A stretch of DNA of 62,715 bases from a virus (Duplodnaviria; Caudoviricetes): IMG/VR virus record IMGVR_UViG_3300009146_000014, positions 1 to 62,715 of that record; one strand, written 5' to 3'. Of the stretch, positions 1 through 62,715 are shown one piece after another. Each line of letters starts with the position of its first letter. The stretch's first letter is position 1. Below the pieces are notes generated by a model. The model was not told the DNA's origin. It made no database searches and saw only the letters and a program-made list of their open reading frames with translations. The translations under genes and the position numbers were made by a program.

Positions 1-13
1 GGGTCGGCGCGAC
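1..13. repeat. Terminal 13-nt repeat GGGTCGGCGCGAC, putative cos overhang (left copy)
   Basis: Identical to 62703-62715; joined junction reads CGCG-GGGTCGGCGCGAC-CGCG with symmetric flanks; resembles lambda cos GGGCGGCGACCT; terminase is GpA-type. Confidence 0.65.
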
Positions 14-17
14 CGCG

Positions 18-284
18 ATGTTTGAGAATATTGAATCCCGACATAAAAGCCGTTGGTTTTCCGCCGGTTGGCTTCGAATCGGCGCTCGATGGCGCAAAAA
101 ACCCGTCGAAATCGACCCAATCGCGCAAGGCATGACTGCCATGGATGTGTGCACGCAATGGCAGTGCGCCGAGTGGCGAGACGGGATCAAGTGGCGCCCG
201 TCGCTGGCGCTCCGGGGCAAATTTTGGTGCTGCACAAAATGCGGGGCCTCATACGGCGAGCATGCCGGCGGACGGGGGTTGTAG
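18..284 (+). CDS. Hypothetical Cys-rich protein
   Basis: ORF with CxxxxC and CxxC motifs, followed closely by the next ORF. Confidence 0.45.
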   Translation: MFENIESRHKSRWFSAGWLRIGARWRKKPVEIDPIAQGMTAMDVCTQWQCAEWRDGIKWRPSLALRGKFWCCTKCGASYGEHAGGRGL

Positions 285-287
285 ACG

Positions 288-458
288 ATGGCAAACCGGA
301 AAAGCACGGTGGTTCAAGTGAAGTTCGGCCCGAGCGATTACATCCTCATCAAAAAGGCGGCGGAGGCACGGGGGTTGAAGCCGGCGCGCTACGTGCGCGC
401 GGTTGCCATCGAGGCCATCGTGCGCGAGTTGCCGCACGACGTTATCGAGAGGGCGTGA
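288..458 (+). CDS. Small ribbon-helix-helix-like DNA-binding protein (56 aa, not in the ORF track)
   Basis: Read by hand: MANRKSTVVQVKFGPSDYILIKKAAEARGLKPARYVRAVAIEAI...; beta-alpha-alpha pattern; stop overlaps next start (TGATG). Confidence 0.6.
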   Translation: MANRKSTVVQVKFGPSDYILIKKAAEARGLKPARYVRAVAIEAIVRELPHDVIERA

Positions 459-799
459 TGAGACGGGTCATAATCGAGTCGCCGTACGCGGGCGAGGTCG
501 AGCGCAACGTGGCGTATGCACGCCGAGCCGTTCGCGATGCGGTGTCGCGGGGCGAGGCGCCGATTGCCTCGCATCTGTTATTCACGCAACCGGGCATCTT
601 GGATGACACTATTCCGCACGAGCGCGAGCTTGGAATAAACGCCGGCCTCGCGTGGGTGAAGGTGGCCGACGCGATGGTTCTCTATCTCGATCTTGGGATG
701 ACGCTCGGCATGCGAGCCGCCAAGGCCTACGCCGAGCGGCACGGCATCGAGGTCGAGGCTCGATTCTTAGACGGGCACGTGCCGCGCGACGATCACTAA
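458..799 (+). CDS. Conserved phage protein, nucleoside-deoxyribosyltransferase-like fold
   Basis: MRRVIIESPYAG...NVAYARRA...GEAPIASHLLFTQ...GM motif typical of a widespread phage family. Confidence 0.65.
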   Translation: MRRVIIESPYAGEVERNVAYARRAVRDAVSRGEAPIASHLLFTQPGILDDTIPHERELGINAGLAWVKVADAMVLYLDLGMTLGMRAAKAYAERHGIEVEARFLDGHVPRDDH

Positions 800-855
800 C
801 GGTTCGCGTGGAAAGTTGTTGGAAGCTTGTCGGATGGTTGTTGGGGGGAGTTCGA

Positions 856-1599
856 ATGGTGGCGCACGGGGAATGCCCATGCTGTGGAAGCAAAACGCCG
901 GTCGAGCTTGCCGCTCGCGTGATTGAGTGTGAGCGCACGCTGGTCATGGTGCGCGACGCCATCGTGGAAAAGGCCGCGTGCACGTTTTGGCTCAACTCGA
1001 TTGAGACGGTTGTGGACCGGATTGAGGCGGTGCTCGGCGAGTTCGGCAATGCGCAACCCGAGTTGCCGCTCGTGCGCGAGCCATTTTTGACGGATGAATT
1101 GACGGACCCGAACAACGTGTTGCCGCCGTACAAGTGGCACGCGGGCGCGCTGCACTTGCTCGCGCGACAGCTTGGCGTCGGCAACGATTTTTATTATCCT
1201 CTGATCGGAGCCGCGAAATTGCTGATGGACGGCGCGACCATAGGCGAACCCGAGATTTTTGTGTTCGGGTCAAACCTCGCCGGCCGGCACGGCGCGGGCG
1301 CGGCGCTCTATGCGCGCAACCATTACGGCGCCGTCTATGGCGTGGCCAACGGGCGGACGGGCAACGCCTACGCGATTCCGACCAAAGACGCGAAGTTGCG
1401 GACGCTGCCGCTCAATGCGATTGCCGGCTATGTGCAGGTGTTTCTGCACTACGCCGTCCAGCATCCGAATCTGACTTTCAAGGTGACGGCGATCGGCACC
1501 GGGCTGGCCGGCTACGGGCACCGGGACATTGCGCCGATGTTCCGGGGGGCGCCGGGCAATTGCCTGTTGCCAGAGGAGTGGAAGGGCATTCTCGCCTGA
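856..1599 (+). CDS. Phage protein with C-terminal macro-like (A1S_2505-type) domain
   Basis: IFVFGSNLAGRHGAGAA...YAIPT...FKVTAIGTGLAGY motif; GGAG upstream of ATG 856. Confidence 0.7.
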   Translation: MVAHGECPCCGSKTPVELAARVIECERTLVMVRDAIVEKAACTFWLNSIETVVDRIEAVLGEFGNAQPELPLVREPFLTDELTDPNNVLPPYKWHAGALHLLARQLGVGNDFYYPLIGAAKLLMDGATIGEPEIFVFGSNLAGRHGAGAALYARNHYGAVYGVANGRTGNAYAIPTKDAKLRTLPLNAIAGYVQVFLHYAVQHPNLTFKVTAIGTGLAGYGHRDIAPMFRGAPGNCLLPEEWKGILA

Positions 1600-1784
1600 A
1601 TCGGCGCCAGAGGGGCCGCCAGCCGCCGGGAAGGGTGCCGCCGGGGGGATGGTGGCCGGGCGCTATGCGTGCGCGCATACGGGCCAATACGGGGCCAATA
1701 CGGCGGCGGTATTCCGTGGATATACCGGGGGTTGAGAACGGTTCGGGTGCACCGGCCCGGTGATGATGGGCGCAACTGCGGCGG

Positions 1785-2627
1785 TCAAGCTTGTGCAAAT
1801 TTGCCGGTTTTGCCGGTTTTGCCGGTTCGGTTCGATCGGCGAGGCTTCCTTTTTGCGAGTGGTCGCAAAAGCTTGCCGCCACGAACCCGGCCGGCGCTGA
1901 TGCCAAGCTCCGCCAAGACTTGGGCGTGGGGCACGCCTCGATCGCGGGCGATGCCGCGCGTGTGGAACAGAAGCGCGCGCCGCTCGATGACATGCGCGCG
2001 GGTCGCGTATTCCTTCCTCTGCCGCTTGCGCAAGGCCTCGAAACGCGGAGTGCCTTTGACGCGGCGATAGTAGCGGACCATGGCGCGCTTGCGCTTGGGT
2101 GTCCGGTGGTAGGCACGGGCATAGGCCTTGACGGCTTTGGCGGCGCACGCATCGCCGCAATAGCGGTGCCGGCCGGGCGGCAGATTGCGGACGCGGCATT
2201 GCTTGCACTTGCGCGGCTTGCGCGCGTGGTCCCATGCGGTGAAATAGCCGCCGATGATTCGCGCGTTGATGTTCATAATCGCGGCGACAACCGAAATCGG
2301 TTCGCCGGCTTTGCGGAGGCCGGTTGCTAGCCGGCGCTCGCTACGGGTGAGCTTGGCGTTGCGGTCCGCGTCTTGGCGGCGCGACGTGTAGCGGAACGTG
2401 GCGATGTGCGCGGCCAGTGCGGCAGCCGTGGCCGCCTTGTGCTGGCCGCGCGCAATCTTGCCGGGGCTCGGGACGTGCGGGTGCAGGATGCGCCAGCACA
2501 CTCCGATTGCGGCGTTGTGAGTGATGTTGAAGCGCGCGGCAACACGCTCGATCTTGCCGCGCGCCAGAGAGCCGCCGATGATGTCGGCGATTTCTGCTTT
2601 CTCCGCCTTGGTGTAGGTGCGGCGCAT
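1785..2627 (-). CDS. Putative transcriptional regulator with GcrA-like N-terminal HTH and Cys-rich region
   Basis: VAARFNITHNAAIGVCWR resembles the GcrA HTH (VTRNAVIGKVHR); second HTH-like segment and CxxC...CxxxC. Confidence 0.5.
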   Translation of the reverse strand: MRRTYTKAEKAEIADIIGGSLARGKIERVAARFNITHNAAIGVCWRILHPHVPSPGKIARGQHKAATAAALAAHIATFRYTSRRQDADRNAKLTRSERRLATGLRKAGEPISVVAAIMNINARIIGGYFTAWDHARKPRKCKQCRVRNLPPGRHRYCGDACAAKAVKAYARAYHRTPKRKRAMVRYYRRVKGTPRFEALRKRQRKEYATRAHVIERRALLFHTRGIARDRGVPHAQVLAELGISAGRVRGGKLLRPLAKRKPRRSNRTGKTGKTGKFAQA

Positions 2628-2631
2628 CCGG

Positions 2632-2904
2632 TCACTTGGATTTGCTCGCCTTCCCTATCACCTTGCCGGCGGGATCATAGAACGTGGTCCCGGCGCTCGA
2701 TGGCACCGAGCGGCCTTGCACCTTGCCATCGGCGCCATAGTAGACGGTCGAGCCTTGCGAGTCGGTGGTGCTCCGCGTGACGACTCGTCCGTCCGGCCCG
2801 TAGACGGTTTTCGTCTCCGCTCGGGTTGCAGACGCGAGGATGATCAACGCAATTGCCCAAAGGATGACGGCGAGGGCGACGCCAAACGCTTTTGATCCAG
2901 TCAT
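2632..2904 (-). CDS. Small secreted protein
   Basis: Signal-peptide-like N-terminus; repeated YxxxG(R/K)V beta-hairpin motifs; GGAG RBS. Confidence 0.6.
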   Translation of the reverse strand: MTGSKAFGVALAVILWAIALIILASATRAETKTVYGPDGRVVTRSTTDSQGSTVYYGADGKVQGRSVPSSAGTTFYDPAGKVIGKASKSK

Positions 2905-3156
2905 GTTGCTCTTGCTCCGGTTAGTCGGCAGGCGTTCCAATCCGGCCGCATGTTACGCAGGCGTAGGCAGCGGCGTGAAGTTCGCCGGGGTCGTTTTCGA
3001 CCTCAATTACGAATCGGCGATGGTTGTTGGCTTGAGCGATCAAGCGGCGAAGTTCGGCAAGTTGCTCGATGGGCAATCCTCCTACGTGGTCCGCCAACGC
3101 ATCGAGTCCGCGTTGGATGAGAATCCAATTCTCGACTGAGCAAAAGAGGCGCGGAG

Positions 3157-3384
3157 TCATCGTGCACGCGATGGTGCTTTCCGCCGCGCCATGCGGTGCA
3201 GGCAAGCGGCGCGCTCGGCGGCGCACTTCGACTTGAGGTCATGCCGGCGCTCGATGACGATGGTGTCGGGGTGGGGCGCAGCATGCGCGGCCACGAACGC
3301 CAAACCCAACAACGCGAGGGCGCCGACGATCGTCCAAAAAACAAACCAACTGCTCTTGATCAACATCGGCTTGACTTGAAGCAT
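3157..3384 (-). CDS. Small membrane/secreted hypothetical protein
   Basis: Hydrophobic segment; GGGAG upstream. Confidence 0.5.
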   Translation of the reverse strand: MLQVKPMLIKSSWFVFWTIVGALALLGLAFVAAHAAPHPDTIVIERRHDLKSKCAAERAACLHRMARRKAPSRAR

Positions 3385-3525
3385 GGCCGCTCTCCCTTGC
3401 TGGAAAAGGTGCCCATCGCGCAAAGACCGGAAGTCTCATGCCATGGGCTCTCGATCGTTGTTGCGGACACCTATCGAGTGGTCCGGCCGGCGGCGAAAAT
3501 GTGAAAAACCGCCGACGAAATATCA

Positions 3526-3777
3526 TCAGTCTACGAAAGGCCGCCGAGCGCGCGCAAGTGCCGGCGGGTCACAGGGGAAAAGATCGGCGTTGCACTCGAT
3601 GTACTGTTGCGCGGCGATGCCGGGCGAGTCGTGCCAAGCGCAGCGGGCGCGCTGCTCTTTGGTGGGCGCGTCGCCAGATGCATCGATGCTCACGGCGAAC
3701 CTCCGTCCGTCACGGATGATGTAGAGGCCTTGCGCCTCGATGCGCTCAAGCGCGCGGGCTTGTTGTTTGGTGGTCAT
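3526..3777 (-). CDS. Hypothetical protein
   Basis: Start overlaps the upstream stop (ATGA). Confidence 0.5.
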   Translation of the reverse strand: MTTKQQARALERIEAQGLYIIRDGRRFAVSIDASGDAPTKEQRARCAWHDSPGIAAQQYIECNADLFPCDPPALARARRPFVD

Positions 3778-4115
3778 TGCCCGAGCCTCGCCAAGTTGAC
3801 CTGAATTTCGGCGACTTGCGGCTTAACGAGAGAGCACCAAAGGCGCGGGCCTTGGTCGTCATATGTGCGGAGAAGTTTGCGGCCGGCAGCAATCCGTTGC
3901 GCTTCGCTGGTGAGGCCGATTAGAGCCTTTGCAGCGGCAAGCGTGCCGGGCACGGGCTCGCAAAAATTGTGATAGCCGGCGACGGTGGCAATCGCCCAAG
4001 ATATCGCGGCATCGTTCGCGGCGTTGTCGGCGCGTGCTGGTTCGCGGGGCTGCATAAAGGCGACGCCCAACACGAGGGCGAGAAGCATCAGGGCGGGTTT
4101 CATGTTGCGGTTCAT
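3774..4115 (-). CDS. Secreted hypothetical protein
   Basis: Signal-peptide-like N-terminus, CCGGAG RBS. Confidence 0.55.
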   Translation of the reverse strand: MNRNMKPALMLLALVLGVAFMQPREPARADNAANDAAISWAIATVAGYHNFCEPVPGTLAAAKALIGLTSEAQRIAAGRKLLRTYDDQGPRLWCSLVKPQVAEIQVNLARLGQ

Positions 4116-4260
4116 TTGCTTTTACTCCGGGGTGCGTACCAAGGCTTAGGGTGAAGCTTTCCGCGTCCGCCGCACTTGGGGCAAAGCTTGACGCGGAAAG
4201 GCAGGCGGCTAGGGATGCGCCCGGTGGCAGAGCACACCGGGCAATCCGGGGGCGGGGCCT

Positions 4261-4698
4261 TTACAGCCACGCCGGCACGACGGCCGGGGCCGCCTCGATG
4301 GCCGCAGCGGCGGCGCGGTGGCTTTCCTCATGCGCGACCGCCTCTTGCATCGCGTCCCAATCGGCGGCGCTCATGTGATGTTTCCAGGCCTCGTCACCGT
4401 ACGGGCAAGCCGGTTCGCGGCAGTGCTCGAAATCGATGTGGATGGTGTGGCCGTGGCCGTAATCGGAGCCGGGGTCGGCGGAGCCATAGGTGCCGATCTG
4501 GATGCCGGCGGCGTTGATGACATCCCAAACCTTGGCGCGCTGCTCTTGAGCCTCGCGGGTGTTGCGGGGGGCGTAGGCGATGTGCAGGCGTACCCAACCG
4601 TATGCCGTGCCGCGCGAGCCGCGCACGGTCACTTTGTGGCCGGGATAGGCAGCGGCGACGGCTTTTTTCAGGGCGCGGTTGCGAGCGGCGATTTCCAT
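4261..4698 (-). CDS. Hypothetical early protein
   Basis: CCGGAG RBS; lies downstream of promoter element copy 1. Confidence 0.6.
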   Translation of the reverse strand: MEIAARNRALKKAVAAAYPGHKVTVRGSRGTAYGWVRLHIAYAPRNTREAQEQRAKVWDVINAAGIQIGTYGSADPGSDYGHGHTIHIDFEHCREPACPYGDEAWKHHMSAADWDAMQEAVAHEESHRAAAAAIEAAPAVVPAWL

Positions 4699-4740
4699 TT
4701 TCAGTCTCCGGTGTTGGGGGCGCCTCACAACGAAACGCCA

Positions 4741-4789
4741 TGGCCTATATCTAGGCCATGGCGTTGGAGTTGGCAAGGGGGTCTTATCA
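4741..4789 (-). promoter_or_regulatory. 49-bp early promoter/operator element, copy 1
   Basis: Minus strand TGATAAG-N5-CTTGCCA-N12-TGGCCTA-N4-TAGGCCA; TTGCCA is 17 nt from a TAnAT-like -10; palindrome extends to a 14-bp stem (4734-4765). Confidence 0.8.
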
Positions 4790-4796
4790 AGTATTT

Positions 4797-4991
4797 TTAG
4801 CCGTGGTCGGTGCGTCCCTTGAGCGGCGCAAAGAAAGCGCGGAAATCGCTTGTCGGGGGCAAGGGTGGCTGACTAGAGACGACGTTGCCGGCGGCTTCCA
4901 GGTCGAGGCGCACGGCCACGGCTTCCATGGTGCCGCGAACGGTCACGTCCAAAACGATGCCGTTGCGGGTATAGGTCAAGACGTATTGCAC
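4797..4991 (-). CDS. Hypothetical protein
   Basis: AAGGAG RBS before a GTG start. Confidence 0.45.
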   Translation of the reverse strand: MQYVLTYTRNGIVLDVTVRGTMEAVAVRLDLEAAGNVVSSQPPLPPTSDFRAFFAPLKGRTDHG

Positions 4992-5013
4992 GGGTGTCTC
5001 CTTTTGGGTCAAG

Positions 5014-5355
5014 TCAGAGGCGCGCAAGATCGGCCGGGCGCAGTAGCGGACAGTCGCCAAATTCTCGGATGTTGGCGCGCATGCCTTCCGCCGAGACGAT
5101 GCCGAAATCAAAGTTCGGATGGGCCGACGCTGGCGGGGTGGGGTTGGCCGCGAGCCAAGCGTCAATGCGCGCCTTTATCCACGTGTCGGCTTGCGACCAT
5201 GCGTCGGCCTCGGGCTCGTCCGTGAATGGGCCGACGAACACGCAATCATAGTGGCCCAAAACCATAACGTATGCGGAGGCGGCGTCGGTGCCGTCCGGCT
5301 CCGCGCGCTCGGCGGGGCGCTTGGGGCGCCAATCCTTTGGGTTGGGGGTCGTCAT
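5014..5355 (-). CDS. Hypothetical protein
   Basis: AACCGGAGCAA RBS. Confidence 0.55.
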   Translation of the reverse strand: MTTPNPKDWRPKRPAERAEPDGTDAASAYVMVLGHYDCVFVGPFTDEPEADAWSQADTWIKARIDAWLAANPTPPASAHPNFDFGIVSAEGMRANIREFGDCPLLRPADLARL

Positions 5356-5370
5356 GTGAGGTTGCTCCGG

Positions 5371-5544
5371 TTAGTGGATGGGTTCGGCGCGGAAGTCGCA
5401 AAGCGCATCGATCATGTCGAAGCGCACGGCCAACGCTTGGGCGCGAGCGAGGCCGCTTGCCTCATCACGGCACCAAGTGAAGCAAAAGAAACGCTCGCCG
5501 GTATCAACGAGGGTGGCGACGATGTGGAAGCGGGGGGTCGGCAT
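5371..5544 (-). CDS. Hypothetical protein
   Basis: Leader CCCCGGAGCCTGAAAATG shared with the gene starting at 6248. Confidence 0.5.
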   Translation of the reverse strand: MPTPRFHIVATLVDTGERFFCFTWCRDEASGLARAQALAVRFDMIDALCDFRAEPIH

Positions 5545-5596
5545 TTTCAGGCTCCGGGGGTTGGGGCCGCTCCCGAGTGGGAGCGGCCGGTTCGGT

Positions 5597-5815
5597 TTAG
5601 AAGTCGCTGGCAAAGATGCGCTTGAGCTTGAAATGGTTGTATCCGTGGTTCGTCTTGATCTGAGCTTTCGTTTGCTGGCCGGTGCCTTTGCACGAGTAGC
5701 AGGGGCCGACGTGGGACATCTTGCCGTTGACGCATGCGCCCCATTTATATTCGCCAGTGCCTTTGCACTTGACGCACTTGCCGGGCTTCGCGTTGGGTTG
5801 GCTCAAGTCGTACAT
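5597..5815 (-). CDS. DnaJ-type zinc-finger small protein
   Basis: Two CxxCxGxG motifs (CVKCKGTG, CYSCKGTG). Confidence 0.7.
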   Translation of the reverse strand: MYDLSQPNAKPGKCVKCKGTGEYKWGACVNGKMSHVGPCYSCKGTGQQTKAQIKTNHGYNHFKLKRIFASDF

Positions 5816-5843
5816 TTTCGGCTCCGGGTTGGTTCGTTTGTGA

Positions 5844-5892
5844 TGGCCTATATGTAGGCCACTCGATTGGGGCTGGCAAGAGGGGCTTATCA
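5844..5892 (-). promoter_or_regulatory. 49-bp early promoter/operator element, copy 2
   Basis: Same motif and spacing as 4741-4789. Confidence 0.8.
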
Positions 5893-5900
5893 AAAAAAGC

Positions 5901-5926
5901 AAAAAAAAGAGCGGCCGAAGCCGCTC
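5901..5926 (-). terminator. Intrinsic terminator
   Basis: Minus strand GAGCGGC-TTCG-GCCGCTC followed by a T run. Confidence 0.8.
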
Positions 5927-5939
5927 CCGATTTGTGCCG

Positions 5940-6248
5940 TTATGAAACGCCGGTCCAAGAGAAAGGCTTGTTGTCGTCCCGATAGATGTTGCCGCGCGCA
6001 AAATTCTTGGCGGGTGCGCGCCACGTTGCGGCCTTCAGGATGTCGCCGTTCGTCTTGTCCACAAAACCCCAAACGCTACGCTGGCCATCCGTGCCGCGCA
6101 TGCCGTGGGCGGCTACGATTTTCATATAGCGGTTGCCGCGCTCGATCGTGAGCACCGTGCCATAGTCGCCGGCATGCTGCACTCCCGAGATATGCGCTTG
6201 GACCTTGGCGACGAAAGCGGCGAGGGTGGTGTTGAAGTCGGGGGTCAT
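5940..6248 (-). CDS. Conserved phage hypothetical protein
   Basis: GNRYMKIV...SVWGFVDKTNGDILKAATWRAPAK motif of a widespread phage family. Confidence 0.7.
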   Translation of the reverse strand: MTPDFNTTLAAFVAKVQAHISGVQHAGDYGTVLTIERGNRYMKIVAAHGMRGTDGQRSVWGFVDKTNGDILKAATWRAPAKNFARGNIYRDDNKPFSWTGVS

Positions 6249-6288
6249 TTTCAGGCTCCGGGGTTAGGGGCGCCACGTCGGCGCCCGA

Positions 6289-6337
6289 TGGCCTATATGT
6301 AGGCCAGACCCGGAAGCGTGGCAAGAGGGTCTTATCA
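6289..6337 (-). promoter_or_regulatory. 49-bp early promoter/operator element, copy 3
   Basis: Same motif and spacing. Confidence 0.8.
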
Positions 6338-6410
6338 AAATAAGTTCGTCCCAAAATGAGAAAGGCGGCTCGGTTGCCCGGCCGCCTTGCCCGTTCGCGT
6401 TGTGCGCCGG

Positions 6411-6632
6411 CTATAGCATGCGCTGGCGCTGGTACGCCTTGACGTAGTGGCGGACCTCGCGCCCGTTGCGCCGCTTGTAGGTGTCAAGCCTGAGAGCGGC
6501 GGCAACTTGCGGGATACTGATAGACGGCCAGCCTAGTGCCTTGCGCGCTTCGCTGGCCGACACGCCTTTGTCGCGCGTGATGAGCTTGAGAAATACGCGC
6601 CGCTTGGGCGTGGTAGGCTTGCGGGGTGTCAT
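6411..6632 (-). CDS. Small winged-helix-like (DUF3489-like) protein
   Basis: GVSASEARKALGWPSISIPQ...GREVRHYV; paralogous to the amidoligase C-terminus. Confidence 0.55.
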   Translation of the reverse strand: MTPRKPTTPKRRVFLKLITRDKGVSASEARKALGWPSISIPQVAAALRLDTYKRRNGREVRHYVKAYQRQRML

Positions 6633-6662
6633 GGTGCTTTGCTCCGTTTGTTGTGCGCCGGC

Positions 6663-6827
6663 CTACTGGATAGCGTTGCCGACGTTGTTGAACGTGTCGC
6701 CGATGGCAGTGCCGAGCGCGCGGGCTCCGCCGATGATGGCAACCGCAATGAGGGCGGCGATTAAGCCATACTCGATGGCGGTGGCGCCGGACTCGTCTTG
6801 CAGGAAACGCTTGAGAGTGTTCGTCAT
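6663..6827 (-). CDS. flp: Flp family pilin (Tad pilus subunit)
   Basis: RFLQDESG-ATAIEYGLIAALIAVAII is the canonical Flp prepilin cleavage and EY motif. Confidence 0.92.
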   Translation of the reverse strand: MTNTLKRFLQDESGATAIEYGLIAALIAVAIIGGARALGTAIGDTFNNVGNAIQ

Positions 6828-6871
6828 GGTCTTTGCTCCGTTGGTTGCAGTCACAGTCACGTCAAAAAAAA

Positions 6872-7114
6872 TCAATCGTCGTCAGAAGGCTTCGAGTCGT
6901 CGTCTCCCATGCCGCACGCGAGCGCGTCCATGGCGAGCTTGATGTACTTGGGAGTCGGGTGACGACCTTGCTCCCAACCGTCCAAGGCTTGCCGGGAGCA
7001 ACCGAGCGCGTCCGCCGCTTGCCGGGTTGAATAGCCCATAAGCGTGCGCCACTCGGCGACGGGGTTGGAGTTTTTCTTGGTGCGCTTGCGGGTAGCGGTG
7101 GCGGTGGTGCCCAT
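6872..7114 (-). CDS. XRE-family HTH protein
   Basis: WRTLMGYSTRQAADALGCSRQALDGWEQG. Confidence 0.8.
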   Translation of the reverse strand: MGTTATATRKRTKKNSNPVAEWRTLMGYSTRQAADALGCSRQALDGWEQGRHPTPKYIKLAMDALACGMGDDDSKPSDDD

Positions 7115-7170
7115 GGCACGAGTCCCTTTCGAGTGGGGGGATGCTCCCGAGCGGGAGCATCCCGGTTGAG

Positions 7171-7446
7171 TTAAGCGTTGCCGATCGCCGCGACGTTGGC
7201 GCCGGCCGGCAGCACGCCGGTTTCGTAGTAGGCGCGGACCGCCTCATAGCTTTCCGCGACTGCGAACCCGCCGCCGTCTTTGAAAGTCAGACGGGTGCCC
7301 GGCTTGCCTTCGTTGCGCGGGTTGAAGCACCGGATAGCATCGCGAGCGACGCTAACCGCAACCGTTTCCACGTCGGGGTCGCCTTCGTCCTCACGATACG
7401 AGGCTTGGCGGGTCAAGAGCTTGGTGAGGTTCAAGAGAGTCGTCAT
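7171..7446 (-). CDS. Hypothetical protein
   Basis: AAGGA RBS; followed by a hairpin near 7140-7161. Confidence 0.55.
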   Translation of the reverse strand: MTTLLNLTKLLTRQASYREDEGDPDVETVAVSVARDAIRCFNPRNEGKPGTRLTFKDGGGFAVAESYEAVRAYYETGVLPAGANVAAIGNA

Positions 7447-7478
7447 GGTCGTGTTTCCTTCGTTTAGCCTTGGTGGGT

Positions 7479-8072
7479 TCAATCGCCGTACACGCACAAG
7501 GCATTGCGTACACGGCTCACGACATCGAGCGACAGTTGAGTGCAGCACGTGGCGGGCTTCTGCGGTGCTTTGCCTTTGAGGCTAGGCCGCTCTGCCAAAG
7601 GTGGGCGCCCGTTTCGTGCGTACCTCTGCCGCTCGATGTGAGACGGATTCTTTTCGTCATGCGAGGCCTCAACCGCGTCGCGGAGCGGCTTTTGCTTGAG
7701 GCCAAAATTCCGATAGCCTTCGCGGATGGTCGCGAGGTAGCCCATGGACGGGGGCATGATGCCTTCCGAGTTCATGACGTAAAACATAATCGTGTCATGG
7801 CCTCTGATCGGCTCGGTTAGCTGCACTTCCACCTTGCGATACATGCCGCCGGCCACGCCTTCGTAACGATCAAGCGAGGCCTCGCACTCGTCCGTGATGA
7901 GCCACAAGCCGCCCGGCACGCGCGAGCCTTTCGAGTAGACAACATCGGCGACGCCACGAAAGACGAGCTTGGCGTCATCGAGGAAGAAGGCGCCAACGGC
8001 CACGGCTTTGGGGCAGCGCCATTTCATCTGGCGTTTGTGGAGGTTCGAGCCGTATGCGAAATAAAGCTTCAT
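7479..8072 (-). CDS. Gamma-glutamylcyclotransferase (AIG2-like)
   Basis: YFAYGSNL, LDRYEG and P...YL..I..GY motifs. Confidence 0.88.
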   Translation of the reverse strand: MKLYFAYGSNLHKRQMKWRCPKAVAVGAFFLDDAKLVFRGVADVVYSKGSRVPGGLWLITDECEASLDRYEGVAGGMYRKVEVQLTEPIRGHDTIMFYVMNSEGIMPPSMGYLATIREGYRNFGLKQKPLRDAVEASHDEKNPSHIERQRYARNGRPPLAERPSLKGKAPQKPATCCTQLSLDVVSRVRNALCVYGD

Positions 8073-8091
8073 TTTCTTTGCTCCGGGTTGA

Positions 8092-8140
8092 TGGCCTACA
8101 TATAGGCCATCGGGTTGAGGTTGGCAAGAGCCGCTTATCA
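8092..8140 (-). promoter_or_regulatory. 49-bp early promoter/operator element, copy 4
   Basis: Same motif; its TGATAAG also provides the amidoligase stop codon. Confidence 0.8.
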
Positions 8141-9196
8141 GAAAGCGTGCGTCTCGGGTTGGATGGCCGGGCGAGTCGGGGCCGGGTTGAGCAGCGTTGT
8201 ACGGGTGCGCATATAGTCGGCCTCATCAGGGGTTGAGCCAATGAGGTTGCAGAGGCCGGCGAGCGAGATATCCAAGGCCATGCTGGTCTGCATCGCGGCG
8301 CGGCGCACGTAGTAGCGAACCTCGCGGCCGGTACGCTGCGAATAGATATCCAGCTTGCAAGCCGCCGCCTTCTGCGGAATGGAAACGCTGGGCCAGTTGA
8401 AGGCGCGGCAAACCTCAGTGCGCGAGACGCCATTGGCGCTCAAGAGCATTTCGCCAATCTGCCAAGCCTTGCTGCCGCGCTTGGCGCGATTGACGATGGC
8501 CGGGGCAGTGTTGGCGATCGGCAGTTCGCGCGAGGCCGCGATGGCGATACGGAGGCAGGTAAGAATCCAGGTGCGCGCCTTCGTGTAATTGATCGTGCCG
8601 CTATGCTGGCGAAACTCGACGGTCTTGTAGGTGTTGTGAGCGACGATGTTGAGCTTGTGATAGCGGGCTTTGCTGGCGCCGGTTGCGCGCTTGATCGCAT
8701 CGGCGAGGTCGGCAACCGAGTAGGCCGCCTCGATGCTGGCCGCGCGGACGGAGGCGAGCGTGCGGCAGTAGGCGTTGACGGAGCCGCGACGGTTGGTCGG
8801 CATCATCTTGTCAATGATGGGCTCATAGGACTGATAAAGCCGGACCAACTTTTTGAAATAGCCGATCTGTTGCGGGCCGACGCCAACGTGCACATGCAGG
8901 CCGCACTTGTCCGAAACGGTGCAGCGGAATTGCGCGAGCATGCGGCAAACCGTGGCGACTTGAGCAAGCCCGGCATCGCCGCGCAGCACGGGCGAGACAA
9001 GCTCGATGCCGCGCGAATAGTCGCCGAGCGATCCGTCTGTTACGATGCGCCAATGCGAGGTAACGACGTGGCCGTAGGCGGCAACCGAGCAAGCGACGCC
9101 GGCATCAGAGATTGCGCGGGCGAGCGCATGACGGTCGCCACCTACGGGCAAGTAGCACTCAAACTCGACGCCGAAGGTGAAAACGTCAGGGGTCAT
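8138..9196 (-). CDS. Putative amidoligase (COOH-NH2 ligase, Amidoligase_2) with C-terminal wHTH-like domain
   Basis: FGVEFE, DGSL, ELVSP, CGLHVHV, RY..LN and TVEFRQHSGT motifs. Confidence 0.88.
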   Translation of the reverse strand: MTPDVFTFGVEFECYLPVGGDRHALARAISDAGVACSVAAYGHVVTSHWRIVTDGSLGDYSRGIELVSPVLRGDAGLAQVATVCRMLAQFRCTVSDKCGLHVHVGVGPQQIGYFKKLVRLYQSYEPIIDKMMPTNRRGSVNAYCRTLASVRAASIEAAYSVADLADAIKRATGASKARYHKLNIVAHNTYKTVEFRQHSGTINYTKARTWILTCLRIAIAASRELPIANTAPAIVNRAKRGSKAWQIGEMLLSANGVSRTEVCRAFNWPSVSIPQKAAACKLDIYSQRTGREVRYYVRRAAMQTSMALDISLAGLCNLIGSTPDEADYMRTRTTLLNPAPTRPAIQPETHAF

Positions 9197-9230
9197 TTTT
9201 CTTGGTCCGGTGTTAGGCGTTTCGCGTTGG

Positions 9231-9279
9231 TGGTCTACATATAGGCCACGCGAACGGACATGGCAAGCCCGACTTATCA
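9231..9279 (-). promoter_or_regulatory. 49-bp early promoter/operator element, copy 5
   Basis: Same motif with one mismatch in the palindrome; back-to-back with the terminase operon. Confidence 0.78.
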
Positions 9280-9298
9280 AAAAAAATGAGGTATCCAA

Positions 9299-9961
9299 AT
9301 GGCCAGGAACAGGAAGCGAACCGCCAAGCCCGGCAAGGCGGCAGCCGACGAATCGCCGTTTGATCATCCGCGCGGGCCTCTGATCGGGGCGACGATGGCC
9401 GGTGTTGTGCTGATGCGCGACCCGGAGCGCGTGCGGCAGCTTGCGCGGGCCGGGTGGTTCCAATCGGAAGGCAGCCGCGCGGGGCACAAGGGCGCGGCGT
9501 ATCGATTGCTCGATATCGTGCACGGGTACATCCGTTTTCGCGATGATGAGGGCCGGCGCGGCACAAAGACGGCAGCCGCCTCGCGGATTGCGGAGGCTCG
9601 CTCGCGCGAGGTTGAGTTGCGCAACGCCTATCGCGAGGGGCACCTTATCGAATTGGAGGAGGCGCTTGAGACGGTTGAGGCTATTATGGGCGTGCTCCGA
9701 TTGAATTTGTCGGGGCTGCCGGCGCGCGTGACGCGCGACTTGCAACTGAGGCGGACAATAGAGACGGCCATAAATGACATCCTCGACTCGCTTGCGGATA
9801 TTGCCGCCGAGAAGTCAAAAGCTTTGGGAAAAGTTCGAGCTTCTAGCGCGCCCATCGCGGCCGATGACACCGGACAGGTGGGCGGCAGAGAATCGAACGC
9901 ATCCGCAAACGTCCGCAGTGCCAGGGCCACGCGACCCGCACTTGACCCCGTACATAATTGA
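9299..9961 (+). CDS. Terminase small subunit (Nu1-like)
   Basis: wHTH (ERVRQLARAG) plus coiled coil; directly upstream of the large subunit. Confidence 0.75.
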   Translation: MARNRKRTAKPGKAAADESPFDHPRGPLIGATMAGVVLMRDPERVRQLARAGWFQSEGSRAGHKGAAYRLLDIVHGYIRFRDDEGRRGTKTAAASRIAEARSREVELRNAYREGHLIELEEALETVEAIMGVLRLNLSGLPARVTRDLQLRRTIETAINDILDSLADIAAEKSKALGKVRASSAPIAADDTGQVGGRESNASANVRSARATRPALDPVHN

Positions 9962-11801
9962 ACCGGAGCGCGCGGTTGCATCGGGCGGCACGCACAAACG
10001 AATCGTGCTCGTCATCGCCGCGCAAACCGGCAAGACGGAATTTATGTTGGATGTGGCCGGGCAGCGGCTAGACCAGAAGCCGGCGCCGATTCTCTATGTC
10101 GGGCCGAACAAGCAATTCCTCGTTGAGCAATTCGAGCCGCGATTGATGGCGTTGCTCGATGGTGCGCCGAGCCTCGCGGCGAAAGTCGCGCGGGGCAAGC
10201 GCATGACCAAGACGCGCAAGGTTGTGGCCGGCGTGCCGTTTCGTCTCGCGCACTCCGGTTCGTCGGCGGCACTGAAGTCGGACCCGGCGGCGCTCGCGTT
10301 GATTGATGAGTTCGATGAAATGAAATCGAACGTCAACATGCAGGGCGGGCCGCTCGGGTTGGTCGAGCGGCGCGGAGACACCTATGCCGAGTTCGTTGCC
10401 GTGGTAACATCGACGCCAAAGAAAGGGCGAGTCGCGGCGGTACGGGATGAGCGGTCGGGCCTCATATTTTGGGACGTTGCCGTGGTCGAGGATATCGAAA
10501 GCCCGATTTGGCAACTGTGGCAACAGGGCACGCGGCATCATTGGTGCTGGCCGTGTCCGCAGTGCGGCGAGTATTTCGTGCCGCGATTCAACTTGCTGCA
10601 ATATCCGCTCAATGCGACGCCGCTAGAAGCGGCGCGCGAATGCTTCCTGAAATGTCCCAACTGCGGGGGCGTGATCACGAACGAGCATAAGGAAGCGATG
10701 AATGAGCGCGGCCGGTATGTCGCGCCGGGGCAATCAATCACGAAAGACGGAATCATTCACGGTGCTCCGCATGAGCGGATGACGCTCTCTTTTTGGGTGT
10801 CCGGTCTCGCCTCGCCGTTCGTCACGTTCGGCGAGCGCGTGGCGATGTACGTGGAAGCGTTGCAGTCTGGCGATGATGCGATGGTGCAACAGGCCGTCAA
10901 CGCGGGGTTCGGCGAGCTACACTCGCCGGGCGGCGGCGAGGTTCCCGAATGGGCGGAGATAAAGCAGAAGTCGTTGCGCGCGAGCTATCGGCGCAACGAT
11001 GTTCCGGAGGATGCGCTTTATCTGGTGATGACGGCGGACGTGCAACGGCAGTCGATACCGTGGGTGATTCGGGCGTGGGGAGCGCGCGCCACGTCGTGGC
11101 TCGTGAATTACGGCTACTTGCGCGGCGACACATCAGAGGAAGAAATATGGGAAGCGCTCGGCGATTTGATGGTGACGCCGATTCAAGGCGTGCCTATCAA
11201 GTTGGGATTCATCGACTCCGGGTTCCGACCGGGCAAAACGGACACGCTGCCGCTCAATCGCGTGTATGAGTTTTGCCGGCGCTTCTCTCGGCGGGTGCGG
11301 CCGACAAAAGGTTCGTCGGCGCCGATGCGCACGCCGCTCATCTTTTCAAAGATAGAGGTCAACCGTAAGGACGGGCGCGCGGCGAAGTTCGGACTCGACT
11401 TGGTTCGCCTCGATACCGATCATTGGAAAAGTTGGGTGCACGAGCGGCTCCGTTGGCCAGAGGACAAGATAGGCGGGTGGCACGTGTTCCGAGATATCGA
11501 TGACGACTATTGTCATCAACTCGTGTCGGAAGCGCGCTTGAAGCAACCGACCGGGCGCATCGAATGGGTGCAGCGCTCGCGGCATAATCACTTTTTCGAT
11601 TGCGAGGCGATGCAAGCCGCCGCCGGCTACCTCTTGAACGTGCAGAGGATTCCGTTGCAAAACCGTTCTCAATCGCCTAAAGAGGAAATTGGCAGGCAGC
11701 CGGCAACACCTTCTGAGGACCAATTTACTCCGTCGCAAGCGCAGCATCAGGCGCGTATTCCAAGACGGCGGGTCATCCGGTCGAGCTACCTCGGAAGCTA
11801 A
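9774..11801 (+). CDS. Terminase large subunit, lambda GpA family
   Basis: AAQTGKT Walker A, LIDEFD Walker B, STP, CPxC zinc motifs, TADVQ and NHFFDC nuclease motifs. Confidence 0.93.
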   Translation: MTSSTRLRILPPRSQKLWEKFELLARPSRPMTPDRWAAENRTHPQTSAVPGPRDPHLTPYIIEPERAVASGGTHKRIVLVIAAQTGKTEFMLDVAGQRLDQKPAPILYVGPNKQFLVEQFEPRLMALLDGAPSLAAKVARGKRMTKTRKVVAGVPFRLAHSGSSAALKSDPAALALIDEFDEMKSNVNMQGGPLGLVERRGDTYAEFVAVVTSTPKKGRVAAVRDERSGLIFWDVAVVEDIESPIWQLWQQGTRHHWCWPCPQCGEYFVPRFNLLQYPLNATPLEAARECFLKCPNCGGVITNEHKEAMNERGRYVAPGQSITKDGIIHGAPHERMTLSFWVSGLASPFVTFGERVAMYVEALQSGDDAMVQQAVNAGFGELHSPGGGEVPEWAEIKQKSLRASYRRNDVPEDALYLVMTADVQRQSIPWVIRAWGARATSWLVNYGYLRGDTSEEEIWEALGDLMVTPIQGVPIKLGFIDSGFRPGKTDTLPLNRVYEFCRRFSRRVRPTKGSSAPMRTPLIFSKIEVNRKDGRAAKFGLDLVRLDTDHWKSWVHERLRWPEDKIGGWHVFRDIDDDYCHQLVSEARLKQPTGRIEWVQRSRHNHFFDCEAMQAAAGYLLNVQRIPLQNRSQSPKEEIGRQPATPSEDQFTPSQAQHQARIPRRRVIRSSYLGS

Positions 11802-11816
11802 CGGGGGGACAACCCC

Positions 11817-12131
11817 GTGGCGAACGGCTACAACAACCGCAACAATCTCTATAGCCGCAGCGTCACCGTGCCATCACGGCGGCGCAGTCGCGCGCTTTCG
11901 GTCAACGGCGCCACGGCGGACGAACTGAAATCCAAAATTGTCGCGCTCAAGACGGTCATTGTGTCGGGCGTGGAGTCGGCCGCCTACGGCGACAAGAAAA
12001 CCGAGTTCCGCTCGCTTGAGGAATTGCGCGAAATCCTCGCCGGGCTGGAGGAGGAGCTTGAGGATTTGCTCGGGCTCGGCGGGCGGGTTCGGCAATTCCG
12101 CATGACGACGCAATCGGACAAGGGACTCTGA
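11817..12131 (+). CDS. gpW-like head-tail joining protein
   Basis: SGVESAAYGDKKTEFRSLEEL; sits between terminase and portal. Confidence 0.75.
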   Translation: MANGYNNRNNLYSRSVTVPSRRRSRALSVNGATADELKSKIVALKTVIVSGVESAAYGDKKTEFRSLEELREILAGLEEELEDLLGLGGRVRQFRMTTQSDKGL

Positions 12132-12132
12132 C

Positions 12133-13734
12133 GTGGGGGCTTTGGCGAAAATCGCCGAGCGTATCGAGGGCGCTGCCGAGCGGTTGGGACAGTATGTCTC
12201 GCGGTCGAGCAAGGAAGCGCGCAACGAGGATTTTGACGGCTCGCGGCAGCGGCGCCGGCTCAAGAGTTGGCAGCCGACGCGCCTAACCGCAAATGTGATC
12301 ATGGCGAGCAGCGGAGAGTTGCTCCGCGCACGCTGCCGCGACGCTCTGAGAAACAACGCGCACGCGGTGGCCGCCTCCGAAAGCTTCGCGGCAAATCTGA
12401 TCGGCACCGGAATCAAACCGTCCTCTCTCATGTCGGATAATCCCGACTTGCGCGAGGCGCTCATGCAGTTGTGGATGGATTGGACGGACGAGTGCGACGC
12501 GGACGGCATCGCCGATTTCTACGGCATGCAGAGCATAGTCGCGCGTGCGTTGTTCGAAGCCGGCGAGTGTTTCATCCGCTTTCGCGCGAGGCGGATGGAG
12601 GACGGCTATTTGGTGCCGCTGCAAATCCAATTGCTCGAATCGGAAATGTGCCCGTACGGCATGAACCAGAAAGCCGCCAACGGCAACTTTGTCATGAACG
12701 GCATTGAGTTGGATTTCATCGGCCAACGCGCGGCCTACTACTTTTATCCGATTCATCCGGGCGATGCGCCGATAGAGGTCGGCGTGACGGGCATGCAACC
12801 CGTGAGAGTTCCGGCGTCGGAAGTGCTGCACATTTTCAAGTGCACGCGGCCGGGGCAAATGCGTGGCGTGCCGTTGGTGACGCCGGCACTAACGCGGCTG
12901 TATTTCCTCGATCAATACGACGACGCCGAATTGGAGCGCAAACGCATCGCCGCGATGTTCGCCGGCTTCATTCAGACGCCATCGCCAGAGGATGTGATTC
13001 CAATCGACGGCATCGACACGAGTGCCGAGCAATTGAATGTCGGACTTTCCGGACTCGAGCCGGGCACGATGCAAACGCTTTTGCCGGGCGAGGAAATCAC
13101 GTTCTCAGAACCGGCCGACGTGGGCGGGAGCTATGAGGCGTATCAATATCGCCAGCAACTCGCCATCTTTAGCGCGCTCGGCATCCCGTACTCGATTTGC
13201 ACATCCGACTTGCGGCGGGCCAACTACAGTTCGTTGCGCGGCTCGATTGTCGAGTACCGACGCAAGCTTGAGCAATTCCAGCACAATATCATCGTCTTTC
13301 AGATGTGCGCGCCGATCTGGCGCCGTTGGTTCGATACGGCGGTGCTCGCGGAGGCGGTGCCCATCGAGGTCGCGCCATACCTCGCGCGTAAGCAGCAATA
13401 CACGCGGACGCGGTGGATTCCGCAGCGGAACGATTGGGTGGACCCGTTGAAAGATCGGCAGGCCGAAAAGCTCGCGGTCGATTCCGGGTTCAAGTCGCGC
13501 AGCGATGTTGTTGAGTCGGAAGGCAACGACCCGGAAGAAAACGACAAGCGAATCGCGGCGGACAGAGAGCGCGAGAAAAAGTTGGACCTCGTGTTCCCGG
13601 TGGTCTACGCGGCAGCGACGCAACCGCTTTCGCCGAGCGAGGAAGCCGAGCGGCAGCAGGCGGCGGAGGATGCAGCACAAGAGGCCGCCGACGCGGCGGC
13701 AGACGATGACGAGAAAGACGACGCGGCAGCATAG
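12133..13734 (+). CDS. Portal protein, lambda family
   Basis: LRARCRDALRNN, RPGQMRGVP, ANYSSLR, WVDPLKD. Confidence 0.93.
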   Translation: MGALAKIAERIEGAAERLGQYVSRSSKEARNEDFDGSRQRRRLKSWQPTRLTANVIMASSGELLRARCRDALRNNAHAVAASESFAANLIGTGIKPSSLMSDNPDLREALMQLWMDWTDECDADGIADFYGMQSIVARALFEAGECFIRFRARRMEDGYLVPLQIQLLESEMCPYGMNQKAANGNFVMNGIELDFIGQRAAYYFYPIHPGDAPIEVGVTGMQPVRVPASEVLHIFKCTRPGQMRGVPLVTPALTRLYFLDQYDDAELERKRIAAMFAGFIQTPSPEDVIPIDGIDTSAEQLNVGLSGLEPGTMQTLLPGEEITFSEPADVGGSYEAYQYRQQLAIFSALGIPYSICTSDLRRANYSSLRGSIVEYRRKLEQFQHNIIVFQMCAPIWRRWFDTAVLAEAVPIEVAPYLARKQQYTRTRWIPQRNDWVDPLKDRQAEKLAVDSGFKSRSDVVESEGNDPEENDKRIAADREREKKLDLVFPVVYAAATQPLSPSEEAERQQAAEDAAQEAADAAADDDEKDDAAA

Positions 13735-13744
13735 GGAGACGATC

Positions 13745-14761
13745 ATGCGCCAGTGGTTCACGATGCAGGCGGCGACGGAAACGGCCGCAGCGGAAATCGT
13801 CATCTATGACGAAATCGGCAAATCGTTTTGGGGCGAGGCGAGCGTTGACGCCAAGTCTTTCTTGGACGGGCTCAAGGCTCTCGGCGATGTGGACAACATC
13901 ACGTTGCGCGTCAACTCTCCCGGCGGTGATGTGTTCGATGGCGTGGCCATCCACAACGCGCTGAAGTCGCATAAGGCGAAAGTGACGGCGTTCGTTGACG
14001 GCATCGCCGCTTCGATTGCGTCTTACATCGTCATGGCCGCCGACAAGATCGTGATGCCGGCCAACGCTTTCATGCTGATTCACAATTCGAGCGGGTTCGT
14101 GTTCGGCAACGCCGATGACATGCGCAGCATCGCAGACGACCTCGAAAGGATCGATAAGGCGATTCTCGCGACGTATGAGAAGCGTTCGAAATCCACCAAG
14201 GCGCAACTCAAGGCGATCATGAAAGAGGACCGCCTTATGGGCGCGGATGAGGCGCACACGTTGGGCCTTGCCGATGAAGTGACGAAAGAGGTCAAGATGG
14301 CCGCGAAATTTTCGCTCCGTCTGTTGCCGCAAGCGGCGGCGGAGAAGATTCGGGCCGTGGCAGAATCAGAGCCGGTGCAGGGCGACCCGCCTCATCTTGC
14401 ATCGTCTGATCCGGAGCCGGTGGTTGTGCAAACCTCCGCAGAGCCGCCGGCTCCGGTCGTTGCTGAACCGCCAGCCGCCGCAACCGCGCAAGTCGTGGAT
14501 TTGAAAAAGCAGGGGGTTGAGGAGCACAAAGCCTATGTCGATTCGGTGACTGATCTTTGCACGCTGGCCGGTGCGCTCGACAAGGTTGGGGCGTACGTGC
14601 GCAATGCCACGCCGGTTGACCAAGTGCGCAAAGAGCTATTGGAGCGGAGCACCGGGCAAGATGTGAGGCCGCAGCATGCAACGGCGAACGCCGGTCCACA
14701 GCAAGGCGCGACGGTGACGGCGTGGAAGAAAATCACCGACAAGATCAACGCGCGGAAGTGA
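13745..14761 (+). CDS. ClpP-like head maturation protease/scaffold
   Basis: NSPGGDVFDG, DGIAASIAS, FMLIHN. Confidence 0.9.
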   Translation: MRQWFTMQAATETAAAEIVIYDEIGKSFWGEASVDAKSFLDGLKALGDVDNITLRVNSPGGDVFDGVAIHNALKSHKAKVTAFVDGIAASIASYIVMAADKIVMPANAFMLIHNSSGFVFGNADDMRSIADDLERIDKAILATYEKRSKSTKAQLKAIMKEDRLMGADEAHTLGLADEVTKEVKMAAKFSLRLLPQAAAEKIRAVAESEPVQGDPPHLASSDPEPVVVQTSAEPPAPVVAEPPAAATAQVVDLKKQGVEEHKAYVDSVTDLCTLAGALDKVGAYVRNATPVDQVRKELLERSTGQDVRPQHATANAGPQQGATVTAWKKITDKINARK

Positions 14762-14787
14762 GAAGGCAGGAAAGGAGTCAAATCACC

Positions 14788-15165
14788 ATGAGCCAGTATC
14801 CAGTTCTGAATGAGACCGCTCATCCGGCAGAGTTCATTCTGTCGGAAGCAAGCGGACAGCGTTCGCGCGACAACGCTCTGTTTCAAGACCCGAGCGTGGT
14901 CAAGGTTGGGCAGCCGTGCAAAAAGACGGCGGAGGCAACGACCGACTCGATGGCGAAATACGTCGTGGCCGCAGCGGGCGCCGATTGCCAAGCTCTGGCG
15001 ATTTACGGCGGCGCCTCGTCATCCGGCAATGATCTGAAAATCGCGGTGCTCACTCGCGATTGCGAGGTCAACGGTCGGCTGATCGATTGGGGCGGTTTGA
15101 GTGCCGCCGAGCAAGTGGCCGGCGTCGCGGCCTTGGCGGCGAAAGGGATCATCGTTCGCATCTGA
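14788..15165 (+). CDS. Head decoration protein
   Basis: EFILSEASGQRSRD N-terminus, GIIVR C-terminus; position before the capsid gene. Confidence 0.8.
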   Translation: MSQYPVLNETAHPAEFILSEASGQRSRDNALFQDPSVVKVGQPCKKTAEATTDSMAKYVVAAAGADCQALAIYGGASSSGNDLKIAVLTRDCEVNGRLIDWGGLSAAEQVAGVAALAAKGIIVRI

Positions 15166-15208
15166 CCCGGAGAGCGGCGGGCGAAAATCTAAGAGAGGAA
15201 AAACGACC

Positions 15209-16222
15209 ATGCTTGACATCTTTCGCGGCGATGCTTTCGGGGTGATTCCTCTGACGCTCGCCATCAATAACTTGAAGTTCGTTCCCGGCTACGTGTCCGG
15301 GCGCGGGCTGTTCAATGAGAGTGCCATTGCAACGACGGTGGTCTCAATCGAGGAAAAGAACAACATCCTCACACTCGTTGCGCCGACGCCGCGCGGCGGG
15401 CCGGGTCATACGCTGCCGAAAACCCGGCGCTCTATGCGCATGCTCGGTGTGCCGCATTTCGAAATCAATGATGCGGTGATGGCCGAGGAAGTGCAGGGCG
15501 TGCGTCCGTTCGGTGAGGAGACCGGCACCGAGGCCGTGATGACCAAAGTCGCGGAGCGCATGCAGACGGCCGGGCAGTCGCTTGAATACACGCAAGAATA
15601 TTCGCGCGTGGGTGCGATCAAGGGAGTCGTCTCATACGCCGATGGCACCGTGCTCAATCTGTTCAACGAGTACGGCATCGCCGTGCCGCCCAACATCGAC
15701 ATGAATTTGGATTCGGCGGTGGCGGACGGTTCGTTGCGGCTGAAGTGCGCCGGCATCATCCGCACGATGGGCACGAACTTGGATGGGCAGAGCTTCACGG
15801 GAGTCGAGGCGCTCTGCGGTGACGCATTCTTTGACGCGCTGATCAAGCATCCGGAAGTTCGTCAAACCTATCTCAACTATCAGGCCGCCGCCGAGTTGCG
15901 GCAGGGCTACGTTGGGGCCGGACAGGTTTGGGGTTCGTTCATGTTCGGCGACATCCTCTGGACGAATTATCGCGGGTATGTCGGCGGCAACCCGATGATT
16001 GAGTCCAACATGGCCTATCTCTATCCGACCGGCGTGCCGCAACTCTTTTCGACGGTCTACGCGCCGGCCGATTACATCGAGACGGTCAACACGATGGGGA
16101 AGCCGAAGTACGTCAAGCAATACACGATGCCCAATGACAAGGGCATTCACATGGATACGCAGACGAACCAACTCAATTGGTGCACGAGGCCGCTTGCACT
16201 GATGCGAGCAGTCTTGACGTAA
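15209..16222 (+). CDS. Major capsid protein (lambda gpE-like)
   Basis: MLDIF..DAF....LT.AIN, APADYIETVNT.G, CTRP motifs. Confidence 0.9.
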   Translation: MLDIFRGDAFGVIPLTLAINNLKFVPGYVSGRGLFNESAIATTVVSIEEKNNILTLVAPTPRGGPGHTLPKTRRSMRMLGVPHFEINDAVMAEEVQGVRPFGEETGTEAVMTKVAERMQTAGQSLEYTQEYSRVGAIKGVVSYADGTVLNLFNEYGIAVPPNIDMNLDSAVADGSLRLKCAGIIRTMGTNLDGQSFTGVEALCGDAFFDALIKHPEVRQTYLNYQAAAELRQGYVGAGQVWGSFMFGDILWTNYRGYVGGNPMIESNMAYLYPTGVPQLFSTVYAPADYIETVNTMGKPKYVKQYTMPNDKGIHMDTQTNQLNWCTRPLALMRAVLT

Positions 16223-16238
16223 CCGCAGACGGCGCAAC

Positions 16239-16589
16239 GTGATCGACTTTGATGCAGTGGTGCTAAGCCCGGCGTCGGATATCTTTTCCGTGCCTTGCAC
16301 CTTTACGCCGCTCGTCAGTCAACCGCAGATGCCGGCGTTCGAATTGCGCGGTGTCTATTCGTCCGGTGCGCTCGATGTGGAAATGCAGGACGGCACGATT
16401 TTTTCGGACCAAAAGACCTCGTTGGGAATCCGGTTGAAGGATTTTCCCAACGGGGTGCCGCCCGATCGCGGCGACCTCGTGTTCGTGAAAGCGCACGTCA
16501 ACTTGCGCTATTGGATTGGTGACGTGGATTTGGACGGGCAGGGCGGTGCCTATTGCCTACTGCGGACGGAGAATCCGCAACTGCCATGA
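16239..16589 (+). CDS. Head-tail joining protein (FII-like)
   Basis: Position and P.RGD...DGQGG motif. Confidence 0.65.
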   Translation: MIDFDAVVLSPASDIFSVPCTFTPLVSQPQMPAFELRGVYSSGALDVEMQDGTIFSDQKTSLGIRLKDFPNGVPPDRGDLVFVKAHVNLRYWIGDVDLDGQGGAYCLLRTENPQLP

Positions 16590-17176
16590 GCACGAGCCAT
16601 CAAATCACGAACATGGATGTCTTTTACCCGGCGATCGTGCAGCGGGCCATCATGGCAATGTGCAAGGTGTATTTCGGGCCGCGCTTCAAGACGTATCGCG
16701 TCACGCCGATGATGCAGGTTCAACCGACCGACTTGCCGGTGCTCGGCATTTATATGTTGCGGCAGAAATCGACTCCATGGGGCAACGCGAACCACGCCGA
16801 GCCGAAGTTTCGACACGAGGCAGTCTATGGATTCTCCGCCGGCATCCACGCGGAGACCGCAGACCAGAATCAGATTTACGCGCTTGAGGATACCGTGAGC
16901 GAGATGTTGAACATGGTGTTTTCGCGCCCGGCGCTGGTGAACCTCATGGAAGGGTTCGAAGCGATGGACCGGACATCGCAATATGCAAAGGTCGGCGAGA
17001 CGACGCTCTATGAAATCCGAGTCGAGGTCAACGCGAGTTATGAGGGCAACTATCCGCCGATCGTTGACGACCTCTTGGAGAAAATCGTTGTGACCACACA
17101 GTTTCCCGACAAGGAACACGTGGACGATGGCACGCCGCAACTGACTCGCGTGTACGAACTGGATCAAGGAACGTAG
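16586..17176 (+). CDS. Putative tail terminator/completion protein
   Basis: Position between joining protein and sheath; ATGA overlap. Confidence 0.5.
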   Translation: MSTSHQITNMDVFYPAIVQRAIMAMCKVYFGPRFKTYRVTPMMQVQPTDLPVLGIYMLRQKSTPWGNANHAEPKFRHEAVYGFSAGIHAETADQNQIYALEDTVSEMLNMVFSRPALVNLMEGFEAMDRTSQYAKVGETTLYEIRVEVNASYEGNYPPIVDDLLEKIVVTTQFPDKEHVDDGTPQLTRVYELDQGT

Positions 17177-17244
17177 GCGGGAAGTGAGAGAGCGGAGACG
17201 CGATGCGCTCCGCCAAAACCCCAGGCGAAAGAGGAGACGCGACC

Positions 17245-18807
17245 ATGCCCGTCAGTTTCTCAAACATTCCACAGAATTGGCGCCAGCCGCTTTATTGGGT
17301 GGAAGTGGACCCGAGCATGGCCGGCTATCCGCGCTCGCGTCTCACGTCGTTGCTAATCGGCACGATGCTGCCGAGCGGCACGGCGATTCCCGATGTGCCG
17401 ATTCCGGTGCCGAGCCAAGCCGACGCGCGAGTTCTCTTTGGTCTCGGGTCGATGCTTGACGGCATGGTCGAGAGCTTCACGGAAAACAATTTCGCGCAAG
17501 AGCTTTGGTGCTTGCCGATCGTGGAAGCCGTGGGCGTCAAGGCGTCGGGCGATTTGACGATCACAGCGCCAGCGGAGAAGGCCGGCACATTGCCGCTCTA
17601 TGTCGCCGGGCGTCGCGTGCAAATTTTCATCGAGGCCGGCGAGGGCGTGGAAGTCACGGCGGGCAAGATCGTGAAAGCGATCAATGACGACCCGTCTATG
17701 CCGGTGATTGCGTCGAGCGCTAGCACGGACAGTCCCGTGGCGTCGCTCGAATGCAAGTGGGCGGGCGTCGAGGGCAACGACATTGACGTTCGCCTCGCCT
17801 ACGGTGGATTGCTGGCCGCCGAGAAAGTTCCGTTCGGTCTGCAAATCACAGTGCCGGCCGGCAACAAGTTGGCCGGCGGCACGGGTACGGTGGACATCGA
17901 GCAAGGTCTTATCAATCTGGCCGACGAAATTTATGAATATGTCGCGACCGGGTTCACCGACTCGACGTGTCTTGCGCGGCTAGACCATGAGTATGGCTTT
18001 TCGGATGAGGGCCGGTGGGGATGGCTCCGCCAGCTTTACGGCCACATCTTTGGGGCGCGTCGCGGCGAGCCGATCAACGACCAGACCGGCTATAGCGATT
18101 TGCTGATGTACGGGCCGAACAACAATTCCGGCGTCATTTCGCTGATGGGCATCGAGGCCTATTCGCCGACGCCAACTTGGAATTGGGCGGCAGCGTATGC
18201 GGCCAAGGCGGCGCGTGCTCTGCTCAATGATCCGGCGAGGCCGTTGCAGACGCTTGCCATGGAAGGGTGCTTGCCGGCGCCGAAGCATCAACGCTTTACG
18301 ATCAAGCAATGCAACGACCTCTCGGGCGTCGGCATCGCAACGCAGAGGATCAACGCCAACGGAATCCCGGTGATCGCGCGAGAGTCGACGACGTACCAAA
18401 AGAACCTCTACGGGTTCGGTGATGACGCTTATGAATTGGTGCCGACGCTGGCGACGCTCGCCGCGTTGTTCCGTTCGCAGCGCCACGCCATCACGTCGAA
18501 GTTCCCGAGGCACAAGCTCGCCGATGACGGGACGCGGTTCGGTGCGGGGCAAGCCATCGTCACTCCCAAGATCATCAAAGCGGAGTTGGTGGCGCAGTAT
18601 CGGTTCGATGAATTTTTGGGGCGTGTCGAGAATGCGCAGGCATTCAAGGCGAACCTCATTGTCGAGCGTGATCCTCAAGACCCCAACCGAGTCAACGTGC
18701 TGTATCCGCCCGATCTGATCAACCAACTGCGAATCTTTGCGGTGCTGGCGCAGTTCCGTCTGCAATACAATCGCGGTGTGGATACGGAGATTGCTTCGCT
18801 CGTGTAG
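17245..18807 (+). CDS. Contractile tail sheath protein (Mu gpL-like)
   Basis: FSNIP, FGLGSML, DPARPLQTL, TTYQKN, PDLINQLRIFA. Confidence 0.93.
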   Translation: MPVSFSNIPQNWRQPLYWVEVDPSMAGYPRSRLTSLLIGTMLPSGTAIPDVPIPVPSQADARVLFGLGSMLDGMVESFTENNFAQELWCLPIVEAVGVKASGDLTITAPAEKAGTLPLYVAGRRVQIFIEAGEGVEVTAGKIVKAINDDPSMPVIASSASTDSPVASLECKWAGVEGNDIDVRLAYGGLLAAEKVPFGLQITVPAGNKLAGGTGTVDIEQGLINLADEIYEYVATGFTDSTCLARLDHEYGFSDEGRWGWLRQLYGHIFGARRGEPINDQTGYSDLLMYGPNNNSGVISLMGIEAYSPTPTWNWAAAYAAKAARALLNDPARPLQTLAMEGCLPAPKHQRFTIKQCNDLSGVGIATQRINANGIPVIARESTTYQKNLYGFGDDAYELVPTLATLAALFRSQRHAITSKFPRHKLADDGTRFGAGQAIVTPKIIKAELVAQYRFDEFLGRVENAQAFKANLIVERDPQDPNRVNVLYPPDLINQLRIFAVLAQFRLQYNRGVDTEIASLV

Positions 18808-18898
18808 GTTGACGCGGCACCGGCGGGCGTGGGATGTAGAAGCCGTGCGGATGGGCGCGACAGCCGTCGCGCCCGAACCTCATTTGGAGGAAAAACAA

Positions 18899-19393
18899 AT
18901 GTCCAGACTTGCACTCTGTCTCGTGCTCTCGGAAATCGGGGGTGGTCCCGACATCGACAACAGTTTGCCCGGCGGCGGTTATGGTCCGATCGATCCGGGG
19001 TTCGGCGTTGGTTGGGGCGGTGGCCGTCCCGACAATAGCTTGCCCGGTGCGCCCGGTCGTCCCGACAACAGTCTGCCGGGCCGTCCTCCGCATGTTGGTG
19101 GGCGTCCGCCAGGACAGGGCGTCACTCTCCCGTCGCATCCGATCTTTCGGCCGCCGGCCGGCACCAAGCCGCTGCCTCCGGGCGTGTCTCCCGGCGCCGG
19201 TCTTTGGGTGGTCGCGTACGTTCCCGGCAAGGGCTTCAATTGGGTTTCGGTGAGTCCCGGCGTGCCCGAGAAGCCGCAACCGACGCCTCCGGGCGGCACG
19301 GTGGACAACACGCTGCCGAGTGTGCCGGTTGACCCGGCCGCGCCAACGACGCCGGACAACACGTTGCCGCCAACCGCAACCCCGAAGGCGTAG
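18899..19393 (+). CDS. Pro/Gly-rich protein with DN(S/T)LP repeats
   Basis: GGAGG RBS; five DN(S/T)LP motifs. Confidence 0.7.
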   Translation: MSRLALCLVLSEIGGGPDIDNSLPGGGYGPIDPGFGVGWGGGRPDNSLPGAPGRPDNSLPGRPPHVGGRPPGQGVTLPSHPIFRPPAGTKPLPPGVSPGAGLWVVAYVPGKGFNWVSVSPGVPEKPQPTPPGGTVDNTLPSVPVDPAAPTTPDNTLPPTATPKA

Positions 19394-19426
19394 AAGCGCC
19401 GCGCGAACGATGTGGTGTTGTGATTG

Positions 19427-19457
19427 GGCGCGCGCTTTTTTCGGTGCGCGCCTTTTT
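19427..19457 (+). terminator. Putative intrinsic terminator
   Basis: GGCGCGCGC...GTGCGCGCC stem followed by TTTTT. Confidence 0.55.
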
Positions 19458-19482
19458 CATTTCAGAGAGAGGCGGCGGGACA

Positions 19483-20184
19483 ATGGATGCTTACGGAAAG
19501 ATCGGCAAACCATTTTGGAATGGGCGCCCGGTTGCGATCGTGGCCGGCGGACCGAGCTTGGTGGGGTTCGATTTGGAGCGGCTACGCGGCGCGCATGTGC
19601 TCGCGGTGAAGGGCTCGATATTTGATATCCCGTGGGCAGACGCCGGGTTCGGACTCGATATGCCTCGATATGCGGAGTGGCGTGACAAGCTCGCGAACGT
19701 ACCGACTCGAGTCTATTGGGCGGTGCCGCGCGACCAACTCGCAAAGACCGGACCTCCGCCATCGAAAAACATAACCTTTGTCGAGCGGTTGGATGGGGAG
19801 AACATATCCAGTGACCCAAGCAAGATTTATGGTGGCGGGACGAGCGGGTTTGGCGCGATGCAAATCTGCTTTCATAAACACGCCAAGTCGATCGTCCTCT
19901 TTGGGTTCGACTGCGATGGCGCCTACAAAGCGGACAGCGGATTCCGACACAACGACCAACACTATCAAAAGCGGCGCGCGCAAAACGAGGCCAATTGGGA
20001 AATATGGGCTCGGCACTTTGAGGTCTACGTTCCGTTTCTGAATGAGCACGGAATCACAGTCCTCAATGCGTGTCCGTCGTCGCGCATCACGTGCTTTCAA
20101 AAAGTCACGCTCGATGATGGCGTTCGCGCGCTTGGCATCGGCAAGAGCGAAGGGAGGCGCGCGGAGGCAACCGGCGGGCGGTAG
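19483..20184 (+). CDS. DUF115/MptE-like or sialyltransferase-like Rossmann-fold transferase
   Basis: IVAGGPSL...SGFGA...IVLFGFD...NAC motifs. Confidence 0.65.
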   Translation: MDAYGKIGKPFWNGRPVAIVAGGPSLVGFDLERLRGAHVLAVKGSIFDIPWADAGFGLDMPRYAEWRDKLANVPTRVYWAVPRDQLAKTGPPPSKNITFVERLDGENISSDPSKIYGGGTSGFGAMQICFHKHAKSIVLFGFDCDGAYKADSGFRHNDQHYQKRRAQNEANWEIWARHFEVYVPFLNEHGITVLNACPSSRITCFQKVTLDDGVRALGIGKSEGRRAEATGGR

Positions 20185-20205
20185 CAGCAGAGGGAAGCGG
20201 GACAA

Positions 20206-20928
20206 ATGGAATGCGCAATCTTTCTCGGGTTCGACCCGCGTTCGGCGGAGTCACAAGGGTTTGCCGTGGCGCGGCATTCCATACAATCGCGGTTGAGCAA
20301 GCCGGCGCCGATCTTTGGGCTAGCTCTCTCTGAGTTGCGGGCCGGCGGGCTCTACAAGCGGCCGACGTACAAGCGGGGAAATCGACTATGGGACGGCGTG
20401 AGCGACGCCGGCATGAGTACCGAGTTCGCGATTAGCCGGTTTCTCGTGCCGTACATCGCCGCTCGCGGGCTCGCGCTATTCGCGGACGCTGATGTGATGG
20501 CGCGCGTAGACCTCATGCAGTTGTTCGAGTGCTACGAACCCGGCAAGGCGTGCATGGTCGTCAAGCACGACTATACGCCGAAGGGCGACACGAAAATGCA
20601 GGACCAAGCGCAAGCACCATACGCGCGCAAGAATTGGTCATCGGTGGTGCTCTGGAATTGCGATCATCCAAGCGCCAAGCGTTTAACGCCGGCAGTCGTG
20701 AACGAATCGACGGGCCTTTGGCTGCATCAATTCTCATGGCTCGATGACGACGAAATCGGCGAGCTTGACCCGTGTTGGAATCATCTTGTCGGCGAGCTTC
20801 CACCAAACCCCGATGCCAAGCTCGTGCACTTCACGGAAGGCACGCCGAATATGGACGGCTACGAGAATTGCGAGTTCGCGGACGAGTGGCGCAAAGAGCT
20901 TACGCGGTGGGCGGTGGGGCCGGTGTGA
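20206..20928 (+). CDS. Glycosyltransferase (GT-A)
   Basis: IFLGFDPR, STEFAISRFLVP, DAD (DxD), RKNWSS, WNHL, HFTEGTP. Confidence 0.85.
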   Translation: MECAIFLGFDPRSAESQGFAVARHSIQSRLSKPAPIFGLALSELRAGGLYKRPTYKRGNRLWDGVSDAGMSTEFAISRFLVPYIAARGLALFADADVMARVDLMQLFECYEPGKACMVVKHDYTPKGDTKMQDQAQAPYARKNWSSVVLWNCDHPSAKRLTPAVVNESTGLWLHQFSWLDDDEIGELDPCWNHLVGELPPNPDAKLVHFTEGTPNMDGYENCEFADEWRKELTRWAVGPV

Positions 20929-20965
20929 AATGTAGCGCCCGGCGCGACATTTGGAGGCCGCCAAA

Positions 20966-21949
20966 ATGAAGTTGCTAGTCGTAGGGCCGGACATTCAAGA
21001 CCTCCGCCGCGTAAAGAACTTTACGGGCGCACAGGCTTTCTACATCTGCCGCGAGTTGCGCAAGCGCGGCGTCGGCCTCGTGTTTGTTGACGGCAAGCAT
21101 CCGGACCCGTTGCGCTATCTGGCCGACGTTGACGGGCAAGGCTGTGACCACGTGCTCGCGCTCGGGCTCCGGTGGTTCACGCATCAGCCGATCGGGTGTG
21201 CCTCGATCCTCGCAACCAAAGTGCCGGGCAAGGTCACTCAACTGCATGACGGGCTAGTGCATGAGTGGCTCGCGCCACACATGAAAGGCGTGGATTGCAC
21301 GTTCATGTTTCGCGATGACGCCACGCGCGTCAAAGAGTGGTGGCGGTACTCCGCGACGAATCACTTTATCGGATGGGCGGCGGACCCCGAGATATTTTAC
21401 CCGGCGCAGAAGGCGAACGAATTGCGCATCTTGCTCGATCATCCCTACTACAAATCAGGCACGCCGGATTACACCGAGAGCGTCACGGCCGACGCGCTCA
21501 TGTTCTCTCATACGGGCATATGGAGTTCATATGCGCGGCCATGTGGCTTGCCATATGAGAGAGTTCGCATCCGCCGGCTTATCAACGGCGGCGCAGAGGA
21601 TGTGACGCTTAAAGACCCGTTGGTGCGGAAGTTCGATAGGCAGCACGTGCCGCTTGAGGATATCGCAAGGGAGTACCGAGCGGCGAGCGTCTACGTCGTC
21701 ACGCACAAAGAGTCGGTTGGCCTCACGTGCTTAGAGCTTGCGATGTGCGGAGCGTTGGTGGCCGCGCCGCGCGGGCTCATCTATCAGGACCGACTCGATA
21801 CGATTCGGCATGTGACTTACGATGGCGTGCGCGCGCCATGGGACACGATACTCGCCGAGATTGATGTGCTCGCGTCGGCCAAACTGGCGAAGGCGCAAAC
21901 GTGGTCGCGAGTAGTGGACAGGATGTTGGAATGGTTTGTGAGACAATAG
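20966..21949 (+). CDS. Putative glycosyltransferase (GT-B-like)
   Basis: ESVGLTCLELAMCG matches the EX7E motif; GGAGG RBS. Confidence 0.65.
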   Translation: MKLLVVGPDIQDLRRVKNFTGAQAFYICRELRKRGVGLVFVDGKHPDPLRYLADVDGQGCDHVLALGLRWFTHQPIGCASILATKVPGKVTQLHDGLVHEWLAPHMKGVDCTFMFRDDATRVKEWWRYSATNHFIGWAADPEIFYPAQKANELRILLDHPYYKSGTPDYTESVTADALMFSHTGIWSSYARPCGLPYERVRIRRLINGGAEDVTLKDPLVRKFDRQHVPLEDIAREYRAASVYVVTHKESVGLTCLELAMCGALVAAPRGLIYQDRLDTIRHVTYDGVRAPWDTILAEIDVLASAKLAKAQTWSRVVDRMLEWFVRQ

Positions 21950-22593
21950 TTGCGTGCGTTCGAACGGGGCAGCGCTATCCGTTTGAGTACGTCACGAAAT
22001 TGCAAGGCATGGTGCGCCGGCACTTGAGCAAGCCGCACGCCTTCTATTGCCTCACGGACCAACCGGAGCGATGCGAGGGCGCGACGTTCGTTGATATCAC
22101 GGCGCTCGGGCTTGAAGGATGGTGGGGCAAGCTCGCGCTATTCGAGCCGCAGTGGCGCGCGGACGCGACGGTGGTTTTTTTCGACCTCGATACCGTGTTG
22201 GTCGGAGACATCGCACCATTAGCGGATGTGCCGGGCGAGTTCGCTATTCTGGATAGTCCCGTACGGGCCGGCGGCAATGTGGCTTACCCGTGCCGCTACA
22301 ATTCCAGCGTCATGGTGATAGGCCGGGGCCGGGCCGGGTTCATCTGGACAAAGTTCGATAAGCGGCCGGATTACTACGTTGGCAGGCATCAACGCTACGG
22401 CGACCAAGCCGCGCTTGAGGAAATCGCGCCGCATGCCGCTAGCCTCAACAGGGCGATGCCTACAGGCTTTTTCCTCAATTACAGGCACCTAACCATGCAG
22501 CCGCCGGAACGGGCCTCAGTGGTCAATTTTGGAGGCTCTCACAAGCCGCACAATTGCCCGATTCCGTGGGTGCAGAAAGCGTGGACGGCGTGA
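21931..22593 (+). CDS. Glycosyltransferase (GT-A)
   Basis: YVTKL...FYCLTD, GWWGKLALF, FFDLD, NSSVM, GDQ, KPH. Confidence 0.8.
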   Translation: MVCETIVACVRTGQRYPFEYVTKLQGMVRRHLSKPHAFYCLTDQPERCEGATFVDITALGLEGWWGKLALFEPQWRADATVVFFDLDTVLVGDIAPLADVPGEFAILDSPVRAGGNVAYPCRYNSSVMVIGRGRAGFIWTKFDKRPDYYVGRHQRYGDQAALEEIAPHAASLNRAMPTGFFLNYRHLTMQPPERASVVNFGGSHKPHNCPIPWVQKAWTA

Positions 22594-23234
22594 CCGACCT
22601 ATTGATTGCCGGCGTGCGCGTGCGGATGGTCGCAACCGACGATCGCAATATGCTGCACATGGCAGAGGCGGACGGCTACGAGCCGGACAGTCTGGCGACG
22701 TGGGCAGGCATCGTGCGCGTGGGGCGCACGGCGGTCGATGTGGGCGCCTATACCGGGCTCTACTCGATCATTGCCGCGCTCAAGGGCGCGAACGTGGTCG
22801 CGCTGGAGCCGATGCCGGCACAATACTGGCGATTGGGAATCAATCTCGCGCTCAACAAGGCGCGCGCCAGAACGATTCAGGCGGCGGCGAGTGACGCAGA
22901 GGGCGAGGCGATTCTACATCACAACCCGAACGTCTCTCTCACAACCGGAGCTAGTTTGGTGCCCGGCAACGAGCATCACAGAGAGCACATAAAAATTCAG
23001 TGCATCACAATCGACTCTTTGGTGTTGACGGATGTGGCCGCGATGAAGATTGATGTCGAGAGACACGAACTCGCGGTGCTACGCGGGGCAATGCAAACGA
23101 TAGAGCGCTGCCGTCCGACGATGCTTATCGAGACACTCGATGCGGACATGCGATGTGCGGTAAGCCGGGCGCTGCCGAACTACGAGGCGGCGCACATTCT
23201 CGACAAGAGGAACACGCTTTTCATTCCGAAGTGA
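22590..23234 (+). CDS. FkbM-family SAM methyltransferase
   Basis: DVGAYTG, ALEP, KIDVE.HE..VL.GA, P..LIE. Confidence 0.88.
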   Translation: MTDLLIAGVRVRMVATDDRNMLHMAEADGYEPDSLATWAGIVRVGRTAVDVGAYTGLYSIIAALKGANVVALEPMPAQYWRLGINLALNKARARTIQAAASDAEGEAILHHNPNVSLTTGASLVPGNEHHREHIKIQCITIDSLVLTDVAAMKIDVERHELAVLRGAMQTIERCRPTMLIETLDADMRCAVSRALPNYEAAHILDKRNTLFIPK

Positions 23235-23244
23235 GGGCGAGGCC

Positions 23245-23508
23245 ATGGCACGCAAATCGAAACATCATTCGTCGCGCGAGCAGCCGGCGCAAGCTGTCGT
23301 GCCGGAAAGGAAGGCGGGACCAGAAAAGACGATGGCCGACCCGAAGCCGGAGCCGGCCGAAATCGATCCAACCGACGCAACGCCGGAGCCGACGAACCCA
23401 AGGCCGCCAGATTATTGGCGTTGCGAGTGGTGCGGCCATATCAACGAGTTGAAGGCGACGGCGTGCGCTCAGTGCACGACAGCGAAGAGTCCGGTGCATC
23501 CGGAGTAA
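23245..23508 (+). CDS. Small protein with RanBP2-type zinc finger
   Basis: WRCEWCGHIN.....CAQC. Confidence 0.6.
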   Translation: MARKSKHHSSREQPAQAVVPERKAGPEKTMADPKPEPAEIDPTDATPEPTNPRPPDYWRCEWCGHINELKATACAQCTTAKSPVHPE

Positions 23509-23520
23509 GAGGAGTCCAGC

Positions 23521-23886
23521 ATGCCACAGGGTCCGATTGCAGGAACCGCTTTCCTCAAAGTGGATGGCAATATGTATCCGCTGAAAGGGAATCTGACGGT
23601 CTCGGGTTCGCAGGTCGAGCGCAACGGTATCGCCGGCCAGGACTATGTGCACGGCTTCCAAGAGTTGCCGCGCGTGCCGTACATCGAGGGCGATGTTTCA
23701 ACCGATGCCTCGGTGTCAACGGAGTTCCTCGAAAGCATCGTCAACGCGACAATCACGGCGGAGCTTATCAACGGCCACGTGTACGTGCTCCGCAATGCGT
23801 GGACGAAAGGGCCAATCGAAATCAACACTCACGACGGACAATTTCGCATCCGGTTCGAGGGCGTTGATTGCGACGAAATCACGTAG
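23521..23886 (+). CDS. Tail tube protein (Mu gpM-like)
   Basis: IAGTAFLKVDG, VHGFQE, TITAELING, FEG. Confidence 0.88.
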   Translation: MPQGPIAGTAFLKVDGNMYPLKGNLTVSGSQVERNGIAGQDYVHGFQELPRVPYIEGDVSTDASVSTEFLESIVNATITAELINGHVYVLRNAWTKGPIEINTHDGQFRIRFEGVDCDEIT

Positions 23887-23917
23887 CAGCGCACGATAGA
23901 CGAGGCGGAGGCGGACC

Positions 23918-24304
23918 ATGCTTGACACTCCCGACGCGACCAAGGAAGCGGCGACCAAGAGACCAACGGAAGCCGCAACGGAGCCGCCTCCGCCGAAGCG
24001 GCTCAAAGAGGTTCTGATTACGCTCGTGGCGCCGATCAAGTTCGGCGATGAAGAAATCAAAGAACTGAAATTCCGCCGGCCAACAGGCGGAGACATCATG
24101 GCCATGTCGGGCGGCTATCCGATCCTGATCAATTGGGAGACCGGCGGCATCGTGCCGAACCCGCCCGTGATGGGCGAGATGATGAGTCGACTCGCGGCGC
24201 AACCGCCGTCGCTTATCAAAATGCTCGATGCGGAGGATTGGTCTACGTGCGCACACGCGCTGATGGGTTTTTTTCCACCGGGCGCGCAGGTGATGCAATA
24301 CTGA
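23918..24304 (+). CDS. Tail assembly chaperone (Mu gp41-like)
   Basis: L..PI......EL.FRRPTG.D...LDAEDW; ends near GFF. Confidence 0.8.
   Translation: MLDTPDATKEAATKRPTEAATEPPPPKRLKEVLITLVAPIKFGDEEIKELKFRRPTGGDIMAMSGGYPILINWETGGIVPNPPVMGEMMSRLAAQPPSLIKMLDAEDWSTCAHALMGFFPPGAQVMQY
24265..24274 (+). other. Programmed -1 frameshift site G-GGT-TTT-TTT extending the chaperone to 24429
   Basis: Canonical XXXYYYZ heptamer in frame; the -1 frame stays open to 24429, just before the next gene. Confidence 0.7.
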
Positions 24305-24428
24305 TCTGCTACAAGCTCGCGCGCCTTTTCAATGTCGCGCCGATGGTGTTTCTGGAGTTGCCACTCGATGAGCTAAAGCAGCATTGGTATTGGTCGAACA
24401 AGATGTTGGCGGCGACATCTAGGGGTTG

Positions 24429-26831
24429 ATGATGGCCGACGACGTTCTACGGATACCAATCCAAGTCGATAGCAAGGCGGCGATTGAGCAGGCTCGGCGC
24501 ATCCAGGCCGAGTGGCGCGCGACGGCCGAGAAATTCCGCGAGACGAACGAGCGGACAACCAACAGCGTCAAAGCCTCACAAGAGAACGTGCGGCGCTACG
24601 GTAGCTCGATGAACGAGGCGAGTAGCGCGCTCGTTGGGTTCGGCGCGGCGTGGGGCGTGTTCGCGCAAGGCATCATTGCACTTTTGGGGAAGGTCAAAGA
24701 GCAGACGGTTGACGTTGCGGCGGCGTTGGGCACGCTCCGCGTAGAGGCGCGCGCCATTGGCGTAAGCGAGAGAGAGCTACGCGGGATATCCCATGGCTTT
24801 GCGCTACTCGGTTTCCAGACCGCAGAGTCGGAGCAAATACTCAAGAACTTTGCCGGGGCGATGGACGACCTCGCCGTGCGCGGGCCGGTGTGGCACAAGC
24901 TCGCCGATTTCGGCGGGTCGCGGATTGCGCAGATGTTGGCGGACGCCAAGACGCGCACCGAGCAACTAGAGATAGCCCATCGCGAGGCGCAGAAGCTTTC
25001 AGAGGAAGGCAAGCGCGAACTGGCGCGCACATTGAGAGTCCCGGAAGCGACGTTTATGGGCGATGCGCCTTGGCGCAAATCAGTGGAAGGGGAGAGGGAC
25101 TATCCAGCCGAATCGCTGAAAAGACAGGAGCGGTTGCGCGAGAATTTGGTGCGGCTGCGTAGGCTGTCGCGGCAGGCGCAAGAGCGCGCGGCCATCGAGA
25201 GTCAGCGAAAGTTTTTCGAGCAACAGAAAAAGCAAGAGGATGACGCGGAGCGAAACGCGCCGACACTGCTAAAGCGCATGTCGTACGGAGGGCGCGCGGA
25301 AGTGGGCGGAGACGAGCGCGCGGTTCGCATCATGCGCGAGGGCGTCTTTCAGGGCATGCGGGATTTTAAGAGTTGGATGAGCGGCGAGGGCGGCGGCGTT
25401 ACGCGGACCTCGTTGAACACCGGAGGCGGCGGCGGGCCATCGGGGAGTCAGTTGGGCGGCGGTTCGGTTGGCGGCGGCACAGGCGGCGGCACGGGCGGCG
25501 GCACGGGCTCGGGCACCGGCACAGGCGGCGGACAGGGTGTTGCCGGGCAAGGGGCGCAGCCGGGCGCGACGGTGCACGGTGTCCCGGTCACGGGGGCGGA
25601 CGCGCTCAAAGGCAAAAAGCTATTCGAGCCAATGACGGGTTGGATGGGCGGAGGCGTCGGCGGGCATAGCGCGAAGTTCGGTCCCGGCCATCACATGGGC
25701 GTGGATATCATGGGGCCGCAAGGCTCCGACGTGTTCGCCACGCAAGACGGCACGGTTGTCAAAGCTCCGGTGCCCGGCGGCGGCAACGACCAAACGCTAA
25801 CGGTCAAGCATCCGGACGGCACCTATAGCCGGTATCTGCATCAGAGACCGGGCAACGTGAAGCCCGGCGATGCCGTGACGGGCGGACAAGTGATCGGCAA
25901 GAGCGGTTTTCGCAACGCGCCGCATACTCATTTCGAGATGTGGCAAGGTGCACCGGGCGAGCGCGGTTCGAAGCTTATGAACCCGAAAGCCATTTTCGGG
26001 TGGGACAAAAACAATCCGGCAGTCGGCGGACGTGAGGTCACTGTGGGCGAGCCGGCGCCGGGTGCGCCGGCCACGACAACGGTGCCGGGTGCGCCGGGCA
26101 CAACGTCAGTGGCGCCGGGCGTGACGGGGCCGGGCTCGTTGACAGAGCAGCGCGAGAGACTCTCGCAGGAATTGGACAGAGACCCGGCGCTAAAGCAACG
26201 CTTGCAGGGATTGGTGCACGCGGAAGTCAGCGACCAGAAAGACCCGACAGCAAAGAAGGCGTTTACAGAGGGCGTGTTCAATCGCGCGATGTCGCGCAAC
26301 ACGACGCTCCGCCAGCAAATCTATCATCCGTCCTATTATCCAGGCATCACGCATCGCAAGGCGGCGGGCGGCGGGCCGGCAATGGACGAAACGCTCGCGG
26401 AGGTTCGCGCGGGCTCGAATATCACGAACTACTCGACAGGCAACGCGAGCGGCACTGTCGGCGTGGGGCAAAACACTTACACGACGGGCGGCGGCGAGCG
26501 CGGCTATCGCGGGCCGATGGAGCGCTATGGCATCGAGACGCCGGATGCGAAATGGGCCGCAAGGCAGCGCGCGACCGACGAACGGCTGAAGCGCGAAAAT
26601 GTGGACAGGGAGTTGAGCGCGCAAGCCGAGGCGCGAGCGCAACGCGGAACGGTTGATGTCACCGTAGACTCGAACGGCACGCAAGCGCAGACGCGCGCCA
26701 AGTCGGACGGAATTTTCAAAGAGCAAACCGTGCGGCAGAACAAGGGGCCGGCGGCGCGCATGGCACAATCAAAGACGGCGGCGCCGAAAGCCGCGCCGAA
26801 AGCAGAGAAGCAAGTGGAGACGGTGGACTAG
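24429..26831 (+). CDS. Tape-measure-like protein 1 with M23 peptidase and possible SleB/Hydrolase_2-like domain
   Basis: Helical N-terminus; HMGVD (HxxxD) and HTH (HxH) M23 motifs; later LVHAE...VFNR segment. Confidence 0.72.
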   Translation: MMADDVLRIPIQVDSKAAIEQARRIQAEWRATAEKFRETNERTTNSVKASQENVRRYGSSMNEASSALVGFGAAWGVFAQGIIALLGKVKEQTVDVAAALGTLRVEARAIGVSERELRGISHGFALLGFQTAESEQILKNFAGAMDDLAVRGPVWHKLADFGGSRIAQMLADAKTRTEQLEIAHREAQKLSEEGKRELARTLRVPEATFMGDAPWRKSVEGERDYPAESLKRQERLRENLVRLRRLSRQAQERAAIESQRKFFEQQKKQEDDAERNAPTLLKRMSYGGRAEVGGDERAVRIMREGVFQGMRDFKSWMSGEGGGVTRTSLNTGGGGGPSGSQLGGGSVGGGTGGGTGGGTGSGTGTGGGQGVAGQGAQPGATVHGVPVTGADALKGKKLFEPMTGWMGGGVGGHSAKFGPGHHMGVDIMGPQGSDVFATQDGTVVKAPVPGGGNDQTLTVKHPDGTYSRYLHQRPGNVKPGDAVTGGQVIGKSGFRNAPHTHFEMWQGAPGERGSKLMNPKAIFGWDKNNPAVGGREVTVGEPAPGAPATTTVPGAPGTTSVAPGVTGPGSLTEQRERLSQELDRDPALKQRLQGLVHAEVSDQKDPTAKKAFTEGVFNRAMSRNTTLRQQIYHPSYYPGITHRKAAGGGPAMDETLAEVRAGSNITNYSTGNASGTVGVGQNTYTTGGGERGYRGPMERYGIETPDAKWAARQRATDERLKRENVDRELSAQAEARAQRGTVDVTVDSNGTQAQTRAKSDGIFKEQTVRQNKGPAARMAQSKTAAPKAAPKAEKQVETVD

Positions 26832-26834
26832 GCG

Positions 26835-28757
26835 ATGGCCGACGACACACTCAGACTCCGGGTTACTGTTGACAATCAACAGGCGATGACGGGCCTCGCG
26901 CAGACTCGGCGTGCCATCGAGCAAACCGCGCAAGCGACCAAGAAAGCGAACGATCAATCGACGGAGGCTTATAAAAAGTCGGCGCGCGAAGTGAAGGCCT
27001 ACGGCGACGCGCTACGGCAAACCGGCCAACAGATGACGGGGTTCTCATTCACGGCAGCCGGGGCCGGCGCGGCGGTGGGCGCTCTGGCCGTCGCGGTTGT
27101 GAGCGCAATCAACGAGACATTCCAAACGCTCGGCACCATGCGCGTACAGGCGCGGGCGTTGGGCGTGACGACGGAGGAGCTTCGCGGCCTCTCGCATGCG
27201 TTCCAATTGATGGGGTTGTCGGCATCGGAGGCCGAGCAACAGTTGCGATCACATCGCGCGATGATGGATCAAATAATTCTGAGAGGGCAGGCGTTCAACA
27301 CGCTGCATGCGCGCGGCGCCAGTGATCTTGTTCGTGATCTGAAGGCGGCAAAGGACACGACCGAGCAACTGACGGTGATTTGGAAATACGCACAGACGCT
27401 TGATGAGCGGAGCAAAAGGCGGTTCGCGCAAGACATGCAGATTGATCCGCGAATCGTGATGTCTGATAAGGCGCCGTTTCGCGAGTCGGTCGAGGGAGAA
27501 CAGAAGTTCACGGCCGAACAGTGGGAAGCGATAGAGGCGGACCGGCGCAAGGGGGTGGAGCTTCAGAGAGAGGGCCGGCAGTGGACAGAGCAAGGCACGA
27601 TGTGGGGTGTCGATGCGATTCCGCGCGCTGGCGAGGCGCTCAAGGGGGAGCCGCTCACGGATGAGCCGCCGCCGACGCGGCGGCACGTGCCACGCGCGCC
27701 GGCTCCCGGCTCAACCGGGCTGCCGTTCAAGCCGATATCGTTTCAAGAGGAAAGCGGCGGCGAGGGAGATGAGCGGCCGATTCGAATCGTTCGCGAGGGC
27801 GTCTTGCAAGGCATGCAGCTTTTTAAGAGTTGGCAGGATGCGGGCGGTGATAGTGCAGCCGGCGGCGGCTTTGGTGGCGGCGGTGGCGGCGGCGGTGGCG
27901 GCGGTGGCGGCGGTGGCGGCGGCGGCTTGCTGCAACAGGCGTCATATTCGCCGGCAGGGGGCGGCAACGAGGCCGGCGACCGGGCCAGCACGGGCGCGAC
28001 GCCGGCAGCGGCGGGCGGTACGCCGGCAGCGGCGGGCGGTACGCCGGCAGCAGCGGGCGGGGCGACGCCGGCAGCGGCAGGGGGCACGCCGGCAACGGGC
28101 GGCGGCAGCGTCACCGAAGCACAAGGCACCGAGGCCGGCGTGCGCAAAGGCGCGCTCGATTCAAAGCTAAGGGCGGCGCTCGACTATGCGAGTGCACAGA
28201 CGGGCCTTAGCGCGAGGGTGACATCCGGCGGACAGCCATCGACAGGCGGGCCGAGAGTGCGCACGGGTTCGCATCGGCACGACTTTGGCCGTGCTGGCGA
28301 TTTCGATCTGTACGACAAAGACGGCAACAAGATTCCAACGAATGATCCGCGCGCACTTCAGTTCGCGGAGCGTGCGGCAGAGGCGGGCGTGACCGGCGGC
28401 GGCTCGCGATATGGCACGATGGGCAATTACAAAATGCATCTTGATACCTACGGCAAGCCGTATGGCCCGAACAAAGGACAGAGCGAGGCGATAGAGCGCG
28501 GCCTCGCGACGGCCAGAGAGAGAGCGAAGCGCGGGGAAGGGCTGCCGGAAGCGCCGAAGCCAATGAGCTTTGACGGATTTGGAGGGGGAAGCGAAGTCGA
28601 TAGAGCGACGCAAGGGGTTGAGGCGCGCGGAAGCGTCAATGTCACGGTCAATTCGAACGGACCGGGCAAGCGCGGCGGCAACAATGACGCCATGTTCCAG
28701 CCGCCGAGCGCGAAGCCGACTCCGCAGATGGCGCAAACACAATCACAGGAATTGTGA
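26835..28757 (+). CDS. Tape-measure-like protein 2 (paralog) with M15-like peptidase domain
   Basis: Shares blocks with 24429-26831; HDFGRAGD (Hx6D) and MHLD motifs. Confidence 0.65.
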   Translation: MADDTLRLRVTVDNQQAMTGLAQTRRAIEQTAQATKKANDQSTEAYKKSAREVKAYGDALRQTGQQMTGFSFTAAGAGAAVGALAVAVVSAINETFQTLGTMRVQARALGVTTEELRGLSHAFQLMGLSASEAEQQLRSHRAMMDQIILRGQAFNTLHARGASDLVRDLKAAKDTTEQLTVIWKYAQTLDERSKRRFAQDMQIDPRIVMSDKAPFRESVEGEQKFTAEQWEAIEADRRKGVELQREGRQWTEQGTMWGVDAIPRAGEALKGEPLTDEPPPTRRHVPRAPAPGSTGLPFKPISFQEESGGEGDERPIRIVREGVLQGMQLFKSWQDAGGDSAAGGGFGGGGGGGGGGGGGGGGGGLLQQASYSPAGGGNEAGDRASTGATPAAAGGTPAAAGGTPAAAGGATPAAAGGTPATGGGSVTEAQGTEAGVRKGALDSKLRAALDYASAQTGLSARVTSGGQPSTGGPRVRTGSHRHDFGRAGDFDLYDKDGNKIPTNDPRALQFAERAAEAGVTGGGSRYGTMGNYKMHLDTYGKPYGPNKGQSEAIERGLATARERAKRGEGLPEAPKPMSFDGFGGGSEVDRATQGVEARGSVNVTVNSNGPGKRGGNNDAMFQPPSAKPTPQMAQTQSQEL

Positions 28758-28760
28758 GCG

Positions 28761-29357
28761 ATGGTGACGGCAGCAAACCCACAGGAAGACGGCCAAGCTT
28801 GGCGGCGCTGGAAACGCAGTTGGGAGCCGGCCTCGTTTCGCGGTTGCCGATTTTTTGTCGAGGCCGACAGTCGCGCGAGCGGCCGGCGCGTGGCCGTGCA
28901 TCAATACCCGAAGCGCAACACGCCATATGCGGAGGACATGGGCCGCGCTGCGATTCGCGTGCACGTCAACGGCTATCTGATCGGGAGTCCCGGCAACGAA
29001 AACGGCGCCGGGGAAGCCGACTATTTGCAGATGAAAGACGAATTGATTGCAGCGCTAGAGGCGGACGGGCCGGGCGTGCTGCGATTGCCGATGCAGTATC
29101 AGACAAGCGACCTGATGGTGATGGTCATGAGCTACGCGGTCGCGGAGAGTCGCGAGCGTGGCGGCATGTGCACGGTTGAAATGGATTTCATCGAGTACGG
29201 CGACCCGGCCTATCGCACGGTGATAAGCACGGCGGGCGCGGTCATGAAATCCGCCACGGCGGCAGAGCAGGCGGTGACGCCGCGAGCATTGAGGGCGACG
29301 GCGGCAGAGGTCGAGCCGTTCGCCGAAATCCACAGAAGCGCGGAGATAGGCGCGTGA
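28761..29357 (+). CDS. Mu-like DNA circularization protein, N-terminal domain
   Basis: ASFRGC.F, GRRVAVHQYP, EDMGR, LIAALE..GPG.L. Confidence 0.88.
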   Translation: MVTAANPQEDGQAWRRWKRSWEPASFRGCRFFVEADSRASGRRVAVHQYPKRNTPYAEDMGRAAIRVHVNGYLIGSPGNENGAGEADYLQMKDELIAALEADGPGVLRLPMQYQTSDLMVMVMSYAVAESRERGGMCTVEMDFIEYGDPAYRTVISTAGAVMKSATAAEQAVTPRALRATAAEVEPFAEIHRSAEIGA

Positions 29358-30502
29358 TGGCAGAATTTGATGACATGCCATTGATTGAGCGGCAGCCGAC
29401 TCAAGGCGCGCTCACGGCTTACCAAGCCGCACAGGCACACAACATTCCGCAAAAGGAATTGATCGTGCTGCATGCGCGCGGCCAGTATTTCACGGATTGG
29501 ACTAGCGTTCGCGTTGAAGTGAAAATGTTTGACCCGTGGTCGCAATTCCAGTTCGAGTGCACCGAAAATTCGCCGATGCCGAACACGTATGACAAATTGC
29601 AATTTCTGCCGGGCGACCCGGTGCAAGTGTTCGTCGGCGGAGTGCAGACGATAGACGGGTTCGTGTCGGAGCGGCATGTTGCCTTTGACGGGACAACGCA
29701 CGCCGTGCGCATCGTCGGGGTGTCCAAGACGATCGATCTAACCAAGTCAACAGTGCCGCTCGATCAACTCGGCGATCACGACAAAAAATCATGGTCGCAG
29801 CTTACGCGCGACATCATGAAACATCTTGGCATCAAACTGAAGTTGCGCGGCGGGGTGGACAACACGCCGTTCGATAACATCCAAGTGCAGCCGGGCGAAC
29901 TGATCATTCAAGTAATCGAGCGCTATGCGCGGCACCGAAACATCGTGATCGGCAACACGCCGTTCGGGGAGTTGTTGGGCGTGGGGCCGCACTCGGCAAT
30001 CCCGGCGAGCGACATCCACGAGGGCTATAACATCCTCGCGTGCAACTCGGTGCTCCGCGACCCGAACACGCAAAACAAGTATTTCGCCATCGGGCAAGGT
30101 GTGAGCGGCGATCAAGCCAACGGCGCCGGACAGAATCAGCAAATCTGCGGACCGCTGACAGGCAGCCACACGCGCAACAAGCACATGGTGGTCGCGGCCG
30201 ATCTTGCCGACAAGCAAACGGGAATTTGCCAGCGCGCGAGAATCGAAAAGTCGTTCGGTGAAGGCTCCAAGATGGAGGCGCACATAACGATGCAGGGATT
30301 TTTCAAAGACAACAACAAGTCATCCGACATTTGGAAGGCGGGCGAATACTACACGGTGACATCGCAAATGCTCGTGCTCGATGGGACCGTGTTGGGATGC
30401 AAGGGGTGCGTCTATGAGCAGAGCGAGGGCGGCACAAAGACCACGTTGGAACTCGTTGACCCGATTCACATGAACGCCGAGTCGGCGTACCGGAAGGGTT
30501 GA
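29357..30502 (+). CDS. Baseplate hub/tail protein (Mu gp44/P-like)
   Basis: WTSVRV, PGDPV, G.SKT.DL, QPGE; position. Confidence 0.82.
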   Translation: MAEFDDMPLIERQPTQGALTAYQAAQAHNIPQKELIVLHARGQYFTDWTSVRVEVKMFDPWSQFQFECTENSPMPNTYDKLQFLPGDPVQVFVGGVQTIDGFVSERHVAFDGTTHAVRIVGVSKTIDLTKSTVPLDQLGDHDKKSWSQLTRDIMKHLGIKLKLRGGVDNTPFDNIQVQPGELIIQVIERYARHRNIVIGNTPFGELLGVGPHSAIPASDIHEGYNILACNSVLRDPNTQNKYFAIGQGVSGDQANGAGQNQQICGPLTGSHTRNKHMVVAADLADKQTGICQRARIEKSFGEGSKMEAHITMQGFFKDNNKSSDIWKAGEYYTVTSQMLVLDGTVLGCKGCVYEQSEGGTKTTLELVDPIHMNAESAYRKG

Positions 30503-31170
30503 GCATGCTTGCGGATGCAGACGAAACGCTCGCAATCATCCGGCGCATGGGGCCGGTGATACTGAGCACGGCGGCGTCGCCTCCGCAGGGCGCGATAACC
30601 GCGCTCCGCCAATGCGTCGGGCTGATGATGGTTGACCCGAACATGGCGCATCCGGCGACGTTCGGATACGCGATGGCGACCGCGCTCGATTTGGCGCGGC
30701 ACAGTGGGGCAACGCTGGTCACTATTGACCGCGTGAGGAAAGCGGCCGTCGAGGAGAAGCCAAAGAGCTTGCAGGCGATTCTCGTCACGCTAATGATCAT
30801 CCGGCTAACGCTGGCGACGGAGGCGCGCATCATCGCGTTCATGCAGTTCCGTTCGCGTGAGGAGGTTGAGGAAATCGCGGCGGCGGTTGGTCGCGTGTTT
30901 TCGCAGGCCATCGAGGTTGCCGGCGATGACAAAGAGGTCGCGCCATACATGGCGCTGATTCAATTGCATGGCGATGTCATCAAACACTTGAGCGACCTTG
31001 GCCGCGTGCTGCCGCGAGTCATCGATTACAAATATGCGGCGGTGATGCCGGCGCTGCGAATGGCGCAACAGGCCTATGGAGATGCAACGCGCTCTGACGA
31101 ACTGATTCGAGAGAATCACGTCGTGCATCCGGCTTTCATGCCAAGAGAAGGAAAGATGTTGGCGCTATGA
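30499..31170 (+). CDS. Mu-like DNA circularization protein, C-terminal part
   Basis: C-terminal PAL..A...YGDA.R.DEL..EN.V.HP.FMP motif. Confidence 0.7.
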   Translation: MSMLADADETLAIIRRMGPVILSTAASPPQGAITALRQCVGLMMVDPNMAHPATFGYAMATALDLARHSGATLVTIDRVRKAAVEEKPKSLQAILVTLMIIRLTLATEARIIAFMQFRSREEVEEIAAAVGRVFSQAIEVAGDDKEVAPYMALIQLHGDVIKHLSDLGRVLPRVIDYKYAAVMPALRMAQQAYGDATRSDELIRENHVVHPAFMPREGKMLAL

Positions 31171-32162
31171 ACAGAAACACAATTGGGGAAATCTCTGGAC
31201 GCTCGATGCATCAAGCGGTGCGGATGACGCTCGGCAAGGTCATGGACGGGCCGATGATGCAAGAGGCGAACTTCTCCGGAATGATGAAGGACGCCCGGAA
31301 GGCCGTCGAGCGCGTGCAATCGTTCGGATTCTCATCCGTGCCGCTGCCGCCCGATCAAGAGGAAGGCGGCGGGGGCGGCGGCGGCGGTGGCGGCGGCAAG
31401 CGCGGCAAGGCCGGCAAGGAAGGCGGCGGCGGCGGCGGTGGCGGCGGCGGTGGCGGACAGGGCGGCGGCGCTCCGGAAGGCATCGCTTTGTTCATGGGCG
31501 GGCAAAGGAATCATCCGGTCATCATTGGGGTGGACGATCGTCGGCACCGGCCGATGGGGTTGAAGCCCGGCGAAAATTCTCAGTACGACGATATCGGGCA
31601 AATGACGCTGATGCGTCGCAACGGGCTCTATCTGCTTTCGAACGACAATCCGGAGAAGGAAGGCGGACAGTCAACCGAGCGCATGGTGTCGCTCCGCCAT
31701 GTCGAGAAGAAAAAGCAGAAGCGCGGCCAACTTGGGCAAGGCGACAACAGCGCGGCGCTGGCCAAGTTGTCTCCGACCCAACGCAGGCGCGTGGAGGCCG
31801 CCGCGCTCAAGGCAGAGCAGGACCGGCAGAAAGAGAACGAAAACACCAAGCACGAGGGCGAGACGGTCAACACCGAAATCCGGATGACCAAAAAGAAAAT
31901 CGAGTTCCGCAATGGTGATGAGGTCGTGGGTGAGCACGACAAGCAATCCAAAAAGTGGAACATGAAAGGCAAAGAGTTCAACGCGAACCCGGATGACGCG
32001 GCGAACATCAAGAGCAAGAATGTCAACATCGATGGCGCCTCCGGAATCAATCTGACGGGGCCAATATCCGCGAACGGGAGTCCGGTGGCGACGATGACGC
32101 ACGTCGAGGCGCTTGAGGCGCGCATCGCGGCGCTCGAAAGCAGGTTGGCGGGGTTCCTATGA
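31167..32162 (+). CDS. Baseplate spike (Mu gp45-like) with Gly-run insert
   Basis: VERVQSFGFSSVP, GG.R.HPV....DDRRHRP.GL.PGE...YD. Confidence 0.82.
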   Translation: MNRNTIGEISGRSMHQAVRMTLGKVMDGPMMQEANFSGMMKDARKAVERVQSFGFSSVPLPPDQEEGGGGGGGGGGGKRGKAGKEGGGGGGGGGGGGQGGGAPEGIALFMGGQRNHPVIIGVDDRRHRPMGLKPGENSQYDDIGQMTLMRRNGLYLLSNDNPEKEGGQSTERMVSLRHVEKKKQKRGQLGQGDNSAALAKLSPTQRRRVEAAALKAEQDRQKENENTKHEGETVNTEIRMTKKKIEFRNGDEVVGEHDKQSKKWNMKGKEFNANPDDAANIKSKNVNIDGASGINLTGPISANGSPVATMTHVEALEARIAALESRLAGFL

Positions 32163-32692
32163 GCAACGGGGCTGACATCCGCTTTTTGCAGCAACTCGAT
32201 TTCCCGGCGTACGCCGTCGAGCTTGATTGGCTGATGACTCCGCTCAATCTGATCGCGGACGGCTACGACTTGCAGTCCGCGTTCATCGTCGCGCTCGGCA
32301 CCGACAAGCGCGCGCCGGCAGAGGAAGAATTGCCGGACCCGGACGCGACCGATCGCAGGGGATGGTGGGGCGACCTCGATGCGGATGAGATTTGGGGCGG
32401 GTGGGATGTTGGTTGCCTGCTCTGGCTTTTGCAGCGGGCAAAGATAACCGGCGTCGAGGCGCGGCAAGGCTCGACACTCAACCGCGCGAACGGGTGGACG
32501 CGCGACGCGATGAATCCATTTACGGAGCGGCGCATCGCTTCGCGCATCAGTGTGGAGGCCTCGCGCCCGGCCAACGATCGTATCGACGTGGAAGTGATCA
32601 TCTATCGCGGGCCATCGCAGCCGGTAGCGTTGCGCTATGCCGAGCTTTGGGATGCATTGCCGTTGCGCGTCGGCCCAAAGATGGAGGAGTAG
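32159..32692 (+). CDS. Baseplate protein (Mu gp46-like)
   Basis: L.TD.RA, DRRGWWGD, G..LWLL.RAK. Confidence 0.88.
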   Translation: MSNGADIRFLQQLDFPAYAVELDWLMTPLNLIADGYDLQSAFIVALGTDKRAPAEEELPDPDATDRRGWWGDLDADEIWGGWDVGCLLWLLQRAKITGVEARQGSTLNRANGWTRDAMNPFTERRIASRISVEASRPANDRIDVEVIIYRGPSQPVALRYAELWDALPLRVGPKMEE

Positions 32693-32694
32693 GC

Positions 32695-33783
32695 ATGCCT
32701 TGGACAACTCCGACGCTCAAAGCGGTTCGCGGCATGACTCGCGACTATGTGCTTTCGCAGTTGGGCGCACGCGCGATGATTCCGAACTCGGTGTTGCGCA
32801 TCATGAGCGACTCGATGTCGGGTCTGACGCACATGGCGTTCATCTATCTCGATTGGCTCGCTCGCCAATTGCTGCCGGATACGGCGGAGACCGAATGGCT
32901 CGATCGGCACGGCAATATCTGGCTGGTCAACGCCGATGGTTCGAAGGGAAGGAAGGCGCCGACTTACGCGCGAGGCACGGTGCGATTCGAGGGCACGCCG
33001 GGCACAGTTATTCCGACCGGCACGCTACTGATGGGCGCCAACCGGATTCAATATCAAACGCTGACGGATGCCACAGTGGGCATCGATGGGCTCGGCGACG
33101 CGACGGCGGTTGCGCTAACCGCCGGCATCGAGGGCAATTTGCCGGACGGCACGAATCTCTTTTTCACAGAGAGCGGTGGGTTCGCTGTCGAGACGATCAC
33201 GACGTTTGGCGAAATGTCGGGCGGAGTCGATTCGGAGACCGACGAACAACTGAGGGAGCGGATTCTATTTCGCATTCAAAATCCGCCGATGGGCGGCGCG
33301 GCGCACGACTATGTGGCGTGGGCAATGGCGGTGCCGGGCGTGACGCGCGCATGGGCGGCGGTGGAAATCGGACCCGGCACCATGACGGTTCGCTTTCTGA
33401 TGGATGACCTCTATCCGGACAATTACGGGCTGCCGACCGAGAACGATATCAACACGGTGCGCACGTACATCGATCGGAAGCGGCCGGTGACGGTGAAAGA
33501 CTGTTTCGTGTTCGCGCCCATCCTCTATTTCTATGACATCCAAATAACGGAGCTTGTGAACAACACCGAGACCACGCGCGGCAACATCGAGGCGTCAATC
33601 AAGGCAATGGAACGCGAGCGGTCTAAGCCGGGCGAGACGATGCATCGCTCATGGGTGGACGAGGCTATCAGCAAGGCAAGCGGAGAAGTGACGCACGAAC
33701 TGCTCTACGAGACAACGGAAATGCCGGCGCCGGGTTACATGCCGGTGTTGGGAACAATCCTCTATGACATCGAGCCGAGCTAA
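32695..33783 (+). CDS. Baseplate J / Mu gp47-like
   Basis: QLLPDTA...LD.H, GG.D.E.D..LR.R, GG...DY..WA..VPGV.RAW. Confidence 0.92.
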   Translation: MPWTTPTLKAVRGMTRDYVLSQLGARAMIPNSVLRIMSDSMSGLTHMAFIYLDWLARQLLPDTAETEWLDRHGNIWLVNADGSKGRKAPTYARGTVRFEGTPGTVIPTGTLLMGANRIQYQTLTDATVGIDGLGDATAVALTAGIEGNLPDGTNLFFTESGGFAVETITTFGEMSGGVDSETDEQLRERILFRIQNPPMGGAAHDYVAWAMAVPGVTRAWAAVEIGPGTMTVRFLMDDLYPDNYGLPTENDINTVRTYIDRKRPVTVKDCFVFAPILYFYDIQITELVNNTETTRGNIEASIKAMERERSKPGETMHRSWVDEAISKASGEVTHELLYETTEMPAPGYMPVLGTILYDIEPS

Positions 33784-34586
33784 TGGCACAGGCGCCACGC
33801 GATAAACACGTAACGCGGACCGGCGAGGAATACGCCGAAGCGTTGCAAATGTTGCTGCCGCAAGGGCAGGCGTGGCCGCGCACGCATGAGAGCGTGCTTA
33901 TGCGCGTGGTTCGTGGTCTCACGAAAATATGGGGCGACTTCGAAATCCGCGCGTCCAAATTGCTGGAGGTCGAGAGCGACCCGCGAATCACAATCGAGTT
34001 GCTTCCCGATTGGGAGCGCAATTGGGGTCTGCCGGACCCATGCTATCAGGAGCCGTTGACGATCGCGGAGCGGCAGCTTGCGCTCATGATGCGGATGACG
34101 TTGTGGGGAGCGCAGAGCCGAGAGTTCTTTATCGAAATCGCGGCAATGATCGGCTACACGATCACGATAAGCGAATACCGGCCGTTCTTTATCGCCATGG
34201 ACAGATGCGGCGACTCGCGCGTGTATGGTGAGGGCGTCACGACTGATACGCCGATGCGTGATGAGTTCGGCAAGCCGGTGTTGGGGCCGCACGGCGCGAT
34301 GCCGGTGGGTGATCATCCGATAGCGAACGGCGAGTTGTCGGAGTGGCCAAGCTACGGGCTCGGGCCGCTCGAAAACCGTTACTATTGGTCCGTGCATGTC
34401 GCGGACGCAAAGCTCACGTGGTTCCGCGTCACGTCCGGACAATGCGGAGTCGATCCGCATTTGCGCATCGGGCTCGCGGATGACCTCGAATGCTTGTTGG
34501 ACCGTTGGAAGCCGGGACACACGGACATCATCTATGACTATTCCGGGTTGAGCAGTCCCGGTGATCCGATGGCAGGGACTCCGTAG
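33783..34586 (+). CDS. Baseplate wedge (Mu gp48/YmfQ-like)
   Basis: LLP.G.AW, ELLPDWE...GLPD.C, LEC......P.HT. Confidence 0.88.
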   Translation: MAQAPRDKHVTRTGEEYAEALQMLLPQGQAWPRTHESVLMRVVRGLTKIWGDFEIRASKLLEVESDPRITIELLPDWERNWGLPDPCYQEPLTIAERQLALMMRMTLWGAQSREFFIEIAAMIGYTITISEYRPFFIAMDRCGDSRVYGEGVTTDTPMRDEFGKPVLGPHGAMPVGDHPIANGELSEWPSYGLGPLENRYYWSVHVADAKLTWFRVTSGQCGVDPHLRIGLADDLECLLDRWKPGHTDIIYDYSGLSSPGDPMAGTP

Positions 34587-34602
34587 AGAAGGAAGCGAAG
34601 CG

Positions 34603-35934
34603 ATGAAATATAACCAACCGTACGGCGTTTCTGATCCAGAGGGACCATACGTCAACGGCAACCCGACGACCGGGACGATGGGTTCGATTCCGCCGGCCGC
34701 GAGCATCGAGTATCCGCAGCGCGAGATTGTGAATTTCATCAAAGACTCGAGCATCACGCCCATCAACGAGGATTTGCACCAACTCGCGCGCTCGGCGCAG
34801 AGTCAGAAGGTCGTCTACGCTGAAGACTTTGGTATTCCGAACTCGTACCTCATAGACACGGTGCCGGTGATTGCCGAGTACAAGGCCGGGCAACGCTGGA
34901 ATGTCAAAATCAAAAACACGAACACCGGGCCGTCTATCCTCAATGCGAATCAGATTGGGCCGCGCAACATCGTCAAGCCGGATGGCACGCCGCTAATCGG
35001 TTACGAGATGTCGGCGGGCGCCGTGGTCGGGCTCGTTGACGACGGCGAAAAGTTGCAGTTGCAGGCCGCAGCGGGCGGCGGCGGCGGCGGCGGTTCGTCG
35101 GGCCTGACGACCAACGTGCATTACTATGTCAACTATGGCACGGGCGATGACGATCTATATGACGGCTCATCGGCGGTGCTTGCCGCCGGCACCAAGCACG
35201 GGCCGTTCAAGACTGTGCAGCGGGCAATTTCCGAAACGCTCAAATGGAACATGAACAATTATTCGGTCGAAATCCATGTGGCCGATTATGTAGGGCTGCA
35301 ACCGCCGTTCATTTGTTACCAACTCAATGGAGCGGGCAATTGCTACATCACGGGCAACATCACGACGCCGGCCAATTGCCACATCCACAATCCGGGCGGC
35401 GAGGCCATCTTGGTGTTGGCGGATGATTACGAGCTTAGGGGCTTCAAGGTGTCGTGCGCCGGCAACGGGCCGCTCGCGCCCGTTACGCTCGGCATCGGCC
35501 TTCGCGCCTTTGGCGGACTCTGCAAGGCGTGGAATTTCGACTTTGGCCCTTGCGCCGAAGGGCATATGTCGGCGCAAGCGGCCGGCGGCGGTATCATCTG
35601 GCGTGGCGCGGAGCAGAACAATCCGGGCGGCTTTATCACTGTGTCTGGCAACGCCGCGCGCTTCCACATGAATGCGCAAGCGTATGGCTGGATTCACTTG
35701 GGCTTGCCGGATTTGAATGTGCTCGGCGCTATTTCCACACAGTTTTGGGCGCTCGCGCATGGGCTTGGGAACATTGGCTATCACTATCGCAACATGACCG
35801 GGCACGGTGGCGTCTCGGGGCAAAAGTTTTGGGCGCTGTCAAATGGTGTCATCGTCACGTCGGACGGGCAAAGCGCGTCCTACTATCCCGGCAACGTGGC
35901 TGGCGTGCTGTCCTACGGCGGGCAGTATTTCTAA
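34603..35934 (+). CDS. Tail fiber / receptor-binding protein
   Basis: Position after the baseplate; YV...G.D...G......PFKT.Q.A beta-helix cap motif. Confidence 0.75.
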   Translation: MKYNQPYGVSDPEGPYVNGNPTTGTMGSIPPAASIEYPQREIVNFIKDSSITPINEDLHQLARSAQSQKVVYAEDFGIPNSYLIDTVPVIAEYKAGQRWNVKIKNTNTGPSILNANQIGPRNIVKPDGTPLIGYEMSAGAVVGLVDDGEKLQLQAAAGGGGGGGSSGLTTNVHYYVNYGTGDDDLYDGSSAVLAAGTKHGPFKTVQRAISETLKWNMNNYSVEIHVADYVGLQPPFICYQLNGAGNCYITGNITTPANCHIHNPGGEAILVLADDYELRGFKVSCAGNGPLAPVTLGIGLRAFGGLCKAWNFDFGPCAEGHMSAQAAGGGIIWRGAEQNNPGGFITVSGNAARFHMNAQAYGWIHLGLPDLNVLGAISTQFWALAHGLGNIGYHYRNMTGHGGVSGQKFWALSNGVIVTSDGQSASYYPGNVAGVLSYGGQYF

Positions 35935-35952
35935 TCGAAGGAGTCAACGGCG

Positions 35953-36558
35953 ATGTTCATTGGTGATCACTACTGGCTCGCGGACGATAGCCGGCTATGG
36001 GGGAGCAAGTCGCAAACGCACATCACTGCAAGCGATCCCGATTATGTCGCTTGGCAAGCGGCCTACAACCTCGATCCAACGCGATGGCCGGAGGATGAGG
36101 CCGGCGCGCAAACCGACGCGGCGCTGCAAGCAATCGTCGGGCCGCTCGGCATGTTCGTTACTCTCACGGACTATTCGGCGGCAGCGCGCTTGCGTGTAGT
36201 CGAGGCCGGCATCAAAATCTTGAGCATCACGCCCAAGGTGTTCAACGCCGACATGCTGTCGCGTACGCAAGCCAACAATGCCAAGCAACTGATGATAGCT
36301 GATCCGCTCATCACGGCGCTGCCGTGGCGGATGAAAGACGGCAGCTATGTTGAGGTAACGGCGGCGGATGTCGACTTGATATTCTTGTCGATGGGCGGCT
36401 TTGCCGAGGAATGTTTCACGACAGAGGAAGAAACGGCCGCTGCCATCGTTGGCGGCACCATCACGACGCGCGCTGAAATCGATGCGGCTTATGCAGCGAT
36501 TCCACAAGAGCGCGACGGCGTATCCGAACGCCTACGCGCGAGGAAGCCGAAAAGGTAA
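35953..36558 (+). CDS. Tail fiber assembly-like protein (DUF4376-like)
   Basis: Position; WRMKDGS.V motif. Confidence 0.55.
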   Translation: MFIGDHYWLADDSRLWGSKSQTHITASDPDYVAWQAAYNLDPTRWPEDEAGAQTDAALQAIVGPLGMFVTLTDYSAAARLRVVEAGIKILSITPKVFNADMLSRTQANNAKQLMIADPLITALPWRMKDGSYVEVTAADVDLIFLSMGGFAEECFTTEEETAAAIVGGTITTRAEIDAAYAAIPQERDGVSERLRARKPKR

Positions 36559-36564
36559 CGGGCC

Positions 36565-36924
36565 ATGAGCGTTGTCAACATCACAGTCCACAATGACGCG
36601 GACTTTTATTGCGTCTTTGACTATCAGTCGGTCGCGGGTGTTCCCATCGACATCAGCGGCTCATCAATGGTGATGATGCTCCGCCGGCACGCGAAGGACG
36701 AGGCGGCGCAACTGCGGCTCGGCACCGACACGGGCGAGATTGTCTATGTCGATCCGGTGCAAGGGCGATTCTCGGTTCGCATCGTGCAAGAGGTTTTGGA
36801 GCGGCTCGGGCTCGGCGACTTTGATCATTCGAACGTCATGAAAAAGGGCGACAGCAAGATTGCGATTTGGACGGGCACGTTCACAAACAATCCGGGCGCG
36901 GCGCGGGGGGACTTTCCGCTATGA
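36565..36924 (+). CDS. Virion adaptor-like beta-sandwich protein
   Basis: P.DISG....M motif; sits before the collagen-like fiber. Confidence 0.5.
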
Positions 36925-38588
36925 ACAGCGTCACAGTCAGCAACGGGCCGTCAACGACAGCCGGCGAGGGGATGACGCCGGTTGTTGTTGTCGCGCACGA
37001 CATGCTGGAGACGATCATTGTTGGCCAGCAAGGGCCGCCGGGACCACAGGGGCCGCCCGGTCCGCCGTCTGCGGTGCCCGGCCCGGAAGGGCCGCCGGGC
37101 AATTCGATTATTTACGGCACGTCTCCGCCGAATAGCTCTGTCGGCGAGGATGGCGACAGCTACATCAACAAGACGACGAATCTTTTCTACGGCCCGAAGG
37201 CGAATAATGTTTGGCCGGCCGGCGTGTCGATGGTGGGGCCGCAAGGTCCGCAGGGCGCGCAAGGTGCACAAGGGCCGAAGGGTGATGCGGGCGCGCAAGG
37301 TGCGCCGGGCGCGCAAGGTCCGGCGGGGCCGCAAGGTCCGCAAGGCTTGCCGGGCGCACAGGGCGCACAGGGCAATGTGGGACCGCAAGGGCCGCCCGGC
37401 CCAACCGGCGCGGACTCGACGGTGCCCGGCCCGGCCGGGCCGGCGGGCGCAACCGGCGCGCAAGGGCCGCCCGGCCCAACCGGCGCGGACTCAACGGTGC
37501 CGGGGCCTCCGGGCGCAACCGGCGCGCAAGGGCCGAAGGGTGACAAGGGCGACACGGGCGCGGCATCAACGGTGCCGGGGCCTCCGGGCGCAACCGGCGC
37601 GCAAGGTCCGGCCGGCGCGCAAGGTCCGCAAGGCATCCAAGGTCCGGCCGGGCCGGCGGCGGGTTCGCTCATTCCGCAGGGCCGGCTAACGCTCAACACG
37701 GCGACGCCAATCATGCTGGCGTCATACGCGAACGTGGGCGCGATAATTTACACGCCGCACAACGGCCTCTATCTGCCGCTGTTCGATGGCTCGACTTTGG
37801 TTGCGGCCAATGTGGGCGGCGAACTTGGGCAGCTACATGCCGACACTTCCAAGAGTCCGGCCGCAGCGGTGGCCAACAAGACTTACGATGCGTTCGCTTG
37901 GCAGGACGGCGGAGCGGTGACGCTTTCGCGCGGCTGGCCTTGGCAGTCGGACACATCGCGCGGAGTCGGCGCCGGCACATCCGAGTTGATTCGCAGGGGC
38001 GGGATATACGTCAACAAGTACGCCATCACGAACGGGCCGGCGGCGGAGCGCGGGACATATCTCGGGAGCTTCCGCACGAACTCACTCGGGCTTAGCGATC
38101 ACATCATAAACACGTACGGCACGCCGGTTGCGGCGAATCACTTGGGCGTGTGGAACAAGTACAACCGCGAGCCTCTGACGACTTGGTTGCATGACACGGG
38201 CGCCGACTATCAATCGACTCCGGGCAGCACGTGGCTCATGCATTGCCTACACGCCGGCACGCGATGGAATTTCTTGCGCGGGCTCGATGAACATCAAATG
38301 GTGTTTCGCATGGCCGTTCGCGGCAATGGCCCGGCGGGGCATTATCAGCAGTTCGGATTCCTGTTGGATGCAGCGGCGGGGGCGCCGGGACTAGCAGGGC
38401 AGAATTGGCTGTCACAGGTTGGGGTGCTGCAAGTCGCGTCGAGCGTCTATGATATTTCGGTGGAGGCGTCGGCGGTGCTTACGACCGCGCTCGGTTGGCA
38501 CTATACGCAGGCGATGGAATGGGTTTCGACGCCATCGACTATCAAGCGAGCGCAATACCACATGCTTACGTGTCAGACGATGTACTAG
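36921..38588 (+). CDS. Collagen-like fiber protein
   Basis: Long G-X-Y repeats (about 37020-37660) with ADSTVPGP interruptions; C-terminal globular domain. Confidence 0.82.
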
Positions 38589-38601
38589 GTAGGAGGCGGC
38601 A

Positions 38602-40050
38602 ATGCAGGAAGATGTGAACCCGCGCGTGCTCGATATCTCGCATCATAATTGGGACGATCACGGTCCACTCGATTGGGACTCAATCGTGCGCTCCGGAATT
38701 TGGGGCATCATCCACAAGGCGACGGAAGATATCGACTATATGGACCCGTACTATCAGCGGGCCATCGCCGAAGCATCGGGACACGGCTTGCTTGTCGGCG
38801 CGTATCATTTCTTTCGGCCGGGCAACATCATCGAGCAGGCGGACCATTTCTTGCGAGTGGTTCGGCCGACTCGGGACACGCTCATTGTGCTCGACCATGA
38901 GGACGAGGGATGTAGTCTCGATGACGTGAAAGAGTGGATGCGCTATGTGCAGACGCGAACCGGCCAGCAACCGGCGCTCTACTCTGGTCACGTCTTGAAA
39001 GAGCAAATCGGCGACGGGCGAGACGAGTACCTCGCGCGCTCGCGCTTGTGGATTGCGGAGTACAACGCAAAGCCGACGTGGCCGCCGAATTGGGATGAGT
39101 TGTGGCTCTGGCAATTCACGGACGGCATCGTGGGGCCGATGCCGCACACGATTCCCGGCGTCGGGAGTGTGGACATCAACAGTTATTCCGGCAGCAAAAA
39201 GACGTTGCAGCAAACGTGGAGTACGAGCATGCGACCCGACAGACCAGAGAGACCCGGCAGACCCGACAAGCCGCAGAGGCCGCCGGATGTAGTGAAGCCT
39301 CCGGAGCCGGACGGCGAGCCGGCGCCATGGCTGCAAGTCATGCGCGCCATGACCGGCCTAACCGAAGGCTCGGGCTCGGCGGACAACCCGAAGATTCTCG
39401 GGATGCGCAACTACATCGCGGCCAAGTGGCCGGACATGGCCGAATATTGTTCCTACTACAAGCACGATGACACGCCATGGTGCGGACTGTGCTCCGCCTT
39501 CTGCGTTTCGGTTGCCGACATCCGGCCGCCGTTCGGTCCAACGGACACTGATCGGTTCCTATGGGCGTTGTCGTGGTCGGATGGGCGCGACGCGGCGGGG
39601 TTCATCACGCTCGATGAACCAAGGCAGGGCTGCATCGTTGTCACCGAGCGCGACGGCGGCGGACACGTGACGATGTTCGAACACATGGAAGGCGGCAAGT
39701 ATATGTGCCGTGGCGGCAATCAATCCGACTCGATCAACGTCACGGCGATTGATCCAAGCACGGTCGTTGCGCTGATGTGGCCGACCAAGCTCGGCGTGGA
39801 AATCTCGGCTGATGTGCCGCCGGCATTTCCCGAGTGGATGCAGGCGAGCCTCAATCTCTTGGGTGCGAAGCCGCCGCTCGACATCGACGGAGAGTTCGGC
39901 CCGGCGTCGAAATCTGCGTTGCAGAAATTCCAGAAGGACAACAAGTTGGCGCCGACCGGCGTGCCCGATCAAGATACGACCGGCGCCATGCTTGAGGAGC
40001 TACAGAAGCTCAATGACGATCGGGGTTTGGACGAGGACGACGACGACTGA
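38602..40050 (+). CDS. Endolysin: GH25 muramidase + CHAP/NlpC-like domain + peptidoglycan-binding domain
   Basis: DISHHN, KATE, GAYHF, LDHE, WQF; TPWC...GHV...GGNQSD; DGEFG.....L.KFQ....L..TG. Confidence 0.88.
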   Translation: MQEDVNPRVLDISHHNWDDHGPLDWDSIVRSGIWGIIHKATEDIDYMDPYYQRAIAEASGHGLLVGAYHFFRPGNIIEQADHFLRVVRPTRDTLIVLDHEDEGCSLDDVKEWMRYVQTRTGQQPALYSGHVLKEQIGDGRDEYLARSRLWIAEYNAKPTWPPNWDELWLWQFTDGIVGPMPHTIPGVGSVDINSYSGSKKTLQQTWSTSMRPDRPERPGRPDKPQRPPDVVKPPEPDGEPAPWLQVMRAMTGLTEGSGSADNPKILGMRNYIAAKWPDMAEYCSYYKHDDTPWCGLCSAFCVSVADIRPPFGPTDTDRFLWALSWSDGRDAAGFITLDEPRQGCIVVTERDGGGHVTMFEHMEGGKYMCRGGNQSDSINVTAIDPSTVVALMWPTKLGVEISADVPPAFPEWMQASLNLLGAKPPLDIDGEFGPASKSALQKFQKDNKLAPTGVPDQDTTGAMLEELQKLNDDRGLDEDDDD

Positions 40051-40105
40051 CGAGTCAAGCCTCGCGATTACGTACGTGAATACGTACGGGAGAGGAGTTC
40101 GTGTC

Positions 40106-40312
40106 ATGTTGGAATCGCTGATCTATGCGCTGATCTATCTGGCCGTCTTGGTGCTCGCGGTGAAGGTCTTTCTTTGGTTCCTCGCCGACGTTGTGGGCAT
40201 GTCGCTGCCGGACCAAATCGTGAAGATCATTTGGTTCGTCGTGGCGCTCATAGCACTGCTCATTCTGATTCAACTGCTCTTGCCCGGCGGGGTATTGCCG
40301 CGCTTGAGGTAG
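40106..40312 (+). CDS. Putative holin / small two-TM membrane protein
   Basis: Two hydrophobic helices, directly after the endolysin, AGGAG RBS. Confidence 0.6.
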   Translation: MLESLIYALIYLAVLVLAVKVFLWFLADVVGMSLPDQIVKIIWFVVALIALLILIQLLLPGGVLPRLR

Positions 40313-40613
40313 CCGGGCTAAGGTGAGGGTGCAGAGCATGTCATGTGCTTTGTTCCGGTGGGCGGTCTCGCGTTTTACGCAGGCGGGGCCGCCCATATCC
40401 CTTTCCCGGCCGGGCGGGTGGTTCCCTTCCCTATTGCCCCCTTGCCATCCGTCCGGCCGGTCTGAACGCTGAAATGTTAACTTTTGGCCTATTTGTGGGC
40501 AGTTCGTCCGCAAACCGCCTTGGAGGGGCCGCCAGTGCCCGGAATTTTCCAGGGTCCGGCAGCCCGGAGACCGGCTCCGATCGCTACGGGCGGGGCAGAT
40601 TGGGGCAAGTTCC

Positions 40614-40811
40614 CTAGCAGGCGGGGTCTTTGGCCGGCGTTTCCTCGATCGCCACGCTGAACGCCGGGTAATTCTTGGCGTACCCGAGCAACGTGAGCCA
40701 TTGCCGGGCGGCGTCTTGGGAGCGGGCCGGCAACGAGGGGTTGGCCTCTAGCGTCCGCAACAGGTCGCGGAGGTCGTCAAGATTTTCCGGCTTGAGAATC
40801 AGTCTCGGCAT
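40614..40811 (-). CDS. Hypothetical protein
   Basis: Last ORF of the leftward operon. Confidence 0.45.
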   Translation of the reverse strand: MPRLILKPENLDDLRDLLRTLEANPSLPARSQDAARQWLTLLGYAKNYPAFSVAIEETPAKDPAC

Positions 40812-40998
40812 CGGGTTGGTCTCGCGTGCACTCGTGACACTTAGCACGACGCGGGACGCCTTGGCTCGATTTGCGCACCGACTCGTGGCCGCACGACAGA
40901 AACAGGCGCACCGACCTCGCGACGTAGCCGGTATATCGAGACGCGCCGCAATACTCGTGGCTCGTCACATCGCGCATGATGCGTTTCATTTCGCCTTC

Positions 40999-41310
40999 TC
41001 ATTCAAAAAAGTATCGAGCGTTGTGAGCGAGGCACAACGCGAACGGGTCTTGATGGCCACGCATGCGCCACCATTCGAGTTCGTTGCCGAATTGGTGTTG
41101 CGATCGGTGACACGCGGAAGTGAGCGGCAGCGCCCAAAGGTCATCCGGCTTTTCACCGAGTCCACAGTGCCGCTTATCATACGCACGCGAGGCGGCGCGT
41201 AAGTGTGCCGCCTCGCATGGTGGACCGCGCATGCATCCGCAAGCGCAGCGTTGCTTGCGGACCCATGCGAGATATCGGTTATTGATCACTCGTGGGCGAC
41301 GTTGCCTCAT
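40999..41310 (-). CDS. DUF968-like (HNH-like) phage protein
   Basis: YLAWVR...C..C.....EAAH...KPDD...PL...CH..QH. Confidence 0.72.
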   Translation of the reverse strand: MRQRRPRVINNRYLAWVRKQRCACGCMRGPPCEAAHLRAASRAYDKRHCGLGEKPDDLWALPLTSACHRSQHQFGNELEWWRMRGHQDPFALCLAHNARYFFE

Positions 41311-42344
41311 TGGCGCCTTTGGCCTTTCGCGGGCGCGGCTTTGCTGCCGGACGCTTTGCTGCCGGCTTTGCTGCCGCCGGCACCGGAGCGGCCACTTTCG
41401 CTCGCGGCTTGCGCGCCTTTTTGTGGTTCGCCGTCTTTGGCAGACTTCGCGCCAGTTGCTTGACGACTCGAGTCAGTTGTAGTGCGTCTCCCTTGGTCGT
41501 TAGCTTCCCGTCCAAGACGAGCGCGAGACTCCCGTCTATCGTTATTGCCGTCAACGAGATTGTCGCCGGCACTTTCGGGTCCGTCATCTTGACTGCCATC
41601 ATCCGCCTCACTTTCTATAACGCGGTTTACGTGCGCGACATCGAATCCACGAGACTGATCTTTCGCACTGTCGCGCAGTCGTTGCGAAAGAGCAGAAACA
41701 CGTTCGTTGACTTCAATCATGTCCTCGCTGGTGGTGATTTCCTCTGGCGTGTAGACGCCGAGCAAAACCTCCGGGCAATGCATGCGCGCCCATTGACGGA
41801 CGGCGGAATAGAAAAGCTGGACCTCCGGTTGGTCATCCCATAGCGGCGAGCCTTTGACGCGGCCTTTGTCGTTGCGGCCTCGCGCATCGCGGAGCTTGCC
41901 GAGCGTCTCTGAAATGTATTCGTGCGGCTTGCTCTCGCCGATGAATAGGCCGGTCACTTTGCAGCGGCGCTCGTCTCCGTCGCCGAGAATCTCAGTTCGC
42001 AACCGGCCTTTGAGCGGTGCCCATCGAATGACGATCGCGTGCACAAGCTGCGATTCGTAGCCGATACGTTCGTCTCCGCCTTGCGTGTAGGCGATATAAG
42101 ATTTCTCGGCGACGGCGTAGGGGTCCATTTGCCAGCGCAGAGCGCGTGAGAGGATGGCGAGGCAGGCGCCGGGATTGCCTCGCAAATACTTGGGCACGGC
42201 AGCGCCGGACACGCTCATGAGCTTCGCAAGCTCGGTGGCTTGGCCCATGTTCTCCGGAGTGATGCCGCCGCCCATCGATTGGATGGGGATTGGTGCAGTA
42301 ACGGCGCGGTCAATGCGCTTCTCGATTTCGCCAACGTCAATCAT
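41307..42344 (-). CDS. recT: RecT-like single-strand annealing protein
   Basis: VP..LRGNPG.C.A....A.RW.MDP.AVA.K, YE.QL, PLW...P..QL.Y...R.WAR..CPEVLLGVYTPEE. Confidence 0.82.
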   Translation of the reverse strand: MIDVGEIEKRIDRAVTAPIPIQSMGGGITPENMGQATELAKLMSVSGAAVPKYLRGNPGACLAILSRALRWQMDPYAVAEKSYIAYTQGGDERIGYESQLVHAIVIRWAPLKGRLRTEILGDGDERRCKVTGLFIGESKPHEYISETLGKLRDARGRNDKGRVKGSPLWDDQPEVQLFYSAVRQWARMHCPEVLLGVYTPEEITTSEDMIEVNERVSALSQRLRDSAKDQSRGFDVAHVNRVIESEADDGSQDDGPESAGDNLVDGNNDRRESRARLGREANDQGRRTTTDSSRQATGAKSAKDGEPQKGAQAASESGRSGAGGSKAGSKASGSKAAPAKGQRRQ

Positions 42345-42727
42345 GGGGTGTTCCCTTTTGCCATGTGCTCGACAAGCTTGAGGATGATGGCGCGCGCCTC
42401 TTGCGACAGTCGGGGCCATTTCGAGGCGACTTTGTATCCGTCGTTGCTCGATAGGAATTTTGCAATCTCCGACTCGCCGGAAGCGCGCACATCGGTTGCG
42501 CGTGGAAAAAACCAACTGATGGGCCGATGCAGAATCGTCACCAAGAGTTCGATGCGCGCGGGTGGGATGCGATCGCCTCCGGATTCGTATTTTTGTAGCT
42601 GTTGATAAGAGACGCCGATTGCGTCGGCGACATCCTTTTGAGAAAGGCCAAGAGCAAGCCGGGCCTCGCGGATGCGAACGCCGATGGCTCGATCGTAATC
42701 GGTTGGATGCCGGCCGGTCGCATTCAT
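42341..42727 (-). CDS. XRE-family HTH regulator
   Basis: IG.RIR.AR...GLSQ..VA.AIGVSYQQLQKYE.G.RI, typical of alphaproteobacteria. Confidence 0.88.
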   Translation of the reverse strand: MNATGRHPTDYDRAIGVRIREARLALGLSQKDVADAIGVSYQQLQKYESGGDRIPPARIELLVTILHRPISWFFPRATDVRASGESEIAKFLSSNDGYKVASKWPRLSQEARAIILKLVEHMAKGNTP

Positions 42728-43107
42728 TTTGCTATCGCCGATTTTGGCCCGACTAGGATTGATGGGGGAAGCGGCAGCGCGTGCTTGAGCGGCTTCCACA
42801 AGTGGAGGCAGTGCGGGTGACAATTCACGTACTCCGCTTTCGGTGGGTGATACTGGATGACGGTCTCATTCTCGTGCCAAAAAATGTCTTTGACCCAACA
42901 CATTTCATCCCATGTCGGGCACCGATCGCGCGCCGAGACGCTCACGTGTTCCCAACCGTGCCGCGCATCGACGCCGCTCGAAATGACGAGCAACCGCCCG
43001 AGCGGGCCTTTGAATTGAAACGCGCCTTCGCGCTTGCCGGGCAAGGTCGCATAGTGGCCGTCAAGAATGCGGCACGGCTCGACATCAGGTGAAAGTGTAA
43101 GGCGCAT
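42724..43107 (-). CDS. Conserved phage hypothetical protein
   Basis: GWEHVSVS...RCPTWDEMC.VKD.FW...E.V.QYHP...YVN.H..CLHLW. Confidence 0.75.
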   Translation of the reverse strand: MRLTLSPDVEPCRILDGHYATLPGKREGAFQFKGPLGRLLVISSGVDARHGWEHVSVSARDRCPTWDEMCWVKDIFWHENETVIQYHPPKAEYVNCHPHCLHLWKPLKHALPLPPSILVGPKSAIAK

Positions 43108-43117
43108 CAGTCTCTCT

Positions 43118-44885
43118 CGCTCGGGGGTTTCGGTGCTCTCGCTTGGAACGGCTCGCTCTGCGTCTTTGGGTGTCTCGATGTAGATGGCACGGTTCGCTCT
43201 TTTCTTACGGTGCTCTCGACGGTCAAGGCTCGCTCAAAGGATTCGGTGCTCTCGATGTGGGTGGCTCACTCAAAGGATTCGGTGCTCTCGGGATCGATGG
43301 TGGTTTTACTCGATGGCAAATGGCTCGCTCGCTGTATTCGGTGCTCTCATCGGCGAGTGGCTCGCTCGGCGACGATGGTTCTCTCGACGCGAATTGGCTC
43401 GCTCGGTGATTATGGCGCTCTCAACGGACCCGGCTCGCTCGGCGACTACGGTGCTCTCGGTGGCGCGGGCTCGCTCGTCGACGACGGTACTCTCTACGGT
43501 TCGGGCTCGCTCGCTGCTCTCGGTTCTCTCACTTTCACATGGCTCGCTCGCTGCTTTCGGTGCTCTCGCTTGTGCTGGCTCGCTTTGATGGTTCGGATTC
43601 CTCAGTGGTTCGGGCTCGCTCGTCGTATTCGGTGCTCTCGTGGGCAACATGGCTCGCTCTCAGGCAACGGTGCTCTCAGCATTATCGGCTCGCTCACGTA
43701 TTTCGGTTTCTCTCAACGGGGCTGGCTCGCTCATGCGTGACGGGTATTCTCAACGGTGCTGGCTCGCTCTGTGGGTACGGCGCTCTCGGGCAGTATGGCT
43801 CGCGCTCTTGCATTACGGCGAATGTGCTCAAAGGCTTTGGCATCGCTCAAGGGTTGCGGCGCTCTCGGCATAGACGGCTCGCTCAAGTCCAAGTGGTTCT
43901 CTCGGCATAGACGGCTCGCTCAAGGGGTTCCGGTGCTCTCTCTCTGTGTGGCTCGCTCGCAGGGCTGGGTTCTCTCTTGCTTGTTTGGCTCGCTCATTTG
44001 GTTCGGGTGCGCTCGCTTCTAACGGCTCGCTCAACGCGGAATGGTGCTCTCGTCGTGCAAGGCTCGCTCTTAGGTGCTGGTGCTCTCGACGCAGACGGCT
44101 CGCTCTCCCTTTTCGGTTCTCTCAATTGCAAAGGCTCGCTTGCAGCAGACGGTTCTCTCGTGCGCTACGGCTCGCTCGTCGGTTTCGGTGCTCTCTGCGC
44201 TTAGGGCGCGCTCAACGAAATTGGTTCTCTCGTGGGGCTCGGCTCGCTCTGTGTTCTGTGGTTCGCTCTCGGGATATGGCTCGCTCTCGCTATCCGGTAC
44301 TCTCATGGCAAAGGCGGCTCGCTCGTTGGGCTCGGTGCTCTCTTTGGCCTCTGGCTCGCTCGATGATATTGATGCGACTCGCTTGAGACGGCTCGCTCGT
44401 TGTTTTCGGCGCTCTCTCGCTGATGGGCTCGCTCGTTGTCTCCGGGTTCTCTCTATGAGTACGGCGCGCTCACGTCCTACGGTGCTCTCTCGGATTACAG
44501 GCTCGCTCGTTTGCTCCGGGCTCTCTCGACTGATTCGGCGCGCTCGCGCTTATCGGTGCTCTTGCATCATGTGGCTCGCTCAGGAGAGAACGGTTCTCTC
44601 ATCTCTCTAGGCTCGCTCATGGGTTTCGGGTGTCTCGTGTGTCATGGCTCGCTCATTTGGCTCGGTGCTCTCTCGCTGATTGTGGCTCGCTCGCATTTCT
44701 GGTGCTTGCTCTATTTCGACGGCTCGCTCATTTGGCTCGGTTCTCTCTCGCTGTACGGCGCGCTCGCGAAGCATGGTGCTCTCGGTCCGATTGGCTCGTT
44801 CAACTCCGATGGTGCTCTCGGGGATTACGACTCGCTCAAAGCTTAGGCTCGCTCGCGAAGCATGGTGCTCTCTGGTCTTACGGCT
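43118..44885 (-). ncRNA. TIGR-like (tandem interspaced guide RNA) array, about 48 units of about 36 nt
   Basis: Minus-strand unit AGCC-N9-GAGAGCACC-N9-GAGCG (plus strand GGCTCGCTC-N9-GGTGCTCTC-N9); spacers variable, mostly 9 nt (8-11); indels break every reading frame; starts at the stop codon of the Nop-domain gene. Confidence 0.88.
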
Positions 44886-45735
44886 TAATCAAATGCGCGT
44901 GCCCAAGGTGCGCGATGGCGTACGGCATCGGCGGCTCGATGTTGAGGATGCGCCGACACATTTCGCCATGCAGATGGGCGAGGAAAATTTTGACGGCGTA
45001 GCGCCGCGCCATCGCGTGAATGCGACCGGGCGGATACTTGCCGACGCTATACGCTTTATAGGCCTCGGTTTCCTTCCGGTACTTTTTCGCCAGCAACGTG
45101 GCTGCCGCCTTTTCGGCATAGTCGCCGCGCTCGTTGCGCTCGATGTAGACGGCTTTTTGCTTGGCCCATATGTGCCCGTAGACGCACTTCTCATGATTGT
45201 GGAATTTGACGAACGACTCGCCGGCCTTCCAACAAATCACCTTGAGCGATGCATTCCAGGGCCGCTTGGTTTTCGGTGCCCATGTCACGGTTGGATCAAG
45301 CCCGGCGAATCGCCAGATGTGCCCGACTGTCGGCGCCTTGTTGATGTCGATGTGCGCGAGCAAGCCGGCGGCAATCACCGGGCCGATGCCGTGCACGGAC
45401 ACGAGCCACTCGCCAACCGGATGCGATTCGACATACTTGCCGAGCGCGCGCTTGATTTGGCCTTCAAGCGTTTCCGTCTGAGTGGCGAACCATTGCAAGA
45501 CGGAGTGCGGCTCGATGGCCTTGGCGACCTCGCCGGTTTTGTCGTCAACGGTCTCGATGGGGTTTTGCTGGATTGAGCGGATTTGCCCATCGCTCCGGAT
45601 GCGCTGCTCTTGTTGTTGGTAGTAGGTATCAACGAGAAAGCGAACCTCCGCCTCGCTCAAGGTGACAGAGGCGCTCGCGATGTCGCGGGTTAGCCGTTGG
45701 ATGGGTGTCGTTGCAATCGTCGTGTCCGTGCTCAT
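44878..45735 (-). CDS. tasA: IS110/Nop-domain RNA-binding protein, TasA-like (no nuclease domain)
   Basis: Coiled-coil N-terminus (YQQQEQRIR), WL.SVHGIGPVIAAGLLAHID, IWRFAGLDP, RPWN..LK, H..A.R..VK.FL.HL; no DEDD/RuvC or HNH domain; abuts the array. Confidence 0.82.
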   Translation of the reverse strand: MSTDTTIATTPIQRLTRDIASASVTLSEAEVRFLVDTYYQQQEQRIRSDGQIRSIQQNPIETVDDKTGEVAKAIEPHSVLQWFATQTETLEGQIKRALGKYVESHPVGEWLVSVHGIGPVIAAGLLAHIDINKAPTVGHIWRFAGLDPTVTWAPKTKRPWNASLKVICWKAGESFVKFHNHEKCVYGHIWAKQKAVYIERNERGDYAEKAAATLLAKKYRKETEAYKAYSVGKYPPGRIHAMARRYAVKIFLAHLHGEMCRRILNIEPPMPYAIAHLGHAHLIKP

Positions 45736-46682
45736 GGTCCGCCTCCGGGTAGCTCTCGGGTTAAACGTGCGTCAATGCGGGCGCGCTCATCCGTGGCCAA
45801 CGGGAGCGAGCGCAAATCATTCTCCGCCGGACCGGGCCAATGATCCTCGCGGATGCACGAGGCGATCTTGCGGAGCATGGCGCGGTTCTGTAATCGGCCG
45901 CGCGCCAAATCGTCGGGGTCAACCGGGACGGCGCGCGCACAGTACGGTGGCGCCGTCTCGATAAACATCAGAGTGAAAAACTGGAAAGGCGCGGTCGGGT
46001 CGATGACTTCCACGGCTTCCCAAATCAGTGCCGCTTGCTGGTGATAGGCGTAGGCACGGATTGCGTATTGCAGCGCCGGGCTTGTGACCTCCGCCGCAGT
46101 TTTTAAATCCACGTAGTCTCCGCCATCGGTCGGGATGACATCGGGCCGAACCTTTACCCAAAGGTCGGTCTCCGGGTGCTTGAAGAATCCAGAGACCTCG
46201 ATGTGACCGCGCAGAATGCCGGCATTGATGAGCGGCTCAAGGGTGAGCGATCGGGCCATGCCGACAATGTGCTCAAGCTCCGCTTGCGTGACGATCACGC
46301 GGCCAAGCTTGGTTTGCTCTGCCGCCCATTGCCGGCACGGCTTGGCGTTGCCATTCCACGGCTTTGTCTCGGCGGTGGTTCGGTCGCGATAGGTCGCGGG
46401 CTGCTTTGAGAAGCGGAGCCGGAATCCATCCTCGCCGAGAAACAGATGATGCGCTGCCGCGCCGAGTATCATAGCGCGAGTCGTCTTGCGCGGAATCGCT
46501 TTCGGGTTCTCAACCCATGTCGAAAACATATGCGCGGCGGATTTCGACCAACACGTGCGCAAGTCGGTGGACGATACGGCGAGGCCTTTGCATATGCCGC
46601 GCGAGTGATAGCGATCGATGGGGATGCCGCTATACCAACCGGGCTTGGTGATCGGCTTGCCATTCCACTTCGTGATGATCAT
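45732..46682 (-). CDS. RecE/exonuclease VIII-like PD-(D/E)XK nuclease
   Basis: YH, SST.L, G.A.H, KVRPD, DLKT, Y.YH.QAA motifs. Confidence 0.85.
   Translation of the reverse strand: MIITKWNGKPITKPGWYSGIPIDRYHSRGICKGLAVSSTDLRTCWSKSAAHMFSTWVENPKAIPRKTTRAMILGAAAHHLFLGEDGFRLRFSKQPATYRDRTTAETKPWNGNAKPCRQWAAEQTKLGRVIVTQAELEHIVGMARSLTLEPLINAGILRGHIEVSGFFKHPETDLWVKVRPDVIPTDGGDYVDLKTAAEVTSPALQYAIRAYAYHQQAALIWEAVEVIDPTAPFQFFTLMFIETAPPYCARAVPVDPDDLARGRLQNRAMLRKIASCIREDHWPGPAENDLRSLPLATDERARIDARLTRELPGGGP

Positions 46683-62715: not shown

Follow-up and report, generated by a model that had tools for sequence, protein, structure and literature searches.

A Probable Dual-Repeat TIGR-TasA System with a 48-Unit Guide Array Carried by a Tailed Phage

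Introduction

A single 285-residue protein gene of a tailed phage is followed, on the same strand, by a 1.8-kb region of short alternating repeats, which raises the question of what kind of system the two form and what the phage might gain from it. The window, meaning the whole 62.7 kb stretch of IMGVR_UViG_3300009146_000014 that was analysed, holds tasA and then ~48 dual-spacer guide units on its minus strand. The locus is, with a probability of about 0.85, a dual-repeat TIGR-TasA system borne as cargo by a myovirus-like phage and acting by the mechanism proposed below. Assignment to the TasA class is made because the Tas protein lacks a nuclease domain.

This kind of system was published in 2025, and the exact protein is already in the catalogue of Faure et al. 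2025, so the finding is not new. The protein is identical to an entry in Table S1 (sheet ‘all TIGR systems’) of that work (PMC12045711), where the gene is placed at 44877_45735 on the minus strand, compared with 44878-45735 in the window. A preliminary description of the DNA had recognized TIGR-Tas of the TasA type from a Nop/IS110-like protein and a dual-spacer array. That reading is backed by the Tas/Nop identity of the protein, its lack of a nuclease domain, a dual-repeat array that follows tas on its own strand, an edge-repeat core common to experimentally studied arrays, a conserved Tyr/His pair, and the catalogue entry.

Results

The TasA Protein

The features of the locus and its neighbours are collected in Table 1.

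Table 1. Features of the locus and flanking genes, with window coordinates.
Feature	Coordinates	Strand	Basis
RecT-like single-strand annealing protein	41307..42515	minus	phrog_561 E 5.5e-53; PF03837; synteny
DUF7694 protein, downstream neighbour	42724..43107	minus	PF24746 E 1.3e-27; phrog_7839
TIGR array, 48 units, edge and loop repeats, two variable ~8-9 nt spacers per unit	43114..44890	minus	Parse, shuffles, Table S1
tasA, 285-aa nuclease-free Tas protein, coiled-coil and Nop domain	44878..45735	minus	phmmer, Foldseek, NCBIfam, Table S1 of PMC12045711
PD-(D/E)XK exonuclease, exonuclease VIII-like, upstream neighbour	45732..46832	minus	phrog_412 E 6.9e-58; PF12684

The preliminary description had proposed HMM and structure searches of the protein, and both favour a Tas identity. 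The NCBIfam model NF052498 (TIGR_Tas_endo) scores TasA at 209.9 bits against a cut-off of 100, whereas the IS110 transposase model NF033542 gives 30.8 bits, below its cut-off of 140. Phmmer against the PDB matches TaTasR (9mty, E 1.1e-13) and SpTasH (E 1.3e-8). With an AlphaFold2 model of TasA (pLDDT 86), TasH and TasR chains fill the first 10 places in Foldseek (E 4e-7 to 3e-6, TM 0.5-0.7), and IS621 and ISCro4 rank after the Tas chains (E 0.02-0.05 versus 1e-6). Pfam, scanned at E up to 10, returns only a partial match to PF02371 (IS116/IS110/IS902 C-terminal domain) at residues 111-153 and neither an HNH nor a RuvC nuclease domain. Residues 1-104 appear in the model as helices and one hairpin, and the TasR and TasH alignments to TasA begin past their nuclease domains.

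The GIG and AGLDP motifs named in the preliminary description are both found in the translation, within GIGPVIAAGL (residues 116-125) and FAGLDP (143-148), and the residues G116, I117, G118, P119, G145, D147, and P148 are unchanged in 34 of 34 homologues. Nearer the C-terminus, Y272 and H279 align with Y289 and H296 of SpTasH, the pair that processes pre-tigRNA. H279 is conserved in all 34 homologues and Y272 in 28 of them; from this alignment, the two are putative processing residues of TasA.

The Guide Array

Two repeat types make up the array, an edge repeat GAGCGAGCC(R) and a loop repeat GAGAG[C/A]ACC(R). On the minus strand, GAGCGAGCC has 37 exact copies in the window, 35 of them between 43150 and 44854, compared with a shuffle expectation of 1.45; a count of 37 was reached by 0 of 100 shuffles. 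GAGAGMACC has 32 copies in the window, 29 of them inside the array, with 0.67 expected. A Viterbi parse chained 96 repeats from 44890 to 43140, and the step between repeats is ~18 nt. Addition of a 3′-truncated last edge copy, GAGCGAGAG at 43122-43114, gives 97 repeats and hence 48 units, in agreement with the ~48 first counted by hand. The array had been thought to start at the tasA stop codon, but it begins inside the 3′ end of the gene, where a degenerate first edge copy, GATTAAGCC at 44890-44882, matches at 6 of 9 bases. Its 48 units make it the longest array in a sample of 85 homologous loci.

The description of two alternating 9-nt repeats stands as to their enrichment over shuffles and their alternation, yet the A/B order is broken at two sites (44854/44837 and 43307/43289) and the repeat is effectively longer than 9 nt. 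A purine directly follows the B repeat in 34 of 35 cases and the A repeat in 24 of 33, and G is the last spacer base in 0 of 68. The purine bias together with the missing final G indicates that the repeat is effectively 10 nt, ending in CCR, which leaves ~8 freely variable bases. Both types start with GAG and end with CC and a purine, resembling a box D at the 5′ side and a box C at the 3′ side. As read from the letters, the edge repeat GAGCGAGCC could form the pairs G3-C8 and C4-G7, and the loop repeat GAGAGCACC G3-C8 only. The edge core GCGAGCC recurs unchanged in the edge repeats that Table S1 prints for the Ta, Par, and Sp arrays, and the RNAs of these arrays were sequenced (PMC12045711).

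The units are not uniform. Among 46 clean A-B-A units, the length is 36 nt in 23, 37 nt in 18, and 38 nt in 3, and the remaining 2 exceed 38 nt. All three repeats lie within one mismatch of consensus in 33 of the 46, and at least one repeat has 2 or more mismatches in the other 13; repeats with 3-5 mismatches occur near 44379, 43829, 43603, and 43307. Units with mismatched repeats or a length of at least 37 nt (23/46, the canonical length being 36 nt) need not all be functional. Simple consensus scans gave no terminator after the array on the minus strand and no promoter above the level of shuffles. Rfam at gathering thresholds had 0 matches in the window, and 0 tRNAs were found. The Rfam result bears on box C/D sRNPs (Nop5-fibrillarin-L7Ae), which combine K-turn box C/D RNAs with fibrillarin and L7Ae.

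Spacers and Their Targets

Of the 95 spacers, 68 have a length of 9 nt, 18 of 10 nt, 4 of 11 nt, 2 of 8 nt, and 3 of 14-15 nt. Pairs of spacers that differ at no more than 2 positions number 31, compared with 14.2 expected after position shuffling, and 0 of 300 shuffles reached 31. Many of these near-alike spacers sit one unit apart, and the spacers bear signs of unit duplication. Soil-metagenome contigs carry variants of the array with unit deletions and spacer replacements. Among the variants from other metagenomes, 21 of 23 substitutions fall in spacers and the repeats are conserved, a pattern consistent with selection on the repeats. The phage array has no spacer in common with any of five arrays whose repeats are the same or near-identical (L062, L063, L065, L079, and L093).

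The targets sought read spacerA and then the reverse complement of spacerB, a form given in the preliminary description that agrees with a derivation from the published 8-nt 3′ overhangs. For all guides together, chance would give about 0.007 exact 18-mer sites per 5-Mb genome. In the phage’s own genome, with the array masked and 40 of 47 units (those with clean repeats) as queries, the best match has 2 mismatches in 18, and match counts resemble those of three control geometries and of shuffled spacer pairings. The 16-nt cores were searched in the phage, the related phage contig G002:C135, 80 kb around a Bradyrhizobium prophage, and 748 kb of other loci; none of this DNA holds an exact match, and a single-mismatch match occurs once with the true geometry and once with a control geometry.

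Genomic Setting

The exonuclease stop overlaps the tasA start (ATGA), and the two genes are therefore probably co-transcribed; the exonuclease itself is context, outside the TIGR system. The start codon of the DUF7694 gene lies 7 nt past the array end. The TIGR-TasA module, ~3.2 kb, splits the exonuclease from RecT; in two related phages, exonuclease and RecT are adjacent and the module is missing. Across 85 homologous loci, an array lies downstream of tas in the same orientation in 61. The stretches of flank covered at the other tas loci contain no homologue of the exonuclease, RecT, or DUF7694 (0/22 and 0/63, 85 in total), so the site occupied here is probably an incidental insertion point. 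A tblastn search for DUF7694 homologues found no match in the exo-recT interval of the two related phages or in the 85 tas loci. A megablast search of the phage collection with 20 kb of the window returned nothing, and protein P0001 was found in 0 of 5 genomes with related terminases.

Discussion

Comparison with Known Systems

The closest counterpart in kind is dual-repeat TIGR-TasA as described by Faure et al. 2025 in Science (PMC12045711), with FpTasA of Flavonifractor plautii as an example. The features in common are a solo Nop-domain Tas protein, a phage carrier, and, downstream of tas, edge and loop repeats that alternate and enclose short spacers in pairs. The truncated first and last edge repeats of the published arrays may have their counterparts in the degenerate first and truncated last copy of the phage array. 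Published TIGR arrays, however, have ‘most often 5 to 15’ units (PMC12045711) instead of 48, their layout typically includes a terminator (PMC12045711) where none was found here and the next gene follows closely, and their canonical 36-nt unit gives way in this array to 37-38 nt in about half of the cases. FpTasA is a distant relative, and its Table S1 repeats differ from those of the phage array. 

Much nearer in its repeats is SpTasH of Salicola phage CGphi29 (9w02, 9w03, 9w04, 21kl; PMC13421893), whose array repeats AAGCGAGCCA and AAGACAACCA (Table S1) are very similar and whose spacers have 8 variable bases each. SpTasH also has the Nop fold and an alignable Tyr/His pair, but it is a DNA-cutting protein with an HNH nuclease at its N-terminus, the HNH domain is missing from the phage TasA, and identity in structural alignment is only about 20%. 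TaTasR (9mty) is the best sequence match among solved structures and has the same edge core and box C ‘CC-purine’; it differs in its N-terminal RuvC nuclease, in a Trp at the Y272 position, and in a box D ‘UG’ in place of the ‘AG’ of the phage array. CsTasR and PateTasR are set apart by stem-loop arrays and no Y/H loop, whereas the phage locus is dual-repeat with the Y/H loop present. 

The function adopted here comes from MbTasA and the catalytically dead TasR repressors (10.64898/2026.09.09.750476), which resemble the phage protein as nuclease-free Tas proteins and are reported to show guide-dependent DNA binding and reversible transcriptional repression. The experimentally tested TasA proteins (Fp, Mb, Pl) are distant relatives, and TasA function is described in three papers, two of them preprints. 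Further afield, the IS110 bridge-RNA recombinases (IS621, 8wt6, 8wt9) are alike in a related Nop-like RNA-binding domain and in a split guide logic with two loops; they differ in having a DEDD catalytic domain, a single bridge RNA, and recombination, none of which is present at the phage locus.

Proposed Mechanism

By analogy with these relatives, the array would be transcribed together with the exo-tasA operon. TasA may bind the box C/D-like repeat ends as a dimer, a state assumed from solved relatives, and the pre-tigRNA would be cleaved inside each edge repeat with Y272 and H279 as the likely equivalents of the catalytic Y289/H296 of SpTasH, to give processed tigRNAs of ~36-38 nt. Within each tigRNA, one spacer is predicted to pair with one strand of a 16-18-bp site and the other spacer with the opposite strand of that site, which would read on one strand as spacerA and then the reverse complement of spacerB. 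The nuclease-free complex could then bind and bend the DNA, with no cutting, and block transcription as in MbTasA, for which RNA-guided repression and EMSA have been reported (preprint 10.64898/2026.09.09.750476). The phage would thus have up to ~48 programmable DNA-binding specificities. The guides are most likely aimed at the DNA of the host or of rival elements, not at the phage’s own.

Alternative Explanations

Two alternatives concern what the sequences are. The gene could be the remnant of an IS110-family transposase with bridge-RNA-like repeats, or another insertion-sequence relic, as the PF02371 match and the ‘transposase’ label given to the family in PHROG and older annotations would have it. 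This identity is rejected as exceedingly improbable: the IS110 family model fails where the TIGR-Tas model passes, neither Pfam nor the structural model shows a DEDD/RuvC-like N-terminal domain, IS621 and ISCro4 fall below every Tas structure in Foldseek, and a bridge RNA is not a 48-unit array. That the 1.8-kb repeat region is a CRISPR array or the gene of a repetitive protein is likewise hardly credible. Its 18- and 36-nt periods are divisible by three, and the array is crossed by ORFs on the plus strand, the longest of 178 aa, a complication for the claim that it is not coding; the four array ORFs tested all lack a Pfam match. Moreover, 27 of 95 spacers deviate from 9 nt, with repeated shifts of the reading frame as a result, and a constant 9-10 nt alternating with a fully variable 8-9 nt is no pattern at the level of codons. 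CRISPR arrays have repeats of a single type, 25-36 nt long, and are accompanied by cas genes. Here there are two repeat types of 9-10 nt, and a scan of the 34 larger ORFs gave no match to a PHROG described as a Cas protein, which sustains the earlier statement that the array is not CRISPR. For practical purposes, the coding and CRISPR readings are refuted.

The other two accept a TIGR-TasA module and dispute its role. In one, the module serves its RecE/RecT-like neighbours, with tigRNA-TasA opening and bending chosen sites for the exonuclease and RecT, so that it would guide recombination or repair by RNA and not silence genes. In its boldest form, the module would have been captured into the exonuclease-RecT operon, and its ~48 guides would mark or open particular sites for annealing by RecT. 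The arrangement invites the idea, as tasA overlaps the exonuclease stop and the array, DUF7694, and RecT follow on the same strand, where the scan gave no terminator between them; a bend of ~180 degrees might also aid recombinases, a speculation in the discussion of Faure et al. (PMC12045711). We nonetheless regard it as very unlikely, given that these partners are missing from the stretches of flank covered at all 85 other tas loci and that the two related phages keep exonuclease and RecT together with no module. It is also unlikely that the module is a decaying or selfish passenger, with an array kept by tandem duplication and little present function for the phage. The degenerate units, the excess of near-alike spacers one unit apart, and the lack of a target in the DNA searched would fit such decay. 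Against it stand an intact tasA frame with all conserved residues present, the 33 of 46 units with well-kept repeats, and the concentration of variant substitutions in spacers, which fits selection on repeats.

Conclusions

A TIGR-Tas locus can be recognized from raw sequence alone, without tools. The practical value of a dual-repeat TIGR-TasA locus in this phage lies in a phage genome that is complete and bears a dual-repeat TasA array of unusual length, in a clear ‘empty-site’ comparison from related phages, and in array variants from other metagenomes. Together, the long array, the empty site, and the natural variants make it a usable case for studying the natural targets of TasA and the gain and loss of units in arrays. 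If the reading is true, the allele series from soil metagenomes, with its whole-unit deletions and spacer swaps, would be a record of guide gain and loss in TIGR arrays.

Identity of the system

In Pfam, the 285-residue TasA protein of the window matches only part of an IS110-type C-terminal domain (PF02371, residues 111–153, E 3.5e-5) and no other domain at E values up to 10. As an IS110 transposase it was rejected, the transposase model giving 30.8 bits against a cut-off of 140; with 209.9 bits (cut-off 100) it passes the NCBIfam equivalog "TIGR-Tas system RNA-guided endonuclease". The best PDB sequence matches are 9mty (E 1.1e-13), listed by Foldseek as TIGR-TasR with tigRNA and target DNA, and the entries for SpTasH of a Salicola phage (E 1.3e-8). 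With 34 homologues as input, AlphaFold2 gave a model of mean pLDDT 86; TasH or TasR chains fill all ten top places of its Foldseek ranking against the PDB (E 3.9e-7 to 3.1e-6, TM 0.50–0.71), and the IS621 and ISCro4 recombinases rank after them (E 0.02–0.05). The Tas/Nop assignment of the preliminary description is thereby upheld by both HMM and structure searches.

Residues ~1–104 are modeled as helices and one beta hairpin, and the TasR and TasH alignments start past their RuvC and HNH domains. These features place it in the nuclease-free TasA type. In the available text of PMC13421893, which cites Yang et al. 2026, SpTasH Y289 and H296 catalyse metal-independent cleavage of pre-tigRNA. These residues align with Y272 and H279 here, a putative processing pair; H279 is conserved in 34/34 homologues and Y272 in 28, the others having W (three), F (two), or S (one). 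A pair of this kind agrees with the dual-repeat type of the array.

Table S1 of PMC12045711 contains the 39-residue N-terminal string of the protein two times, and its passages show the full 285-residue sequence in identical form; one entry places the gene at 44877_45735 (minus strand), compared with 44878–45735 in the window. Since the system class and this very entry are both in print, the TIGR-TasA system is already known and not novel. As given in the accessible part of a preprint (10.64898/2026.09.09.750476), TIGRFinder recovered 4,126 arrays of the dual-repeat type together with 65,635 tigRNAs from 20,096 loci, which by arithmetic is ~16 tigRNAs per dual-repeat array.

Structure of the array

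On the minus strand, repeat A (GAGCGAGCC) alternates with repeat B (GAGAGCACC or GAGAGAACC) in steps of ~18 nt. The window contains 37 exact copies of A, of which 35 lie inside the array, where shuffles would give 1.45; for GAGAGMACC the counts are 32 and 29, against 0.67, and 0/100 shuffles matched either observed count. A Viterbi parse chains 96 repeats, and with the truncated terminal copy (43122–43114) added there are 48 units over 44890–43114, in agreement with the ~48 counted by hand in the preliminary description. The start of the array, placed there at the tasA stop codon, has to be moved, as a degenerate first edge copy, GATTAAGCC (44890–44882), already lies within the 3′ coding end of the gene. 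Copies of the A type are exact in 35/48 cases, and those of the B type (n = 48) are GAGAGCACC in 19 and GAGAGAACC in 10. Of the 95 spacers, 68 have a length of 9 nt and 18 a length of 10 nt, and clean A-B-A units (n = 46) are 36 nt in 23, 37 nt in 18, and 38 nt in three; all three repeats have at most one mismatch in 33 of these 46.

The base following a repeat is a purine in 34/35 cases after B and 24/33 after A, G precedes a repeat in 0/68, and homologue arrays with the same repeats invariably have G or A right after the repeat. For these reasons, the working repeat is effectively a 10-nt element ending in CC-purine, which leaves ~8 freely variable bases per spacer. The Salicola phage array, as printed in Table S1 of PMC12045711, has the same layout, and 16 variable nt are attributed to it in the available text (Faure et al., PMC12045711).

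PMC12045711 describes a loop repeat that is A-rich between its boxes and an edge repeat that has one pair beyond the box C/D pair. Table S1 there gives TGCGAGCCA alternating with TGAAACCCA for TaTIGR and ParTIGR, and AAGCGAGCCA alternating with AAGACAACCA for SpTIGR. Repeat A shares the core GCGAGCC with the edge repeats of these arrays. As read from the sequence, A could form the pairs G3-C8 and C4-G7, whereas B could form G3-C8 only, around AGCA or AGAA. A is therefore assigned as the edge repeat and B as the loop repeat, and transcription is predicted from the tas strand. With its first edge copy degenerate and its last one truncated, the array agrees with the TIGR layout published in the same source; the layout also has a terminator, whereas a scan found none after the array here, and the DUF7694 ORF begins 7 nt past its end.

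Genomic context

The window is the entire record of this genome, a single contig of 62,715 bp (60.8% G+C) whose predicted genes are those of a contractile-tailed phage. Neither tRNAs nor Rfam families at gathering thresholds were found in it. An 18/36-nt tandem repeat at 37236–37346, within the tail-fibre ORF, is a coding repeat with no relation to the TIGR array.

Features of the window; PHROG assignments are from a scan of 34 larger ORFs
Feature	Position	Strand	Remarks
Amidoligase-like gene	8138–9745	-	phrog_2443, E 3.5e-38; adjoins terminase
Large terminase	9774–11801		PHROG scan
Tail sheath	17203–18807		PHROG scan
Portal, major head protein, baseplate proteins, tail fibre, endolysin			PHROG scan
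Tail-fibre ORF	36867–38588		matches collagen-like tail-fibre PHROGs
Ribonucleotide reductase, helicase, exonuclease VIII-like, RecT-like		-	replication and recombination block; PHROG scan
DUF7694 gene	42724–43107	-	phrog_7839; start at 43107
TIGR array	44890–43114	-	
tasA	44878–45735	-	

The stop codon of the exonuclease gene overlaps the tasA start (ATGA), and a single transcript probably spans the exonuclease gene, tasA, the array, and the DUF7694 and RecT genes. Terminase relatives 77–80% identical occur in a Bradyrhizobium genome and in a 58.5-kb contig of a Casimicrobiaceae metagenome-assembled genome (MAG). The two regions run collinear with stretches of the window (17–18 kb blastn cover), and in them the exonuclease and RecT genes are neighbors, 825 and 366 nt apart, compared with 3,216 nt in the window, where the TIGR-TasA module lies between them as cargo. 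No TasA or DUF7694 match was found in the two regions, and TasA was found in 0/5 related genomes searched. The DUF7694 gene shares with tasA its absence from the interval between exonuclease and recT genes in both related phages, and may therefore have arrived together with the TIGR-TasA module.

The Casimicrobiaceae-binned contig (G002:C135, 58,514 bp; loci L041–L043), whose terminase is 77% identical, is collinear with much of the window. Its appearance is that of a related phage genome and not of chromosomal DNA, which makes it weak evidence of host. Host assignment is uncertain, the relatives sitting in Alpha- and Betaproteobacteria.

Homologous loci

Homologues of the protein number 5,862 at E ≤0.001, the nearest non-self one being 70% identical. 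A sample of 85 loci was taken (22 viral and 63 metagenome, with several contigs present in both sets), and at 64 of them a simple detector of period 36 reported arrays of at least 5 units; 61 were left once L013, L071, and L075 had been removed by eye as low-complexity false positives. Most homologue arrays have 5–28 units, many being cut by contig ends. The array here, ~48 units by detector estimate, is the longest in the sample, followed by that of L015/L084 (one contig, ~47 units) and that of L081 (at least 45, cut by the contig end). Repeat pairs vary by clade, for example GAACGAGTCA/GAGAGAACCA and GATTTTAACA/GAGTGAACCA, and edge positions 3 and 8 covary (G-C here, A-T, T-A), as expected for a putative base pair.

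Homologues of the exonuclease, RecT, or DUF7694 lie near tas in 0/85 loci, in agreement with the description of TasA in available passages of PMC12045711 as lacking a fixed partner. At several loci the tas match is split by inserts of 0.3–1.3 kb: L020/L103 (6001–6417 and 7726–8079), L100 (3541–3957 and 4279–4668), and L022 (5680–6114 and 7156–7689), where k-mers of the repeat extend from 5157 to 8066 and cross the gene. Such splits may reflect intragenic arrays like those in the accessible text of the 2026 preprint (10.64898/2026.09.09.750476), or else disruption of the genes.

Possible spacer turnover

Spacers of the array (43114–44890) are 50% G+C, compared with 60.8% for the genome, and many of those after the loop repeat begin GAAACC, GAGCC, or CGAACC, like the repeats' own 3′ end. 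Four spacer pairs are identical against 0.05 expected from position-shuffled controls, and 31 are within two mismatches against 14.2 expected, a count reached in 0/300 shuffles. In many of the similar pairs the distance is exactly one unit and only one of the two spacers is in common, a pattern suggesting that units were duplicated in tandem and that the other half then changed.

The window stretch is complete in one sequencing run, possibly the one from which this DNA came, and pieces occur in contigs from three runs on soil metagenomes, which belong to two other studies. Soil tasA fragments have 1–3 differences in 227–396 nt. Soil array fragments have a clean 36-nt skip (44060 to 44097) and other skips with replacement letters, and 21/23 substitutions fall in spacers, which make up only half of the covered bases. 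These variants are a lead and not a result, since the contigs are short, depth is low (2.5–7), and repeats can mislead alignment.

Two arrays with the window's repeats, L065 (1580–2166) and L093 (605–1377), have 13 spacers in common and differ in the listed spacers at both ends; L065 lists two mid-array spacers missing from L093. The pair is a natural example of TIGR unit gain or loss. No spacers are common to the window array and L062, L063, L065, L079, and L093, which have the same or close-variant repeats.

Targets and proposed mechanism

The 8-nt 3′ overhangs in the literature, taken with where the cut falls in the spacers, imply that each spacer would pair with the 3′ half of one strand, so that a site would read as spacerA plus the reverse complement of spacerB on one strand, the form proposed in the preliminary description. 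A search with 40 of the 47 units, compared with three control geometries and shuffled pairings, found no targets above control level in the phage's own genome, in either region from the related phages, or in 748 kb of other loci. Self-regulation through perfect sites is thus unlikely; putative targets may lie in host or competitor DNA.

The identity of the system as TIGR-TasA is close to certain; the original observation and its interpretation both prove correct in light of the array parse, the Tas protein matches, and the Table S1 entry. The preferred mechanism is the one published for TasA, and the activity of this locus and its biological role are putative. The array RNA would be self-processed into tigRNAs of ~36–38 nt, each guiding a TasA dimer to recognize both strands of a 16–18-bp site. 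The dimer would then bind and bend the DNA without cutting it, and transcription would be blocked, in line with the preprint's data on MbTasA (10.64898/2026.09.09.750476).
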